Source: a virus (lineage: Duplodnaviria; Caudoviricetes). Taken from it: a stretch of 64,000 nucleotides of DNA. The DNA is taken from positions 44,010-108,009 of IMG/VR virus record IMGVR_UViG_3300021254_000026. The stretch is one strand, 5' to 3'. The first letter of the stretch is position 1. Every line of letters begins with the position of its first letter. Position numbers and translations under genes: made by a program. Below, piece by piece: positions 1 through 64,000 of this stretch. The notes under the pieces are model-generated. The model saw nothing but the letters and a program-made list of their open reading frames with translations, was not told the origin of the DNA and made no database searches.

Positions 1-28
1 AATTGTGAAATGATCAAAGTTTGTTAAT

Positions 29-886
29 ATGTCTAAGTCAAAAGATATTAAGCCACAAGATATAATAGATCAAATGTGGAAATTCCATCGTGATTTTATG
101 ATGGATTCTATGTGGATGTCATATAGATATTGTATAGGTCGTCATACAATTGCATCTCATGCGCGTGCTAGAGAAATTGCTGAATATTGTTATGGACATA
201 TGAGTAATGAGCGTTCAGTTTTTACAGCGTACGATATTAATAGAGAGATTGAAGATAAAATGAGGTTTGGTGCTGGAGGTCCTAATTGGCATTTTCCAAT
301 TACTTCATTAAATAAAATCTATACAACAGCTATTGATATATTCTGTGAATTTTTGGAAGACTATAATATTAAGTCAAAAGAAGATTATCTTAAGTATTAT
401 AGTATAGATGTTATCCTTTCTGATAATGAACGTGGGTATAAAATTGAAACTACAACCTGGAAAGAAAAACTTCAATCATTAATTCCCATATTTAAAGAAG
501 TATATGATATGGATAATGTAGAAGACATTATTTCACTTATTAAGGTGTTACGTCAAAAGAGTACAGATGATGTAGATTCAAGAATCCGTTGGATTATTCG
601 TGATTATCCAAATCCAGAATATTTCTATTTTCATGATATAGAAGATTTATTTATTTGGAATAATCTAGCTCATTTATTTGATTTGGAGCATCATTATAAG
701 GTAGAACTTATTGATGGGACAATCGAAGAAGTGTTTGATACGTGGACAGAAAAAACCGAACAACGTGACGATAGTTATTATTATAAAACGTTTGGGTATA
801 GAAAGATCACAGTTCCTGTAAACAAATTTCCAGATTCTGTTGTAACTTACATTCCTAAAGAAAATATTAAAAGAATTATAGAATGA
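29..886 (+). CDS. hypothetical phage protein
   Basis: 285-aa ORF; ATGA overlap with the next gene; no recognised motif. Confidence 0.8.
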   Translation: MSKSKDIKPQDIIDQMWKFHRDFMMDSMWMSYRYCIGRHTIASHARAREIAEYCYGHMSNERSVFTAYDINREIEDKMRFGAGGPNWHFPITSLNKIYTTAIDIFCEFLEDYNIKSKEDYLKYYSIDVILSDNERGYKIETTTWKEKLQSLIPIFKEVYDMDNVEDIISLIKVLRQKSTDDVDSRIRWIIRDYPNPEYFYFHDIEDLFIWNNLAHLFDLEHHYKVELIDGTIEEVFDTWTEKTEQRDDSYYYKTFGYRKITVPVNKFPDSVVTYIPKENIKRIIE

Positions 887-1005
887 TTCTAGAACTATCT
901 GACGAAGAATGTTCAGCAATGATTCAAGCAATTGATTGTTGTTGTATTGAAGAAAAAAGAATATTAGGTAGAATTAAAAAATTATTAAAAAAACTATTAA
1001 AATGA
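883..1005 (+). CDS. small hypothetical protein (40 aa)
   Basis: Hand-translated MILELSDEECSAMIQAIDCCC...; ATGA overlaps on both sides. Confidence 0.6.
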   Translation: MILELSDEECSAMIQAIDCCCIEEKRILGRIKKLLKKLLK

Positions 1006-1427
1006 ATAAAATTAAATTGTCTTTTGGAGATCGGAATAATTATACATGGGTTGAAAACGAGAATGCTACGGTATGTAGAATTAAGTGTGAAATTAAAATT
1101 GATAATATTTGTGATAAATATCAAGACAAACTCCAAAAATTGTTCCCACATATTAGTTTTAATTATTTTAACAATATGATAAGATTTACAAGTACAGGAG
1201 TAGCAAAACTTAGTCCAGATGATAAGTATGATAAAATTCTCGGAAGACATATTGCAGAAGCAAGAGCTAAACAAAAAGCTTATAGTGTTGCAAACAGAGT
1301 AATTTGTACTTATTATGATATATTAAATGAGGATATGGATGTTCTTTATGATTTTACTGAAGAATCTGCGCATCAATACGCACACGAAGAAGAACATATT
1401 GAATATCTGATAGAAAAAGGAGAATAA
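1002..1427 (+). CDS. hypothetical phage protein
   Basis: 141-aa ORF; segment GVAKLSPDDKYDKILGRHIAEARAK resembles a common phage hypothetical family. Confidence 0.75.
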   Translation: MNKIKLSFGDRNNYTWVENENATVCRIKCEIKIDNICDKYQDKLQKLFPHISFNYFNNMIRFTSTGVAKLSPDDKYDKILGRHIAEARAKQKAYSVANRVICTYYDILNEDMDVLYDFTEESAHQYAHEEEHIEYLIEKGE

Positions 1428-1462
1428 TTGTTTTTTAAAGTTTCCAATTTACTTTGAAAATT

Positions 1463-1530
1463 GGTGACTCTTGCTAGTTGTCAACAAGATGTTTAACTAG
1501 CAGTGAAAGGCATCACTGGCAAAATGTACA
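1463..1530 (+). ncRNA. candidate small structured RNA
   Basis: GGTGA(1463-67)/TCACT(1513-17) encloses TGCTAGTT(1472-79)/AACTAGCA(1495-1502); a terminator follows. Confidence 0.35.
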
Positions 1531-1536
1531 AGTATT

Positions 1537-1564
1537 AGAGTAGTGTCTACCACTACTCTTTTTA
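1537..1564 (+). terminator. intrinsic terminator
   Basis: 9-bp hairpin AGAGTAGTG/CACTACTCT followed by a T-run. Confidence 0.75.
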
Positions 1565-1567
1565 TAT

Positions 1568-1698
1568 GGAGAATACTACAGGAGGCAAAATGTAAGAATA
1601 AAAAAGAATATAGAGACTCTGGGTTAATAAGGTTTATAAGTTACGATAAATGTTTTCTCCCTTATTCCTGCGTGGGTTCGAATCCCACTATTCTCCCA
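1568..1698 (+). ncRNA. tRNA-like RNA with expanded anticodon arm
   Basis: Acceptor stem GGAGAATA/TATTCTCC; T-arm GTGGG-TTCGAAT-CCCAC; D-like TACA/TGTA with GG in the loop; stem GAATAA/TTATTC enclosing 60 nt. Confidence 0.7.
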
Positions 1699-1705
1699 AA
1701 TATAT

Positions 1706-1736
1706 TTTGAAAATTTTAGTAAAATGAATAAATTTA
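1706..1736 (+). promoter_or_regulatory. variant promoter TTTG-N19-TAAATTTA
   Basis: Same geometry as the Bacteroidota -33/-7 promoter; recurs at other intergenic sites. Confidence 0.45.
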
Positions 1737-1779
1737 TCTATGTTAAATATAGATACTTTTAAAATTTAAATTTACTAAA

Positions 1780-2763
1780 ATGGAAACAAATTTTACATTT
1801 ATTAATGGAAGTGACTAGAAATCTAGTTACTTTGATAATAAAACTAAATCTAATTTAGTTGTTACTATTAAAGATCCTAATAAATTAACAGATGGATATA
1901 CTAAAACTGTAATAAAAATTAATTCTGATAATAAACATGATTATTCAAAGGATTATTTAACCTTTGTTGCGTTAGAAGACGGAACGTTTGCTTTCACTGC
2001 TAGTATTCAATACTCTATTGACAACGGAAATACTTGGACACAACTTGCTCCTAATACGAATAGTCCAACAATAATGGCAGGAAATAAGATTCTTTGGAAA
2101 CAAACTAACCCAACTATTTATGACACTGCTGGTATCGGAAGCTTCGTATCTACTAATCGTTTTAATGTTGAAGGAAATGTAATGTCTTTATACTATGGTG
2201 ACGACTTTCAAGATAAAGTAGATTTAACTGGAAAGAATACTATTTTTTTAGGTTTATTTTTTAATAATCCTAATGTTATAAATGTTGAAAATTTTATTCT
2301 TCCAGCAACTATATTATCTAATTTTTGTTACATTTATATGTTTTCAGGTTGTACAAATCTAACAATTGCTCCAGCATTACCTGCAACAACGTTAGCAGAT
2401 AATTGTTATTCTTACATGTTCAACGATTGTACAAGTTTGACAACAGCACCTGAGTTACCAGCAACAACGTTGGTTAATGGTTGTTATCAATATATGTTCA
2501 GTGGTTGTACAAGTTTAACAACTGCTCCAGAATTACCTGCAGCTATATTAGCTGAAGGTTGTTATGAAGGCATGTTTAGTGATAATTGTACAAGCCTCAA
2601 TTATATCAAGTGTCTGGCAACGAATATAAGTGCTAGTAATTGTTTAACTAATTGGGTAGATGGTGTTTTATCAACTGGAACGTTCATCAAGGTTGCTAGT
2701 ATGAATGGCTGGCCAAGTGGAAAAAATGGTATACCAAATGGTTGGACAGTAGAAGATGTATAA
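1780..2763 (+). CDS. BspA/LRR_5-type leucine-rich-repeat protein (TAG=Gln)
   Basis: ATG 1780 is in frame with track ORF 2074; one TAG at 1816; tandem CTSLTTAPELPATTLxxxCYxxMF repeats. Confidence 0.8.
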
Positions 2764-2793
2764 AATTATTCAAACTAAATAAATTAATAAATT

Positions 2794-3321
2794 ATGAGTC
2801 CTAAAAGTTATGAAAATACTGAATCTGTTGTTAACTTTAACAGTCAATAGGAAGATCCTAAATTAATAAATTATTCACAACAGAAAAATAATTATATTAA
2901 TCCTAAATATGTTGAACATTTAGCAAAATAGTTTTCAAACGCTAAATGTGATGATAGTTCAATAAGTTATTAGCAAATTGGATATATTAGTTCTGATACT
3001 GGACTTATTATATTTATATGCAATAATGAAAAAATAACACTCGAATAGTTACTTTTAAGTAGTGAAGAAATTCCAAATCCTTACTCTCAAAAAAATTTAT
3101 TAAAAAAGGCTGATCCATGTATCAATGTTGAGGTAACTGATTTACCTTTAGACACTCCTGTTATATCATTAATTCCTTGTACTTCTAATAATCATGCTTT
3201 TGATGGGATGTATTTATTTATTAATTTAAATAATAATAAAGTATATAATATAAGTAGTCAATGTGGATTTGTGAAATTAAATGATTTTCATCCTTTATAT
3301 TCAGATTTTAATATTTTTTGA
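2794..3321 (+). CDS. hypothetical protein (TAG=Gln)
   Basis: ATG to TGA, 175 codons, interrupted only by 4 TAGs; absent from the ORF track. Confidence 0.7.
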
Positions 3322-3340
3322 TTTTATTGATCTTTAATTT

Positions 3341-4060
3341 ATGAAACATTTAATATAGAACTCACTTACTGATGGAGCGGGTGTTAAAAGTAATTATTTT
3401 AATTTAATTCTTTAGAAGAACGGACAAAAAATATTCTAGAAATTTGGAATTAGTAGTAGTTGTGAAAATAATAGTCAATGTAAACTTTTAGAAACTTATC
3501 CTATTTCTACGTTTGCTACGGAATATAGTGAAAATAATGAACCTGTTCCTTATGTTATAATATTAGACAAAAAGTTTTCGGAATTATCAGCAGATGGTTA
3601 TATCGCAATTATATCTCCAGATGATTCCGAACCAACTAGTATTGGAATAATTGAATAGGTTATAGAAGGAATAACAGATTACTAGTATTATGTAAGGATG
3701 GATAATGGATTATATATTACATTAGAACATGATCCTAATACAGGTAATATTAGGTTTATTATGGATAATGTTACGAATGTTGTTGGAAAATATCTTTTAG
3801 ACCGATCAAACTTAAGTTTTACTTTTTATTATCCTTGTATTGAATATACAAATGAACAAGCTGGAAGTTACGAATATGGATATTTAAATTACGATCCATT
3901 ATATTTTAAAGAACAATCTGATACAGAACTCATTTTATAGACTTTAAATGGAGTAGATGTAATTATAGACAAAAATAATCCTGAAAATTGTAGAATTAAT
4001 TTAAATGGATTAGAGCCTGAAAATGTAGTTCTGATAATAAAAATAGAACCTGGAAAATGA
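3341..4060 (+). CDS. hypothetical protein (TAG=Gln)
   Basis: 239 codons, 6 TAGs; contains track ORF 3698..3940; ATGA overlap with the next gene. Confidence 0.75.
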
Positions 4061-4734
4061 AATATTTAAGAAAAGTATATTATCCACATAAGTCTAATGG
4101 AGATCCAGATTTTAGTTAGCTTTCAAATATATTTGATGCTAATGATTATTATAATACGTCTAATGGAATTGGAATTGATAGTAACAATTCAGTAGAAGTT
4201 GTTGTAGGTATAAATATATTAAATAATCCTGATCTTTGGAGACAAGCGCAGTTATTTTATTCTAGTGTAATAGTTCCTTAGTATGACATTAGATATAACA
4301 AAAATTCTAATACTTCTGTTTATACTGGTTATGGTTCTCTTTATTCTGATTATATAACATTTGGAAATCCTGGATCTAATTATATACACAGCATCTATGG
4401 AGAAGATTCTTATAATAAAGTGAAATCTAATTGTATTTATGATATAAATAATTTAGAAAACAGCGACCATCTTGTAGGAATAGATATTGGCCCTGAAGTT
4501 GCATTTTGCAGTTAGCTGTTTCAAAGTAATGCTTCAGTTAAGTATATAACTTTTTATTCGAGTGTTCCAGTTCAATATGATGTTGAAGGACAATAGTCAA
4601 ATTATTCAATTAATTTTAGTAATTCATTAAAAGCTATTGTAGTTGATGATGTATATTATTCTAATTTCAAAAATAGTTTAGCATTTAGTTTAGTATCTAA
4701 TAAGATTATGAAAATATCCCAGGTATCTTTGTAA
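4057..4734 (+). CDS. hypothetical protein with LRR-cap-like C-terminus (TAG=Gln)
   Basis: 225 codons, 4 TAGs; C-terminus AIVVDDVYYSNFKNSLAFSLVSNKIMKIS resembles BspA-type caps. Confidence 0.7.
4724..4731 (+). promoter_or_regulatory. Bacteroidota -7 element TATCTTTG
   Basis: Matches TAnnTTTG just upstream of the structured RNA; no clear -33 element. Confidence 0.4.
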
Positions 4735-4744
4735 TATTATCAGA

Positions 4745-5036
4745 ATTTGTGAAGTCTAAAGTAATAACGAGAAACGGAGATCATTTATTGTAATAAAAAG
4801 CAGGACGGCTGTGTTATGAGACTAATTAGGAGTTGAATCAGTGCTACAACTAACATTGCATAATCAGTCCAGTGGACATCGGACTTCACTAATTCAACTT
4901 TCCGATATACTACTATCATAATCGCGGAATTAGATTTCTTCGGCTCTTTGATTTAATCTCCTTATCTGACAGAGAACCGAATTAATTCTATAATGCAGTC
5001 AGGCCTGCTTTTATTATATTTCATACACTCACAAAT
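4745..5036 (+). ncRNA. unassigned ~290-nt multi-branched structured RNA
   Basis: Nested helices 4745-52/5029-36, 4791-4804/5004-16, 4814-19/4916-21, 4831-38/4892-99, 4866-70/4881-85, 4927-32/4983-88, 4939-43/4977-81; no ORF; strand inferred from the upstream promoter. Confidence 0.65.
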
Positions 5037-5064
5037 ATATTTTGTACATCAGAACTAAAACCAT

Positions 5065-5095
5065 TTTGATATTTTGAGAATAACAAATAACTTTG
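5065..5095 (+). promoter_or_regulatory. canonical Bacteroidota RpoD promoter
   Basis: TTTG-N19-TAACTTTG, 26 nt before ATG 5122. Confidence 0.7.
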
Positions 5096-5121
5096 TAATA
5101 TCAAACTTTAAATAGAATAAT

Positions 5122-6612
5122 ATGGCAGAAACAACTTATTACAAGAAACCAATGTCCGTAGTCAGATATGATGAAAATGGATAGAAGTATTTAGAACTTT
5201 TGCCAACTACTGTAGAAGGGAATAGAGCATATACAGATTATGGTGAAGTTCAAGATATGCGTCCATTAGATAATACTGTTCAACAGAGAAGATGGTACAC
5301 AGCCACTAACGCAAAGAAAATGAATAGAGCACTTCCATATGTTGCTGGAACATTAGCAAGTCCTGTTATGTTAGTAGGAGGAATTGGTGCAACTGCAAGC
5401 GAAGCTCTTGTACCTACTGTAGGTAAAGCATTGAACTTTGGAATGAGAGCTATGACTCCATCCTCATATACAGGATTATTTGGAACAGGAACATATAATA
5501 CCGCCTTAGGTGGAAGTGGAGCAAGTGCCCTCGGAGCAGCTGCTGATGCAGGATTAGCAAGTTACTATGCAGCTTCGGCAAAAAGAGCCTATGATAATAA
5601 TCCTAACTTAAGACATGGAATTGAGTTGGGATTAGCTGCATTGCCTGCGATTGCTACTTCAAAAGTTGTGTGGAAAGCAAGAATACCCCGATTTAACCCT
5701 ATTTACGAATCCGATATTCCAGAATTGTAGAAACTATTAGACGAAAATAAATTCGTAGAAAAAATAACTTCAGACGGACAAAAGATAAAGATGTATTTTC
5801 CTTCAGGAAACAAACAGCCGATGAGAGAAGATGAATTAATAAATTTACTTGCTCGATATAATAAACGTACATTATCTCCTTCAGAAATAGAATCTGCTAA
5901 AAAAGCTCCTGATATAATCAATCAATTTGAAAAAGAAGGTATAAAAGGATTTACAGATGATTTTTGGTTTTAGGGATTAGATAGAGAAATTACTTAGTTA
6001 GACAAAGATATATTTCATAGTCATATACCTGAATATTACGATTTATATTAGGATCTTACTAAATCTGGTAATTTAATTAAGAAAGGGGATACTTGGTATG
6101 GAAAATTTTCTAACGGTATGCAAGAAGTACATCCAGAGGAATATATTGTTGCTCACTCTAAAGCATTTATTAATTCTGGTTTAAAATATGATGGATAGAA
6201 TAGAATGAGTGCAATGAGTAAAGATAAATATGATGAATTTATTAAAAACGGAGGACTTGGAGCAACAACGTGGACTACAAACAATTCTAAACAAGGTAGT
6301 GTGTTTCTAAAAGAAAGAGAACCTGGACGTCTTGTTCAAAATTTAGTTAGTACTGACGCTCCTTAGATAAAAATATCAACAGAGAATGCAAAAGTAGGCA
6401 GAGAAGTAGAACACGGAATTTAGTATTCTCCGAATGTAAATTACAGACAGACAACTGGAGATTATATGTTATTTGGTCACGATATGTAGATGAAAGCACT
6501 TCGTGGGAATAATGGAGATTTTAATATGAGAAATAGACATTACTTACGAAATTTTGGAGTTCCTATAATTTTAGGAGGCAGCTTAGTTGGTAATATAAGA
6601 AGTAATAATTAA
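5122..6612 (+). CDS. putative effector with Gly/Ala-rich N-region and diverged ADP-ribosyltransferase-like C-region (TAG=Gln)
   Basis: 496 codons, 9 TAGs; joins track ORFs 5200 and 5791; C-terminal YMLFGHDMQMKALRGNNGDF resembles the QIKSA-GNNG-F tail of polyvalent-protein ART domains. ORF is solid; function is tentative. Confidence 0.65.
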
Positions 6613-6617
6613 ATTTG
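6610..6617 (+). promoter_or_regulatory. Bacteroidota -7 element TAAATTTG (probable leaderless transcript)
   Basis: TAnnTTTG 4 nt before ATG 6622; GTTG 20 nt upstream. Confidence 0.5.
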
Positions 6618-6621
6618 CAAA

Positions 6622-7014
6622 ATGTTATACCCTTTAGTAAAAGATGCTGATAGATATAGTAATGCTGTCCAAAATCTCGGCTCAGATTTTGTGAACCAGC
6701 CTTTTAGTGAAAAGGATTTAAAAGACTTTTCTATTCAAGTTTATTTTCCAGTACCGACTGGTACAGAGTATGCAGAGGAATTTATTACATTAGAACCGCC
6801 AGCAATAAAATATTGGGGAGAACTTTATGATAATTATTTGCCTGATGATTATTACGGTTATAATGGTAAATTATACGATTTGCTGAAATTTGACTTTAAA
6901 AAGGAAATGTTTAAAGAACATTCGTTGTTTTTGTTAAAAGCACATTTGAAGGCTTTCGCTCCTTATCATAGATTAGCAAAGAAACTATTAGTGAAATTAG
7001 AAAATTTAGAATGA
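6622..7014 (+). CDS. hypothetical protein, possible immunity partner
   Basis: 130 aa, no TAG; directly follows the effector-like gene. Confidence 0.65.
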   Translation: MLYPLVKDADRYSNAVQNLGSDFVNQPFSEKDLKDFSIQVYFPVPTGTEYAEEFITLEPPAIKYWGELYDNYLPDDYYGYNGKLYDLLKFDFKKEMFKEHSLFLLKAHLKAFAPYHRLAKKLLVKLENLE

Positions 7015-7451
7015 TCAAACAAAAAACTCCTACTAAATTAATAGCACGAATAAGCCTGTTATCCCGCTTCATTAATGCACAAGATAATGGAGGTATCTAT
7101 GAGAATACTTCCAACTATCAGACTGCATTAAAAGAAATAAAAGAAGGACGAAAAAAGACACATTGGATATGGTATGTCTTTCCACAGATGGCTGGAATAA
7201 AGGGAACCCATAGTCAAATGTCCAAATTCTATGGAATTAATGGTCGGGAAGAAGCCGAACTTTACATCAATCATCCCGTACTTCGTGAACGACTCATAGA
7301 AGCTACGCGAGCTATTCTTGAGAGTGATAAGACAGTGTATGAAATCTTTGGCGACGACACCATGAAAGTCCGAGCATGTATGCTCCTCTTTTCGTCAGTT
7401 TCTGATATATCGGAGTTTAAGAAATTGAAGAACAAATATTGCTGGAAATAA
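7011..7451 (+). CDS. DUF1810 family protein
   Basis: Signature ALKEIKEGRKKTHWIWYVFPQMAG...SKFYGI...EAELYINHPVLRERL. Confidence 0.85.
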   Translation: MIKQKTPTKLIARISLLSRFINAQDNGGIYENTSNYQTALKEIKEGRKKTHWIWYVFPQMAGIKGTHSQMSKFYGINGREEAELYINHPVLRERLIEATRAILESDKTVYEIFGDDTMKVRACMLLFSSVSDISEFKKLKNKYCWK

Positions 7452-7617
7452 AGAAAGTAGTCCCCGTACTTTCTATTAATAATGGAACTCACATGGAGTT
7501 ATGAACGGAAATAACGAATCAATTCAACCAGTGCAACGAACAGTCTTAAATTATTCTATTTCTATTTCATACTCACACCTCCTCTCCGGGGACGTAATAT
7601 AACGGAGAGTGAGGTGT
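7452..7617. ncRNA. candidate kissing-loop structured element
   Basis: Hairpin 7452-74 (loop GTCCCCG) and 14-bp hairpin 7575-7617 containing CGGGGAC (7587-93). Confidence 0.5.
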
Positions 7618-7660
7618 ATTTTGTACAACTATGACTACTGTTTCAGAATAATTTCACGAT

Positions 7661-7909
7661 ATGAAAAAATTTGCAATAGATCTTATAGAATCTGGTGATA
7701 TATATGACATCCAGAAATTAAATAGTTTTTTACATTCAGCAGATAAAAAAACTATAAGAGAGTTAAACTCTGAATTTCGTGATAAGTGGATTGAACATGG
7801 AACTCTTACTTACTATGCTGAAGACTTTCCTAAATATCAAAAGTCTAAGAGGTTAGAGGAAGGATTGGAAGTATTTGTACTCTTTTTATTATACAATGCT
7901 TTGCAATAA
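7661..7909 (+). CDS. hypothetical protein (possibly 5'-truncated)
   Basis: 82-aa ORF; upstream in-frame ATG 7631 is cut off by TAA 7649. Confidence 0.55.
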   Translation: MKKFAIDLIESGDIYDIQKLNSFLHSADKKTIRELNSEFRDKWIEHGTLTYYAEDFPKYQKSKRLEEGLEVFVLFLLYNALQ

Positions 7910-7948
7910 ACCATTCTATGTCTAAAATCTACGAACACCTCGATAAAT

Positions 7949-8124
7949 AAAAAAGGAGAGCGAATAAGTACCCTTATTACTCTCCAATGAATTATCTGAT
8001 AAAATCTGTTTATCTTTGCTCTATCTCTTATTTGTTGAGCAATAACTTTATCCGAAATAGCCGCACATGTACTCAAGAGAACCTGACATGTTGCCTCAAA
8101 GACTGGCTATATATGATAATTCAT
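7949..8124 (-). ncRNA. unassigned ~175-nt RNA: three-way junction plus terminator
   Basis: Perfect 10-bp closing stem 7987-96/8115-24; two internal arms; terminator GGAGAG/CTCTCC plus T6 on the - strand; own promoter. Confidence 0.7.
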
Positions 8125-8128
8125 GCTG

Positions 8129-8160
8129 CAAAGGTACGGACTATTCTTGTTATTTGCAAG
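8129..8160 (-). promoter_or_regulatory. Bacteroidota RpoD promoter on the - strand
   Basis: CTTG-N20-TACCTTTG; predicted start ~8124 coincides with the RNA closing stem. Confidence 0.7.
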
Positions 8161-8210
8161 GATTTTCCGTATCTTGCACAAGGTTGTGAGAACAGAATCT
8201 CAAATTTTAT

Positions 8211-8241
8211 TTTGATTTTTCATGCAAAGATGATATATTAA
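8211..8241 (+). promoter_or_regulatory. variant promoter for the tmRNA/tRNA unit
   Basis: TTTG-N19-TATATTAA; near-identical to the site at 28070. Confidence 0.55.
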
Positions 8242-8245
8242 TTAA

Positions 8246-8467
8246 GTTGTGATGAAATATTTTTGAAAATTTGTAAGACGAGGTTTCGATTACCTCCTAG
8301 TCCACTTTAGGATTTTTATTTTATGGGCTAGTTAAGGGATTGATTGCAAACAAGTAGAAATTATGGAGCAACAAGCCAAAATAAATGGCAATAAATCAAT
8401 TTTTCTTGATAGAGTCACTAGGTTGGCTGCTTGATAGCGTTAATAGTGAAGAACGAAATCTTCACTA
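8246..8467 (+). ncRNA. ssrA: circularly permuted (two-piece) tmRNA
   Basis: GAC + T-arm GAGGT-TTCGATT-ACCTC + 3' acceptor CTAGTCC-A (8297-8304) lies BEFORE the 5' acceptor GGGCTAG (8325-31); G3.U70 pair; tag GNKSIFLDRVTRLAA-TGA at 8387-8434; outer ends approximate. Confidence 0.9.
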
Positions 8468-8470
8468 ATT

Positions 8471-8543
8471 GCTTCGTTAACTCAATTGGTAGAGTAGCTG
8501 AATTGTAATCAGCCTGTTGTGGGTTCGATTCCTACACGAAGCT
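8471..8543 (+). tRNA. tRNA-Thr(UGU)
   Basis: Cloverleaf: GCTTCGT/ACGAAGC, anticodon arm GCTGA-ATTGTAA-TCAGC, TTCGA T-loop; CCA not encoded. Confidence 0.93.
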
Positions 8544-8551
8544 CTAAAAAT

Positions 8552-8624
8552 GCAGATATAGCTCAATTGGTAGAGTGCAAGTTTTCCAAACTTGAAGTTG
8601 CGGGATCGTACCCCGTTATCTGCT
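8552..8624 (+). tRNA. tRNA-Gly(UCC)
   Basis: GCAGATA/TATCTGC; CAAGT-TTTCCAA-ACTTG; atypical T-loop ATCGTAC. Confidence 0.9.
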
Positions 8625-8674
8625 CAAAAAGTTCCTCCAAGATACTTTTAATAAACTTTAAATTTATTTAACGT

Positions 8675-8986
8675 ATGAAAAGAATTTTAATTTTATTAAC
8701 AAGTTTAATTGTTGGATTATCTGTTTATTCTGTAGAAGGATTTGATACTCTTAATGTTGATGTTCCTTGTAACATTAAAATCTTTAAAACAGATGGATAT
8801 TTAGTAAGAGTATTAAATAAAAACGGAAAGCCGAGTAAAAATGTTACTTGGGAAATCAAAGATAGTGTTTTACAAATTAAAGGATCTGGTGAAGATGCAA
8901 ATGAAACTACCGTAGTTGTATTTGCTCCAAATGATCAAAAAATATTGATAGACACTAAAAAGTACGATTTAAAAGAGACAGAGTAA
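8675..8986 (+). CDS. putative exported protein
   Basis: Signal-peptide-like N-terminus; beta-rich body. Confidence 0.7.
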   Translation: MKRILILLTSLIVGLSVYSVEGFDTLNVDVPCNIKIFKTDGYLVRVLNKNGKPSKNVTWEIKDSVLQIKGSGEDANETTVVVFAPNDQKILIDTKKYDLKETE

Positions 8987-9001
8987 TTTAACAATTAATG
9001 C

Positions 9002-9025
9002 AGGAAAGGGAATTTGCCCTTTCCT
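9002..9025 (+). terminator. intergenic hairpin, possible terminator
   Basis: AGGAAAGGG/CCCTTTCCT stem; weak T-tail. Confidence 0.4.
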
Positions 9026-9064
9026 ATTGAGAGAGGAAAAGATAATTATTTTTAACTTAAAATT

Positions 9065-9232
9065 ATGATTATGAAGAAATTATTATTTGTATTTGCTGCT
9101 TTTGTAGCTATTTGTTTTGCTAGTTGTACTACTAAATGTACTTGTGACAATCAATCCGAAGAAGATACTACAGTTGTAGATACTGCAGTTATGGATACTT
9201 TAAGTGTAGATTCTTGTGAGGAAGTATGTTAA
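9065..9232 (+). CDS. small lipoprotein (55 aa)
   Basis: MIMKKLLFVFAAFVAICFASC lipobox; acidic DT-rich tail. Confidence 0.75.
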   Translation: MIMKKLLFVFAAFVAICFASCTTKCTCDNQSEEDTTVVDTAVMDTLSVDSCEEVC

Positions 9233-9449
9233 ATGGTTAACTGAGAGTAACCGATAGAAACATCTATTGTATGCAATTCCAGCATCGTTTATTGGTACAT
9301 TTCTATTTGGAGCAGGATTAGCTTGTGGAATGGAATTTAAAGATAAACAATATGGTAATAAATGGGATTGGTTAGATTTATCTGCAACCTTAATAGGATC
9401 TGGAATTGGATAGGCTTTACAATTATTATTAATCTGGATTATTAAATAA
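9216..9449 (+). CDS. small membrane protein (TAG=Gln)
   Basis: GTG start; KWLTESNR*KHLLYAIP...MEFKDKQYGNKWDWLDL...GIG*AL; 2 TAGs; TAATG overlap with the next gene. Confidence 0.7.
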
Positions 9450-9694
9450 TGGACGAAAAAATTAGTTATGAAGAACTCGAAAACAGAAATAATTTTCTTT
9501 TGAAAAGGGTTCGAGATTTACAGGATCAACTGTCTCAAATTTCTAATTTAAATAATACTTTATATTGGTTATTTAAAGCGGTTGAAAATAAGGAAATTTT
9601 TGATAAGGATTTCATAATTAAAATAAAGAATCATTTGCAAAATATACTTACTCCTCCAGAAAATGAAATATTAGAAAATAAAGAACAAGTGTAA
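9449..9694 (+). CDS. hypothetical coiled-coil protein
   Basis: 81-aa ORF. Confidence 0.7.
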   Translation: MDEKISYEELENRNNFLLKRVRDLQDQLSQISNLNNTLYWLFKAVENKEIFDKDFIIKIKNHLQNILTPPENEILENKEQV

Positions 9695-9854
9695 AAAAGA
9701 AGGTAAGTAGGCAATTCTTCCTGGATGGAAAGGTTATTTTAAATGGGACTATAGTTCAAATTAGTTTATATTTTATAATGGAAAATATAGATTAAATGAA
9801 TGTTAGTTAAATGAAAAAGTATCACACAGAGATGATTTTATATTGATAATATGA
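9663..9854 (+). CDS. small hypothetical protein (TAG=Gln), weakly DUF2829/Tad2-like
   Basis: 63 codons, 4 TAGs; EGK*AILPGWKGYFKWD...RDDF; ATGA overlap with RNase H. Confidence 0.6.
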
Positions 9855-10255
9855 TTATATATACGGATGGTTCTTGTAGAGCTAATGGAATAGGCGGAGT
9901 AGGGATAGTGTGGATTAAAGATAATAAAATAGTTAAAGAATACTCTAGAAGATTTGAGAAAGCAACTAATAATACAATGGAGTTAACGGCTATTTATATA
10001 GCATTATTATCTATTAAAAAACCAATTGAATCTTTAGAAATAATTACAGATTCACAGTATTCTATCGGAGTGTTAACAAATCCTTCTTGGAATCCAAAAA
10101 AGAACATCGGGTTAATTAGTAAAATAAAAAATCAAATTAAAAAAACTCAAACTTTGGTAGAATTTCCAATAATATTTTCACATACAAAAGGACATTCTAC
10201 TGATCAATTTAATAACAAATGTGATTTATTAGCAACACAAGCGAGTAGTTTATGA
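9851..10255 (+). CDS. rnhA: ribonuclease HI
   Basis: IYTDGSC, TNNTMEL, ITDSQY, HTKGH...NNKCDLLA. Confidence 0.95.
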   Translation: MIIYTDGSCRANGIGGVGIVWIKDNKIVKEYSRRFEKATNNTMELTAIYIALLSIKKPIESLEIITDSQYSIGVLTNPSWNPKKNIGLISKIKNQIKKTQTLVEFPIIFSHTKGHSTDQFNNKCDLLATQASSL

Positions 10256-10644
10256 CTAAAAGAGAGTTATTTAAAGAAGTAAATGTTAAATGTTTAGAAC
10301 TCCAAAGTAAGTATCGTATTAATTGGGGAGGATGTTGTTATGTAGCAGCGGTTTTAGCTGAATTATTAACCAAATATGATATTCCGTATCAAGTAGTTTA
10401 TTTTGCTGATGGAGGATGTCATTATGCTATTAGAGTATGTGATAGGTATCTAAATCGGGATGAATTTAATAAACATTATATTTATTATGAATATAACGCT
10501 AATTATGAATCGTTATATAAAGAATATTATAATGGAGATTGGAATGATGTGTATGATACAAAGTACAATGGAATTGTAAAAATTTCTTTAATGAGAATAT
10601 TTAATAAATATGGAAAGAGAAGAAATCGTCGAAAGACTCAATAA
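10252..10644 (+). CDS. hypothetical protein
   Basis: 130 aa; INWGGCC...H pattern. Confidence 0.7.
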   Translation: MTKRELFKEVNVKCLELQSKYRINWGGCCYVAAVLAELLTKYDIPYQVVYFADGGCHYAIRVCDRYLNRDEFNKHYIYYEYNANYESLYKEYYNGDWNDVYDTKYNGIVKISLMRIFNKYGKRRNRRKTQ

Positions 10645-10876
10645 AAGTTTTCAGAATAATACATTAAACGCTGATGAGTATCTTCCGTTACTTACTGAAT
10701 TTTTAGAGTGTGAGCATAAAGATAAAGTTGATAAAATTATTCAATTAGTTTTATATCAACCTTTGCTTTTAGGACAAACTATATTAAAAGTAAAAGAATA
10801 TTTTATAAATAAATATGAAATATTTACATTAAGTAAGATTATTAATAATCAATATATTAATTTATGTTTTTATTAA
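10610..10876 (+). CDS. hypothetical protein
   Basis: 88-aa ORF within the operon. Confidence 0.7.
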   Translation: MEREEIVERLNKSFQNNTLNADEYLPLLTEFLECEHKDKVDKIIQLVLYQPLLLGQTILKVKEYFINKYEIFTLSKIINNQYINLCFY

Positions 10877-10877
10877 A

Positions 10878-11102
10878 ATGAAAAAATTATTCTTATTATT
10901 TGGAATTATATTGTTATTATCTTCTTGTGATTCTGTAACAACTGTTTCTAATCCATATTATGATACTAATAGAATTGTAATTTATCAAAGTCCTTATTAC
11001 TATTGGACTAGACCTTATGTAAGAATTACTCCTCCACCTAGAATATATTATAGTCATCCAAATTATCATAGAAGACATCATTATCATGGTGGAAGACGAT
11101 AA
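10878..11102 (+). CDS. putative lipoprotein
   Basis: MKKLFLLFGIILLLSSC lipobox; Tyr/Pro/His-rich tail. Confidence 0.75.
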   Translation: MKKLFLLFGIILLLSSCDSVTTVSNPYYDTNRIVIYQSPYYYWTRPYVRITPPPRIYYSHPNYHRRHHYHGGRR

Positions 11103-11113
11103 AATTATAAATT

Positions 11114-11227
11114 ATGAAAGCTAAACATAGAAGAAAGAATCTGGAATTAAAACAAAAGTGGTTTGATGCACTTCCTAACAATGTTAAAAATACAATGACT
11201 AGACCTGGATCTGTTAAAAAGAGCTAA
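11114..11227 (+). CDS. small basic protein (37 aa)
   Basis: MKAKHRRKNLELKQKWFDALP...RPGSVKKS fills the intergenic gap. Confidence 0.6.
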   Translation: MKAKHRRKNLELKQKWFDALPNNVKNTMTRPGSVKKS

Positions 11228-11228
11228 T

Positions 11229-11558
11229 ATGGAAGAAAACGAAAAATCAGATTTTAGAATACAAGAAGAAGATTTCATAATGGAACCAGTTAAAGAAGGA
11301 TCTTCCTTCTTTAATTTGGTTTTTATGAAAAAGACTAAAAAAAGAAATACGGGTGAAATTGTAATTGAACCCGGAAAACCGATGTATGGATTACCATTGC
11401 ATGCAGCATTGTTAAGAATTGTACATCATAAAACTTCTAAAAAACTTCAAGGAAGAACTGTACAGCTAAAAGAATTTTTGGTTGAGTTTCAAAAAGAATT
11501 TAAAGAAATGATAGAACTATGTCACGAAACTTTACCAGAACGATTGAAATATCAATAA
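11229..11558 (+). CDS. hypothetical protein
   Basis: 109-aa ORF. Confidence 0.7.
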   Translation: MEENEKSDFRIQEEDFIMEPVKEGSSFFNLVFMKKTKKRNTGEIVIEPGKPMYGLPLHAALLRIVHHKTSKKLQGRTVQLKEFLVEFQKEFKEMIELCHETLPERLKYQ

Positions 11559-11857
11559 TCATAATTCTTTTAGTAGTAGAGTTCTTTTTTGTTAAGAGTT
11601 TATATTATAAATCAGATAATACGGATATACTCATTAGAAAAATAGATAAATTAGAAAAACAGTTAAATGTTTTATCTAATAAGAAAGATAGTATTAGAAT
11701 TGTTATAGATACTATCAACAACGAAATAGTTCGTAACAATTACTACTATGAAAAAACTAATGATATTATTATTTCTCAACCTAGTGATTCAGATGCCGCT
11801 TTTGTCAGATACTATATCAGTAGATTCTGTGAAAGCCACGGCTATAATCTTCAATGA
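11519..11857 (+). CDS. membrane-anchored coiled-coil protein (spanin-like topology)
   Basis: N-terminal TM segment, then coiled coil; overlaps the next gene. Confidence 0.55.
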   Translation: MSRNFTRTIEISIIIILLVVEFFFVKSLYYKSDNTDILIRKIDKLEKQLNVLSNKKDSIRIVIDTINNEIVRNNYYYEKTNDIIISQPSDSDAAFVRYYISRFCESHGYNLQ

Positions 11858-12095
11858 TCATGCTAGATTAGAGAAAGAAAATTCTCTTTTGCTGAGAAAA
11901 ATTGGATCTTTAGAAGATCTAAATAAACTTTACGTTCAATCTGATTCTATTAAAGATTCCGAAATAGAATTATATAAAGAAAAATCAAATAAAGATGAAC
12001 GTAAAATTACGAGACTGAAAAAATCCAGAAAATTAATCGGAATCGGTTCTGGAATTGGTGGAATTTTATTATTTATTTTAGGTATATTGATATGA
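11748..12095 (+). CDS. coiled-coil protein with C-terminal TM segment (spanin-like topology)
   Basis: Signal-like N-terminus, coiled coil, hydrophobic C-terminus. Confidence 0.55.
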   Translation: MKKLMILLFLNLVIQMPLLSDTISVDSVKATAIIFNDHARLEKENSLLLRKIGSLEDLNKLYVQSDSIKDSEIELYKEKSNKDERKITRLKKSRKLIGIGSGIGGILLFILGILI

Positions 12096-12400
12096 AACAG
12101 CAATATAATCTTTATTATGGAACAGTGGATGGTCCACTTAAGGTTAAGTATAGAGTAACAAGAAGCTTTAATGATGATATTTCTGCTAAAAATGCAGCAT
12201 TTGAAGAAGCTACTAACCTTTATTATAAGAATGAAGGAACATCAGGATTACCTGGATATTCGATTATTCAAAAAGAATCAGAGGTTACGGGAATAAATAT
12301 CTTGAAACTTTATAAGGAACATGTAGAAGATTTAATGATGTGGTTTGCAGTGCCTACTGTTCTAGATACAGTAAGTAATAAGAAATTGAAATTTAGTTAA
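12092..12400 (+). CDS. hypothetical protein
   Basis: 102 aa; coupled to both neighbours. Confidence 0.7.
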   Translation: MKQQYNLYYGTVDGPLKVKYRVTRSFNDDISAKNAAFEEATNLYYKNEGTSGLPGYSIIQKESEVTGINILKLYKEHVEDLMMWFAVPTVLDTVSNKKLKFS

Positions 12401-12714
12401 TGACTACAATACATGCTCAATTGGTTGCATTTGAACAAGATTTGTTAAATTATATAACGTATGTATTTAAAAATCTTGATAATGCTCCATTTGGACATAA
12501 TTATATAATGTGTAAAAGATTTCCAAATTGGCAATCTGGACCCATTAATTTAGGAGATTCTGGTTTTTTAACATATGATGTTGTAGAATCCGGAAGAGAT
12601 ACATGGTATGACAAAAATACAGGTCAGAATATTCCATACAATTATTCTGATATTATATTTATAAGTTTTACTAAAGACAAAAATATAGATACTTCAAAAG
12701 AAATTATATTATGA
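12400..12714 (+). CDS. hypothetical protein
   Basis: 104 aa; TAATG overlap. Confidence 0.7.
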   Translation: MTTIHAQLVAFEQDLLNYITYVFKNLDNAPFGHNYIMCKRFPNWQSGPINLGDSGFLTYDVVESGRDTWYDKNTGQNIPYNYSDIIFISFTKDKNIDTSKEIIL

Positions 12715-12726
12715 TTAAGATTTTAT

Positions 12727-13614
12727 ATGAATACTACATTAGGTGATGCGTTAACTAAGGCTTTAGATAATAAGAAACCAGATTATTCTCAATTTAAATG
12801 GAAGGGACCAAAGGTAAGAGAAGGAGATAAAACAGTTCAAGAAACAGTTAAACTTGTTGATGCAAATCCAGCACAATTAATTACCTGGTATAATCATTGT
12901 GAAAAAATGTTAAATAATGAGGATCCTAGGAATCCTGGAAGATACAATGTGTTTGAACAAGTAAAGGATGAAATGTATAAGTGTAATATTGAACTATTGA
13001 TTCGATATTTTAAGAATGCTTATTTGTCTGGTTCTAGACCTTCTATTGAGAGATCTGAACTTGTTCCTATGTTATTTTCACTTCAGCACAACAATCCTGA
13101 AATTGAAGATTGGAGTAAGGTTAAAATGAATCAGATAAATGCTATGGAATCTTATATTCCTGGTGGAATTCCTGATGAATTTGCAAATATATCTGTAACA
13201 GATCTTATGTCTGGTTGTACTAATAGTCTTGGTTCATTTGATAAAAGTCATTTAACAATGACATTTATTGTAAAAATGGGTTTATGGATTACTAAGTCAG
13301 AGGAAAATGAACTTAAGGGTAACGATAATTCTAATGGTGAAAGATTGAGAGTTGCTAAAGAAAGACTACATATTCCTGCTAAATTGAATTTGAAATTTAG
13401 TGATAAAGGACTATCGTTTCATGAAATGCGAGCAATTTTGACACTTCCTAAACGTCAAAGATATTCAGACATGACTACTGAACAATTAATAACTTTAAGA
13501 AATTTAGTATTGCCTAGATATTTGAAGGAAGTAGACAATCACATCTATTCGTGGAAGCAACTGAAAAGACAAATAGAACTTGTTGCTAAAAGTAAAAATA
13601 TAAAGTTATCATGA
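12727..13614 (+). CDS. hypothetical protein
   Basis: 295 aa; coupled to the helicase. Confidence 0.8.
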   Translation: MNTTLGDALTKALDNKKPDYSQFKWKGPKVREGDKTVQETVKLVDANPAQLITWYNHCEKMLNNEDPRNPGRYNVFEQVKDEMYKCNIELLIRYFKNAYLSGSRPSIERSELVPMLFSLQHNNPEIEDWSKVKMNQINAMESYIPGGIPDEFANISVTDLMSGCTNSLGSFDKSHLTMTFIVKMGLWITKSEENELKGNDNSNGERLRVAKERLHIPAKLNLKFSDKGLSFHEMRAILTLPKRQRYSDMTTEQLITLRNLVLPRYLKEVDNHIYSWKQLKRQIELVAKSKNIKLS

Positions 13615-14870
13615 CAAGAACTGAACGACAACAAGAAGCTATAAGAAGATGGTTAAAATCTAAAGGCAAAGGAACAATAGAAATGCCTACGGGGGTTGGT
13701 AAAACTAGGACAGCTATAATGACTGTTAAAAAAGTATTAGAGAAATATCCAAATCTTAGAATTCTTGTTGTCGTTCCTACTACTACTTTAAAAGAACAAT
13801 GGGAAAGTCAATTAACTGATTGGGATATAATATTTAATGCAGAAGTTCAAGTAATTAATTCTGTAATTAAACATAATTGGACTTGTGATTTTTTAATTTT
13901 AGATGAAGTGCATCGTTATAGTGCTGAAACATTCTCAGAAGTATTTCAAAAAGTTAAATATAAACTTATAATGGGTTTAACTGCTACTTTTGAAAGGTTA
14001 GATGGAAAACATGTAATTATTGAAAAATTTTGTCCGATTGTTGATAAAGTTTCTAAAGAAGAAGCAATTATTAATGGTTGGATTTCAGAGTATAAAGAAT
14101 ATCAAGTACTTTTAAATGTAGATGATATTGAATATTACAAACAGTTAAATAAAGAATTTGTTAAATATTTTGAATTTTTTGGTTTTGATTTCAAAAAAGC
14201 GATGGATTGCCTTGGTCCTAATGGATGGCAAAATAAGTTAAGACTTCGTGATGAAATTTATCAAGGTAATGATGAATCTGAAAGAAAGAAAATCCTTCAA
14301 TTAATTACTATAAACGCTATGGGTCTTCAAAGAACTATGGCACAAAGAAAAGCATTCATTAATAATCATCCAAAAAAGATTGAAATTGCTAGAAAAATCA
14401 TGGAAGCTCGACCTAATTCGAAAATTATAACATTTAGTAAAAGTGTTAAAATGGCTGAAGCCTTAGAAAACGGACAGAATGTATATACTGGAAAAATTTC
14501 TAAGAAAAAAGGTAGAGTAATGATTGAAGATTTTAATGATGTTGATGTAGGACATTTACATACATGCAGTAAGGCTGATGAAGGCCTCGATTGTAAAGGC
14601 TTATCAGTAGCTATAATACTTGGATTTGATAGTAGTGAAACTAAAGCTAGACAAAGAAGAGGTCGAGCAATTCGTAAAGAAGGAGATAAACAAGCTGAAA
14701 TATTTTATCTTGTTATTAACGATACTCAAGAATTATCTTGGTTTAAAAACTCACACAAATCTGATTCAGATTATTTAACAATTGATGAACATGGACTTGA
14801 ACAAGTTCTTAATGGAGAAGTTCCTGATTTATATATGAAAAAACAAGCACAATTTACTTTTAGATTTTAA
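13611..14870 (+). CDS. superfamily 2 DExH helicase
   Basis: PTGVGKT, DEVH, GLTAT, DEGLD, QRRGRAIR. Confidence 0.93.
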   Translation: MTRTERQQEAIRRWLKSKGKGTIEMPTGVGKTRTAIMTVKKVLEKYPNLRILVVVPTTTLKEQWESQLTDWDIIFNAEVQVINSVIKHNWTCDFLILDEVHRYSAETFSEVFQKVKYKLIMGLTATFERLDGKHVIIEKFCPIVDKVSKEEAIINGWISEYKEYQVLLNVDDIEYYKQLNKEFVKYFEFFGFDFKKAMDCLGPNGWQNKLRLRDEIYQGNDESERKKILQLITINAMGLQRTMAQRKAFINNHPKKIEIARKIMEARPNSKIITFSKSVKMAEALENGQNVYTGKISKKKGRVMIEDFNDVDVGHLHTCSKADEGLDCKGLSVAIILGFDSSETKARQRRGRAIRKEGDKQAEIFYLVINDTQELSWFKNSHKSDSDYLTIDEHGLEQVLNGEVPDLYMKKQAQFTFRF

Positions 14871-14874
14871 GATT

Positions 14875-15063
14875 ATGACGATTGAAAGAATGCTAAGATT
14901 TTTAGTTCTTAGAGGAATCAATAATGATATGGTTGAAAGTAATAAATTTTCAAAATATATAAAAACACATTATGATTCTAATAGACTTCTTAAAGATTAT
15001 GAAACTCTTGGAACTGAATTTTTACAAGAATATGCTTTAGAAACACCTCGAAAGAGTGAATAA
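14875..15063 (+). CDS. hypothetical protein
   Basis: 62-aa ORF. Confidence 0.55.
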   Translation: MTIERMLRFLVLRGINNDMVESNKFSKYIKTHYDSNRLLKDYETLGTEFLQEYALETPRKSE

Positions 15064-15112
15064 ATTAAATGCAGTTGGAGATATTTAATTTAAATATTGA
15101 AAACTGATACGA

Positions 15113-15715
15113 GTGGAAAAATTTGAGACAACAATAGAAAATACGTTAGCTCTGCTGGAGAAATATAATATTACTCCAACAGAGCTATTTGTAATTAAAT
15201 TAATTTTATTAATTAAAGAGGAAGGAGAATATGAACCTTTACAAAGATATGCTTCTATATTTAATATAAGAGAAACTTTAGAATCTTTAAGAAATAAAGA
15301 AATTATTTTGAAAAGTTATAAAATTCCTAATTCTGGAGAAAAGTTTGAACCAGAAAGAGTAGAATTTAATAAGAACTTTATAAAACAATTCTTTAGAGCA
15401 TCTTTTGAAATGGGAAAAGAACTATTTGATGTGTATCCACAAACTACTATAGTTAATGGGTCAGTCTATAATTTACGTAGAATATCAAAAAAATTTGATT
15501 CTTTAGAAGATGCATTTCTTAAATATGCTAAATATATAAATAATTCTCCAGAACAACACAATCAAATTATAGAACTGGTTAAGTGGGGTATAGACAACGG
15601 ATATAACTTTACTACACTTGATGACTTTATTTGTGACAATGCTTGGTTAGCTATTGAAGCAATTAAAAATGGAGAAGCAATTAATATAAATACTAATGCA
15701 ATTAAAATGATATGA
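15113..15715 (+). CDS. hypothetical protein
   Basis: 200 aa; GTG start uncertain. Confidence 0.7.
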   Translation: MEKFETTIENTLALLEKYNITPTELFVIKLILLIKEEGEYEPLQRYASIFNIRETLESLRNKEIILKSYKIPNSGEKFEPERVEFNKNFIKQFFRASFEMGKELFDVYPQTTIVNGSVYNLRRISKKFDSLEDAFLKYAKYINNSPEQHNQIIELVKWGIDNGYNFTTLDDFICDNAWLAIEAIKNGEAININTNAIKMI

Positions 15716-15864
15716 AGAAATATTTAGTACGATTTACCACAAAAGGTGGTGATTATGATAAAGAGTGGTGTTATGCTAATTCTGAACAAGAAGCAGCTGA
15801 TGAGATAGAACACGAGCATTGGAATATTGCTCATATTGATTTAGTAGAGAAAATATATGATTGA
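15712..15864 (+). CDS. small acidic protein (50 aa)
   Basis: MKKYLVRF...YANSEQEAA; ATGA overlap; pattern shared with 34483 and 34668. Confidence 0.6.
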   Translation: MKKYLVRFTTKGGDYDKEWCYANSEQEAADEIEHEHWNIAHIDLVEKIYD

Positions 15865-16117
15865 GAATGTAGAATTAAAAATTACTCCTGAGTTTTCTAA
15901 TTATTTAAAATTTTGCGAAACAAATCCTACGGAAGAAGAAAAAATTAAATACTTATTAAAGAATTATGGAGTTAATAGAAGCTAAAGAAAAATTTAAGGA
16001 TTTATTAATGAGTTTGGATAAACCTCCTACTTTATATGAAGATTCTAAAGGAAATATATATTTAAGAATAGGAGAAAATCAGAATTTGAAAGTTTAAGTA
16101 AATTTAAATAATATTTT

Positions 16118-16414
16118 ATGAGAGATAATAGATGTCCGTATATTGGTTCGTGTAGCCTTTGTCCATATTTAGAGAATTGTCCTTGCATAGATGAAGAATT
16201 TAAATATTATTTTTATAGACTAAATCGTAGAAATAGTACTTATAAGGAAATCTCACATAGCAACAATTATGTAGAAATTATGAAATCTGTAAGTATTTAT
16301 TTATCTGATAAGAAACATTTAAGAAAAAATTTACAGTTAGTAGTTACGTTAAATGGACCTTGTTCTTGGAATAATTCAATAAGAATAGATTATGAATCAA
16401 CAAGAATTAATTAA
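16118..16414 (+). CDS. hypothetical protein with Cys-rich N-terminus
   Basis: CPYIGSCSLCPYLENCPC. Confidence 0.6.
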   Translation: MRDNRCPYIGSCSLCPYLENCPCIDEEFKYYFYRLNRRNSTYKEISHSNNYVEIMKSVSIYLSDKKHLRKNLQLVVTLNGPCSWNNSIRIDYESTRIN

Positions 16415-16610
16415 TAAAATTTATCACGAGTTTGCTGATAGATTTTATGAACTTAGTAAATATAGTTTAAATGAACCTATAACATTACATTATTCTGTAG
16501 GAGATATAATATTGTGTTTCAAACCATATCGTGATGAATGTTATGGAGAAGACTATGATGATTGGGGTGTTGGTCCTGATATTGGTGATTTAGACGATGC
16601 GATGGGATGA
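16392..16610 (+). CDS. hypothetical protein
   Basis: 72 aa. Confidence 0.6.
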   Translation: MNQQELINKIYHEFADRFYELSKYSLNEPITLHYSVGDIILCFKPYRDECYGEDYDDWGVGPDIGDLDDAMG

Positions 16611-16888
16611 TATATTATGATGAAATTGCAGAATTAGCATGTTTAATGTTACATGTTAATTATAATGAATTATTAGATCAAGGATATGATGAATCTTATA
16701 TAGATGATATGTTTTATGAGGAATATAATATAACTTTAGAAGATTTTGAACATATTCTTAAAGACTTAATAAAATTTACTCCAACTTGGAAATCCCCTTT
16801 AACAGATGAAATATATCAAGGATTTGTTGTTAACGAAGGAGAAAGTTTGTGGAGATCTGTAATTAGAGAAAAGTATGACGATAACTGA
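16607..16888 (+). CDS. hypothetical acidic protein
   Basis: 93 aa; ATGA overlap. Confidence 0.7.
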   Translation: MIYYDEIAELACLMLHVNYNELLDQGYDESYIDDMFYEEYNITLEDFEHILKDLIKFTPTWKSPLTDEIYQGFVVNEGESLWRSVIREKYDDN

Positions 16889-17963
16889 ATCTCTTTTAAA
16901 AGAAATTGAGTTAGGTAGAGAAGGAAAGTCCCAGGGATATTCTATGGGTTTACCAAAACTAGAATCTATAATTGATGGAGTTACTAAAGGAACTATGACT
17001 ATTATAGGAAGTAATACCGGTAGTGGTAAATCCAGTTTTGTTTTATATGCATATGTCTATCGTCCATTAATGGAACATTTGGAAGATGATAATTTTAAAG
17101 TGTTTTATGCCTCATTAGAGATGAATGCTAATATGCTTTTTGCTAAATTATTATCTACTTATATCTTTGAACATTATGGGAAAGAATTAACAATTAAAGA
17201 AATATTATCAAGAAAACGAAATTATCGTTTAAGTGATGAAGATTTTAAAATTGTTTTGGAAGGACTTGAATGGTTAAAGAAAGTAGAAACTAAAGTAGAA
17301 GTATATGATAAATCTTTAACAGCTAAACAACTATATGCAATTCTGTTAAAGAGATTAGAATCATTAGGTGTATTTGAAGAATCTGAGAATAGAAAAATTT
17401 TTAAACCTTATAATCCAGACTTGATTTATGAAGTAGTATTAGATCATGTCGGAATTCTAAAACCAGATGGTGGAACTAAAAAACAAGAAATAGATAAAAC
17501 TATTGCTTGGTTAATTACGCTTAGAAATATGTGTGGAATAAGTCCCACTATTGTTCAGCAAATTAATAGAGATCAAGGAAATATAGAACGATTTAAAGCT
17601 GGACGCACTCAAATTACTTTAAATGATTTTAAAGAATCTAGTGATACTACTGATGGTGCGGAAATAGTAATAGCATTATATAACCCAAATCGAGATAAGC
17701 TTGCTACTTATAGAGGTTATGATGTAAAGAAATTAGGTGATTTATTTAGAGTTATAACTGTACTTAAATCCCGATATGGAACATCTGACGTAGAAATTGG
17801 AACAAATTTCTTAGGTATGGTTAATATCTGGAAGGAACTTCCGCTTCCTAATGAAATATATGATTATGATAAATACTTAACCCCAGATTATATTTTGGAG
17901 AAAGGAGATAATAATGAAAATGTAGATGATTTAAATGAAACGAAATTTAATTTTATATTATGA
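16875..17963 (+). CDS. dnaB: DnaB-like replicative helicase
   Basis: SNTGSGKSS, SLEM, LDHVG, QQINR, KSRYG. Confidence 0.9.
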   Translation: MTITESLLKEIELGREGKSQGYSMGLPKLESIIDGVTKGTMTIIGSNTGSGKSSFVLYAYVYRPLMEHLEDDNFKVFYASLEMNANMLFAKLLSTYIFEHYGKELTIKEILSRKRNYRLSDEDFKIVLEGLEWLKKVETKVEVYDKSLTAKQLYAILLKRLESLGVFEESENRKIFKPYNPDLIYEVVLDHVGILKPDGGTKKQEIDKTIAWLITLRNMCGISPTIVQQINRDQGNIERFKAGRTQITLNDFKESSDTTDGAEIVIALYNPNRDKLATYRGYDVKKLGDLFRVITVLKSRYGTSDVEIGTNFLGMVNIWKELPLPNEIYDYDKYLTPDYILEKGDNNENVDDLNETKFNFIL

Positions 17964-18430
17964 GTTCACTTGTAAGTCTTTGCGGGCTTTCTAATAGTGG
18001 TAAGAGTACTAGTTTAAGATACCTTAACCCTTCAGAAACATTTATTATTAGTTGTACTAATAAACAACTACAAATTCCAGGTTTTAGAAAAAAATATCCC
18101 AAAGCCACGATAGAAGATAAAAAATTAGTTGGAAATTGGTTAGTAAGTAATAATTATGCAACCATTACTAAAATACTTAATGCTGTGTCCAAAACTAGGC
18201 CAGAGATTAAAGTAGTGGTCTTAGATGATACTAATTATCTTCTATCGAATGAGACTTTTCAAAATGCTCTTGTAAAAGGATATGAGAAATTTTCTGTTCT
18301 TGCAAAGAACTATTATGATCTAATTCAAACTTGTCAAGAGTTAAGGGATGATATAACAGTAGTATTTATTTCACATATTGAGAATGTTGGAACTGACATT
18401 GATCCAGAATATCGTATGTGGACGACTGGT
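17960..18430 (+). CDS. AAA_24-type P-loop ATPase, exon 1
   Basis: GLSNSGKST, VVLDD; predicted splice gives MWTTG|KMLTQ. Confidence 0.85.
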
Positions 18431-18610
18431 AATTAATTTTGCCTGTATTACCCCTAATTCGGTGAACCCTAAACTTATTTATAAGCATGGGAATACCGAG
18501 CCAAGCAGAATAATATATTCGGGCGCGTGTAACGACTAGTTCCGTATCGGGAACGTAAAATAAAGATGATACCTTTATTTGAAATGGGGATGTTATAAAA
18601 TGTTAAAAAT

Positions 18611-18641
18611 TTTGATGTTGTCAAAAAAGTAAATATTATTA
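18611..18641 (+). promoter_or_regulatory. intron-internal variant promoter
   Basis: TTTG-N19-TATTATTA upstream of the endonuclease ATG. Confidence 0.5.
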
Positions 18642-18664
18642 ATACATAATAAAAATTTAATATT

Positions 18665-19519
18665 ATGTATGAAGTAAAAATTTACACACTTTCATCGAAT
18701 AGAAATATAAATGATATTCGATATGTTGGAAAGACAACTCAAAAATTAAAACGTAGACTCCAAGGACATTTATGTGATGCTAGAAAATCTAAAAAGGAAC
18801 ATAAAAATAATTATGTTCACAATTGGATAAATGAAGAAATAAATGCTGGATACGAGATTGTAATAGAAGAAATTGATTCTATGATATTTGAAAACAAAGA
18901 TAATTGGAAATGGTTAGAACGTTATTGGATTTCTCAAATGAAAATTTGGGGATTTAATTTAACAAATTATACCGAAGGAGGAGAAGATAATTATCTTCCT
19001 AATCCAACACAAGAAACTATTAGAAAAAGAGCTAATAAAATCATAGGAATAGAAAGAGATTTAGAAACAAAACAAAAAATTTCAAAAAGTTTAAAAGGAA
19101 TAAAAAGATCTGAGGAAACTAAAGAAAAAGTTAGAAAAAGTATAATAGATCTTCAAGGTAGATCCATACAACAATTTGATAAAAATGGAAAATTTATTAA
19201 AGAATGGGAAGGTTGTGCTACAGCAGCAAGAGAATTGAACTTAGATAAATCTAATATAAATTCTGTTTGTAGAGGAAAACGTAAAACTTGCGGAGGATTT
19301 ATTTGGATGTATACTGATGATAACTTAGAGATTGATAAAAGTAATTACATTGTTCAACTAGATTTAGATGGTAATTTTATCGCAGAATATTCTTCAGCTG
19401 CTGAAGCTGAAAGAATATTAAAAATAAACGCGAATCTCATTAGAAGAACTTGTAAAAAAATTCAACCTCAAACTTATAATTTTGTTTTTAAATTTTATAA
19501 AGACTATTACAATAATTAA
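18665..19519 (+). CDS. GIY-YIG homing endonuclease with NUMOD3/NUMOD1-like repeats
   Basis: KIYTL...RYVGKT...RRLQGH; RSEETKEK; QFDKNGKFIKEW repeats. Confidence 0.9.
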   Translation: MYEVKIYTLSSNRNINDIRYVGKTTQKLKRRLQGHLCDARKSKKEHKNNYVHNWINEEINAGYEIVIEEIDSMIFENKDNWKWLERYWISQMKIWGFNLTNYTEGGEDNYLPNPTQETIRKRANKIIGIERDLETKQKISKSLKGIKRSEETKEKVRKSIIDLQGRSIQQFDKNGKFIKEWEGCATAARELNLDKSNINSVCRGKRKTCGGFIWMYTDDNLEIDKSNYIVQLDLDGNFIAEYSSAAEAERILKINANLIRRTCKKIQPQTYNFVFKFYKDYYNN

Positions 19520-19631
19520 TTATCATTTTATAATGAATATTTAGTCTCAACTATAAAGAAATTTATAGAGAAATATAATTGGAATTAGTTTAATCACCTA
19601 ATTTATTTAAACAATTGTATTCAAGATTTTG

Positions 19632-19862
19632 AAAATGTTAACTCAAGCTATTAATCTTGATGGACTTTTTTCATACACTATTTATGCTGAAAGATATATC
19701 GATGATCAAGATGATGAAGTAAAATATAGGTTCAGAACAAGAACTAATGGAAACGATACTTGTCGTTCTGTAGAAGGATGTTTTGCAGAAAAATATATTG
19801 AACCAAATATGCAATTGGTAATAGATACTATTAATAAATTTGAAGAAGGCGAAAACGAATGA
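19632..19862 (+). CDS. AAA_24-type ATPase, exon 2
   Basis: KMLTQAINLDGLFSYT...CRSVEGCF; spliced product 233 aa. Confidence 0.85.
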   Translation, partial: KMLTQAINLDGLFSYTIYAERYIDDQDDEVKYRFRTRTNGNDTCRSVEGCFAEKYIEPNMQLVIDTINKFEEGENE

Positions 19863-20413
19863 GTTGGAAAGTAAATTCTATTAAAGTAACTTATGAACTT
19901 GTTGATGAAACAACAGGTGAGATTATTACAGAAACAAGAGAACTTGGTGAAGGAACTGTAAAGAAACCTAGAGCTTCTAGAAGTAAAAAGAATGAAGACA
20001 CAGATCCTACACCTAAAGCTATATTACTTGATAATAAAATTCAGCTTAATAATGCAGCAGTAGAATTGACTGGTTTTCAAGCTGACGACAAAATTAATGT
20101 AAAATATGAAAAGAAGGGGAGAATAACTACTCCTGTAATGTTGTTAGATGAAAAAGAAGGTAACAGACTTACAAAAACAAACACAATATCTTGCAGAGGA
20201 TCTAAACGAGAAGAGTTACTCAAGTTTGGAGACACCTTTATTGTTGAGGAACATCCTAGTGTAGTAGGAACTTTTATATTAAAAGGAAATGTCGAAATTG
20301 AAGATGATATTGTAGATATTCCAGAAGAAATTGCTTCTGATGATGAAATAGATGATTCACTTGATGACATCAATGATGATGTTAATCTTGACACTTTTAA
20401 ATTTGAATTTTAA
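19859..20413 (+). CDS. hypothetical protein with acidic tail
   Basis: 184 aa; D/E-rich C-terminus ending FKFEF. Confidence 0.75.
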   Translation: MSWKVNSIKVTYELVDETTGEIITETRELGEGTVKKPRASRSKKNEDTDPTPKAILLDNKIQLNNAAVELTGFQADDKINVKYEKKGRITTPVMLLDEKEGNRLTKTNTISCRGSKREELLKFGDTFIVEEHPSVVGTFILKGNVEIEDDIVDIPEEIASDDEIDDSLDDINDDVNLDTFKFEF

Positions 20414-21102
20414 TGGGTATGTTTGAATTTGGTACACTTGCAACGAATGACTTTACTAGCTCTGCTAGCAGATCTTTGAAACCTTTTGGTATTTATGAAG
20501 TTTCTTTAACTGATATATCTTTGAAAGATATTCAAGGTAAGAAAGATCCAAATGCTGTGTATCATACAATTCATTTGGAATTTACTGGTGACGAAGGTAC
20601 TTATCAAGAAAATCTTTTTATTCCATCTACTGAACAAGATGATACTAGACCAGTATTTAAAAATGCAGCAGGACACGAGTATCAAAGACCTTCTAGATTT
20701 GAAGAATATCAGTTTAAATTAATGCAAATAGTTGAAGCTATTAATCCAACAAGAGCAAAGAAAATTAAAGAAAATAGTTCTAAAATTAAAACTGTTGAAA
20801 CTTTTAACGATTTAATCATCAAAGCCCTTACTGGTAAATCTGATGTAAAAGTTAAGCTTAAGCTTGTTGGAAGGAATGTTAATGGAACTGTTTATGCACA
20901 ACTTCCAAATGCTTGTGGATTAAATAAAGAAAACAAATTGTTTCCTATTAATTTTATTGGAAATGATTTATTCTTTAGTGCATACGAACAGCAACAGGCT
21001 GAACAATATAAAAATGCTAAACCTACAGTAATGAATAGTAGTGTTCTCGCATCTACTGATGAAGATTCTGATAGTTTAGATGTTTCTGACTTGGAGCTTT
21101 AA
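20413..21102 (+). CDS. putative single-stranded DNA-binding protein
   Basis: GIYEVSL...HLEF beta pattern, acidic tail, position between ATPase and primase (inference). Confidence 0.55.
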   Translation: MGMFEFGTLATNDFTSSASRSLKPFGIYEVSLTDISLKDIQGKKDPNAVYHTIHLEFTGDEGTYQENLFIPSTEQDDTRPVFKNAAGHEYQRPSRFEEYQFKLMQIVEAINPTRAKKIKENSSKIKTVETFNDLIIKALTGKSDVKVKLKLVGRNVNGTVYAQLPNACGLNKENKLFPINFIGNDLFFSAYEQQQAEQYKNAKPTVMNSSVLASTDEDSDSLDVSDLEL

Positions 21103-21103
21103 T

Positions 21104-21134
21104 TTTGAAAATATTTAGATTCTTGATATAATTA
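21104..21134 (+). promoter_or_regulatory. variant promoter (probable leaderless primase mRNA)
   Basis: TTTG-N19-TATAATTA, 4 nt before ATG 21139. Confidence 0.55.
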
Positions 21135-21138
21135 AAGA

Positions 21139-22140
21139 ATGGAATTTAAATTTTTAGTAAAACCACAAATTACAAAAGAATATATTCTTTCTAAAGTAAG
21201 TCAAGAATCTATATTTAACTTCTATACTGGAATGGAGGTAACTAGTAAGAAATTACAGTTATCTCCATTTCGGGCTGATAATAAGGTTACAGTATCCTTT
21301 TATAGATCAAAGAATGATATAGTTTATCTTCATGACTTTGCTACGAATGAACATATTAGTTGTTTTCAGGCAGTTATGAAGTTATTCAATCTTAACTATT
21401 ATCAAGCTCTTGATAAAATAGCTGCTGATTTTAAATTAACAGATAATTATTCACCAGATACACAAAGAATAGAGTTTCAACCAGAATTACAAGAGAATAA
21501 ATCTTCTATAATTCAATGTCAGATTAAAGAATATACTGTAGAGGAATTAGAATGGTGGAAATCTTTTGGAATAAATCAAAAACTACTTAAGAAGTTTCAT
21601 ATATTCTCGATTAAACACGTATTTTTAAATGGAGATTTAAAATTTACTAGTTCTGATAAAAATCCAATTTATGGTTATTATTTTGGAAAAGATAAGAATG
21701 GAAATGAACAATGGAAAATTTATTTTCCTTTAAGAACCGAATTTAGATTTTTAGGTAATCTTAAGAAAAAAGTTTTACAAGGCTATAAACAATTGCCAAA
21801 AAAAGACGATTTATTAGTTATTACAAAAAGTATGAAAGATGTAGTTAGTATGTATGGATTTGGAATTAATGCTGTTGCCCCTAATTCTGAAACATTGTTT
21901 ATTTCTGATAAGCAACTTGAAGAATTTAAATCTAGATTTAAATACATTCTTGTTTTATACGATAATGATAGGCCCGGAAAACACAATCTTTGGAAAATTA
22001 GAAAAGATCATCCAGAATTAAACTATTTCTGTATGCCTAAAACATTAGAAAAAGATTTTACTGATACTATTGCTAAATACGGTGTAGAAAAAATGAGAGA
22101 ATTAATTAATGATTTTAAATTAAATTATAAATTAAAATGA
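21139..22140 (+). CDS. dnaG: DNA primase (TOPRIM)
   Basis: SPFRADN N-domain, ITKSMKDV, LYDNDRPG, KDFTD. Confidence 0.88.
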   Translation: MEFKFLVKPQITKEYILSKVSQESIFNFYTGMEVTSKKLQLSPFRADNKVTVSFYRSKNDIVYLHDFATNEHISCFQAVMKLFNLNYYQALDKIAADFKLTDNYSPDTQRIEFQPELQENKSSIIQCQIKEYTVEELEWWKSFGINQKLLKKFHIFSIKHVFLNGDLKFTSSDKNPIYGYYFGKDKNGNEQWKIYFPLRTEFRFLGNLKKKVLQGYKQLPKKDDLLVITKSMKDVVSMYGFGINAVAPNSETLFISDKQLEEFKSRFKYILVLYDNDRPGKHNLWKIRKDHPELNYFCMPKTLEKDFTDTIAKYGVEKMRELINDFKLNYKLK

Positions 22141-22216
22141 AACAAGATAACATAGATGGATGTGGGTGTTTATTGATGTTGTGGTTAATATTTTTAATAA
22201 TTTACTTTATTATTAT

Positions 22217-22399
22217 ATGAAAGTCTATATAGCTAAAGATTGGACAGGTGTTTGGGTATTTGCCAATCAACCTCATTTGTCAGAAAATTTTGGAGGAGTT
22301 CTCCCAACTTGGAATGGTCATAAATTAACTTTCTTTAAGTTAGCAGAAGATTGGAATGATAAATTAAAAATTAATACTTTTGATGAATTTAATATTTGA
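22217..22399 (+). CDS. small hypothetical protein
   Basis: Likely start ATG 22217 (ATGA overlap with a 27-aa hydrophobic ORF 22137..22220). Confidence 0.55.
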   Translation: MKVYIAKDWTGVWVFANQPHLSENFGGVLPTWNGHKLTFFKLAEDWNDKLKINTFDEFNI

Positions 22400-22428
22400 T
22401 GGAGTATAGGTAAAATTATAAAATAATT

Positions 22429-23570
22429 ATGTATAAAATATTTGCATCTATAGTCGATGATGAAACTAGAAAACAAGTAGAAGAACTATCAAAATCTGAG
22501 GCTTATTCAGATTGTGAAATTAGAGTAATGCCTGATTGTCATGCAGGAAAAGGATGTACAATTGGTAGTGTAATTCAAATTAAAGATAGAATAGTACCAA
22601 ATACAGTCGGAGTAGATATTGGATGTGGTATGCTCGTATGCGCTTTAGGTGATGTAGATATTAATTTAGAAGAATTAGATCATATTATAAATACTAATAT
22701 TCCATCTGGGTTTAATATCAGAGAAAATGCTTTAAAGTGTTTTTCTAAAAATTTTATTGCTGATGTACATGATTGGAGTTATATTCAAAAGTCCTTAGGA
22801 ACTCTAGGGGGAGGTAATCATTTTATTGAACTTGATATTGATGAAAATAATAACAAGTATATTGTAATACATTCTGGAAGTAGAAATCTTGGAGTTCAAA
22901 TATGTAATTATTGGCAAAATATAGCAATATCTAAGTTTGTCAGTAAAAAAGAAATAATTAATAACTTAATTAAATCTTTAAAAGAACAGGGAAGAGAAAA
23001 AGAAATCCAATCTGAATTAAAGAAATTACAACTTCCAAAAGTCAATGAGGATTTAGCATATTTAGAAGGAAAAGACTTAGAAAATTACTTACATGATATG
23101 CAAATATGTCAGAAATTTGCTTCTGATAACAGAAAAGCAATGATGAATATAATTCTTCATGAGTTAAAACTATCTCCTATTTATACGTTTGAAACTATTC
23201 ATAATTATTTAGATATTGAATCTAAAATAATTAGAAAGGGTGCTATTAGAGCTAATAAAGATGAAACAGTAATTATACCTATGAATATGCGTGACGGTTC
23301 ATTAATTTGTATTGGAAAAGGTAATAAGGATTGGTTATATTCTGCTCCACACGGTGCTGGTAGAATTATGTCAAGAAAACAAGCTCTTGAGTCGATAGAT
23401 ATTAATGACTTTAAAAACAGTATGGATGGAATATACTCTACATCTATTTGTGAATCTACTAAAGATGAAGCTCCTATGGTTTATAAGCCAATGGATGTAA
23501 TAGTTGAAGATATAAAAGATACTGTTGAGATAATTAATGTTATTAAACCAATTTATAATTTTAAAGCTAA

Positions 23571-23574
<4 letters not shown>
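22429..23574 (+). CDS. rtcB: RtcB RNA ligase
   Basis: MPDCHAGKG, VGVDIGCG, GTLGGGNHFIE, HSGSR, HGAGR, DEAPMVYK. Confidence 0.97.
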
Positions 23575-25879
<2,305 letters not shown>

Positions 25880-25883
<4 letters not shown>

Positions 25884-26413
25884 AAAAACTCAGAATAGGT
25901 TCCGATCTTGACGATACTCTGAATGTTTGGTTTGATATATATGTAAAACGTTTTGGATTTCCTAAAAATGATTATGAAATTACAAAAAATTGTCAGCAAA
26001 AGCTTAGAAAGGATAAGGATTTTTGGATTAATCTCCCTGTGTTACATCGTCCTAATTTTAATGTACATCTTTACTGCACTAAAAGAACATCTAGTAAAGA
26101 TTACGCAAAGAGATGGCTTGAAATAAACGGATTTAATGAAGCCCCTATATATCAGTGTTTTTATCAATATGGGAGTAAAGCTCCGCTTATTAAAGGAAAA
26201 TGCGATTTATTTATTGATGATAGTCCTTCTAACTTTCTTGATTTAAATAGAAAAGGAATTCCTTGTTTACTGATGGACGGACCGCACAATAGACATTTAG
26301 GTGAGATCCTTAGAGTTTATTCAATGGATTATGATGAACTGTTTGAAACTTTTGTTTTAGGACAAGTTACGAACATATTCAAAGATTTTGAAATGTATTT
26401 TCCTAAAAATTAA
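25880..26413 (+). CDS. HAD-superfamily 5'(3')-nucleotidase-like protein
   Basis: SDLDDT, FIDDSP, PHNR. Confidence 0.75.
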
Positions 26414-26415
26414 TT

Positions 26416-26682
26416 ATGATATATAATTTACAAAAAGAAATATCTAGAGACATACTTGAAAACGGAGTGTATGAGTCTTTAAGTTCTCCTTTAAAGAATG
26501 AAGATTTTACAGAGTATAGTAAAAGAATTTGTAAAGAAATTGACGATTGCCCATATTTGTATTGTCCAGATTATAACTTATTAGTTCCAATTAGTGAAGA
26601 ATTAATATGTAATAATGATAGTGTATATGGCGAGTTAGCTAATTTGATTTACGAAAGATGGAATTATGAAAATAGATTTTGA
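26416..26682 (+). CDS. hypothetical protein
   Basis: 88 aa. Confidence 0.65.
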   Translation: MIYNLQKEISRDILENGVYESLSSPLKNEDFTEYSKRICKEIDDCPYLYCPDYNLLVPISEELICNNDSVYGELANLIYERWNYENRF

Positions 26683-27694
26683 TTTATCTAAAATTAAAAT
26701 AACTCCTTTGTTAGAAACTTTAGTTCTTGAAGATATAAGTGATAATGACTATTTTTCAGAAAAATATTCAGATAGAATATCTAATTCTAGACTAGGATTA
26801 CTTAAATCTAAAGGGGCTAAAGCTTTTTTTAATAATGAGAAATTAGGATTTAATAGTTCATTTCAATTTGGGGGAGATCTTCACGCTCTTATACTTCAAC
26901 CAGAATCTTTTGAACTAATAGAAGGAGTAAATAAACCTACTGCAAAAGCGGGATTAGTTGCAGATTGGCTTTATAAAGGAGAAGAAACTTTTCCTTCAGA
27001 TGATGATATTAAAGTTGCATCTATTAAGTGTTCTTATTATAAAGATAAATTAACTCAAAAGAGAATTGATGAATTTAGGCAAAAAGCAGAACCTTATTGG
27101 AAGCAAAGATTTATATATGAAATGAATAATCCTAAATCCGATAAAATTAGAATTTATACAGATGAAAAGAGTCAGAATTTATTAAAATTTTGTATGGAAT
27201 CTATAAATTCTAATGAACAAATACAGGAACTTTTACATCCTTCTGGATTGATAGAAGATCCATATTCTACTTGTGAAAAGACAATTTTAATGGATATACA
27301 AGTAGAAATTCCAGGATATGATCCTGTAATATATAAGTTTAAATCTAAACTTGATAATTTTACAATAGATAAAGAAAATAATGTTATTACAGTTAACGAT
27401 TTAAAAACTACATCTAGATTAGCTAAAGATTTTAAAGAAGTCATAGATTATTATTCATATAATAGAGAAATAGCTATCTATTCTTGGTTGTTGTCATATT
27501 GTTCTAAAAAGTTTTTTAATATGAATAATGCTACAATTAAAGGAAATTTTTTAGTAGTATCAACAATTCCTGAATACGATACTGCCGTTTATCCTATGAC
27601 TCCAGAATTATTTAGAAGAGGATTTAAAGAGTTTGTATATTTAATGAGAGTTGTAGCTTATTTAAATATTATAAAAGGTTATAAATTTAGTTAA
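26666..27694 (+). CDS. PD-(D/E)xK exonuclease (RecE/ExoVIII-like)
   Basis: ISNSRL, FGGDLHALILQP, KSKLD...NDLKTT, YNREIAIY. Confidence 0.85.
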   Translation: MKIDFDLSKIKITPLLETLVLEDISDNDYFSEKYSDRISNSRLGLLKSKGAKAFFNNEKLGFNSSFQFGGDLHALILQPESFELIEGVNKPTAKAGLVADWLYKGEETFPSDDDIKVASIKCSYYKDKLTQKRIDEFRQKAEPYWKQRFIYEMNNPKSDKIRIYTDEKSQNLLKFCMESINSNEQIQELLHPSGLIEDPYSTCEKTILMDIQVEIPGYDPVIYKFKSKLDNFTIDKENNVITVNDLKTTSRLAKDFKEVIDYYSYNREIAIYSWLLSYCSKKFFNMNNATIKGNFLVVSTIPEYDTAVYPMTPELFRRGFKEFVYLMRVVAYLNIIKGYKFS

Positions 27695-27695
27695 T

Positions 27696-28022
27696 ATGTT
27701 ATTTGAAGATTTAAATAATCTTTATAAACAAAATTTTTCTTTAGGCTATTTAGGTAAGTCTATTGAGAATAAGTTGGCTTTAATTAGTTTAATTTGTTAT
27801 GTTACATATAAATATAGACTTAAGAAGCCAGATGTAACTTATTATCAAGTTATAATGAAAATATGTGATGGATTAGGTTTCTCAGAAGACCTAATAAAAG
27901 CTCTTGCAATAATTTGTGAGGATTTTGGATATATGTGTACTGAATTTCCAACTTTTGGATTAAAAGGAAATGAAGTTATAAACAAGATCCGAGAATTATT
28001 GAACAACTATTTACCTTTTTAA
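27696..28022 (+). CDS. hypothetical protein
   Basis: 108 aa. Confidence 0.7.
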   Translation: MLFEDLNNLYKQNFSLGYLGKSIENKLALISLICYVTYKYRLKKPDVTYYQVIMKICDGLGFSEDLIKALAIICEDFGYMCTEFPTFGLKGNEVINKIRELLNNYLPF

Positions 28023-28069
28023 TGAGATTTTGTCTCATTAAAATTTTTTAAAATTTTTCTTAAAATCAT

Positions 28070-28099
28070 TTTGATTTTTTTATCAAGATGATATATTAA
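28070..28099 (+). promoter_or_regulatory. variant promoter
   Basis: TTTG-N18-TATATTAA; shares TTTTGATTTTT...AAGATGATATATTAAT with 8210-8242. Confidence 0.55.
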
Positions 28100-28187
28100 T
28101 ATTACGATTTCCCAATGAGGGAAATTTAAGTTTATTATTTAAATAAATTAGATACTTATGAAAATGAATTAAATGTGAATTATTATT

Positions 28188-28724
28188 ATGGAAAACAAAA
28201 TTTTTAGAAAACTCGAAGTTGTTGGTACTACCAAAGATGAAGCTATTGAAAATGCACCCTTTAAGCTCCGTGTAAACGCTACTCAAGCTTATGAAAAGTG
28301 GCGCAAGTCTGCAAAAGACGTCAGCGATGCTGCTGTATCTGAATGGATGAAGGAGTATTTGAAGACTAAGAAGTTTAATACTGCTGGCGATGGTGCATAT
28401 ATCGTAATTCAGTCTCCTGTAGGCGATACTCGTAAGCGTCCTTATCAAGTAGAAAAGATCAAGCATGATGCTAAGACTCATACTCCTCAGTTGATGTATG
28501 TAGTTCGTGATGCAGCTGGTCAAGTAATTGCTACTGAAAAGAAGAGTGTTGACGCTCTCAACGCAGCTAAAGAATTTACTACCGACATGCGTGAGGACGC
28601 TTATGTTAAGAGAGAAGGCGTAATTAAGGAAGGTAATGATCTTTACGCAATAGTACACTATACTCCTAGTAAGGGTACTCAAAATGCAATTCTCTTGTGC
28701 TTTGGTTATATCGACGTTGACTAA
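28188..28724 (+). CDS. hypothetical protein, probably highly expressed
   Basis: Stand-alone unit; codons enriched in AAG/CGT/GAC/AAC relative to neighbours. Confidence 0.8.
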   Translation: MENKIFRKLEVVGTTKDEAIENAPFKLRVNATQAYEKWRKSAKDVSDAAVSEWMKEYLKTKKFNTAGDGAYIVIQSPVGDTRKRPYQVEKIKHDAKTHTPQLMYVVRDAAGQVIATEKKSVDALNAAKEFTTDMREDAYVKREGVIKEGNDLYAIVHYTPSKGTQNAILLCFGYIDVD

Positions 28725-28746
28725 TAGAGTTTTCTATTAATATATT

Positions 28747-28787
28747 GAATAGGTGGGCAATTAAATTTGTCCACCTATTCTTATTTT
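28747..28787 (+). terminator. intrinsic terminator
   Basis: GAATAGGTGGGCAA/TTGTCCACCTATTC plus T-rich tail. Confidence 0.8.
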
Positions 28788-28823
28788 ATAAGTTATTAAA
28801 TCGAATTATTAAAACATTGAAAA

Positions 28824-30335
28824 ATGAGTAATCCAATTTCGAAAAATAAAATTAAAGAAATAATTAAAGAATTAAAAAATACCAAAGCTGAATCTTTGTC
28901 AGACGCAGCAAAGAAAAACGGGCACACAATAAGTTATTATAGTTCACTAATTTATAAAGCCAAGAAGTATTTTAGTGGAACTGATTTATTGAATGAATTA
29001 CTTGAAGTAACATCTAATTTTAATCAAAAATCTAAAGTAAGTCAAGATATTGAAACAGACGATAGAGCTGTTACCGAAGTAGAACGCGATGAAAATGGAA
29101 ATATTCAGTATTATACGTTTGAAATCTTTAGAAAAAATAATCCTACATTAAGAGGAAAACTTTCTCGTTCTGAAATGGAAACAATTTATAGATTATATTC
29201 TATTTATGGTGCAAATCTTACTCAGAAAATTGTTTCCAGAGAGTTTCCTCAATATACCTTTGTAGAATTTAAACGGATTCTTCACGCTTTTAATATTTAT
29301 AAAAGTGATTCTGAATTTCCTCTTCACATGATTGAAGAAAAATCTGAGGAAGATCTTATTAATTTACATAATAAGAATAAAGAGAACAATCTCCTTAGAA
29401 AATTAGAAAAGAATGAACTCCGTGATACTCAGAAATTACTTGAAAAAATATATAAAGAAAATCAAGAACTTAAAGAACAGTCTGGAGTTTGGGAATTTGA
29501 GATTACAAATAATGTTACTCCTGTATATTCAAACGAATTTATTAAATCCGATAACGATTTAATATTGTATCTTTCTGATCTCCATATAGGAGCAACTCTT
29601 GAATCTGGTGCATTAACAGATTTTAATTGGGATGAACAAGAATTAGAAAGAAGACTTTTTGCTCTTATCAATAAAATTAAAGACTTCGGAAAACTTGATA
29701 ATCTTGTAATTTGTTTACTTGGTGATTCTCTTGATGGAATGGATAGAATGACTGCTAGACGAGATCACGTAATGCCTCAGAATATGGATAATCGCCAACA
29801 ATATAATATATTTATTAACAAAATGATTAAATTTATTGGAGGGTGTATCGGATTAGCAAATCATATTAAAATTTACGCTGTTCCAGGAGGTAATCATGAT
29901 GGAGATTTTGGATATGTTGCTCATAGTGCATTAGGATATGCTATTGGAGTTAAATTTCCAGAAGTTGAATATACTTTGTTTGATAAATTCTTTGGACATT
30001 TCGCTTTTAAGAATCATAACTTCCTTATCTGTCATGGTAAAGATAAGCAGTTTATGAAGAAGCCTCTTCCTCTTCATCTTAACGACAAGGTTTCCGACTG
30101 GATTAAAGATTTTATTATTGATGAAGATATTCCTACAAGAAATCTTCATGTAGTAAAGGGCGACTTACATACCGAAGCCTATGATGATTGTCGACAATTT
30201 GATTATAGAAATGTACTAAGCTTATTTGGAAGCTCTGATTATTCTCTTTATAATTTTAGAAGAAATAATTATGGAGTTTCTTATGATTTATTTATAAACA
30301 ATAATTTAGTTCGTGGAACATTTCAAGACTTTTAA
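28824..30335 (+). CDS. calcineurin-like metallophosphoesterase with long N-terminal region
   Basis: SDLHIG, LGDSLDG, GGNHD, CHG, GDLH. Confidence 0.85.
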   Translation: MSNPISKNKIKEIIKELKNTKAESLSDAAKKNGHTISYYSSLIYKAKKYFSGTDLLNELLEVTSNFNQKSKVSQDIETDDRAVTEVERDENGNIQYYTFEIFRKNNPTLRGKLSRSEMETIYRLYSIYGANLTQKIVSREFPQYTFVEFKRILHAFNIYKSDSEFPLHMIEEKSEEDLINLHNKNKENNLLRKLEKNELRDTQKLLEKIYKENQELKEQSGVWEFEITNNVTPVYSNEFIKSDNDLILYLSDLHIGATLESGALTDFNWDEQELERRLFALINKIKDFGKLDNLVICLLGDSLDGMDRMTARRDHVMPQNMDNRQQYNIFINKMIKFIGGCIGLANHIKIYAVPGGNHDGDFGYVAHSALGYAIGVKFPEVEYTLFDKFFGHFAFKNHNFLICHGKDKQFMKKPLPLHLNDKVSDWIKDFIIDEDIPTRNLHVVKGDLHTEAYDDCRQFDYRNVLSLFGSSDYSLYNFRRNNYGVSYDLFINNNLVRGTFQDF

Positions 30336-30337
30336 TT

Positions 30338-31024
30338 ATGACTAGACACGAAGTATTAGAACAAGCTTGTGCCCAGTGTATGAAGGAACTATATGAATAT
30401 GTAGTTCCTCATATAACTTGGAATCAATTTAAGAAGGAATGTGAAGAATATTCTAAGCGGTATAAGGAGTGGGAATCTAAATGTAACAATGAATGGAAAG
30501 GAAAATCCATTACTGAATGCATTGGACCAAAACCGTATGAGTTTTATTATCTTCCTAAAGAAATTCTAGACGATATTTGTAACTCTTATATTTATGCATA
30601 TAAGTTAAATGCAAAACAAGAATTACTTGATACCATTTGTGTATTAAAAAATTATTGTAAAAAACCGATAGTTGATAAATATATTGAAGGAGAATTGCGC
30701 GAAGATGGAACTAGATGGCCTGGACATAGAGGTTATGATCATCCTGATAATTTAGCTGTTCAAGTAAATGATATATTAAACAATAAACATCCAGAAACAG
30801 AACTTGTTGTAAATAAATTCTTTGAGTTTCTTGATATGGCTGGAAATTTCTTTAACTGGAATAGAGATTTAAATAGTTTTAATGTGACTGTTTATCTTGG
30901 TCCAAGTCCAAACTCTAACAAGGAAGCAGTTATTAAAAATTGGAAGAAATATAGGAATCAAGATATTGAGATAGACGAAAACAAAATTAAAGAAAATTAT
31001 TATGGAGAAGAAATTGACGATTAG
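30338..31024 (+). CDS. hypothetical protein
   Basis: 228 aa. Confidence 0.8.
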   Translation: MTRHEVLEQACAQCMKELYEYVVPHITWNQFKKECEEYSKRYKEWESKCNNEWKGKSITECIGPKPYEFYYLPKEILDDICNSYIYAYKLNAKQELLDTICVLKNYCKKPIVDKYIEGELREDGTRWPGHRGYDHPDNLAVQVNDILNNKHPETELVVNKFFEFLDMAGNFFNWNRDLNSFNVTVYLGPSPNSNKEAVIKNWKKYRNQDIEIDENKIKENYYGEEIDD

Positions 31025-31349
31025 TGACATATTTTACTTTGTCAATCAAGCAATGGAACGTGATGTTGTTTTAAAGTCGGAACATTATACACTGGTAGAA
31101 AGTAAAGATTTTTGGATTAAACATAAAGATTTTGATATAATATGTAATTATACTGATAAAAAAATTATTGTGCAAAATAGAAAAAATAATGTAACAAAAT
31201 TAGATGTTACTGATATGGACATTGCTCAATTCAAGGTTCTTTGGGAAAAAGTTAAACAGTATTCTGAAAATATGCTTTGTAACAAATTCTTAAAGTATTT
31301 CACATCTGAAGATAATACAATTAAAACAATAGACCAAATTGATGATTAA
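31002..31349 (+). CDS. hypothetical protein
   Basis: 115 aa. Confidence 0.7.
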   Translation: MEKKLTISDIFYFVNQAMERDVVLKSEHYTLVESKDFWIKHKDFDIICNYTDKKIIVQNRKNNVTKLDVTDMDIAQFKVLWEKVKQYSENMLCNKFLKYFTSEDNTIKTIDQIDD

Positions 31350-32131
31350 TGGAAATTATAATCAATGAACTTTTAGAGGGAAGAGCTACTAGAATAAAGG
31401 ATAGAGATTATTTTGCTACTAAAGCATATGTAGAACCCTTTTTAGAAAGAGCTAACAAATATACTGATAATTTTAAAGTAAAAGTTGAATTACCAAATCA
31501 AGTAACATATACTCAAGATGGTAATATAAATACTGAAGATATTACTTATAATAGAGTATGGATTCAGGGACTACTTCCAGAAATGTATGATGTTGATGGA
31601 GTTCAACAGGTACTTGGAATGGTATATGGATTAGATGTAAGAAAACCTGTATTTAAAGTTTACACTGGAGGTCTTGATACAGCTTGTACTAATTTGTGTA
31701 TATTTAATCCAAATATGTTAAATTGTCAGGAAATTCAACCTGAAACAGCAGTGGACTTTAGACCTGTTGATAACATTATGAAACAAACAGATGATGTTCA
31801 AATGTGGCTTCATAAACTTATTGATACAGAGTTTAATTGTGAAAATTCTATGGTAAATGAATCTCTCGGAAGATGGATTCGAAATTGTATGGAATATTCT
31901 TACGATACAGGATTTGGAAAAGTAAAACTTGCAACATCTATTCCAATTGAAGCATATAAACTTTTATTTGAAAAAGATGATAGTCGTTATAATGTAAATC
32001 GAAAAAATGTACCATCTATGTTCGATGTATATGGTGCATTTACTCAAGTAATCACAGATAATTTGAAAAAAGATATTATGAATCAGACTGAAAAAACTCT
32101 TCTCTTAAAGTCGATTCTTGACTTAAATTAA
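31349..32131 (+). CDS. DUF932-like protein
   Basis: GGLDTACTNLCIF and SMFDVYGAFTQ patterns; family assignment tentative. Confidence 0.6.
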   Translation: MEIIINELLEGRATRIKDRDYFATKAYVEPFLERANKYTDNFKVKVELPNQVTYTQDGNINTEDITYNRVWIQGLLPEMYDVDGVQQVLGMVYGLDVRKPVFKVYTGGLDTACTNLCIFNPNMLNCQEIQPETAVDFRPVDNIMKQTDDVQMWLHKLIDTEFNCENSMVNESLGRWIRNCMEYSYDTGFGKVKLATSIPIEAYKLLFEKDDSRYNVNRKNVPSMFDVYGAFTQVITDNLKKDIMNQTEKTLLLKSILDLN

Positions 32132-32133
32132 AT

Positions 32134-32164
32134 TTTGATTAATACAGTTTAACAGATATAATTA
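32134..32164 (+). promoter_or_regulatory. variant promoter upstream of RNR
   Basis: TTTG-N19-TATAATTA. Confidence 0.55.
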
Positions 32165-32224
32165 TAGTCTATACACTTAATAAAAGTGAGATTATAAATT
32201 ATATTTGTTAAACTTTTTATTTTT

Positions 32225-34480
32225 ATGACAGTAAATGAATGGTTAAATGGAAATGAGTTATCTATAGATATTTGGAAAAATAAATATAGATATAAAGATG
32301 AATCTTTAAATGAATGGTTCAATAGGGTTAGTAGCAACAATCCATTGATTAAAAGACTTCTTCAAGAAAAGAAGTTTTTGTTTGGAGGACGTACTTTATC
32401 TAATGTTAATACAGATAAATCTGGAAGTTATTCAAATTGTTATTCTCACGGATATGTTCCAGATTCATTAGAAGGAATAATGGAAGTTGCTAATAATATT
32501 GCACTGACATTTAAAGCTCAAGGTGGACAAGGAGTATCATTATCTAAAATCAGACCTAAAGGTGCTTTAATCAAAGGACAATTTGAATCAGATGGAATAG
32601 TTCCGTTCATGGAAATATTTAATACTGTAACCTCTAGTATATCACAAGGAGGTTCTCGTAAAGGCGCATTAATGATGTCTATTGATATCTGGCATCCAGA
32701 AGCAGCTAAATTTATTACAATTAAATCTGATTTAAATAAAATCAATAAAGCAAATTTATCTTTGGAAATTAATGATGCATTTATGACTGCTGTAGAAAAA
32801 GGAGTAACAGAACTACATAAGACATTTGAATATGAAGGTGGTTCTTTTGAATATACTGTTAATCCTGTTGAATTATTTAATTTGATTTGCGAACAAGCAT
32901 GGAATTATGCTGAACCTGGGATATTATATACACAGCGTCTTAGAAACTATAATCTGATGCAGTATTGTGATGATTATCAAGTTGAAACTACAAATCCCTG
33001 CGGTGAACAACCACTTTGTAAACATGGAGCTTGTAACTTATGTTCCATAAATATATCAGAATATGTAAATAATCCTTTTACTAAAAATGCTTCGTTTAAT
33101 TATTCAGAATTAAAAGAAGATATTCCTGGTATAGTAAAAGCAATGGATGATATTCTTGAAAAGAATCTAAATAATCACGCATTAAAAGAACAGAAGGAAG
33201 CTGCTCAAAATTATCGTAATATTGGTATTGGTATTATGGGATTATCAGATTGTCTCGTTAAACTTGGATATAAATATGGGAGTCCTGAAGCTGTAGGCTT
33301 TTGTAAGAATTTAATGAAGCATCTTTTCAGAGAGTCTGTATTTGCTAGTGTTGCTTTGGCGCAAGAAAGAGGTAGTTTTCCTAAATATTCTAGTAAAGTT
33401 TGGGATTCTGATATTATTAGAAATGCTTTTAACGATGAAGAAATAGAGCAGTTAAGAGAATTGAACTGTCTGAGAAATTGTTCTTTATTAAGTATTGCTC
33501 CAACTGGGTCGATAGGAACAATGCTTAATGTATCTACTGGTTGTGAACCTTTCTTTATGCTTTCTTATACTCGTAAGACTGAGTCTTTAAACGGAAAAGA
33601 ATCTTATTATGAAGTAGAAGTTCCAATAGTACAAGAATATAAATCTATTACTGGAAATGTTAAACTTCCAGATTATTTTGTAACATCTAATAATATTGGA
33701 TGGAAAGAAAGAGTAGATATGCAGTCCGCATTACAAGAGTTTTGTGATACTGCTATTAGTTCTACTGTAAATCTCCCAGAATCTGCTACTATCGAAGACG
33801 TTAAAAATCTTTATTTGTATGCTTGGCATAAAGGATTAAAAGGAATTACGATTTTTAGAAATAATTGTAAGAGATTGGGTATTCTTACAGAAAAACCTAA
33901 AGAAGAAATAGTTCAACTTGAAGCAAGTCATGATGAACTTCCAAGAGGATTTATAGTTAAAGCTGGTGATGATTGTATTGGGTTGAAACGAACTTTGACT
34001 ACGGGTTGTGGTACGTTACATTGTACTGCATATTTCCATCCTCAAACTGGAGAATTACTTGAAACATATCTTTCTAAAGGTTCAAAAGGTGGATGTCAGA
34101 ACTTTATGGTAGGATTAAGTCGTATGATTAGTCTTGCTGCAAGAGGAGGACTTCCTTTAGAAGCAATTCTCGATCAATTAAAATCTTGTGGCACTTGTCC
34201 ATCTTATGCTGTGCGTTCAGCAACTAAAAAAGATACATCTTTAGGTAGTTGTTGTCCAATTGCAGTAGGTAATGCTTTGAAAGACATGTATAATGAAATG
34301 CAAGAAAGATTGAAAAATTGTGTTCCTGACCAAAGAGAAAAAAGAAATGTTAAAATGTCAAATTTTAAACCACAAGATACAACTGAATTAGAAGAGTGTC
34401 CAGAATGTCATCATAAAACTTTGATACATTCCGGGGGTTGTGTTCAATGTATCGACTGTGGTTGGTCTAAATGTAATTAA
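32225..34480 (+). CDS. nrdJ: class II (adenosylcobalamin-dependent) ribonucleotide reductase
   Basis: SNCY, TNPCGEQPL, CNL, IAPTGS, C-terminal TSCPD-like region and CPEC...CIDCGWSKC; no NrdB seen. Confidence 0.92.
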   Translation: MTVNEWLNGNELSIDIWKNKYRYKDESLNEWFNRVSSNNPLIKRLLQEKKFLFGGRTLSNVNTDKSGSYSNCYSHGYVPDSLEGIMEVANNIALTFKAQGGQGVSLSKIRPKGALIKGQFESDGIVPFMEIFNTVTSSISQGGSRKGALMMSIDIWHPEAAKFITIKSDLNKINKANLSLEINDAFMTAVEKGVTELHKTFEYEGGSFEYTVNPVELFNLICEQAWNYAEPGILYTQRLRNYNLMQYCDDYQVETTNPCGEQPLCKHGACNLCSINISEYVNNPFTKNASFNYSELKEDIPGIVKAMDDILEKNLNNHALKEQKEAAQNYRNIGIGIMGLSDCLVKLGYKYGSPEAVGFCKNLMKHLFRESVFASVALAQERGSFPKYSSKVWDSDIIRNAFNDEEIEQLRELNCLRNCSLLSIAPTGSIGTMLNVSTGCEPFFMLSYTRKTESLNGKESYYEVEVPIVQEYKSITGNVKLPDYFVTSNNIGWKERVDMQSALQEFCDTAISSTVNLPESATIEDVKNLYLYAWHKGLKGITIFRNNCKRLGILTEKPKEEIVQLEASHDELPRGFIVKAGDDCIGLKRTLTTGCGTLHCTAYFHPQTGELLETYLSKGSKGGCQNFMVGLSRMISLAARGGLPLEAILDQLKSCGTCPSYAVRSATKKDTSLGSCCPIAVGNALKDMYNEMQERLKNCVPDQREKRNVKMSNFKPQDTTELEECPECHHKTLIHSGGCVQCIDCGWSKCN

Positions 34481-34482
34481 TT

Positions 34483-34671
34483 ATGAAATATATAGTAGAA
34501 ACTAACGAAACAAATACATATCTTGAAACTTATAAATATATTGTTGAAGCAGAATCTGAAGAAGAAGCTGAAAATAAAGTAAGAGATTCGGATTATGATG
34601 ATGCAGAATTAATAGAACAGAATTATGAATCTGGAAATCTTGATGAAATTGTAAATATAGAAGAAGTATGA
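34483..34671 (+). CDS. small acidic protein, paralog A
   Basis: MKYIV...VEAESEEEAE. Confidence 0.7.
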   Translation: MKYIVETNETNTYLETYKYIVEAESEEEAENKVRDSDYDDAELIEQNYESGNLDEIVNIEEV

Positions 34672-34859
34672 AATATATAGTAAGAACGCTAGAGTCTGTA
34701 ATGGGACATAGAGTTATTGATAATTATGTAGAAGCAGATTCCAAAGAAGAAGCTATCAAAGCTTTTAAGTATAGAGATGTGGAAGATTATGATGTTTATG
34801 ACGAAGACGTAGAATGTGACGTTGAAGAAATTTTAGAAGTGAAACCTTACAATGAGTAA
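34668..34859 (+). CDS. small acidic protein, paralog B
   Basis: MKYIV...VEADSKEEAI. Confidence 0.7.
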   Translation: MKYIVRTLESVMGHRVIDNYVEADSKEEAIKAFKYRDVEDYDVYDEDVECDVEEILEVKPYNE

Positions 34860-35601
34860 AGTATTAGTCATTCCAGATATTCATTGTCGTAATTTCTGGG
34901 AAAAACCTTGTGAAGAATGGGATGGAGAAATTGTCTTTTTAGGTGATTTCTTCGATCCTTATCCTCAAGAAAAGATTGAAAATCCATATGAAAACGCAAG
35001 AAAAGCTATTAAATTTATTCTTAAAAACAAGGAACGAGTTACTATTATTCCAGGAAACCACGACCTTCATTATATCTTTGAAAAAGAAGGATTTATTCAA
35101 GGAAGTAGATTTTGTAGAGACAAAGAGCCAAGACAATTATTGCAAAAAATTAAAGAATTATTTAAAGGAGCTTTAATTAAAGATGATGTAATATTTAGTC
35201 ATGCTGGAATTTCTGAGGATTGGGCATATTCTTTTCTTGACGAATTTATGAAACGTGATGTATCTTCTTTATTAAACTGTGATTGTGTTTTAGAAACGGC
35301 GGAAATATTACAAGATACTCCATTAACTAATTATAACCAAGAATATATTCAAGCTTTATCCATGATAGGTTTTGAAAGAGGCGGAATTGAGCCATGTGGA
35401 TCTTGTGTATGGGCTGATGTATCAGAACATTTTACTATAAAAATGTCCGGTTTTAGTCCTAAATATTATAGTAAATATCAAATATTTGGACATACTTGGT
35501 TAAAGAATCCGATAATTCATGATTGGTGGGCTTGTTTAGATTGTGGAGGAAAGGCTTTCATTGTAGATACAGAAACTCGTGAAATAAAAGAATATGTATA
35601 A
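34852..35601 (+). CDS. metallophosphoesterase
   Basis: PDIH, LGDFFD, GNHD, SHAG, FGHT. Confidence 0.9.
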   Translation: MSKVLVIPDIHCRNFWEKPCEEWDGEIVFLGDFFDPYPQEKIENPYENARKAIKFILKNKERVTIIPGNHDLHYIFEKEGFIQGSRFCRDKEPRQLLQKIKELFKGALIKDDVIFSHAGISEDWAYSFLDEFMKRDVSSLLNCDCVLETAEILQDTPLTNYNQEYIQALSMIGFERGGIEPCGSCVWADVSEHFTIKMSGFSPKYYSKYQIFGHTWLKNPIIHDWWACLDCGGKAFIVDTETREIKEYV

Positions 35602-35878
35602 TGCATATATAACATATATAAATAAACGGGATAGAGAATATTTAGAAAAAGTAAATACTCAAATTCCTGTTTATTTATATTTTTTTGATATGAATTCTTA
35701 CTCTAATAAGAAAAATGGATGGAAAATTAAAAATGTAGCAGGTGCTAAATTAGATCCGTTTGTTTTAGTTAAAGATGAAAAAGATAAGATAATTAAAGCA
35801 TTTTATTCTGAATCTGGAAAAAATGCAATTAATCAATTAATTGAATTTTTAAATGCAAATAAAAGTAAAGAAGCTTAA
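35594..35878 (+). CDS. hypothetical protein
   Basis: 94 aa; coupled to dUTPase. Confidence 0.65.
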   Translation: MYNAYITYINKRDREYLEKVNTQIPVYLYFFDMNSYSNKKNGWKIKNVAGAKLDPFVLVKDEKDKIIKAFYSESGKNAINQLIEFLNANKSKEA

Positions 35879-36338
35879 TGAAAATGCAGTTTTGCCACAT
35901 TATGCTCACTATGGAACTGATATGGGTGCTGATTTAACAGCTATAGATTATAAATATGATCCAGAAAAAGATAGATATATTTATAAAACCGGATTAGCAT
36001 TTGAAATTCCGAAAGGTTTCGGAATGTTAATTGTACCTAGAAGCTCTAACGGTAAAACAGAAGCTTATCTTGCGAATCATGTAGGAGTTATTGATTCAAA
36101 TTATAGAGGAGAAGTGATGTTTATTTATAAGCTTAGAACTCGTAGACAAGATTTATTCCCCGATGTTGATGAAAAGTTAGCTTCTCTTGAAATGGAAAAT
36201 GAATTAGCTCCTTATAAAATTGGAGATAGAATTGGGCAAGCTATAATCTTGCCATATCCTATTATTGACTATATAGAATCTGATGAATTAAGTGAAACCG
36301 ATCGAGGTGAAGGTGGTTTTGGTAGTACTGGAAATTAA
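35853..36338 (+). CDS. dut: dUTPase
   Basis: GADL, PRSS, GVIDSNYRGE, GDRIGQ, RGEGGFGSTG. Confidence 0.96.
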   Translation: MQIKVKKLNENAVLPHYAHYGTDMGADLTAIDYKYDPEKDRYIYKTGLAFEIPKGFGMLIVPRSSNGKTEAYLANHVGVIDSNYRGEVMFIYKLRTRRQDLFPDVDEKLASLEMENELAPYKIGDRIGQAIILPYPIIDYIESDELSETDRGEGGFGSTGN

Positions 36339-36345
36339 TAAAATT

Positions 36346-36663
36346 ATGATTACATTTGAAGAATTTAAATCTGCTATTAATTCTTTATCTAAGATAAACA
36401 ATTTTATAGACAATTTAGAACAAATTACAAAATTAAATATTTCTGAATCAGATTTAGTGCAAGAAACTTGGAAATTATTTGATTTATTTATAAATTCTCA
36501 TTTTACTGAAGAAGCTTCTGATTTAATATTTTGGTGGATTTACGAAGAAGTACCTAAGGTAATATATCAAGATAGTATTTTTGGAAAAGACGAGATTAAT
36601 GTAGAAAATATTGAAGATCTTTGGAAATATATGATAAGTGAAAAAGAAATATATTTTAAGTAA
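36346..36663 (+). CDS. hypothetical protein
   Basis: Likely start ATG 36346 rather than track GTG 36292. Confidence 0.7.
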   Translation: MITFEEFKSAINSLSKINNFIDNLEQITKLNISESDLVQETWKLFDLFINSHFTEEASDLIFWWIYEEVPKVIYQDSIFGKDEINVENIEDLWKYMISEKEIYFK

Positions 36664-36665
36664 TA

Positions 36666-36998
36666 ATGATAAAAGTTAGTGATAAAATAAGGATAGATGT
36701 AGATTATCGATATTTATATAATATAAAGTTATATCGTGATCCACATAGAACTCAATTAGAATACTATTCACAGAAGTTTTATTTAAATGAAAAAGTTTGT
36801 ATAAAATATCCTATAATTCTTATCTATTATAACGATGAACATTTCTTTTGGGATAGTACTAGAATATATGATGTAAATATAATTAAAGATATTTTAAAAA
36901 GAAATCTTTCTTCTTCCGAATCAAAGGAATTTCTAAATAATGATACTCTTATGATAAAATTTGATTTAGATGTTATTCCTCTGAAAAATGTACTATAA
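36666..36998 (+). CDS. hypothetical protein
   Basis: 110 aa. Confidence 0.65.
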   Translation: MIKVSDKIRIDVDYRYLYNIKLYRDPHRTQLEYYSQKFYLNEKVCIKYPIILIYYNDEHFFWDSTRIYDVNIIKDILKRNLSSSESKEFLNNDTLMIKFDLDVIPLKNVL

Positions 36999-37001
36999 TT
37001 T

Positions 37002-38240
37002 ATGAATAACTTTTTTAAAGAAATTCCAAATGAAAGAACCGAATATTTAATATCTCGTGATACTAAAGGCAAAATCAGACTTTGTATCTTTAGCTACGAA
37101 TATGATCAAGATAACAAAAAATTTATAATTCATCGAATATCTGGACAATTAGGTGGTAAAAGAACTAATCAGCCAGATAAAGAAGTTCTTCGTGGAAAAG
37201 CTAAAAGAAGTTTACCTGAACAAGTCGAACTTGAGTTTAATCATTTAGTTAAAGAAAAACTCGATAAAGGTTATAAATTAATTGATAAAGATCCTGAAGA
37301 ATATTCTGAATCTGAATTGAATGAAATCCTCGGTGAAATTATTACAAGTCAAGATGGTATTCCCAAGCCGATGTTAGCTAAGCAATCCGATAAAGTAACT
37401 AACATTAAAACTTTTGATAAAGAGTATTACGCTTCGAGAAAAATTGATGGATTGAGAGCGTTAATATATATGGGAGACGATGGAGAACTTCATACTGCTT
37501 CTCGTGGAGCAATGAATTACGATTCTGCTATGGTTGAAATTCTTACTCATCCCGATCTTATTGAATATTTTAAAAATTATCCAGGTCTTATTCTTGATGG
37601 AGAAGTATATCGTCATGGAATGAGTCTTCAAAAGATTAATTCTATTGCTAGAACACAGGTAAAAGCTACTGATTATAGTGTATTACAATTCTATTTATAC
37701 GATATTGTAGATTTGCAATTACCTTTTGAAAAACGACTTGAAAAAATAAATGAATTAGCTAAAGATTTAAATTTAACTTTTGAACCAGAAAGGACTTTCA
37801 ATGATAACGAACTTCGAATTCAAGTAGTTCCTCATGAAAAAATATCAGGATGGAATAATATTAAATCTTTACACGACAAATATGTGTCTGAGGGTTGGGA
37901 AGGTGTTGTAATAAGACTTGCAGACAGTTTATATAAACCTAATTCTCGTACAAATTCTTGGATTAAAGTAAAACAATATAAAGATTCTGAATTTAAAATT
38001 ATTGGATATGAATTGGGTTTACGTGGAAATGAAGATATGACATTTAGATGCATTACAGAAGATGGAATTGAATTTTTAGCTAAACCTTGGGGCGATAGAG
38101 AATTAAAAGACTGGTATATTGAAAACTTTAATGAAGAATGTTTAAATCAATATGCTGTTGTAAAATATTTCTATCTTAGTGATGATGGAACTCCACTTCA
38201 ACCTTCTGTAAAATGTGTTAGACTTAAAAGTGATATGTAA
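37002..38240 (+). CDS. ATP-dependent DNA ligase
   Basis: PMLA, KIDGLR, LDGEVY, YDI, EGVVIR, IKVK. Confidence 0.93.
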   Translation: MNNFFKEIPNERTEYLISRDTKGKIRLCIFSYEYDQDNKKFIIHRISGQLGGKRTNQPDKEVLRGKAKRSLPEQVELEFNHLVKEKLDKGYKLIDKDPEEYSESELNEILGEIITSQDGIPKPMLAKQSDKVTNIKTFDKEYYASRKIDGLRALIYMGDDGELHTASRGAMNYDSAMVEILTHPDLIEYFKNYPGLILDGEVYRHGMSLQKINSIARTQVKATDYSVLQFYLYDIVDLQLPFEKRLEKINELAKDLNLTFEPERTFNDNELRIQVVPHEKISGWNNIKSLHDKYVSEGWEGVVIRLADSLYKPNSRTNSWIKVKQYKDSEFKIIGYELGLRGNEDMTFRCITEDGIEFLAKPWGDRELKDWYIENFNEECLNQYAVVKYFYLSDDGTPLQPSVKCVRLKSDM

Positions 38241-38242
38241 TT

Positions 38243-38497
38243 ATGAAAGAGTATTTGTTAAAAATATTATCTCAATTATCTGAGGATTGGAATATCGTAG
38301 AATACGAAGAATCTAAATTTATTAGAGTTATTATAAGTGGAGGTGAAAATGGGTTAGGAAAATTTTCTAATTATACGTTACAACTAAATTCATTAGCTAA
38401 TAAATTAGAAGAAACATTTTCTGAAGTGTGGCTTATTAAATGGGAAAATGATGTATTAGATGATATTTGGTATTTAGAGTTAGGGTTAATGCCATGA
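38243..38497 (+). CDS. hypothetical protein
   Basis: 84 aa. Confidence 0.65.
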   Translation: MKEYLLKILSQLSEDWNIVEYEESKFIRVIISGGENGLGKFSNYTLQLNSLANKLEETFSEVWLIKWENDVLDDIWYLELGLMP

Positions 38498-39021
38498 CCG
38501 ACAACTTTCAAATTGTAGTTAATTCTACTTTATTGAGAGAGTTTCCAAAAAATATATTTCTTCTTTATTACGCTAGGTTTTATTATAACTCTGATGAAGA
38601 TCTAACTAATGAGGGCGTAATTCAAAATAACATTAAAGATTTGTTAGATTGGGATGCTAATGGAGATTCGGGTTTAGAGATTTTTTGCTCTAAATTCGAA
38701 TCTCTAAAGAAAAAAGATTTAAAAATGTTAACGAATTATATTATAGATAAAGCTGATGAAATAAAGAAAAAAGCAAAAGAACCAATTAAGCTTAGAAAGT
38801 TAGAACATTATAAGATAATTCGAAGTGAACAAGAAAAACAAGAAGAAAAGATAAAAACACATTTTTGTGATGAAAATTATGAAGCAAATCCTTATGGTAA
38901 ACCAGCTAAAGAAACTGTTTATGAAGGAAGAGTTTATAAGTCAAGACAAGAATGTATGTATAAAGAAGGATTAACAAAAGCTCAATTATACAAGTATCTA
39001 AAAAATAATGAAAAATTTTAA
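38494..39021 (+). CDS. hypothetical protein with C-terminal HTH-like segment
   Basis: Likely start ATG 38494; YEGRVYKSRQECMYKEGLTKAQLYKYL. Confidence 0.65.
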   Translation: MTDNFQIVVNSTLLREFPKNIFLLYYARFYYNSDEDLTNEGVIQNNIKDLLDWDANGDSGLEIFCSKFESLKKKDLKMLTNYIIDKADEIKKKAKEPIKLRKLEHYKIIRSEQEKQEEKIKTHFCDENYEANPYGKPAKETVYEGRVYKSRQECMYKEGLTKAQLYKYLKNNEKF

Positions 39022-39844
39022 GATAACTAAAAATATTCTTAATGAAAAAAGTGATGTACTTTTAGATTATTTTAATGATATTCGAGGAATCGGACTTATT
39101 AATCAAGATAAGGAAAAAGAGTTGGCTATAAAAGCTAAATCTGGTGATCAAAAAGCTTTAGATACTTTAATAAAATCAAATCTAAGGTTCGTTATAAGTT
39201 GCGCTAAACAATATGTAAATCAAGGAGTAGAGTTAATAGACCTTATTTCAGCTGGAAATTATGGGCTTTTACAAGCAGCGCGAAATTATGATCCCGATAA
39301 AGGATATAGATTTTTAACTTATGCTGTGTGGTATATTAGAAGAGAAATATTAAAAGAAATTTATAATAACGGAAGAACAATTCGTTATCCTATTACTTTT
39401 ATAACTAATGTGTCTAAAGTTAAAAAAGCATATGATAAATTTATAAAAGAAAATAATAGAGAACCTTCTGAAGATGAGTTATTAGAATTAGCCGATGTTT
39501 CTAAAAAACAATATGATTCTGTAAATTTAAATAAAAATTATTGTCAATCATTAGAAACTCCTATTTACGAAGATGCTACTCTTGAAGATGTTGTATTGGA
39601 TGATTCTGTTGATATAGAACAAAATTTTGTTACTGATGCTATATTAAATTGTATTAATAGATTACCTGAGCGTGAAAGAATTATAATTAGAGAATATTTT
39701 GGAATAGGGTGTGTAAATAAGAAAATTCCAGAAATAGCAGAGGAGTTAGGGTTGGGTAATGAACGAGTAAGACAATTAAAGAAATCAGGGTTACAAAGAT
39801 TAGAAAAATATAAAAATATATTAAAACCTTTGTTAAATGGCTAA
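39008..39844 (+). CDS. sigma-70 factor derived from Bacteroidota RpoD
   Basis: NLRFVISCAKQY, DLISAGNYGL, FLTYAVWYIRR, RTIRYP, EIAEELGLGNERVRQL; no region 1.1. Confidence 0.92.
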   Translation: MKNFKITKNILNEKSDVLLDYFNDIRGIGLINQDKEKELAIKAKSGDQKALDTLIKSNLRFVISCAKQYVNQGVELIDLISAGNYGLLQAARNYDPDKGYRFLTYAVWYIRREILKEIYNNGRTIRYPITFITNVSKVKKAYDKFIKENNREPSEDELLELADVSKKQYDSVNLNKNYCQSLETPIYEDATLEDVVLDDSVDIEQNFVTDAILNCINRLPERERIIIREYFGIGCVNKKIPEIAEELGLGNERVRQLKKSGLQRLEKYKNILKPLLNG

Positions 39845-40178
39845 AAAAAGTATTGAAAAAAGACTTAAACCCGACTATCATATTTTGATAGAATTTCCAG
39901 ATGGAAAAAAGATTTCTAAATCTAACTTATTAATATCTCAATTATTTAATATTTATTTCATAAATTTAGATAAAAATCTTTCTGTGAAGAAATACTCTAT
40001 ACACGATGCAGATTCTATTATGAACAAATATGATGAATTATTCAAAAATTGTAAAGTTAAAATTCAATATACAGATAGTTGGGGTCATAGATGGAAAGGC
40101 AAAGAAGCCTGGCCGAGAAGAGAAAAATTTATTAATTATTTAAAAGAAAGAATATTAAATTATGAAACTTATTGCTAG
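39837..40178 (+). CDS. hypothetical protein
   Basis: 113 aa. Confidence 0.65.
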   Translation: MAKKSIEKRLKPDYHILIEFPDGKKISKSNLLISQLFNIYFINLDKNLSVKKYSIHDADSIMNKYDELFKNCKVKIQYTDSWGHRWKGKEAWPRREKFINYLKERILNYETYC

Positions 40179-40383
40179 TGAAGAGTCTACGACATTCTAC
40201 GAATTTGATGAAAATGTTTTAGAAGAATATAAAGATTGGGCAACAGCATATGAAAAACCTTTGTCTAAAACATCCTTTACAGAATTTATTTTCGATTACA
40301 ACGATATTGAAGAATATAAGATTGATACAGATTATTCAGGAGATCTTAAATTTAGAAGCTTTAATGAGTGGATTAATCAATAA
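40162..40383 (+). CDS. small acidic protein
   Basis: 73 aa. Confidence 0.65.
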   Translation: MKLIASEESTTFYEFDENVLEEYKDWATAYEKPLSKTSFTEFIFDYNDIEEYKIDTDYSGDLKFRSFNEWINQ

Positions 40384-40730
40384 TGACAGAAAAAGAATTT
40401 TTAGAAAAGAGAGAACCTTTTTGGTTAGAAGGTGAAGATTTAAAAATTGTTATGCCTACTAATTCAGATAGGCAAGATATACATTCTCATTTATGTAAAA
40501 AGTATGGATATAATTGGCTTTATGCTTTAAGAGGATATTGGATGCCTGATCAACATTTTGCCATACTTTATTCTGGAGACTATGAAACTCCTAATTGTAC
40601 TATAATGGTTGCTCAATATTTACTAAATTACTTTCCAGAAGTTGAATGGATAGGTTTTGGATGTAATAAAGGAAAACCTGGAGAAATTTGGGAGCCTAAG
40701 ATTATAGTTAAAAAGGGTGATAAATTATGA
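40383..40730 (+). CDS. hypothetical protein
   Basis: 115 aa; coupled to polB. Confidence 0.7.
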   Translation: MTEKEFLEKREPFWLEGEDLKIVMPTNSDRQDIHSHLCKKYGYNWLYALRGYWMPDQHFAILYSGDYETPNCTIMVAQYLLNYFPEVEWIGFGCNKGKPGEIWEPKIIVKKGDKL

Positions 40731-41111
40731 TAGTTGAAATATATGATTTAGAATGTCTATCTAATTTATTTACTTATACTGGATATATACCACATACTAA
40801 CGAATGGTTTCAATATGTAATATCTGATTGGAGAAATGATGCTGAAGAGTTATATAATCATTTAACTAGAGGAAATTTTATAATGTGTGGATTTAATAAC
40901 AACGCTTATGACTATCCTCTTCTTCATCATTTTCTTCGACATTTTAAAGGAGATTATGAATATAAATCAGGTTTAGACATAGCAACTAAACTTTATGAAA
41001 AATCTCAATATTTAATTGAAGAACAATTTACAGAGGTTAAAAAACCTTTAATTCCCCAAATTGATTTATATAAGATATGGCATTACAACAATAAGGCACG
41101 TCATAGTTCGT
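40727..41111 (+). CDS. polB: family B DNA polymerase, exon 1 (exonuclease N-part)
   Basis: YDLEC, GFNNNAYD; predicted junction ARHSS-L-KDLEIAM. Confidence 0.88.
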
Positions 41112-41363
41112 AAACTAAAATTAGCGAACTTTAAACCAAATAAATTGCGGGGAACCCCTTAGAGCTTAATCTACAGCACATTACAGTAATGTAAATGGTA
41201 GCAAATAAGTTAATGCTTATTGAATTGTAAAAACGATTAAGATTGGGCAATCACATTAAAACGCAGCCAAGTTTCCATTTTATGGAAAAAGGTTCAACGA
41301 CTATCCTTTTATAGGAGTAGAAATGTGTTTAATCATCATATTTCGAAAAATTTGGCATAATAT

Positions 41364-41394
41364 TTTGATACTTTGATAATTGATAATATATTTA
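41364..41394 (+). promoter_or_regulatory. intron-internal variant promoter
   Basis: TTTG-N19-TATATTTA upstream of ATG 41418. Confidence 0.5.
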
Positions 41395-41417
41395 TAATAA
41401 TAAAATTAAAAGTTATT

Positions 41418-42488
41418 ATGAATATAAAAAAATTATCAGAAATACCTACATGTAGTGGAATTTATCGTTTTACTAATACAGAAAATGGAAAAATCTATGT
41501 AGGTAGCGCAAAAAACCTTAGAAAGAGATACGGAAAACATATAAGTTGTCTCAGATTAAATAAACATCATTCTAAACATTTTCAAAATGCTTGGAATAAA
41601 TACGGGGAAGATAAATTTAAATATGATATTATTGAATTTGTTGATGATATTTCAATTCTCTTAGTAAGAGAACAATATTATCTTGATACATTATTATTTG
41701 CTCAAGAATACATTAGAAAAGAATCTAATAAATTTCTTGAATTAGGTTATAATATAAATCCTTGTTCTTCTAATAGATTGGGTGCAGTTCAATCAGAAGA
41801 ATCTATAAGAAAAATAATATTAGCTAAAGCAATTCCAATACTTCAATATGATTTTAATGGAAATTTTATAGCTGAATATATATCTTGTGGAGAAGCTTCT
41901 AGATTTTTAAATATAGATGTTCATCTCATAGCTTCATGTTGTAAACATCAACAAGAATATACACATGAATTTTTCTTTATTTATAAAAAAGAATTAGAGA
42001 ATTACAAAGATTATTTTGAATCTTTAAAAGAATCTCCATTTATACCACAAGTTTGGAATAAAGGATTGAAAGGAATTAGACCCAATAAAGATGATTGTTT
42101 GATAGTGTTTGATAGATATGGAAGATATATTAATACTTTTGCTTATCAAGTCGATATAGCAAAATTTATTGGATGTACAACTGCAAATTTATCTAAAGCT
42201 AAAAACATAAAAATAATAAAAAATTATTTAGTATTTGATTTAAATTTTGATTATCAATCTAAAATAGAAGAAATTAGAAACGAATATTCTTTTATTTACA
42301 CTTTAAATCAAATTCCAGATAAAATAATGATGTACGATAATTTTGAGAACTTTATTAGTGGATTTGAAAGTGTTCATGAAGCAAGTCTAATAACAGGATT
42401 AAAAGAAGCTTCTATATATGATGTTTTATGTGGAAGAAGAAAACAAAATAAAGGTTTTATTTTTAAATATTATGATGATATAGTCTAA
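41418..42488 (+). CDS. GIY-YIG homing endonuclease with NUMOD1-like repeats
   Basis: SGIYRFTN...KIYVGSA...GYN; ORF end overlaps the intron S element. Confidence 0.92.
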   Translation: MNIKKLSEIPTCSGIYRFTNTENGKIYVGSAKNLRKRYGKHISCLRLNKHHSKHFQNAWNKYGEDKFKYDIIEFVDDISILLVREQYYLDTLLFAQEYIRKESNKFLELGYNINPCSSNRLGAVQSEESIRKIILAKAIPILQYDFNGNFIAEYISCGEASRFLNIDVHLIASCCKHQQEYTHEFFFIYKKELENYKDYFESLKESPFIPQVWNKGLKGIRPNKDDCLIVFDRYGRYINTFAYQVDIAKFIGCTTANLSKAKNIKIIKNYLVFDLNFDYQSKIEEIRNEYSFIYTLNQIPDKIMMYDNFENFISGFESVHEASLITGLKEASIYDVLCGRRKQNKGFIFKYYDDIV

Positions 42489-42556
42489 TCTACATAGAAA
42501 TATGTAGGTTATCAAAGTTAGAGTGATTAACTAACATAAAATTTGATAACACAATG

Positions 42557-44130
42557 TAAAAGACCTTGAAATAGCAATGAGAATGGATAATGTTGAAGAA
42601 ATGCCTATTCATCATACTCATTGGTGTAATAAAGAAGATTGTAATTTGATATTAGAGTATAACAAAAATGACGTAGAAGCTACTTATAGATTTCTTCTTG
42701 TCACTTTAGGCAAAACAGACTATCCGTTATATAAAGGAAAAAATAAACTTCAACTTCGATTCGATTTAAATAAAAAATTTGGAGTAAACGTAACTAATAT
42801 GGGCGATGTTCCAATGGGTGAAGAATTAATGTTACAATTATATTCTAGAGCCGTTGGAATAAATCCATATGAACTTAAAAGACAAGGTGGAACACCACGC
42901 TCCGAAATTAAATTGAAAGATTGTATTCCATATTGGTGTAATATAAAATCTAAAGAATTTAATAAATTTCTAGATAAAATTAAATCTACTATTATTAAAG
43001 GTGAAAAAGGAGAATTTTCTTATTCTGTAATTTTTCATGAAAATAAGTTTGATTTTGGAATTGGGGGTGCTCATAGTTCAATAAAACCAGGAGTATATGA
43101 ATCAAATGATTATTGGCAAATAGTAGATTTTGATATTTCATCACTATATCCAAGTGTAGCTAAATCTTTAGGTTTATATCCAGCACATCTTGGTCCAGAA
43201 TTTATGCAATTATATTCTCAGTTTATCGACAAACGAATTGCTGAAAAACATAAACCTAAAAATGAACGAGATAATGTTCTTATTGAAGGATTTAAACTTA
43301 TACTCAATGGAACCTACGGTAAGAGTAATGAAGATAAGTCTTTTCTTTATGATCCAATGTATACTTTTAGTACAACTATTGCAGGACAACTATTTATATG
43401 TATGTGGGCTGAAAGAATGGTAAAAGCTTGTCCAGAACTAGTGTTCTTGCAAACAAATACGGATGGAATAACCGTAAGAATACCTAGAAAATCCTTACAA
43501 GCTATTAGAGAAGTTAATGAACAATTAACTAAAGAAACAACACTAGTTATTGAAGAAGCGTTCTATTCTAAGATGTTTTTAAGGGATGTAAATAATTACG
43601 GAGCTGTATATGAAGATTCTACACCTGATAATGAACATATTAAATTAAAAGGAGACTTTGAGATAGATAAAGAATTTCACAAAGATCCTTCTATGAGAAT
43701 TGTTCCTCTTGCTGTAAAAGAATATTTTGTATATGGAATTCCTGTTGAAGAAACAATAAAAAATAACAGAGATATTTTTAATTTTTGTATAAGATTAAAA
43801 ACAAATTCTGGATGTACTGCATATTTCAAGTATTTTGACGAAAACAAGCACCTAAAGGATAAACCTCTAGATAGAACAACTCGATATTACATAAGTAATG
43901 GTTATATAGGATTAGATCCTACGTCAGAAAATGGAATTATAACTAAAAATTTCAACGACGGAAGAATAACTGGAGTAAATGTTGGGTTTTCAGCAACTTT
44001 ATTTAATAAAGTTATAAAATTAGATAATTGGGAAGATTATCATATTGATTATAAATTTTATATATCTGAAGCTAATAAATTAAAGAACCCGTTAGCTATT
44101 AAACAATTAGATTTATTTAGTGATTTATGA
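42557..44130 (+). CDS. polB: family B DNA polymerase, exon 2
   Basis: YNKNDV, DFDISSLYPS, KLILNGTYG, QTNTDG; spliced product 652 aa. Confidence 0.93.
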
Positions 44131-44384
44131 AATTAGAAGAAGTAGTTCCTGAAATGACTGAACAAAATTTTCAGTACGAAGTAAATAAAATAATTGAAGC
44201 TCAAAAGAAACCAGGAAGTATTTATTACCCTTTATTTAGAGATAGAAATTGGACTTTTGAGGAATTAATTAATGAATTATCATTAATACAAAATAAAACA
44301 AGTAATTTGTCAAGATTTAAACGTGATGCTGTTAGTACAATAATACATGCAGCTTTACTGAATATGGTTAAAACTGAAGAGTGA
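44127..44384 (+). CDS. hypothetical protein
   Basis: 85 aa. Confidence 0.7.
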   Translation: MKLEEVVPEMTEQNFQYEVNKIIEAQKKPGSIYYPLFRDRNWTFEELINELSLIQNKTSNLSRFKRDAVSTIIHAALLNMVKTEE

Positions 44385-44602
44385 TGTGGACATTGTTAAT
44401 ATACTTAATAGGTAGTTTTTACGCCTTTATGTTAGTTTTACAAATGTATTCTAATGAATATAATAATGAGATTCCAGAATTAAATGAACTTAAGAGAGAT
44501 TATCCTGAAGCTATTATTATATTTTGTTTTGCAACACTAACATCGTGGTTATATGTAATATTGTATATTGTAGCTAATATATCTAATAAATATAGAAAAT
44601 GA
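44381..44602 (+). CDS. small two-TM membrane protein
   Basis: Two hydrophobic segments. Confidence 0.65.
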   Translation: MMWTLLIYLIGSFYAFMLVLQMYSNEYNNEIPELNELKRDYPEAIIIFCFATLTSWLYVILYIVANISNKYRK

Positions 44603-45528
44603 AATTTATTAACCCATCTGTAGAACTATACCCTCAGGAGAATTATACTCTTGAGGGCATATATAAACAAATAGAAAAATGTGCTAGAGTGTCTTATAAA
44701 TCAGAAGATAAGATCACAGAAACATCTAGTAAAACATTTGTAGATAATCTTATTAAAGCTGGACATTATGCTCCATTAGAATTTGGAACTGTATATTTAT
44801 ACTTAGAAATAAATACAGAAAATGCTTTTAGTAAGTTTGAATATCCTTTAGCTCACTTTACAGCAGGTTATAATTGGTCAGATGTTGTAGGAAGTATTGC
44901 TGCAAGATATAGAACAAACCAGTACTCAAAAGTTAGTCAAGTTATTGAAACCTCTAAAACTGAATCTGGAAGTACAAAGGTTATTCGAAAATATTTTATA
45001 ACAAGTAATTACAGAGCAATTATCGAGAATAGTTGGCAAGACGATTTACAATTTGTATGTACTCCGACAGAACATCACATTAAAAGATATTGTGTTAAGT
45101 TCACTACTGATATTGGTACAGCGAGAGAATTTACTAGACACAGAGTATTTAGTTTTATGCAAGAAAGTACTCGATACTGTAACTATTCTAAAGGAAAATT
45201 CAACGAAGAACTTGCGGTGATAGTTCCTTGTAAATCAGATTGGAACGGTGTAGAAGGTAACGCTTATTATCAAATGTTAGGTCTTTTAGATGATATAGAA
45301 CGAGTATATATGATGGGAGCTAAAGAGGGGATAAAACCTCAGATACTAAGAGATATATTACCTTTAAGAACTAAAACTGAGTTAGTAATGTGTGGATTTG
45401 AAGATGACTGGAAACACTTCTTTAATTTAAGATTAAGAGGTACTACAGGTGCTCCACACCCTGATGCAAAAGAAGTATCACAGTTAGCTTGGGATTTATT
45501 TAAAGAAACTTATAAAATTGAATTATAA
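44599..45528 (+). CDS. thyX: flavin-dependent thymidylate synthase
   Basis: GHYAPLEF, REFTRHRVFSFMQESTRY, FFNLR...AHP-like APHP. Confidence 0.93.
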   Translation: MKFINPSVELYPQENYTLEGIYKQIEKCARVSYKSEDKITETSSKTFVDNLIKAGHYAPLEFGTVYLYLEINTENAFSKFEYPLAHFTAGYNWSDVVGSIAARYRTNQYSKVSQVIETSKTESGSTKVIRKYFITSNYRAIIENSWQDDLQFVCTPTEHHIKRYCVKFTTDIGTAREFTRHRVFSFMQESTRYCNYSKGKFNEELAVIVPCKSDWNGVEGNAYYQMLGLLDDIERVYMMGAKEGIKPQILRDILPLRTKTELVMCGFEDDWKHFFNLRLRGTTGAPHPDAKEVSQLAWDLFKETYKIEL

Positions 45529-45922
45529 TCTTAGTGATAAACAACAGAATATTGTTGATGCTTTAGAAGAACTAGGTTGGACAATCGTAGGTATAAAATG
45601 AACAATTGAGTCCGGAATTGGTCCTAATTGTATTCTGTATTATAAGTTAACTAAATCGAATCTGAAACAAATAGGAAGTGAAATAAGAAGTAATTGTATT
45701 TATAGATAAACAATGAGATACATAGATAAATATCCAAAATGTGTAGGGTGTCCCGTAGAAAAGTATTGCGGGACTGCTGTAAGTAGTATTAGACTGTGTA
45801 ATTCTTATGAGAAAACTGAAAATTAAGAAACATTATTGTGAAGAGTGTGGAAAAGAGTTATCAGAACAAGAATATATAAACAATGATTCTCTTTGTAATA
45901 AATGTTATGAATCTTTATCGGA

Positions 45923-46183
45923 ATGAAAAAAGTTATTAATTTAAAATCAAGACAAGATGATGATTATACTTTAATTTGGGTAGAAGGTAATTTATATAAA
46001 GCTGATTTTGGTGAAATGATGGAATGGGTAAGATTTGGTGGAGATGGAATTAATGGATCTTATGATTTTGTTGATCCACCAGGTGGACCGTTTATTCACA
46101 TTGGTTATAAATTACCAACTGGGGAAACAGTTGAATCTATTAAAGTTGACAGAGGAATATATTTAACTTTGAAAAATGAATGA
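45923..46183 (+). CDS. hypothetical protein
   Basis: 86 aa; FVDPPGGPFI motif. Confidence 0.7.
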   Translation: MKKVINLKSRQDDDYTLIWVEGNLYKADFGEMMEWVRFGGDGINGSYDFVDPPGGPFIHIGYKLPTGETVESIKVDRGIYLTLKNE

Positions 46184-46293
46184 ATTGATTGACGATCTTA
46201 AAATAAAATTAGAAAGTTTCTTTCGCATTATTCCTGGATATTTTAATATAAAACAAGAAATATTAGATTTAGTGAATAAAATAAAAAGAACTT

Positions 46294-46563
46294 ATGAGTA
46301 ACGTAAATCATCCTTCACATTATAATACTAATAATCCAACAATATATTTTAATAATGGAAAAGAGATTATTGAAATTCCTGTAGAATGTATTGACGTTAT
46401 TAGAGATATGCCTTCGTGGAAGGGAAATGCCATTAAATATCTTTGGAGAGAAGGTTTAAAAGAAGATAGTTCCTTATCTGAGGTAGAAAAAGAGATCGAA
46501 GATCTTGAAAAAGCTATTTGGTATATTCAAGATAAAATTAATCAATTAAAATTTAAACTATGA
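46294..46563 (+). CDS. DUF3310 family protein
   Basis: NVNHPSHY...ECID...GNAIKYLWR...EDLEKAIWY. Confidence 0.85.
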   Translation: MSNVNHPSHYNTNNPTIYFNNGKEIIEIPVECIDVIRDMPSWKGNAIKYLWREGLKEDSSLSEVEKEIEDLEKAIWYIQDKINQLKFKL

Positions 46564-46670
46564 ATTGGAGTAAATTAGACTGGAAATTAAAGTACGCAGT
46601 AGTACTTATTGCAACAGCTGCTGTATTGGTAGGACTTGCATTTTTGAGTTCATTAACTTAAAATTTAAAT

Positions 46671-46692
46671 AGGGAGAGATTTAAATCTCTCC
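46671..46692. terminator. intergenic palindrome, possible terminator
   Basis: GGGAGAGATTTAAATCTCTCCC. Confidence 0.5.
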
Positions 46693-46857
46693 CTTATTAA
46701 TTATTAAAATATGACATTTATAATTCATTTTAAAAATAAACCCAGAAAAACATATTCTAACCGATATAACGAAGATATTGAATACGAAAGAGACGCTGCT
46801 TGGGATGACGTATATAGTCAATTTCCAGATGCAGATTATATAGAAGAATTTTAGGTT

Positions 46858-47295
46858 ATGATTATAGCTATTGATTTTGACGGAACTTGTGTTACACATG
46901 AATATCCTAAAATAGGTAAAAATATTGGAGCAGCTCCAGTATTAAGAAAGTTAGTAGAATGTGGACACAAACTAATTTTATTTACTATGCGCAGTGACTT
47001 AAACGGTGATTTAGGAGATGCTTTAAAATGGTTTGAAAAAGAAAATATTCCACTTTATGGAATTAATGAAAATCCTTCCCAAACTTGGAGTACTTCGCCT
47101 AAAGCTTATGCTCATTACTACATTGACGATTCGGCAATAGGATGTCCTACTACTAGTAACTATTATTTAAATAGACCTCATGTAGATTGGTTTGAAATAG
47201 CAGAAATTTTAGATAACTTAGGTGCTTTTTCAAATATTACAACAAATGAAGAATGGAATAATTTGTTAGAAGAAATAGACAATGACTATACATAA
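46858..47295 (+). CDS. HAD-superfamily hydrolase (BT0820-like)
   Basis: IAIDFDGT, LFTMR, PKAYAHYYIDD. Confidence 0.88.
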   Translation: MIIAIDFDGTCVTHEYPKIGKNIGAAPVLRKLVECGHKLILFTMRSDLNGDLGDALKWFEKENIPLYGINENPSQTWSTSPKAYAHYYIDDSAIGCPTTSNYYLNRPHVDWFEIAEILDNLGAFSNITTNEEWNNLLEEIDNDYT

Positions 47296-47617
47296 TAATG
47301 ATAATTATCCTCCTATGATGCGAAGTGAATATGAAAATGCTCCGTGGAATGAAAAAGCAGTTCTTGGTGTAGCAACAGTTTATTGTTCATATAGTAAATC
47401 TGTTCCAATAATGAGTGACGTAAATTTTAAAGAAAGGTATTATACAATCCCTGAATTATTAGAGGAATTGAGAACTATGTGTGAAGAAAAATTAAAGAAT
47501 GCAGATCTTAATAATTCTGAACGTAAACATTATCAACGAATTGCAGATAATTGTAAAGGTTGGATTGAAGATGAATTTTGTGATGATTTTGAAGAAGAAC
47601 AAAACGATTTGGTATGA
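47282..47617 (+). CDS. hypothetical protein
   Basis: 111 aa; YPP...APWNE motif. Confidence 0.7.
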   Translation: MTIHNNDNYPPMMRSEYENAPWNEKAVLGVATVYCSYSKSVPIMSDVNFKERYYTIPELLEELRTMCEEKLKNADLNNSERKHYQRIADNCKGWIEDEFCDDFEEEQNDLV

Positions 47618-48282
47618 AAATTTGTGCAATTAGTGATACTCATGGGCAACATAGAAATCTTAAAATAGAACCTGCTGATATTCTGTGTATTGCTGGAGAT
47701 ATATCTCCTTTAAGAATTCAAGGTAGAAAGTCAGAAATGTTAAATTGGTTAAAAGAAGATTTTTTACCTTGGTGTGAAGAACTTCCTGTGAATAAAGTAT
47801 TTGTGGTGTTCGGCAACCATGAATTAGCGGTTAGTCACATGGAAGAAGAAGTTTTAAATCTTGTTAATTTAGAATCTAAAGTAACATTCTTAATTAATAG
47901 TGGAGTTGAATATAAAGGTTATAAAATATGGGGAAGTCCATTATCCAATAAATTTGGAAATTGGGCATATATGAATCCAGAATCAGAACAAGTTGAGATA
48001 TTTAAAACAATGCCTGATAACGTAGATATTCTTATTGTTCACGGGCCTCCTTATAATGCTTGTGATATATGTTTACAACATCCGTATGGAAATGTCAATC
48101 ATTTAGGAAATCCAGCTTTAACGATAGTTATAGAACAGAAGAAACCCAAAGTTACTTTATGTGGACATTTACATACTGGACAAAGACATGAAAAATTATA
48201 TGGAGAATATGATGTATATAATGTGTCAGTATTAAATGAACAATATGAAATTTGGAGAGAACCTTTATATTTAGAAATATGA
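47614..48282 (+). CDS. metallophosphoesterase
   Basis: SDTHG, AGD, GNHE, HGPP, CGHLH. Confidence 0.92.
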   Translation: MKICAISDTHGQHRNLKIEPADILCIAGDISPLRIQGRKSEMLNWLKEDFLPWCEELPVNKVFVVFGNHELAVSHMEEEVLNLVNLESKVTFLINSGVEYKGYKIWGSPLSNKFGNWAYMNPESEQVEIFKTMPDNVDILIVHGPPYNACDICLQHPYGNVNHLGNPALTIVIEQKKPKVTLCGHLHTGQRHEKLYGEYDVYNVSVLNEQYEIWREPLYLEI

Positions 48283-48851
48283 TTACTTTAGTAATTTGCA
48301 ATTGTCAAAGTGATTTTATAGCAGGAACTATGTGTAAAAAATCAACTAAAAGTATTCTTCCTGTTATAAAAACATTTATAAAAGAAAATAAAAATAATAT
48401 CGATAAAATAATATTTACAATAGACTGGCATCCTTATAATCATTGTTCTTTTAAAAAGAATGGAGGGAATTTACCTATACATTGTGTACAAGATACTCCT
48501 GGAGCTTGTATAGAACCCAAATTATTAAAATATATACAATCTTTAAACATAAATTATGATGTCGATAGACTTGGAATTTATGAAGATTTAGAAGAACACG
48601 GGGCATTTAAAGATATATTATCGACAAATGATATATTAGGAAAACGATATTATTTTGACAACATTTTAGTTAATCCCGATTCAGATATTGTATTATGTGG
48701 GATAAACGAAAATGATAGTATTAGAGAAACAATAAATAATTTAAAAATTAAATCTATATATCCAAAAATTTTAGTTTCTGGAATTACTTCATTAGAAAAT
48801 GAAGAAAAATTATATAAATTTATAAAAGAAAATGGAATAGAAAAAATATAA
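48279..48851 (+). CDS. nicotinamidase (PncA)/isochorismatase-fold protein, catalytic triad apparently lost
   Basis: QSDF, DWHPYNHCSF, PIHCVQDTPGA present; ICNCQ and CGINENDSI at the usual Asp and Cys positions. Confidence 0.8.
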   Translation: MITLVICNCQSDFIAGTMCKKSTKSILPVIKTFIKENKNNIDKIIFTIDWHPYNHCSFKKNGGNLPIHCVQDTPGACIEPKLLKYIQSLNINYDVDRLGIYEDLEEHGAFKDILSTNDILGKRYYFDNILVNPDSDIVLCGINENDSIRETINNLKIKSIYPKILVSGITSLENEEKLYKFIKENGIEKI

Positions 48852-48856
48852 ACAGA

Positions 48857-48900
48857 AACCCCGATTTACCATTTATTTGGTAGGTCGGGGTTATTTTTTT
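48857..48900 (+). terminator. intrinsic terminator ending the replication module
   Basis: AACCCCGATTTACCA/TGGTAGGTCGGGGTT plus T7. Confidence 0.88.
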
Positions 48901-48998
48901 CTACAATCGTTTGAAAATTTTGAGATGAACATTTTATCGCTAAACATATTTAATGCGATTGTAGTTAATTCTAGATAAGAGTATAACAAAATTTTAAT

Positions 48999-49217
48999 AT
49001 GAATTATTGGAATAAAATTTCAGCAATTTTAATGGACACAAATTCTGAAAATAAATTGAATACAGATATACTTCTTGAGACAAGTGAAGAACAAGGACTT
49101 TCCACATTAGAAATGTTACATATTGATAAATTGTGGCAAGAACCTAGTTCTGGAGAAATAGGATATACATTACAAGGATGTGATGAAGAATTTGATTTAT
49201 CAGAATTGGAAGAATGA
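48999..49217 (+). CDS. small acidic protein (possibly truncated)
   Basis: 72 aa; coding-like frame continues past TGA to TAA 49257. Confidence 0.55.
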   Translation: MNYWNKISAILMDTNSENKLNTDILLETSEEQGLSTLEMLHIDKLWQEPSSGEIGYTLQGCDEEFDLSELEE

Positions 49218-49261
49218 CAATTAGCAGATATTTATGAGCAATTGGTTTATTTATTATAAAA

Positions 49262-49408
49262 ATGAATACAATAGATTTTATTGAAAAATATTGTAAAATT
49301 AAAATCAAAAATTCGGATAAAATTGAAAATATAAAATTAAAAAATTATCAAAAAGAATTTATTAAGTATTTAGAAAACAAAAAGGGAAGATTAACCAGAA
49401 ACGGTTAG
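49262..49408 (+). CDS. small protein resembling a terminase N-terminal segment
   Basis: MNTIDFIEKYCKIK...IKLKNYQKEFI; ends at a TAG inside the terminator. Confidence 0.4.
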   Translation: MNTIDFIEKYCKIKIKNSDKIENIKLKNYQKEFIKYLENKKGRLTRNG

Positions 49409-49425
49409 TCTTCCCTTATTTTTTT
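49379..49425. terminator. bidirectional terminator between convergent modules
   Basis: AAGGGAAGATTAACC/GGTTAGTCTTCCCTT flanked by an A-run and a T-run. Confidence 0.85.
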
Positions 49426-52400
49426 ATTCTTCTTTTCCGTTATCTCCAATTTTTCTTCCCAAAGTTGATAATTTTATATAATCCCACATAGGTTTAGTTG
49501 CATTAGTAGAACCATTAGATTTAATTAAGAAATCATATAAGTCTTGTTTTCCAGTTCCAACTTTTATTAAATTCTAAGCAAGTCTATCTGTACTTTGAAT
49601 TGCGAATGGTGTCCAGTCTTTGCCTCTACCAAATATAGATTCTATAAAATTAGCATCTAATGTTGAAGCTTTAAGTATTTGAGTACCTCCACTTAAAATA
49701 GTATTAGTAAATGCTTTACTAACAGAATCATTTCCAGATGCTTTAACATAATCTTTAACTTGAGTTTCTACTGAACCAAGAAGCAAGTTTCCAATAAGTA
49801 ACCATATTAATAAATCAGAAATAAGCTATCTCATATTAGAACTATATAATCTTCTAATTTGAGGATCAATCTCTTCATTGTTAAATAAATCCTAAATAGC
49901 TACTATTCCAGATTTATTTGTCATATCAGATTTTCCAGCAAATGCTTTTATTAATTCAATTCCAGTAAGAAAAATTCCTTCCTGTGGTCTTCCTTTCCAT
50001 ACTTGAAGTGGAACTCCAGTATTTTCAGTAGTAGGAATTAAATCTCCGTCTTCATCCTCTTTCCAATAATAAAACTAACCATTCTCTTCATATTGAGACC
50101 AATCACCTTCTTGAGTAAAAGAACGGGTTTGAGCATATTGGTTTTTCTTAGCAGACCAATATGTATTCATCTGCATTAACATAGAGCCAACTAAACTGGA
50201 ATGAATCATAGATTTCTTTTCATGGGCATAATATCCGTATATTCTATCGGATAAAGCCTTCATTCCTTCTGACTATTGATTAGTATACGCTTTAGGAAGA
50301 GATTGAATATTTTTTAAATCTAATTTAAATAACGAACCATCCTCATTTCTTGCTCCTTCTTGCTCTAACTACTATCCCATAGTTATATAAAGAGACTTCT
50401 ATCGGTTATATTTTTCTAAGTTAGATTTATCCCCCTTAGCAAAGACATCAAATCGTTTATCTTTAGTCCAATCATAAATAAGTTTACCATCAACCATTTT
50501 ATGTGCATCAAGACTTCCATCTTTATACATTTGTGCATAGAAAATAGTCATACGGTTGTAATAGTCAGGTCTAGAAGCAAACCTAAATCCAACATTCCAG
50601 AAATGATAAAGAAGTCCGGTATTATCAGTTTTAATTCTATCAATATAGCTATTAGCATCCATGTCATTAAATCCGTATTGTTGATTTAATAATTCTCCCA
50701 TTGTAAAATTATTTCCGAAATGTGCTAAATCAGACATTGCCAGTTTCCAACCATTTAATAATCCTTCCTTAGTAAATGGAGTTCCTTCTTCTGGAGTATT
50801 TCTAAAATATAATTGACAATCCTTCCATATTCCATCTAAGAACTAATACCATTGTCTTGGATTAAATGCTAAAGCTAATTTAGATGCAGTTGACATCATA
50901 GTTTTTGTTACATCAGCTGCAACCTATTCTAGTCCATCTTTTCTATTTTCAACAGGTTGATTATGTATTCTTGTTTTAACATACTTTAAAATATATTCCA
51001 AGTCATTTTGAAATTTATCATTAAGAATAGCTCCTTGAGCATTTAAATTGAGAGTAAGTGCTCTAAGAACCGGGAATATATTATTTAATTCGTCGGACAT
51101 TTTATAAGCTGAAGTATGTTTTAGCAGAAGAGTTTCAACATTATGTTCAAAGTAGGATTTTCCACCTAGTGCTTCACTACTTAAAAGTTGTTGACGATAT
51201 TCATCGTTATCTTCAGAAGCATCAAATGAATTAATTGCTTCCCACATATCTTCATTCTCAATCCTTTCCTATTGAGCATCATTAAGAAGATTAGTAGCAG
51301 CTTTATCAAATCTTTCTTTTAATCTAGAAGGAGATAACATTGCAAATCTACTTCTAATAAAATTCATCCATCCACCTCTAACAGCAATTTCAGAAGTTAA
51401 GTCTCCTTTAACAAGAGGGACTCTTAAATACTTAGCAGGATTAGATTTTATTAAATTCTCAATGTTATTAGGATCAAAATTCTTTATACGATTATCATTA
51501 ATCTTTAATAAAGCAAATTTTAAGAAATCTCTTTCTTCGTTAGAAAGATTAACATTATTATCCCAAGGATTAACAAACATTAAGTCTTCACTATCCTAAT
51601 CAAACATATTCTAATAAAGAGAAGAAACTTGGTTTCCAACTATATATTGTGAAATTAATCCAAATCCTTTAGCTTTCTTTAGAGCTTCAACTTTCTATCT
51701 TAATTCTTGATTAAAAGCTATAACATTATCTCTAACATTCTAATAAGCTTTTGTTACCTAATCAGTAAATTCATTAAGGGTTTTACTCTAAAGTGTTCCA
51801 GGATTATCAATTTCTGTACCTGAGATTCCTCCAGCTAATGTAAATTTAGCATGGTCTTCAATCTATTGTAAAAGTTTTACTCCAGATAATTGAGATATCG
51901 CAAATAGAATATCTTGGTGTAATTTATATTCTGGATTGTTTTCCTCGTTTTGAATTGTCCCCTTTTCTTGTTTTAATTGAGGATAAGATTCTACAAGACT
52001 TCTATCTAATTCAATTAATCTCTACCTTATTACCTAAGGATTATCTCCAAGATTATCCAAATCAGATACACAGCTCTTTATTTCATTTTTAATACTTTGA
52101 TAAATTTTACCTAAACCTTTTTCTGTATTAGGAGATTCTAATACTTCTCTAAATGTTTCTCTACATATGTCTAAACGAGAAGCCATTTTAATAATTCCTT
52201 CAGAATCATTTCTTTCATCCACAAAGTTATTAGTAATTTTTCCTAATTTACAAAGTCTTCTAAAATTATCAAGTAGTTGTTCATTAGAAGCAGTTAAACC
52301 TTTCTACGAACGAGGAACAATTAATTCTATTTTTCCAATTCCATGGGTCTGATTAGCAAATAATTGTGGAAGTTTATTAATAAGTAACATTGCTTCCATT

Positions 52401-54352
52401 ATTTCAACATTACCTATAATACCATCCATTACTTGTGAATTAGAGTCTGCATTTACAACTTCATCTGCAATGAATGTCCCAAGTAAAGAATTTCTATTTT
52501 TAGAGTTTTCTCCACCTAATTTTGCAGACATTGTCGGATCATACTAATCAGAAATTTTAACAACATCAATTAATCCTGTAATTCTATTTTTAAATAATAA
52601 TATTCCGAGCTAATCAAGTACAGGATCTAAGTCGGTTGCTGTTAAAAGTTGGTATTTAATACTATTATTATATTTTCCAAGTTGTTTCTACAACCATAAT
52701 GGATCATCACTACTATATGATTTACCTCCAGATAGATTATGAAAGTCTACAAGTTCATCATTCTCCATAGCCTAAACAAATGATTTTCTAATAGAGGAAG
52801 TAGTAATTGGAATATAGTCTTCTCTTTTCTAGAACTTCTATTTTACTTTATCAAATATTTGAGCTTCTGCTTCTGCTTGAGATTTAGTTCCGCTAACAAC
52901 CTCTTTATTTTTATCATTAGATTTAGAATATTTAAATTCCCAGTTGTTAGTAATTTTATTTTTCTTTACTCCACCATGACTTTGGATATATTTAGTAATA
53001 TCTTCGTCAGTCATATTTTTTTTCTTAGCTAATTCTTTAAATAAGATTTTTTCTTCATCTTGGATAGCAGAAAGAATTTCTCCAGTAGATAGGTTTTCTA
53101 AATTTAACACTGAAGGAAATATTTGTTCTAAATTAGACTCAATTGTATGATAAAGATTACCACCAGTAGTATATTTAGTATTAGGAAGCATTTGAATAGC
53201 AGTATCTAATGAAGATACTCCGTCAAACTGAACCTTTTTAGTAGTAGAATCAAATCTATAATTCTAAAATTGTAATGGAATTATAGCTAAATCAATTTCA
53301 GCGGAAGAATTAATTCCAATAGAGTTTAATAGTCTACGATAAGCAGCTAACTAATATTGAAATGTTCTAATTTTAGCAGGATCGTATTTAGTTGGATCTT
53401 CTTGTTCATTAAATTCGGTATATTCTTTAGGAGAACATTTAAAGTCTAAAATTCCCATTCTACCATCTCTAGATACAACAAATAAGTCCATTTTACCTAC
53501 AATTGGTATAGAATCATTACCGAATACTCCACTACCAGTAACTTTCTTTTCAGAAAGAATCATACAATCATCACCGTATTTATCTCTAATTTCTTTATCA
53601 ATTTTACGAGATTGTTCTACCATAGAATCAATTAAAGAATCAGAAATATAGTCCTAATACTTTTTATAGAATTCTTCTTTAACTTTATTTTTAAAAGCAT
53701 TTCTAAGTTCAGTTTCTGTAAGATTGCAGAATCTTTTTTCATTGTCTTTAGATTTATAAAAATCAGAAAGAATAGCGTGAACTAAATCACCACAAAGAGC
53801 TTGTTGTTTCCAAACATCAGTCATTCTTTCTCTTATTTTCTCAAGAGTACTTGAATCTATAACAGGTTGTAACTAATCTCCAACCTTTGGGATTAAATCT
53901 TCAACAAATGGAAGTTGTATAGCTACTTTAGGATCGTCGTATTTACCCTATCTATATTTTTCTAACTAACCTCCAGAGTTATTAGGCCCATTCCAATAAT
54001 TATCTTCTATAAATATAGGGAATAAAGGATGTTCCTAACCGTTAGAATCAATAGTACGGATTTCATGAATTAATTCAGTAATAGATTTATAACGTCCATT
54101 TCCTTTTAATCCATCCATATCCTCAGGTTCCCCCTCTTCTTCTGGAGTTTTTATTTCTCCTCTTTTTATAGCATCTTCAACAGCTTTATTAGAACTATTA
54201 ATCTTATCTAAAGTAGTTAATTGCTATCTACTCCAGTTTTTAAATACTATATCTCCAAGAGAAGGTTTTAGTGCAGAAGTAACTAAAAGATATTCATCTA
54301 AATCTGCTTCTGATTCAAAAACTCTATTATTGTATATATACTTACATTTCAT
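49424..54352 (-). CDS. giant virion-type protein with PD-(D/E)xK nuclease domain (TAG=Gln), 1642 aa
   Basis: Nine track fragments share one frame and end at TAG; ATG 54352 (MKCKYIYNN) to TAA 49424; GKMDL...ILDFK...Y*LAAY. Confidence 0.85.
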
Positions 54353-55416
54353 GAGCAATCCTACATTAATTCATTTTTGTTTATAAGTTCCTCTTTAGTA
54401 TTAGCCATTATCCTATGAATAGTAGCATCATCTAGAGTTCCCAAAGTATCTACATCAAAGTTATCTGAATCAAGTTCTTCAGCTAACTATATTAATGATT
54501 TTTCAAATATACTAGATAAACTTTTAACACTTTGTTTTCCAAATACTATAGAATCAATATCTCTTTTAATATTATACATTATAGTATTTATTATAGAAGG
54601 TTCTACAGAATCAAACATACTAGATTGTCCTGTAATGTGTTTAGCAAGTTCGTTAACAAATATTTCTTCCTAAACATCACTTATAGTTCTTCCTGGAAAT
54701 TCTTGTGCTAAGATATTAAAATTAGGAAGTTGTTCAGTACTCTAAACTAACTAAAAATAAAGATTTGGATTTCCAAATCTAATTGAACCTAAAAATAAAT
54801 GAAGTTGCTCGTGAATAGGAGCATCAACTGTAGCAGAATCAGTGTTTACATAAATATTTCCATTTAATATAAATGCTTGGGCTTCTGAAACAGGAAGTCC
54901 TTCAAAAGCTGGACTATTTAATTCCGATTTAGTAATAGGAATCATTTGTATTCCATAATATTTTTGGAGCCTATCTAAAGCACTTCTTAATATTACAGAA
55001 TTAGATTCTCTAGAACCATCAAAATCGATTGATTTTTTTTCTATTTTATCGTCATTATATTCTGTAGGACGATGTAAAGTTTCAACTATAACAGCAGAAT
55101 TAAGTGGGTTTAAATGAACTTCTAAATCAGTATGTTCTTTATTAATTAAAACCATTGCTTCCTCTGGAGTATCAGTTCCTGTAACTTCCTATAATTTATC
55201 TATTGTAGTATATTTTGAATCCTTAGTAGATTTAATATCTAACTATTTATTTAAATGTTCCTCTGAATTAGCATAAGGAATTTCATCTAATTCAGGAAAT
55301 CTCCCATGTTTTTCTGAAAATCCTCTTATAAAAGAATTGACAGAAAACTCTGAAAGTCCAGACATATCTTTCAATATCTGGGCTTTCTGAGTATCTTTTA
55401 TTTCACAATAATTCAT
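54349..55416 (-). CDS. HExxH (zincin-like) protein (TAG=Gln), 355 aa
   Basis: ATGA overlaps at both ends; at least 7 in-frame TAGs; NGNIYVN...APIHEQLHLFLG. Confidence 0.85.
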
Positions 55417-58400
55417 TGGCAATTATTTTCATCATTGAATATAGTATCTAAAGCACTTTGAATAACTTCAAGATTATATACTTTCTATTTATTCTTAGTT
55501 TGTTTTATAAATATTTCGGAAAGTTTTGTAGCAAATCCTTTCTATTTAGCTAAATTAAGAATCTAATCAGTAGAGTATTCTGTTCCTTCGTATTGAACTT
55601 TAATATCTTTAATTTTAGCTTCATTAGTCATTTTATAATTTCCAAATTCTAACATTTCATTAGGATTCTCTTCAGGTTCACTTTGAGATTGTGTTTGAAC
55701 CTATCCTACAAGAACATATTTTGCTCTTTCTAGAATACTACTCATATCTGATTTTGAAACTGTTCCTTCATCCATTTCTGGACCACCTTCAAGTTCATCT
55801 AATAAATCCTAATTCTCTTCTGTACTAGAAGAATTATCATTAGAACTAGTTTTATAATATAATGAAACTTTACCAGTTTCTCTATTTCTTACATAAATAA
55901 ATGGAATTTTTAACGAAGGCTTGATTTCAAAAATATTCATTAAAGGAGCAATAGCTATCATTAATTCTTCATCAGAACTAAATTGAACAGGAATGTTTTC
56001 GTGATTAGACCAAAATTCATTATATTGTCTTATAGATTCAAAATTATTTGCTGAAACTAAATCTTCAAATAAATCTGTAAGAGATAACTATCCTGCCTAA
56101 TTGTTATAAGCAATTATATTATAATAGAATAACTAACTAACAACTTTAGCCGGAAGTTTATCTAAATCACCCTTAGCTAAATCGAACTATACTAAATCAG
56201 ATGGGTTTTTAGTATTAACCTATCTTATTTTAGCAAGATTTATTGTTTGATTATGGTCAGGATTATAATCATAGCTTCTATAACCCAAATACTATAAGAA
56301 TTTATTTGCAGGATATTTAGACTATAATTCTGGGAATACTATATATTGTATCCAATCTTTAAACTTTTGATTATCTTTGTCATAACCTAAAGTTATAGAT
56401 TGTGTACCCTCTTCCATTACAACCTTTCCATCTTTTATTTCAAACTAAGGAATAGTATATTTTATGTTTCTGCTTCTTAAATATTCCTAATTAATTTTAC
56501 GATATATAGTTGGAAGAATATTTCTTCTAATCTACTCAACTGTTTTAGAATTAGCGTTCATTTTTGGAACAATTCTATCGTTAATATCTAGAGCTGTTCT
56601 ATAAGCGGTAGAAGAGTTTTTACCCATCTATATTGCAAGATTAGCTGTTCTTAAGTATGAATGATAATGACTTACTCCATCAACAACTTTAAATATATTC
56701 ACAGCAAATTTAATTTTACCATAAATATCCTTTACTAACTTATTATATTCAGAGTCTGATACAAAAGCATTTAAATCTACATAGTAAGGAGATTTCTAAA
56801 CATCGATTGATATAAGTCCCTAATCATATAATTGCTAATTGAGTTGTTGTAATTGATTAAGTTGGTCCTAAACATCATAGTATTTAGTAACATTTTCCTA
56901 ACCAACGGTTCCTATTCTCTTTGTGATAATAGAACCAAAATTACTCAAGAAATTAAATTGGTCTTCCATTTTATTTGGAATACCTTGGTTAAGAGCAAGT
57001 AATGGACGTAATGCAGACATTTCTTGTGAAAATTCATCAAGTCTAGCAATTTGTGTTAATATCTTATGTTGTTCTCCATCCATTCCTTCAACTAAATCAT
57101 TATCTACAATATTTTGGTAATCAATCCAATTCACTATTTCATCCATATTTGATAAGAAATATGAATTACCATAGAAATTAGAACGAATTTTCTTAATTTC
57201 AGAAGTAAAATCTTCAGAACTTATTTCCTAAATTCTATCAATTAAATTTGAAATTTCATTATTAGTAGGAGAGGAATTTTTATCATCAAGATACTTGTAT
57301 AAATCATTAATCTATTCTTGAACTACAGCTTTCTTTGCTTTTAATTCATTAAGTTTATTTAATGTAGAATTTTCTTCTTCGGTAAGAGCTTCCCCGTCAT
57401 TCAAATTCTATCTTTTTTCTAATAATGAATTAAGTAATTCTTCTCTTTTTTTACTAAATCCTCTATACTCATGAGTTCCTTTTAATAAAGCAATCTAATC
57501 TTTAATAAATTGTTCTCTATCAAACTGTAATAAAGAAGATTCTGCATTTGGATTAGATAAGAATTTAAATATTTTCCTTAATTGTTCACGAAGGTTTTTA
57601 TTCTTTAAGAATTCATCCAATTTAGTTTTACTTAAAACTTCTTCTGGTTGGAGTAATCCTAATCTCTGGAATAATGGAGAAATATCTTTATACTACTAAT
57701 CATTAAAGTAAACAGAAGGTGGTCTTTGTAAGTATTGAATAGCTTGAGTTAATCTGTTAAACCCTTTTTGTTCATTAAATACATTACCCTTAGTAAGATT
57801 ACTTAAAAGAATACCTGTATCACTTAATGTAAGTTTTGCAACTTCTTCTACTGATAATCCGAGTATAACACCTGAATTAAATAAGGACATCATTTCTGGA
57901 CCCGAATTTAATTTAGCAAGTACAGGGTCTTTTGCGTTATCGGTTGCCAAACTTAATAATGCTGACTTAATAAGAAATGCATCATTATAATTATCAACAG
58001 TTCTAAGAGCTTCTCTTGCTTTTTCACTTTTAATATTATCAGAATTTCTAGTATAAGCATTAGCAATCATTTGAACCCTATGTCCATTGATTACTCTATC
58101 AAATACTAAATCATCCTAATCTTCTTCTGAACCTTCATCAAGAGTTTGATAAATATACTAACTTATTCCTTCAAAGTTTTTAAGCGATGATGCTACAATA
58201 CCCACATTCTCTTTACCAGCAAGTGTGAGAGTAAGCATAAAAAATTTAGAAAATACTGAACCTCTATCAGCTTTAGTAGAAGCAGCAAGTAATCTTTGGA
58301 ATTCAGGTTTCTTTAACAAATCTTTTACTTTAGCTGTTTGGTCATCGATAGCTGCTTGGGCTTGTATCTAATTAATAGGACTCTTAGAAATGTCTTTAGT

Positions 58401-61400
58401 TCTAATAGATACAAAGTTATAAGCAGCATCTCTTCTATCTTTTCCTTTTAAAAAAGTATTGTGATAATCAACAATATTTTTAATATTAGGATTAACTGTT
58501 TCTGGAACATATCCTAATTTGTTATAAGTTCTAATAAGAATACCTAAATCTGGAGCTAATTCAATTATATTCTCCGAAATTCGTTTAATATTAATATCCT
58601 AAGCTAAACTTTCTCTAGTAAATATACTTTCATTAAATTCATCGAAATCAACATTTATGTTATACTATTTAGTATTAATTCCATCTCTAATTCCTAATGC
58701 TTCTAGATTTCTATTAGAAATATTAAAATTATAACGTATTCTAATTCCTTCTGGAATTTTAGAAATAGCATTTCTTAATAATTCGTACTATTCTAAAGGT
58801 GGATAAGACTCAAAACTATCAGAACAATTTAAATAAACATCTCCGGTTTCAGGATTTGTAAATATCACTAAAGAATTACCATTTCGAGTATAGATTATTG
58901 TTTCACCTAAATCTCCAGTAATTACAGTTAAATTATTCTATAAAACATCATAAGGTCTTCTTTCCCCTTCCCTTACTTCCAATTCCTTGTTAGTAGGGAA
59001 TGGTAATTTCTTAGAAGATTCGAAAGTATCTTTGGACTACATGTTAAAATAAGGGCTCCATGTCTTAAGTTTTCCATGATTAAACTTTAAACCTAATACG
59101 GAGATCTTATCGATATCATAATCGGATCCTTGTAACCAAAGCTACCAACGTGATACATATGCAGAGTTCTTAGACTCACTTCCAAACGCTGCAACCTCCA
59201 TTGCCATGAATGATTGCTAAGATTGTGCTGGAGTTCTAGATACTACCATTTCTAATGATGATAAGAATGATGTATGAGTTTCAATTCCAGACTTAATCAT
59301 TCCTCTAAATATAGGATTTTGCTAAGCAAGTTGCTCTAAACTAATTCCTTCGTTCAAATCACTTTCAAATTGTGATATTTTTTGTTTAGTGAATTCGGAA
59401 TCATTAGCTATAAAGTTTACAGCTTCATTTAGCAAATCTTCATCTTCTAATATATCAGAAACAGTTAAAGTAATATCTTCAGTTAATAAATCTGCTAATT
59501 CAGTATTTCCTAAAGCAGTATTTAGCACTGAATTTATAAAATTGTTTCCAACCTAGAGTCTATTCTAATAACGATTATTAATAACTCTAGTTATTAAATC
59601 TAGTTTTTTTCTAACAGTTTTGTTAGTACTTTCATCAAGCTATCTTAAAATCTAACTCTTATCTCCCCAACTATCAGCTGAGAATATAATATGAGAATAA
59701 TTAAATTCATCTAAGAAATGAGCTAAATTGTTAGAATAAATTACTTCCTAACCATCAAATGTTCTATAAATTTGAACATCACGAATGATTGTTCCGTTTT
59801 CTCCAAGATGATAAGGAATAGAATACATTCTCTATCCATCTGGTGTTATTCTATAAACAACATCACCATCTATTTCTATATCGAAATTAACAGGAGTTAA
59901 TTCTCCCTAATCAATAACTTGTGGGATTAATCCTAAATAGATGTGATTGCCATTTAAAGTTTTTAATTCTAAATCGTAAAGAGAAGTTTTCTCTATTTTA
60001 GATTTCCAATTCTATAAAGCTCTTCTGATAAAGAAAGCCTAGTCTTCTTTGATACTCTTAATATTATCACCTTCCTTTAATCCGAATTCAGTTTTATACA
60101 TCATCGGCATGATAGCTTCATATCCTTTAGTTTCTGTTTTAGATTTATCAACTCTGACTCTCTATCCATTTACATATACTTCAGATTCAACACCTTCAGA
60201 TAAAGCATTTAAATCACTTTGAAGCTATCTTCTTAATTGAATTTTAGCTTCTTCGTCTTCAGAATTATTTAGTTCCCAAAGCCTTCTAACAGAATCAAGT
60301 TCCCAAATACTATAATAATTTCCTTCAGTATCAGCAAATCTTACTTGATACATTGATAAATCGTGACCAACAGGTTTAGATTCATCATCCATAACGGATT
60401 CGTATACTATAACTCCACTTTCTAATTGAGGCTGTAGTAAATAAATACTAGCAGGAGTAGTCATATTTATAATAGGTCCAATTTCTCCAGTTTCTGGATT
60501 TATAGTTCTATAATTATGACCTATTTGTATTCTAGATAAATCAGTTATAAGATTTTGTTTATTAGCATTTTCTAATGCTTGTAATTCTTCAGGATGTGCA
60601 TCGTAATATCCAGATAAATGACCATCTATAATATTAAATCTTCTGTTAGATGGATTTAATACTAACATTCCTCCTTCGAACTTAAGTCTAATTGCTTTTT
60701 CAAGCTAAGAAGAAATACTAGAAATCATCTTCTAGAATATTGCAGGATGACTTATTGGGAACTTACCTTCAATATTAGACCAATCAAATTTATTATTTCC
60801 TATATCAGTTAATGAAGCAGCTAAAGCATTTAACATATTTCCATCATCACTAGATACTCTAGTAAGAGTTTTATATATAATTTGTGCAATAGCATTTTTT
60901 AATAATTCAGGATTTCCAGAAGTATTTAATGCTTCTAATCCTTCTAATCCATCCTTATTAACTACTTCTGCAATAGCTTCGAGAGCTTCATAACATTCTT
61001 GAGCTTGTTCTCTAGAATATCCACGAGCACCTAAAGCATTAATTACCTGAGTCATAAGAGAAACGGATTCATCTTCAGCGTTATGTTCAGCATCAAGCTG
61101 TTCTCCTATATCATAGGAATTTATAGTCATATATGTTAGATGATAATCATCATTAAAGTAAGCATCTTTAGTATTGATATTAGCACCTCCGTATTTTACA
61201 GCACCACCAGTTGCAATAATATCAATTTGGGCTTTCTTTAATACTTGGTCTACTCCAGTCTAATCAAATATTTTATCATATTTTTTAACACCAACATTGT
61301 TAATAGCTTTTACAAGCATTTCAACTGAAGTATTATCTTGTAAATAAGTTAAATTGCCATCAGAATTAATGTGTCCAGAATAAGCTCCTCCAAATACATT

Positions 61401-64000
61401 CCATAACTACCAGTTAGTATTTACTTTTCCTAACTCTTGATGTTGTACTTGTGTTCCATTAATAGGTTCACCATTAAGAGCAACTTCTTCAACATTAACA
61501 TAAGTTATATCGTTTTCAACAGTTGGGTGAGAGTATTTAAACCATTTATTTGTAGTAGGATCATATTTGAACCAAGGACCGTAGTTTATTCTATTTCCGT
61601 TATAGTCTCTAGTCCAATCCATATCCTAAGACCAAGGAATATTTAACATTTGTTTATTAAGACGAGCATTAAATCCGTTCGAATCTCTGATTCTATCATT
61701 AGTAAGAGCAAATCCAGCAGTTTTTAGAATAAATCCAATTCCAGATTTATCTCCCATATGATGTGCGAAAGGCTTTTTATCAGTACCCATCGCATCACCT
61801 CCTAATGAGTTATTATCAAGGTAATTCATAGTTGGATTATAGAACGAAGCACCATCAAATGGTTTTGTTCCACCAGCATCAAAATTACCATTATAATTAA
61901 ATACTACATCTTTATCATCTTCAATAATAGCAACATTAAGAGTATTTCGGATTCCATTTAGATTTCCAGCAGCCTCTCTATGTTTAGATGCAGTATAAGA
62001 TACATAACGTTTAATAGCCTAACCAAATTGTTCAGATTCTCTTAATCTAATATCATTAGATTTTGCAGGGTGAGAAACATAAGTACCAGTAGTAGCCATT
62101 ATAAATTCTTCACCTAAGAAGAAATCTAATAAATTATGTTTAAGCATTTCTGGATTAATTTCTAATGTATAATTATCATCAGATTGTAAATCTAATTTTT
62201 CAATTATATTAGAAATTCCTAATTCATCAGCTACATACTAAACCATCGGATCTTCATCAAAGTAGCTATCAATACCCTAACGAGCAACTTGAAGTTTGAT
62301 ATAATTAATTAAAGATTCTTTATTGACTTTACCATTCTCAGTGAAATCATTTTCTACTTTTCTATTCCAAGATTCTTCAAATCTTTCAATATCCTATGCA
62401 ATTTTTGGATTTAACTTAGTCATTACTATAGAATACTATCCTTTAGCTTCATCAAGTAATGTAGCAGCAGCTGTTCTAGTATTTAATTTTATATCGCCAA
62501 TTTGAGTAATTTTATCAGTAATTTGGTTTATGTTTTCAGGTTTTCTTAATTTCCAAGCAATATTTCTTCTATTTATAGCATCAAGAGTAGCTTGTAAATT
62601 GAAAGCTGGATTATCAACATCAAAAGTAGGGAATGATTTTAAATCTACTTCTTCAGAGAATCTCTTATAAGGATACCACTCTTTTAAATCCCTAGTTTGA
62701 GTAATTCTAATGGATTTATCTCCATTATGAATTTTTGCTATCGCTATATTTTCTCCTCTAATAAAATCTTTATTAAATTTAATTGCAGTAGCAATAGCCT
62801 ATCCAGGTCTTTCTGTTTCTCCTGATTTAACTTTTAATTTAGTTCCTGATTGTAGAAAATCGGTAACAAGTTGGATTTCTTTTCTTCTCCAGAAATCTTC
62901 ATATGTTTCATCAGTTGGAATACTAGTAAGAGGATTATAATATTTATCTAAAACCTATTCTAAGTAGTCATTAGTTGTAATAATCTTATTTTGATTCTGA
63001 GATTTTAATGTATTGTTTATAGACTATTTCCATAGTTTTGAATTTTCTTCATCGTTTGCTCCTCTATCAATATTTCTCTAAATAAATATGGAATCATTTA
63101 TATTTAATATAAATTTAAAATCATTAGGAAATAATCTTAATAATAAGTGTGGTGAAGCAACTAATATTTTATTTTCCTATTTAGCTTTATTCTTTACTCT
63201 TTCCCAATTCTTAGTAACGAAATCTATATAATCTTGATGTTTCTCAGGATTTATAAGATATTCATTTCTAACTTCCTAAAATTTTCTAGTGTTAATCTTA
63301 GTGTTAGAATGTTCAGCTATCCACTAATCTCTGAGATAATTAAATTCAACATCCCAATCAATTAGCTAATTTTTATATTTTCCATTTTCTACAGAATAAG
63401 TTTTTCCGATTGCGGGATGTGCCCAAATTATATCAGAATTCTAAATAGTAACATCAAATAATTTCATCTAATGTATAATAGATGGATTATTAGTTAGCTA
63501 ACCTTTATTATTAATATATCCAACCTAATCGATAATTTCAGGATTTTCTCCAGCTAATTGTGCTAAATAAATAGCTTCGTGTAGAACTTCTATTGCTTTG
63601 TTACCATAAGCGTTATTAGCATTTTCAAAGTTATCTTTATAATCGAACAAAGTAGGATTTTCAATTCCTAAATTCTAACAAGCTTGTATTACATATTTAT
63701 TAACAATAGAATATTGATTTATTATATTATCAAATACTTTCTTATAATACTATCCGAATTCTTCTTTAATTATTGATTTAACATCATCATTAGTTAAATC
63801 ACGAAGTCTTAATGGAGTTTTAGTATCTTTCCAATATTTCTATGGTAATTGAGCATCCCAATTAAACTTAAGTTTAGGAAGATTCGATTTATCAGAAACT
63901 ACAGGTCCCATTATTCTTAATGTACCTCCGTTTTTATTGGATGAATTTCCATTTTCATCAGTAGTTTCTAAATCTCCATACATATCATATCTAATAGAAG
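55413..64000 (-). CDS. giant crAss-type DNA-directed RNA polymerase, 5'-partial (TAG=Gln)
   Basis: Seven track fragments in one frame; SRTPAQS*QSFM and catalytic GSDYDIDK (59106-59129); >2860 codons ending TGA 55413; frame spot-checked, not read codon by codon. Confidence 0.9.

Follow-up and report, generated by a model that had tools for sequence, protein, structure and literature searches.

Phage T4 encodes two stable RNAs, C and D (species 1 and 2), which lie in its tRNA cluster, are approximately 120-140 nt long and are cut from tRNA precursors. They resemble the non-coding element described here in being phage-encoded, abundant, folded small RNAs, with functions still to be assigned, that occur among or in place of tRNA-type genes; unlike the element, which has no tRNA-like module, they are shorter and derive from tRNA precursors, and the two are likened from description alone. 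The ornate RNAs GOLLD and ROOL are multi-branched, occur in phages and prophages, often beside tRNA genes, and form homo-oligomeric cages, as seen by cryo-EM (PMC12286853). The element is likewise a multi-branched phage RNA with a function still to be assigned, but GOLLD and ROOL are several-fold larger, and their Rfam models do not match it even at E<=10. With 6S RNA the element shares the size of about 200 nt, the long closing helix at its ends and the abundance in total RNA; however, 6S RNA is a rod with a central bubble, whereas both the ensemble and the centroid of the element are branched (arms H2 and H4 at 0.8-0.9), and no 6S model matches it, hence this assignment was rejected. Finally, attenuating leaders (riboswitches, T-boxes) also comprise a long folded region before a gene, in which a helix runs into U's and two pairings exclude each other. 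In the element, unlike such leaders, the stem that resembles a terminator encloses the entire domain, a promoter-like box is situated between the element and the gene, there is neither a family match nor UGGU, and the competing pairing is lost in the variant X7 described below.

The window, that is, the whole stretch of DNA analysed (64 kb), is the right-hand part of a 108-kb IMG/VR virus record with an estimated completeness of 62%. Without TAG as a sense codon, neither the plus-strand genes at 1780-6612 nor the giant minus-strand genes at 49424-63983 would be open. In the family of the late gene P0002, situated downstream of the element, the aligned codon 21 (window 5182-5184) reads TAG in four of the sequences compared (the window, L009, L011, L013, L014 and L016) and CAA (Gln) in the other two, and this alternation directly supports the reading of TAG as Gln. 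The record contains 12 tRNA genes in all, and tRNA-Ser(ACU) adjoins the amber-suppressor tRNA(CUA). As genes start without a Shine-Dalgarno sequence, and TAnnTTTG boxes are found ahead of many genes and of the tmRNA, the promoter and start signals resemble those of Bacteroidota. The source is a large TAG=Gln-recoded gut phage with Bacteroidota-like promoter motifs. The features of the locus are listed in Table 1.

Table 1. The element, its surroundings, core substitutions and related RNA genes (positions are those of the window unless another sequence is named).
Feature	Position	Strand	Description
Upstream gene P0001	4057-4734		4 TAGs
Gap with the element	4735-5121		387 nt; between TAG=Gln late genes P0001 and P0002
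Promoter-like box	4724-4737	+	TATCTTTGTAATAT; Bacteroidota-type TAnnTTTG -7 motif; overlaps the last codons and stop of P0001
Putative 5' leader	4738-4788	+	holds GAAUUUGUGAAGUC (4743-4756) and GGAGAU (4776-4781)
Folded core	4789-5018		~230 nt; GC-enriched
Closing helix H1	4789-4818 with 4989-5018		28 bp, one bulged A, one A/G mismatch
Arm H2	4829-4901		14-bp helix 4829-4843 with 4887-4901; inner hairpin 4866-4870 with 4881-4885
Junction segment	4902-4925		weak hairpin 4904-4907/4914-4917 or 4901-4904/4925-4928; probability 0.27-0.47
Arm H4	4926-4989		weak lower helix 4926-4933/4982-4989; upper helix 4939-4950/4970-4981, 11 bp
H4 apical loop	4951-4969		19 nt; contains AAUCUCCUUAUCU
U-rich tract	5009-5020	+	UUUUAUUAUAUU; runs out of H1; may serve as termination signal
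Box	5032-5039	-	TATATTTG; could drive a minus-strand transcript of the element
Second copy of the 14-nt box	5088-5101	+	TAACTTTGTAATAT; 34 nt ahead of the P0002 ATG
Downstream late gene P0002	5122-6612	+	496 aa, 9 TAG=Gln codons
Substitution T4994C	H1		G.U to G-C; L013, X7
Substitution G5003T	H1		A/G mismatch to A-U; L013, X7
Substitution A4955C	H4 loop		L013
Substitution A4969G	H4 loop		L013
Substitution A4971G	H4		U-A to U.G; X7
Permuted tmRNA (RF04321)	8245-8434		47.3 bits, just above the cut-off of 47
Permuted tmRNA (RF04321)	L009 4586-4773		57.2 bits
Permuted tmRNA (RF04321)	L011 73-261		53.9 bits
Amber-suppressor tRNA(CUA)	G000:C1 10760-10834	-	outside the window; U1.U72 pair, A73

The element lies in a stretch that an earlier note had described as free of open reading frames, and indeed its longest frame under the TAG=Gln code is 44 aa. 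A 44-aa frame of the minus strand is broken by a net +40-nt replacement in X7, and a 21-aa frame (4993-5058) loses its ATG via T4994C in both L013 and X7; with the loss of this frame, a type I toxin-antitoxin system, in which an antisense RNA overlaps a small, hydrophobic and conserved ORF, was rejected. The GC content of the element is 0.38, compared with 0.22-0.27 in the neighbouring non-coding DNA.

The multi-branched character of the fold, also claimed earlier, was reproduced, with about seven helical segments predicted. The two strands of the closing helix H1 are approximately 170 nt apart; its mean pair probability is 0.72-0.90 (0.72 in the window), while that of H2 is 0.79-0.85 and that of the upper H4 helix is 0.87-0.91. 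In the window, the MFE structure is a rod-like alternative, whose extension has a pair probability of 0.04, but the ensemble and centroid folds are branched and consist of H1, H2 and H4, with H2 and the upper part of H4 at 0.83-0.87. In the sister strain L013 the branched fold itself is the MFE structure, with H1, H2 and the upper part of H4 at 0.79-0.91. A perfect 10-nt palindrome (GAATTAATTC / GAAUUAAUUC, 4979-4988) is situated at the base of arm H4 and is a possible dimerisation site.

When the folding energy was compared with that of shuffled sequences, z for 4745-5036 was -2.46 on the plus strand and -3.05 on the minus strand. For the core 4789-5018 the values were -3.06 and -4.26, and for the L013 core -5.42 and -6.01, with none of 200 shuffles as good as the latter; for the core of either the window or L013, at most one shuffle of 200 folds as well. 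Thus, a folding energy distinct from that of shuffled controls, as the earlier note required of a structured RNA, was observed, but the element is not a genome-wide outlier: z of 237-nt windows along the genome has a heavy tail (mean -1.1, 5th percentile -4.3), and about 6% of these windows reach the z of the window's copy, an estimate that is noisy at 12 shuffles per window. As so many genome windows fold as well, energy alone does not single out the element; it supports the structure and is no proof of it. Other 237-nt windows with very low z (from -5 to -8, 12 shuffles) are 1601-1840, 13601-13840, 11361-11600 and 8001-8240.

Natural variation was observed in two sequences. The first, L013, is an ENA scaffold that was reached via protein P0016 and also matches the DNA run X2; it is collinear with the window over 3500-5264 and carries four substitutions in the core. 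The second, X7, is a 2.5-kb contig of a run from a third study. It shares with the window just 4752-4816 and 4882-5247, at approximately 92-97% identity, the outer flanks being unlike; 105 unlike nucleotides stand in place of 4817-4881, and the sequence from 4882 onward is kept. Over the two sequences, five core substitutions were found (Table 1), three fitting the helices, where each keeps a base pair or makes a new one, and two located in the H4 loop. With the four changes of L013, the MFE falls from -58.3 kcal/mol in the window to -67.2 kcal/mol. Among the window, L013 and the partial X7 copy no pair is changed on both sides (0 compensatory double changes), as the obtainable sequences are only near-identical. 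The segment 4902-4925 is unchanged in all three sequences, and so is 4882-4968, save for A4955C. As X7 keeps the 3' strand of H2 and not its 5' strand, this arm is either variable or mis-assigned. In all three sequences the element travels together with the first 42-48 codons of P0002, whereas both outer flanks change, with mosaic breakpoints near the element at approximately 4752 and 5247-5265.

Eight sequencing runs from three studies match the element, and four of them were compared with the 3.5 kb around it. The runs are stored as contigs, which carry no strand, true ends or expression level, and in which an uncovered stretch is only a contig gap. X4, the metatranscriptome made from the source sample, has two contigs that match the element exactly (4802-4911, depth 13.7; 4882-4963, depth 14.4), and the contigs of the flanking genes (3729-4054 and 5665-5815) have a depth of 3.2-3.5; thus, the element has approximately 4-fold the depth of these genes. 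X5, a metatranscriptome that belongs to another study, has a single contig within the 3.5 kb, which covers 4834-5004 (171 nt, depth 4.5, 100% identity). The union of the RNA contigs of both runs is 4802-5004, and none of them leaves the core bounded by H1. No contig of X4 or X5 lies over the leader 4738-4801 or the spacer 5005-5121, which is a contig gap and not evidence of absence. DNA carry-over as the source of the RNA signal would not pick out a single patch of 200 nt, though it cannot be formally excluded. The transcript that the earlier note anticipated is present in two independent gut metatranscriptome studies, and in these the RNA of the element exceeds that of the neighbouring genes (X4, X5), as is generally asked of a functional structured non-coding RNA. 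One X4 contig contains a back-joint from 4963/4970 to 4878/4885 (it goes back 86, with seven shared letters); it may reflect an artefact of an abundant structured RNA such as template switching, a variant carrying a duplication, or an RNA that is circular or permuted.

At the gathering score, Rfam 15 matched just two tRNAs and the permuted tmRNA in the whole window, all outside the element. For 4600-5200 at E<=10 with permissive filters, only two chance-level matches were obtained, STnc430 (21.7 bits, cut-off 47) and sR30 (12.1 bits, cut-off 38), consistent with the earlier impression that the element matches no recognised RNA family. No match to 4700-5121 was found by blastn among 50,697 phage records, and nothing was found by exact and degenerate pattern scans, including a peptide pattern, of viral, metagenome and genome contigs, nor by exact-pattern scans of the conserved core in all three collections. 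The element is single-copy in the 108-kb record according to BLAST and a covariance model. Searches by nhmmer, blastn and the covariance model R1 revealed no other copy in 25 related or DUF1810-anchored loci, nor was there one in the phage's own genome. Retrieval anchored on proteins (P0002, its N-terminus, P0001 and the DUF1810 neighbour) yielded one element-bearing sister strain, L013. Among 5.8 billion proteins, the homologues closest to P0002 share 39-48% identity with it, and the DNA ahead of their genes is different. The distribution of the element is very narrow, with no copy found beyond its own lineage. The element is real, non-coding, folded and present as RNA, and has no known family. 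The proposal of a new phage non-coding RNA is supported by the empty Rfam searches, by exact, core-confined RNA contigs from two studies and by the helix-fitting substitutions.

Several known types of elements were tried and rejected. A tmRNA or tRNA relic would contain a tRNA-like domain made of an acceptor stem and a T arm, and none was detected in 4600-5200 by ARAGORN or by the Rfam tRNA and tmRNA models. Hammerhead, twister, pistol and HDV-like ribozymes gave no Rfam match, and none of their core motifs was seen by eye. As an antisense RNA to the 5' region of P0002, the element ranks 123rd by duplex energy among 294 background windows. A DGR or retron template is contradicted by the absence of a second copy, as is a MITE- or IS-derived repeat in the 108-kb record, the mismatches of the inverted repeat also being of the G.U type on one strand.

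The position of the element was compared with that of the P0002-type genes in relatives. In L009 and L010, tRNA-His, a permuted tmRNA and tRNA-Thr directly precede such a gene, and in L011 and L012 it is directly preceded by a tRNA and a permuted tmRNA; the N-termini of the P0002-type genes in these four loci are 64-67% identical to that of P0002. The tag of the tmRNA predicted by ARAGORN is GNNNYFLDRATRLAA in both L011 and L012. In the window, a permuted tmRNA and two tRNAs are found 3.2 kb further on. In L002 (3643-4000) and L003 (3294-4000), the same slot is occupied by a conserved non-coding block of about 300 nt, at whose end there is a tRNA-like unit that neither ARAGORN nor Rfam calls. 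This unit has acceptor, D and T arms; the anticodon arm has been replaced in L002, while in L003 it is larger by approximately 85 nt.

As to start signals, the -7 box TATCTTTG reported earlier is present at 4724-4731. The bare TAnnTTTG motif is common in the window (46 copies on the plus strand, 57 on the minus strand), many copies being located just before gene starts, whereas TAnnTTTGTAATAT occurs just twice in 64 kb, at 4724 and 5088. The two 14-nt boxes (4724-4737 and 5088-5101) form a direct repeat with 13 of 14 identical positions that brackets the element, which suggests that the element and P0002 each have a start signal of their own. The plus-strand promoter is not conserved in X7, as no TAnnTTTG is seen in the 30 nt visible before 4752.

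The best explanation, to which we assign about an even chance, is that the core is a gene for a stable, strongly folded small RNA of the phage, approximately 200-230 nt long. The main reason for preferring a stable trans-acting RNA to a riboswitch is that the slot houses stable RNA genes in relatives; the box at 5088 together with this slot was counted for a stand-alone RNA, whereas the constant linkage of the element to the first codons of P0002 would also fit a role in cis. The RNA would accumulate as a separate molecule closed by H1, with the arms H2 and H4 and the weak junction hairpin, and would belong to the phage's set of stable RNAs rather than being a riboswitch of the next gene. Plus-strand transcription may start at the 4724 box or proceed by read-through from the upstream gene, and the 3' end may be made by H1 with the U tract or by cleavage within H1. 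Presumably the RNA works in trans; binding a protein or serving as a decoy would be examples of such a role.

Recoding TAG to Gln obliges a phage to reprogramme the translation of its host, and to this end such phages bring tRNAs, suppressor tRNAs and even tmRNAs with them. An abundant, folded RNA without a family, situated in the tRNA/tmRNA slot of its relatives, is a candidate RNA player in this translation takeover, or a decoy RNA, and it is small enough for direct tests. A stronger version of the stable-RNA reading, in which the element would found a class of its own among the stable RNAs of phages, would replace the tRNA/tmRNA cluster ahead of a TAG-gated late gene and would act on the translation apparatus in the recoded late switch, is improbable at present. 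A lead for this version is that the H4 loop AAUCUCCUUAUCU may resemble the CCUCCUU 3' tail of 16S rRNA, and hence could titrate the binders of this tail or GGAG-like leaders. Given the narrow distribution and the lack of covariation support, we consider the element a well-documented lead and not a discovery.

The main functional rival is a cis-acting 5' leader, similar to an attenuator or a riboswitch, of the TAG-gated gene P0002, which we consider unlikely. In this case, transcription would start at the 4724 box, and the fold with the U tract would stop most transcripts, which would accumulate as a short RNA, while the polymerase would continue past this point whenever 4743-4756 paired with 4882-4895 and H2 did not form. 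Such a pairing is seen in the sequence: the perfect complementarity of GTGAAGTC (4749-4756) and GACTTCAC (4882-4889), noticed earlier, holds and extends to 13 matches of 14, an inverted repeat as good being found in 6 of 300 dinucleotide shuffles, and it is mutually exclusive with H2. Moreover, H1 enters the U-rich tract approximately 100 nt before the ATG of P0002, the element and the beginning of this gene stay together in the window, L013 and X7, and an excess over the mRNA, as seen here, is typical of terminated leaders.

However, the alternative pairing of the window and L013 is not kept in X7. The leader of the latter differs left of 4752, with AGACTT-GCGA-AAGTCT in place of GAATTTGTGAAGTC, and hence neither the 14-nt competing helix nor the outer helix 4745-4752/5029-5036, just 8 bp long, is conserved. 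No RNA contig covers the leader or bridges 5004-5122, a gap that in itself proves nothing, and a copy of the promoter-like box is placed between the element and P0002. It would also be atypical for the two strands of a terminator stem to be separated by about 170 nt. The consensus scan for intrinsic terminators (a short GC-rich hairpin with a loop of 3-8 followed by a T run) found none in 4400-5400, as the 'loop' of H1 has about 170 nt, although H1 is the sole helix, a long-range one, that precedes a U-rich tract in this region. No riboswitch or T-box model of Rfam matches, and the homologous genes of the relatives have tRNA and tmRNA genes at this place instead.

The T-box variant of the leader can be addressed separately. 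T-boxes contain a UGGN bulge complementary to the NCCA end of the tRNA. The suppressor tRNA(CUA) has A73, so its ACCA end would have to be met by UGGU; there is no UGGU in the core 4789-5018 and no match to RF00230 at E<=10, and a T-box sensor of the suppressor tRNA was rejected.

Two suggestions of the earlier note are not supported by these observations. A switch finds no backing, as the leader segment 4749-4756 has no RNA contig, X7 lacks both the competing pairing and the outer helix, and the box at 5088-5101 intervenes. A pseudoknot between GGAGAT (4776-4781) and ATCTCC (4956-4961) was likewise not upheld: both motifs are present, and the fold favoured by the ensemble places the second one in the 19-nt loop at the tip of H4, but by our estimate a 6-nt match is at chance level, and the leader partner has no RNA contig.

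The stable RNA gene could also be read from the minus strand, a doubtful variant of the best explanation, and we slightly favour transcription from the plus strand. A minus-strand unit would be driven by the box at 5039-5032, start at approximately 5025 and end at the U5 run 4799-4795 after the same helix H1, giving a leaderless, antisense-oriented unit of about 230 nt. The box and the U5 run immediately flank the helix, and this run is better than the one on the plus strand. The minus-strand fold is slightly better, both in MFE (-62.2 kcal/mol, z -4.26 in the window; -71.6 kcal/mol, z -6.01 in L013) and in the agreement between the MFE and centroid structures, which is closer than on the plus strand and shows a clean four-way junction. 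Its unpaired bases include 20 G and 7 C, the paucity of C being usual for structured RNAs, and the RNA contigs fit both strands equally well. On the other hand, H1 read from the plus strand has five G.U pairs and no A/C, whereas on the minus strand the same positions turn into five A/C mismatches. Similarly, A4971G of X7 is tolerated only on the plus strand, as U.G, and would make an A/C mismatch in H4 on the minus strand. All genes for 49 kb around are on the plus strand, and with 57 copies the TAnnTTTG motif is frequent on the minus strand by chance.

A considerably weaker possibility is that the element is the 3'-end structure of the upstream late operon, a terminator or insulator, and that the RNA is a protected 3' fragment left over from mRNA decay, a by-product whose only role is to end and stabilise the upstream message; we regard this as quite improbable. 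The element does follow directly after the P0001 stop, with H1 and the U tract on its 3' side, its depth is higher than that of the upstream gene, and the outer 15 bp of H1 alone resemble a bidirectional terminator stem. However, the upstream gene of X7 is unrelated in DNA, yet the element is retained from 4752 on; approximately 170 nt of internal, partly invariant structure would be superfluous for termination, and the substitutions respect the inner arm H4 as well. Least probable of all is a DNA-level or chance feature (a decayed MITE-like palindrome, a recombination site or a fortuitous AT-rich fold with incidental RNA), to which the similar folding of both strands, the bracketing direct repeats at 4724 and 5088, the adjoining mosaic breakpoints and the share of genome windows reaching the same z might point, but which is hardly compatible with a single-copy element whose H1 mismatches are, one A/G aside, of the G.U type on one strand and not random, whose z in L013 is from -5.4 to -6.0, and whose patch is selected out of 3.5 kb by the RNA contigs of two studies.

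We also observed that in the window, L013 and X7 the P0002-type genes have a constant N-terminus (42-48 codons), while their C-terminal parts are swapped. The encoded proteins differ in length accordingly, with 496 aa in the window and 142 aa in L013, and 5122-5265 of the window corresponds to 5001-5144 of L013.

Follow-up and report, generated by a model that had tools for sequence, protein, structure and literature searches.

The window analysed here, a stretch of 64,000 nucleotides of phage DNA, carries at positions 8245–8470 of the plus strand a circularly permuted, two-piece, phage-encoded tmRNA (ssrA) gene, which is a further member of an already catalogued, little-described family of phage tmRNAs and not a first. 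We consider it probable that this is a genuine permuted ssrA gene from a tmRNA family of phages that probably infect Bacteroidota, and that it was acquired or inherited in the permuted form.

The identity of the gene was established with two programs, both of which an earlier note on this DNA had proposed as checks. A full-model match to the Rfam family RF04321 (tmRNA_permuted) at 8245–8434 scored 47.3 bits against the gathering score of 47 (E = 3.3e-6 for the 64-kb window searched against all families and 1.3e-9 for the genome), and this match exceeds chance expectation. ARAGORN run with -ps90 labelled the gene 'Permuted' and read the same two halves and the same tag, GNKSIFLDRVTRLAA, as the earlier note, whose coordinates for the GAC, the T-arm, the acceptor strands, the spacer, the helix pairing and the tag were all correct against the sequence. 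At its default settings ARAGORN reported nothing for the tmRNA gene; its default threshold overlooks the gene, and the RF04321 score lies barely over the cut-off. The features of the locus are as follows.

8211–8241 (+): candidate promoter TTTG-N19-TATATTAA (motif match only)
8245–8304 (+): acceptor piece, the 3' half of the tRNA-like domain (RF04321 alignment, ARAGORN -ps90, one- and two-strand folds)
8246–8250, 8259–8265 and 8270–8276 (+): 3' strands of the predicted inter-piece helix, the last adjoining the T-arm (folds)
8277–8279 (+): GAC (sequence)
8280–8296 (+): T-arm, GAGGT-TTCGATT-ACCTC (sequence)
8297–8303 (+): acceptor 3' strand, CTAGTCC (sequence)
8304 (+): discriminator A73 (sequence)
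8305–8324 (+): AU-rich intervening segment of 20 nt, expected to be removed in maturation (sequence)
8325–8386 (+): 5' part of the coding piece, 62 nt (RF04321 alignment, folds)
8325–8331 (+): acceptor 5' strand, GGGCTAG, its G3 paired with U70
8332–8343 (+): D-loop analogue
8344–8350, 8355–8361 and 8368–8372 (+): 5' strands of the predicted inter-piece helix (folds)
8373–8386 (+): A-rich resume context
8387–8431 (+): tag frame GNKSIFLDRVTRLAA, from GGC at 8387 to GCT at 8431 (ARAGORN)
8432–8434 and 8435–8437 (+): stops TGA and TAG (sequence, ARAGORN)
8444–8467 (+): 9-bp hairpin closing the coding piece, stem 8444–8452/8459–8467, loop ACGAAA (folds)
8471–8544 (+): tRNA-Thr (UGU), 4 nt past the hairpin (ARAGORN; Rfam tRNA, 62.6 bits)
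8552–8625 (+): tRNA-Gly (UCC), probably in the same transcription unit (ARAGORN; Rfam tRNA, 64.6 bits)

The order of the halves is permuted: the 3' half of the tRNA-like domain lies upstream of its 5' half, with the intervening segment between them. The tRNA-like domain has a 7-bp acceptor stem (7 of 7 pairs), a T-arm with 5 of 5 pairs and a TTCGAnT-type T-loop, in agreement with the RF04321 alignment, and the alanine identity elements that had been claimed for it, G3.U70 and A73, were confirmed in the sequence. No CCA is encoded after 8304, where the following bases are CTT. For the helix that would correspond to helix 2 of tmRNA, folding predicts three segments joining the two halves, of 7, 7 and 5 bp; TTGCAAA (8344–8350) pairs with TTTGTAA (8270–8276) at 7 of 7 positions, and this T-arm-adjoining segment is retained in relatives with one or both sides changed. 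A two-strand fold (-54 kcal/mol) recovered the acceptor stem and all three predicted helix segments, and the single-strand fold of the precursor gave z = -2.8 against shuffles. The tag frame has no start codon and is preceded by the A-rich resume context, in which ARAGORN found the resume consensus; it closes with Ala-Ala and two stops, and the earlier statement that the tag ends in LAA and stops on TGA agrees with the ARAGORN -ps90 reading. The tag frame and the acceptor pairing, whose loss in related phages the earlier note would have counted against the gene, are conserved in related phage tmRNAs.

Pseudoknot 1 is a usual feature of tmRNA, and reduced tmRNAs exist. The window gene contains neither pseudoknot 1 nor pseudoknots 2–4: the 62 nt from the 5' end to the resume codon leave no room for pseudoknot 1, only 14 unpaired nt separate the helix from the resume codon, the optional hairpin of RF04321 is deleted in the alignment, and the region of pseudoknots 2–4 is absent, the RNA ending after a single hairpin. 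The description of the gene as compact and without a pseudoknot ring is therefore accurate. Pseudoknots 1 to 4 are also lacking in the other permuted members of the phage family, and for this reason, together with the existence of reduced tmRNAs, we treat pseudoknots as typical of tmRNAs and not as strictly defining them.

The genome that carries the gene is that of a large gut crAss-like phage with a crAss-like terminase. TAG is a sense codon in its late genes: the terminase gene contains eight in-frame TAGs, a frame of 2861 codons opens only under TAG recoding, and a tRNA with anticodon CTA is encoded (ARAGORN). Along with the RF04321 and ARAGORN -ps90 results, the terminase and the use of TAG bear out the claim of a phage-encoded permuted tmRNA in a TAG-recoded crAss-like genome. 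Since the record, at 108 kb, is only ~62% complete, the genome may hold a second tmRNA gene.

The earlier note had also implied that no permuted tmRNA was known from a crAss-like phage, and this novelty did not hold. Permuted genes exceed the RF04321 cut-off in three crAss-like RefSeq phages of the Suoliviridae, cr50_1 (60.3 bits), cr130_1 (54.4 bits) and cr10_1 (49.6 bits), and at the loci L206 (56.3 bits) and L196 (47.6 bits), and the gene of cr10_1 is annotated in RefSeq as 'transfer-messenger RNA, SsrA' (NC_055875.1, 26352–26737). The helix-to-T-arm junction of the window gene, TGTAAGACGAG..TTCGA, occurs at 37 IMG/VR loci, of which 16 were classed by script as permuted and 17 as one-piece. 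Spacers measure 17–127 nt in these 16 script-classed permuted loci and 17 to ~230 nt among related permuted genes overall. The part preceding the tag is 59–68 nt long in the permuted class (nine permuted relatives) and 78–97 nt in the one-piece class, and the 62 nt of the window gene fall within the former range. Related tags begin with Gly or Asp, and every tag that was read stops on TAA or TGA and none on TAG. The window gene has what marks the permuted tmRNAs of crAss type, namely the permuted order, the lack of an encoded CCA, a pre-tag part of ~60 nt and a tag starting with Gly or Asp. No published description of this crAss-type permuted family was found in the searchable literature, while some of its members are labelled tmRNA in RefSeq. 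A search of 50,697 phage records for direct DNA similarity to the tmRNA region returned nothing meaningful, and in JGI metagenomes the junction pattern recovered only the contig of G003. The family as a whole, which we take to be linked to Bacteroidota-type tmRNAs, is spread over several families of crAss-like phages and occurs in some phages unrelated to them, and the gene takes one-piece, permuted and intron-interrupted forms.

To place the origin of the window gene within this family, relatives of the window phage were gathered by the large terminase subunit, as the DNA polymerase yielded only two loci; those with a terminase more than 80% identical were represented by fragments of 7–39 kb. 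These terminase-defined relatives (genomes of ~175–185 kb) carry one-piece tmRNAs, and a rearrangement of such a one-piece gene inside the lineage of the window phage, for instance a tandem duplication whose outer halves were later lost, could have produced the permuted form. We regard this private permutation as unlikely, although several observations speak for it. The relatives with one-piece tmRNAs show 41–79% terminase identity, and no other permuted gene was present in the 48 records searched. G047 (terminase 74%) agrees with the window gene in a rare U-A pair closing the T-stem on the loop side and in a 14-nt resume context that is identical, and the T-arm common to the two genes was found in none of ~185,000 bacterial species genomes. 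In G005 (terminase 49%), a one-piece gene has an acceptor stem identical to that of the window gene. In addition, the R-L-A-A end of the window tag fits the R-[MV]-A-A of these relatives better than the -V-A of the Suoliviridae, the spacer starts with CTTTA like the 3' trailers of the relatives and ends with TTAT like their 5' leaders, and a sister relation of the window gene to G047 (p 0.27) or to G005 (p 0.49) was not rejected by AU tests. However, the best overall match to the window gene is the permuted gene of L206, whose phage is not crAss-like; a short spacer, the 62-nt pre-tag part without pseudoknot 1, the three-part helix and the hairpin followed by a tRNA are common to permuted genes of other crAss-like families. 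The window gene also lies outside the Glu-Ala-Asp-tmRNA-Ser-Val tRNA cluster in which G047 and G008 keep their tmRNA, and on the tree its junction type is divided by a branch with 99/99 support from the one seen in G047, G008 and G036. Because its closest relative, in an unrelated phage, is already permuted, a permutation private to this phage is the less likely course, and the window gene, as a member of the phage tmRNA family, was most likely permuted before this phage inherited or acquired it. The proposal of an independent permutation in the earlier note is thus plausible for the phage family as set against the alphaproteobacterial, betaproteobacterial and cyanobacterial lineages, but is not favoured for the window copy alone.

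G003/L003 was examined as a sister of the window gene and set aside: it is permuted, has a GKS tag and agrees with the window gene in its acceptor stem, but it encodes CCA, has a pre-tag part of 89 nt and has no match to the terminase or polymerase of the window phage. The common acceptor stem came from the search pattern itself and so lends no support to sisterhood, and on the tree G003 groups with G005 (99/91), whose gene is one-piece, and is only weakly tied to the window gene (85/70). A neighbouring small RNA at 7944–8130, considered as a counterpart of the pseudoknot region of the one-piece relatives, gave no match.

On a tree built from 75 columns, many of which are paired and so not independent, the gene forms interleave, and AU tests reject a clade that unites all permuted rows (p 0.008) as well as one that unites the non-beta permuted rows (p 0.0013); for the window gene, four alternative sisters remain at AU p 0.08–0.49. 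From the Gly/Asp tag starts, the partial match to the betaproteobacterial model RF01850 described below, the interleaving of forms and these rejections, we conclude that the family plausibly, and probably, originated apart from the alphaproteobacterial, betaproteobacterial and cyanobacterial two-piece lineages. More tentatively, and with slightly less than even confidence, we suggest that the way tmRNA genes are built changes unusually readily among phages whose hosts are of Bacteroidota type: within one sequence family, one-piece, two-piece and group-I-intron forms would interleave, permutation would have occurred more than once independently of the three bacterial lineages, and the lineage of the window phage would have replaced its one-piece gene with, or converted it to, a pseudoknot-less form of ~208 nt.

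We also asked whether the locus could be a non-functional remnant, that is, a scrambled or decaying tmRNA gene that looks intact because it was rearranged recently. The borderline model score and the absence of pseudoknot 1 fit such a history, as does the patchy and at times weak occurrence of tmRNA among the relatives (32.7 bits in G008, none in G011 and G033). However, all pairings and the tag frame are intact, with a proper resume context, the LAA end and a double stop. The same permuted arrangement was present in DNA contigs of three runs from two studies, and since contigs of the two further runs (X2 and X5; two studies) bridge it, it is not an assembly artefact. The three strains differ by ~1–2% over the bridged stretches and all retain the gene. 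Only three substitutions fall within it, at 8310 in the spacer (G>A, the only one common to both other strains), at the unpaired position 8351, and at 8392, where T>C changes AAT to AAC synonymously in the tag. In the strain of run X5 the sequence is diverged upstream of 8200 and kept from 8200 on. No conserved sibling gene was found at the same genomic position, and the pairing between the halves of the window gene could be inherited rather than selected. The same reduced design recurs above the Rfam cut-off in complete phages of other families, which argues that the design works. On balance we consider decay improbable.

Transcription from the candidate promoter would start at ~8246, judging from its position, where the outermost segment of the predicted inter-piece helix begins. 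This promoter can alternatively be read as sigma-70-like (TTGATT-16-TATATT with an upstream TG). Neither motif was enriched in scans: sigma-70-like promoters gave 5 sites against 3.8 expected, no better than shuffles, and TTTG-N19-TAnnTTnA gave 4 sites against 5.0 expected. Metatranscriptome contigs from the source's sample (X4) and from another study (X16) cover 7944–8130 and 8739–8900 and not 8131–8738, a gap that takes in the tmRNA as well as the phage's own tRNAs; such contigs cannot reveal small structured RNAs or RNA ends, and the gap therefore counts neither for nor against expression.

We propose that a transcript would run from ~8246 through both tmRNA halves into tRNA-Thr and tRNA-Gly. 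Host RNase P would cut before G8325 and before tRNA-Thr at 8471, and the latter cut would probably determine where the coding piece ends on its 3' side. The acceptor piece would be trimmed to A8304 by a 3' processing enzyme of the host, and the host CCA-adding enzyme would then add CCA, as the CCA-less tRNAs of the phage would likewise require. The acceptor piece of ~62 nt and the coding piece of 146 nt would be held together by the 7-bp acceptor stem and by ~19 bp of predicted inter-piece helix. Host alanyl-tRNA synthetase would charge the RNA through G3.U70 and A73, and host SmpB would carry it to stalled ribosomes; a search of the 108-kb record and of five relatives, four of which are complete, found no smpB gene. 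Translation would resume at GGC 8387, append (A)GNKSIFLDRVTRLAA and stop at UGA, so that tagged proteins would end in AGNKSIFLDRVTRLAA. The phage would likely benefit from ribosome rescue in general and from translational capacity while it infects, and not from anything specific to the TAG code switch. A tie between rescue and that switch, as the earlier note had proposed, is unsupported, because tmRNA occurs in both TAG-recoded (4 of 7) and standard-code (3 of 7) relatives; no association with TAG recoding was seen among these relatives, all at least 80% complete.

For the locus itself, these results provide a correct annotation that default ARAGORN overlooks. Beyond it, two-piece tmRNAs appear to have a fourth source, borne by phages of Bacteroidota type, in a family in which the form of the gene seems to have changed repeatedly and pseudoknot 1 to have been lost regularly. 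If active, the ~208-nt form would be the smallest tag-encoding tmRNA design, and pseudoknot 1 would be dispensable in nature. Between the phage and its relatives, one-piece and minimal two-piece tmRNAs can be compared as they occur in nature, in similar genomic backgrounds, and this could reveal the truly needed parts of tmRNA and could also tell general upkeep of translation from a role in the stop-codon switch.

Two-piece tmRNAs are known from Alphaproteobacteria, a betaproteobacterial lineage and cyanobacteria (Keiler et al., 2000; Sharkady and Williams, 2004; both as cited in PMC9004378), and Rfam represents two-piece tmRNAs by families RF01849–RF01851 and RF04321 (PMC11915505). Like the window gene, the bacterial genes have the 3' tRNA-like half upstream and an intervening segment that is removed, leaving two base-paired RNAs, but the window gene differs from these lineages in its lack of an encoded CCA, its Gly-start tag, the absence of pseudoknot 1 and its failure to match RF01849, RF01850 or RF01851, the best being RF01850 with 33.9 bits against 84, over model positions 64–180 only. 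Capture from a bacterium of a known two-piece lineage, the betaproteobacterial type being the nearest lineage-specific Rfam match, is hardly credible: the partial RF01850 match does span the tRNA-like domain, and other IMG/VR phage contigs hold beta-type permuted genes whose acceptor stem is the same (a likeness that follows from the search pattern and carries no weight), but those true beta-type phage genes score 137–156 bits with RF01850 and 139–144 with RF04321 (window gene, 33.9 and 47.3), encode CCA, have Ala-start tags and form their own clade, apart from the window gene, with 100/100 support. Among marine phages, two-piece tmRNAs are carried by the OM43 phage Melnitz, pelagimyophages and cyanophages, where they were proposed to maintain the hijacked translation machinery, with no stated requirement for a phage SmpB; they cluster with the alphaproteobacterial or cyanobacterial lineages of their hosts, and some are accompanied by a glutamine riboswitch (PMC9004378). 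These genes are phage-encoded like that of the window but belong to lineages of which the window gene is not a member. The LAA end of the window tag is like the proteolysis signal of bacterial ssrA tags, and the hairpin at 8444–8467 is like the post-tag hairpin of ordinary tmRNAs; in cr10_1, cr50_1 and L196, comparable hairpins stand ahead of a tRNA or tRNA-like element.

The one-piece relatives (G047, G008, G036, G005, G051, G020 and others) belong to the same phage clade as the window phage and share with its gene G3.U70, A73, the lack of an encoded CCA and adjoining tRNA genes; Gly or Asp opens their tags, [MVLK]-A-A closes them, and the stop is TAA or TGA. Unlike the window gene, they have the standard order, lengths of 312–569 nt, pseudoknot regions, pre-tag parts of 78–97 nt and another genomic position. 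The closest sequence relative is the permuted gene of L206 (L206/L210, IMG/VR contigs 3300031722_001022 and 3300029998_000552), the acceptor piece of which is 80% identical over 56 nt (blastn). The likeness extends upstream of the tRNA-like domain, the pre-tag part measures 63 nt, and its tag GKTINFFRPTLRMAV aligns with the window tag. In contrast, its spacer of 74 nt and acceptor stem GGGGGTG/CACCTCC are unlike those of the window, a terminator-like hairpin and T-run close its gene where the window gene has a hairpin followed by a tRNA, and the terminase and portal of its phage are of a different family from those of the window phage. The Suoliviridae phages have genomes of ~95–104 kb and terminases only ~28% identical to that of the window phage; their spacers are ~100–230 nt long with a tRNA-like T-arm (20 nt in the window), and their tags have a DYT motif in common and end in -VA or -GA, against RLAA in the window. 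Like the window gene, however, their permuted genes (cr10_1, cr50_1, cr130_1, cr52_1 and cr131_1) have no CCA, a pre-tag part of 59–68 nt, a multi-segment inter-piece helix, Gly/Asp-start tags, a post-tag hairpin followed by a tRNA or tRNA-like element, and modest RF04321 scores of 35–60 bits.

The gene at 8245-8470 (+) is a permuted, two-piece tmRNA gene, and the sequence agreed exactly with the earlier note at every position that it named. The elements of the gene and the two tRNA genes that follow it are:

8277-8279, + strand, GAC
8280-8296, + strand, T-arm GAGGT-TTCGATT-ACCTC
8297-8303, + strand, 3' strand of the acceptor stem, CTAGTCC, with the discriminator A at 8304
8305-8324, + strand, AU-rich spacer of 20 nt
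8325-8331, + strand, 5' strand of the acceptor stem, GGGCTAG
8344-8350, + strand, TTGCAAA, pairing between the halves with TTTGTAA at 8270-8276
8270-8276/8344-8350, 8259-8265/8355-8361 and 8246-8250/8368-8372, the three segments of the inter-half helix in the minimum-energy fold
8387-8431, + strand, tag frame GGC...GCT, encoding GNKSIFLDRVTRLAA, then TGA and TAG
8471-8544, + strand, tRNA-Thr (ARAGORN, default)
8552-8625, + strand, tRNA-Gly (ARAGORN, default)

The earlier note had proposed ARAGORN and the Rfam models as checks, and both now point to a permuted gene. RF04321 (Rfam 15), the general permuted-tmRNA model that merges the alpha, beta and cyanobacterial models (PMC11915505), matched end to end over 8245-8434 with 47.3 bits (gathering score, 47; E = 3.3e-6), while the betaproteobacterial model gave only a partial match (33.9 bits against a cut-off of 84). 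Default ARAGORN made no tmRNA call at 8245-8470, reporting only tRNA-Thr and tRNA-Gly; it called a permuted tmRNA, with identical halves and an identical tag, only when the threshold was lowered to 90%. In addition, the precursor fold was better than that of shuffled sequence (z = -2.8), and the minimum-energy fold recovered the acceptor stem and the three-part inter-half helix. DNA contigs from two further runs of two studies, X2 (7990-8810) and X5 (8200-8900), bridged both halves with only three substitutions in the gene: a spacer change found in both strains (8310 G>A); 8351 C>T, where the fold leaves the base unpaired; and 8392 T>C, a synonymous change of tag codon AAT to AAC. This pattern is consistent with constraint, although it is too sparse for proof. 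The X5 strain diverged completely upstream of 8200; the unit that begins with the candidate promoter (8211-8241) thus moves as one module.

Next to the gene, two metatranscriptome runs, each from a different study, gave assembled contigs that matched exactly at 7944-8130 and 7972-8130, both ending at 8130 where DNA contigs continue. The minus strand of 7944-8130 folds as a multi-branched RNA of ~187 nt with a terminal GGAGAG...CTCTCC hairpin followed by a T-run, and it has the appearance of an expressed small RNA whose transcription runs away from the tmRNA gene. It matched no Rfam family, did not resemble related tmRNAs in their pseudoknot regions, and was absent from the X5 strain.

The source record is 108 kb long and rated ~62% complete. 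Its large terminase subunit shares ~28% identity with the proteins of classified Crassvirales and 44-47% with those of two unclassified human-gut phage records. Late genes read TAG as sense (a 2861-codon frame is open under TAG recoding only), the terminase gene holds 8 in-frame TAGs, and ARAGORN found a CTA-anticodon tRNA. This amber suppressor adjoins a tRNA-Ser (ACU) on the minus strand upstream of the window (L033:10672-10834), and genome position 25049-25118 holds a tRNA-like gene whose anticodon was called, oddly, as two bases. Terminase-defined relatives have genomes of ~175-185 kb with terminal repeats. Such genomes agree with the published description of the 'zeta' crAss-like group (155-189 kb, numerous tRNAs, suppression of amber or opal codons; PMC12386605), to which this phage may belong. 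A full-length GroEL-like chaperonin is encoded at 24113-25669 (PHROG 5725, E = 4.5e-156). A small ORF at 9204-9449 with three in-frame TAGs (similarity region, 9229-9450) shares 68-77% DNA identity with genes labelled 'putative lipoprotein' in eight crAss-like phages from RefSeq (Suoliviridae and Steigviridae); being the sole DNA-level similarity to classified Crassvirales within the 5-kb stretch searched (7000-12000), it hints at recent gene exchange ~800 nt from the tmRNA.

We selected 62 loci by their related terminase (41-79% identity) and screened 48 of the records with RF04321 and the one-piece model RF00023. Nine records, G047 (terminase 74% identical) and G002 (a relative via DNA polymerase) among them, held a standard one-piece tmRNA that passed the RF00023 cut-off, and three more scored slightly under it. 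The one-piece gene of G005 (terminase 49% identical) is 312 nt long and has the same acceptor stem as the window gene. G3.U70 and A73 are common to all of the relatives' one-piece genes, and CCA is encoded in none of them. The first residue of their tags is Gly or Asp and the last three are [MVK]-A-A; the stop is TAA or TGA and in no case TAG. From gene to gene, the acceptor and T stems vary in sequence yet keep their pairing, so the acceptor pairing that the earlier note had wished to see in related phages is conserved. No further permuted tmRNA was found among the 48 records, and the weak RF04321 matches there traced to tRNAs, to noise or to one-piece genes matched at their 3' ends. Taken alone, these relatives would make a rearrangement of the tmRNA within this phage's own lineage look likely.

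Comparison with RefSeq crAss-like phages told against such a private permutation. The author of the earlier note was unaware of any permuted tmRNA in a crAss-like phage, but RefSeq Suoliviridae carry them, and that of cr10_1 is annotated as 'transfer-messenger RNA, SsrA' (26352-26737). RF04321 scored above its cut-off in cr50_1 (60.3 bits), cr130_1 (54.4) and cr10_1 (49.6) and below it in cr52_1 (41.3) and cr131_1 (35.3); none of the five had a one-piece match above the RF00023 cut-off, cr50_1 alone giving a 23-bit partial. All five genes are permuted and lack CCA, with tags such as GNNFVTDYTQLAVA. A scan of IMG/VR for the junction TGTAAGACGAG..TTCGA.T..CTC, common to the window and several of the RefSeq permuted genes, returned 37 loci, classed by script as 16 permuted (spacers of 17-127 nt), 17 one-piece and 4 unclassed. 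L196/L207 lies in a complete 97.5-kb TAG-recoded phage (terminase 29% identical to the window's); this tmRNA has the layout of the window gene and a 17-nt spacer. Among the genes compared, the resume codon lies 62 nt from the 5' end in the window gene and 59-68 nt in nine permuted genes, against 78-97 nt in one-piece genes; therefore, loss of pseudoknot 1 is a trait of the permuted class and not special to this copy.

Other arrangements were also seen. In crAssphage cr128_1 (Steigviridae; L168:1462-2785, NC_055885.1 at about 7824-9147), an unannotated tmRNA gene (5' end GGGGCATG, tag GNTYRAAA) has its T-loop split by a group I intron of ~867 nt (Rfam Intron_gpI, 86 bits) that harbours an annotated, oppositely oriented endonuclease gene; therefore, all three known tmRNA gene forms occur in crAss-like phages. 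A crAss-like phage contig with a cr52_1-type permuted tmRNA (L186:592-3285, 3300045988_045546) carries, within the ~3 kb upstream of the gene, a Hatchet ribozyme and two RAGATH RNAs (RAGATH-9 and RAGATH-20). In an unrelated phage (L003:6110-6488, 3300010396_000007, 98.7 kb; RF04321, 72.8 bits), the permuted tmRNA's tag GKSVYDKMVAA runs on for 15 codons before a stop, as if the ancestral stop behind the Ala-Ala end had been lost.

The best match over acceptor piece, pre-tag part and tag combined was L206/L210, IMG/VR contigs of a phage that is not crAss-like, which also gave the sole significant direct DNA match to the window tmRNA (80% over 56 nt, extending upstream of the tRNA-like domain). 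The L206 tmRNA is likewise permuted (74-nt spacer; RF04321, 56.3 bits), and its tag GKTINFFRPTLRMAV aligns well with GNKSIFLDRVTRLAA. Its neighbours are a terminase and a portal from families other than crAss-like ones; permuted genes of this type therefore transfer between unrelated phages. In a tree of 48 tRNA-like domains, built on only 75 columns, many of them paired and with converging acceptor stems, permuted and one-piece forms interleaved, and well-supported branches forced at least three form changes. By the AU test, a single clade was rejected both for the non-beta permuted genes (p = 0.0013) and for the permuted genes as a whole (p = 0.008). The test rejected none of the placements of the window as sister of G005 (p = 0.49), G047 (p = 0.27) or L196 (p = 0.22), and a group of the window with G047, G008 and G036 fell just short of rejection (p = 0.08). 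In our reading, the family as a whole is probably a phage-borne two-piece source separate from the three lineages in bacteria, and permutation or reversion took place in it more than once. The independent permutation proposed in the earlier note is plausible for the family relative to bacteria, but is not favoured for this copy alone, given an already permuted L206 in an unrelated phage. With its best match already permuted in an unrelated phage, and similarly short pre-tag parts in RefSeq and IMG/VR permuted genes, a private permutation is the less likely reading; this copy was probably inherited or acquired in permuted form.

Neither the 108-kb record (~62% complete) nor any of five relatives, of which four are complete, yielded an SmpB gene, and the phage's own tRNA genes lack an encoded CCA. 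Host SmpB, alanyl-tRNA synthetase, RNase P and CCA-adding enzyme would thus have to serve the phage tmRNA. The tRNA-Thr starts 4 nt past the post-tag hairpin, and in several related permuted genes a tRNA or tRNA-like element also comes next, suggesting that RNase P may set the 3' end of the coding piece at the downstream tRNA. Among relatives at least 80% complete, tmRNA occurred in 4/7 TAG-recoded and 3/7 non-recoded phages, so a role in the TAG code switch found no comparative support; avoidance of TAG as tag stop, however, holds family-wide. The more economical reading is that the gene helps to maintain translation in general while infection proceeds, a role already put forward for the tmRNAs of marine phages (PMC9004378).

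Two-piece forms make up 53/133 unique phage tmRNAs (PMC9004378), and the tmRNA database paper, which covers RefSeq viruses, lists permuted forms under alpha, beta and cyano types only. Full-text searches on tmRNA with crAss-like phages or Crassvirales turned up mentions in methods and software only. Given the RefSeq-annotated members, the permuted crAss-type family is therefore, as far as we could search, catalogued in annotation but not described. The window copy is a new member of this family, within a phage clade where tmRNA genes are otherwise of the one-piece form.
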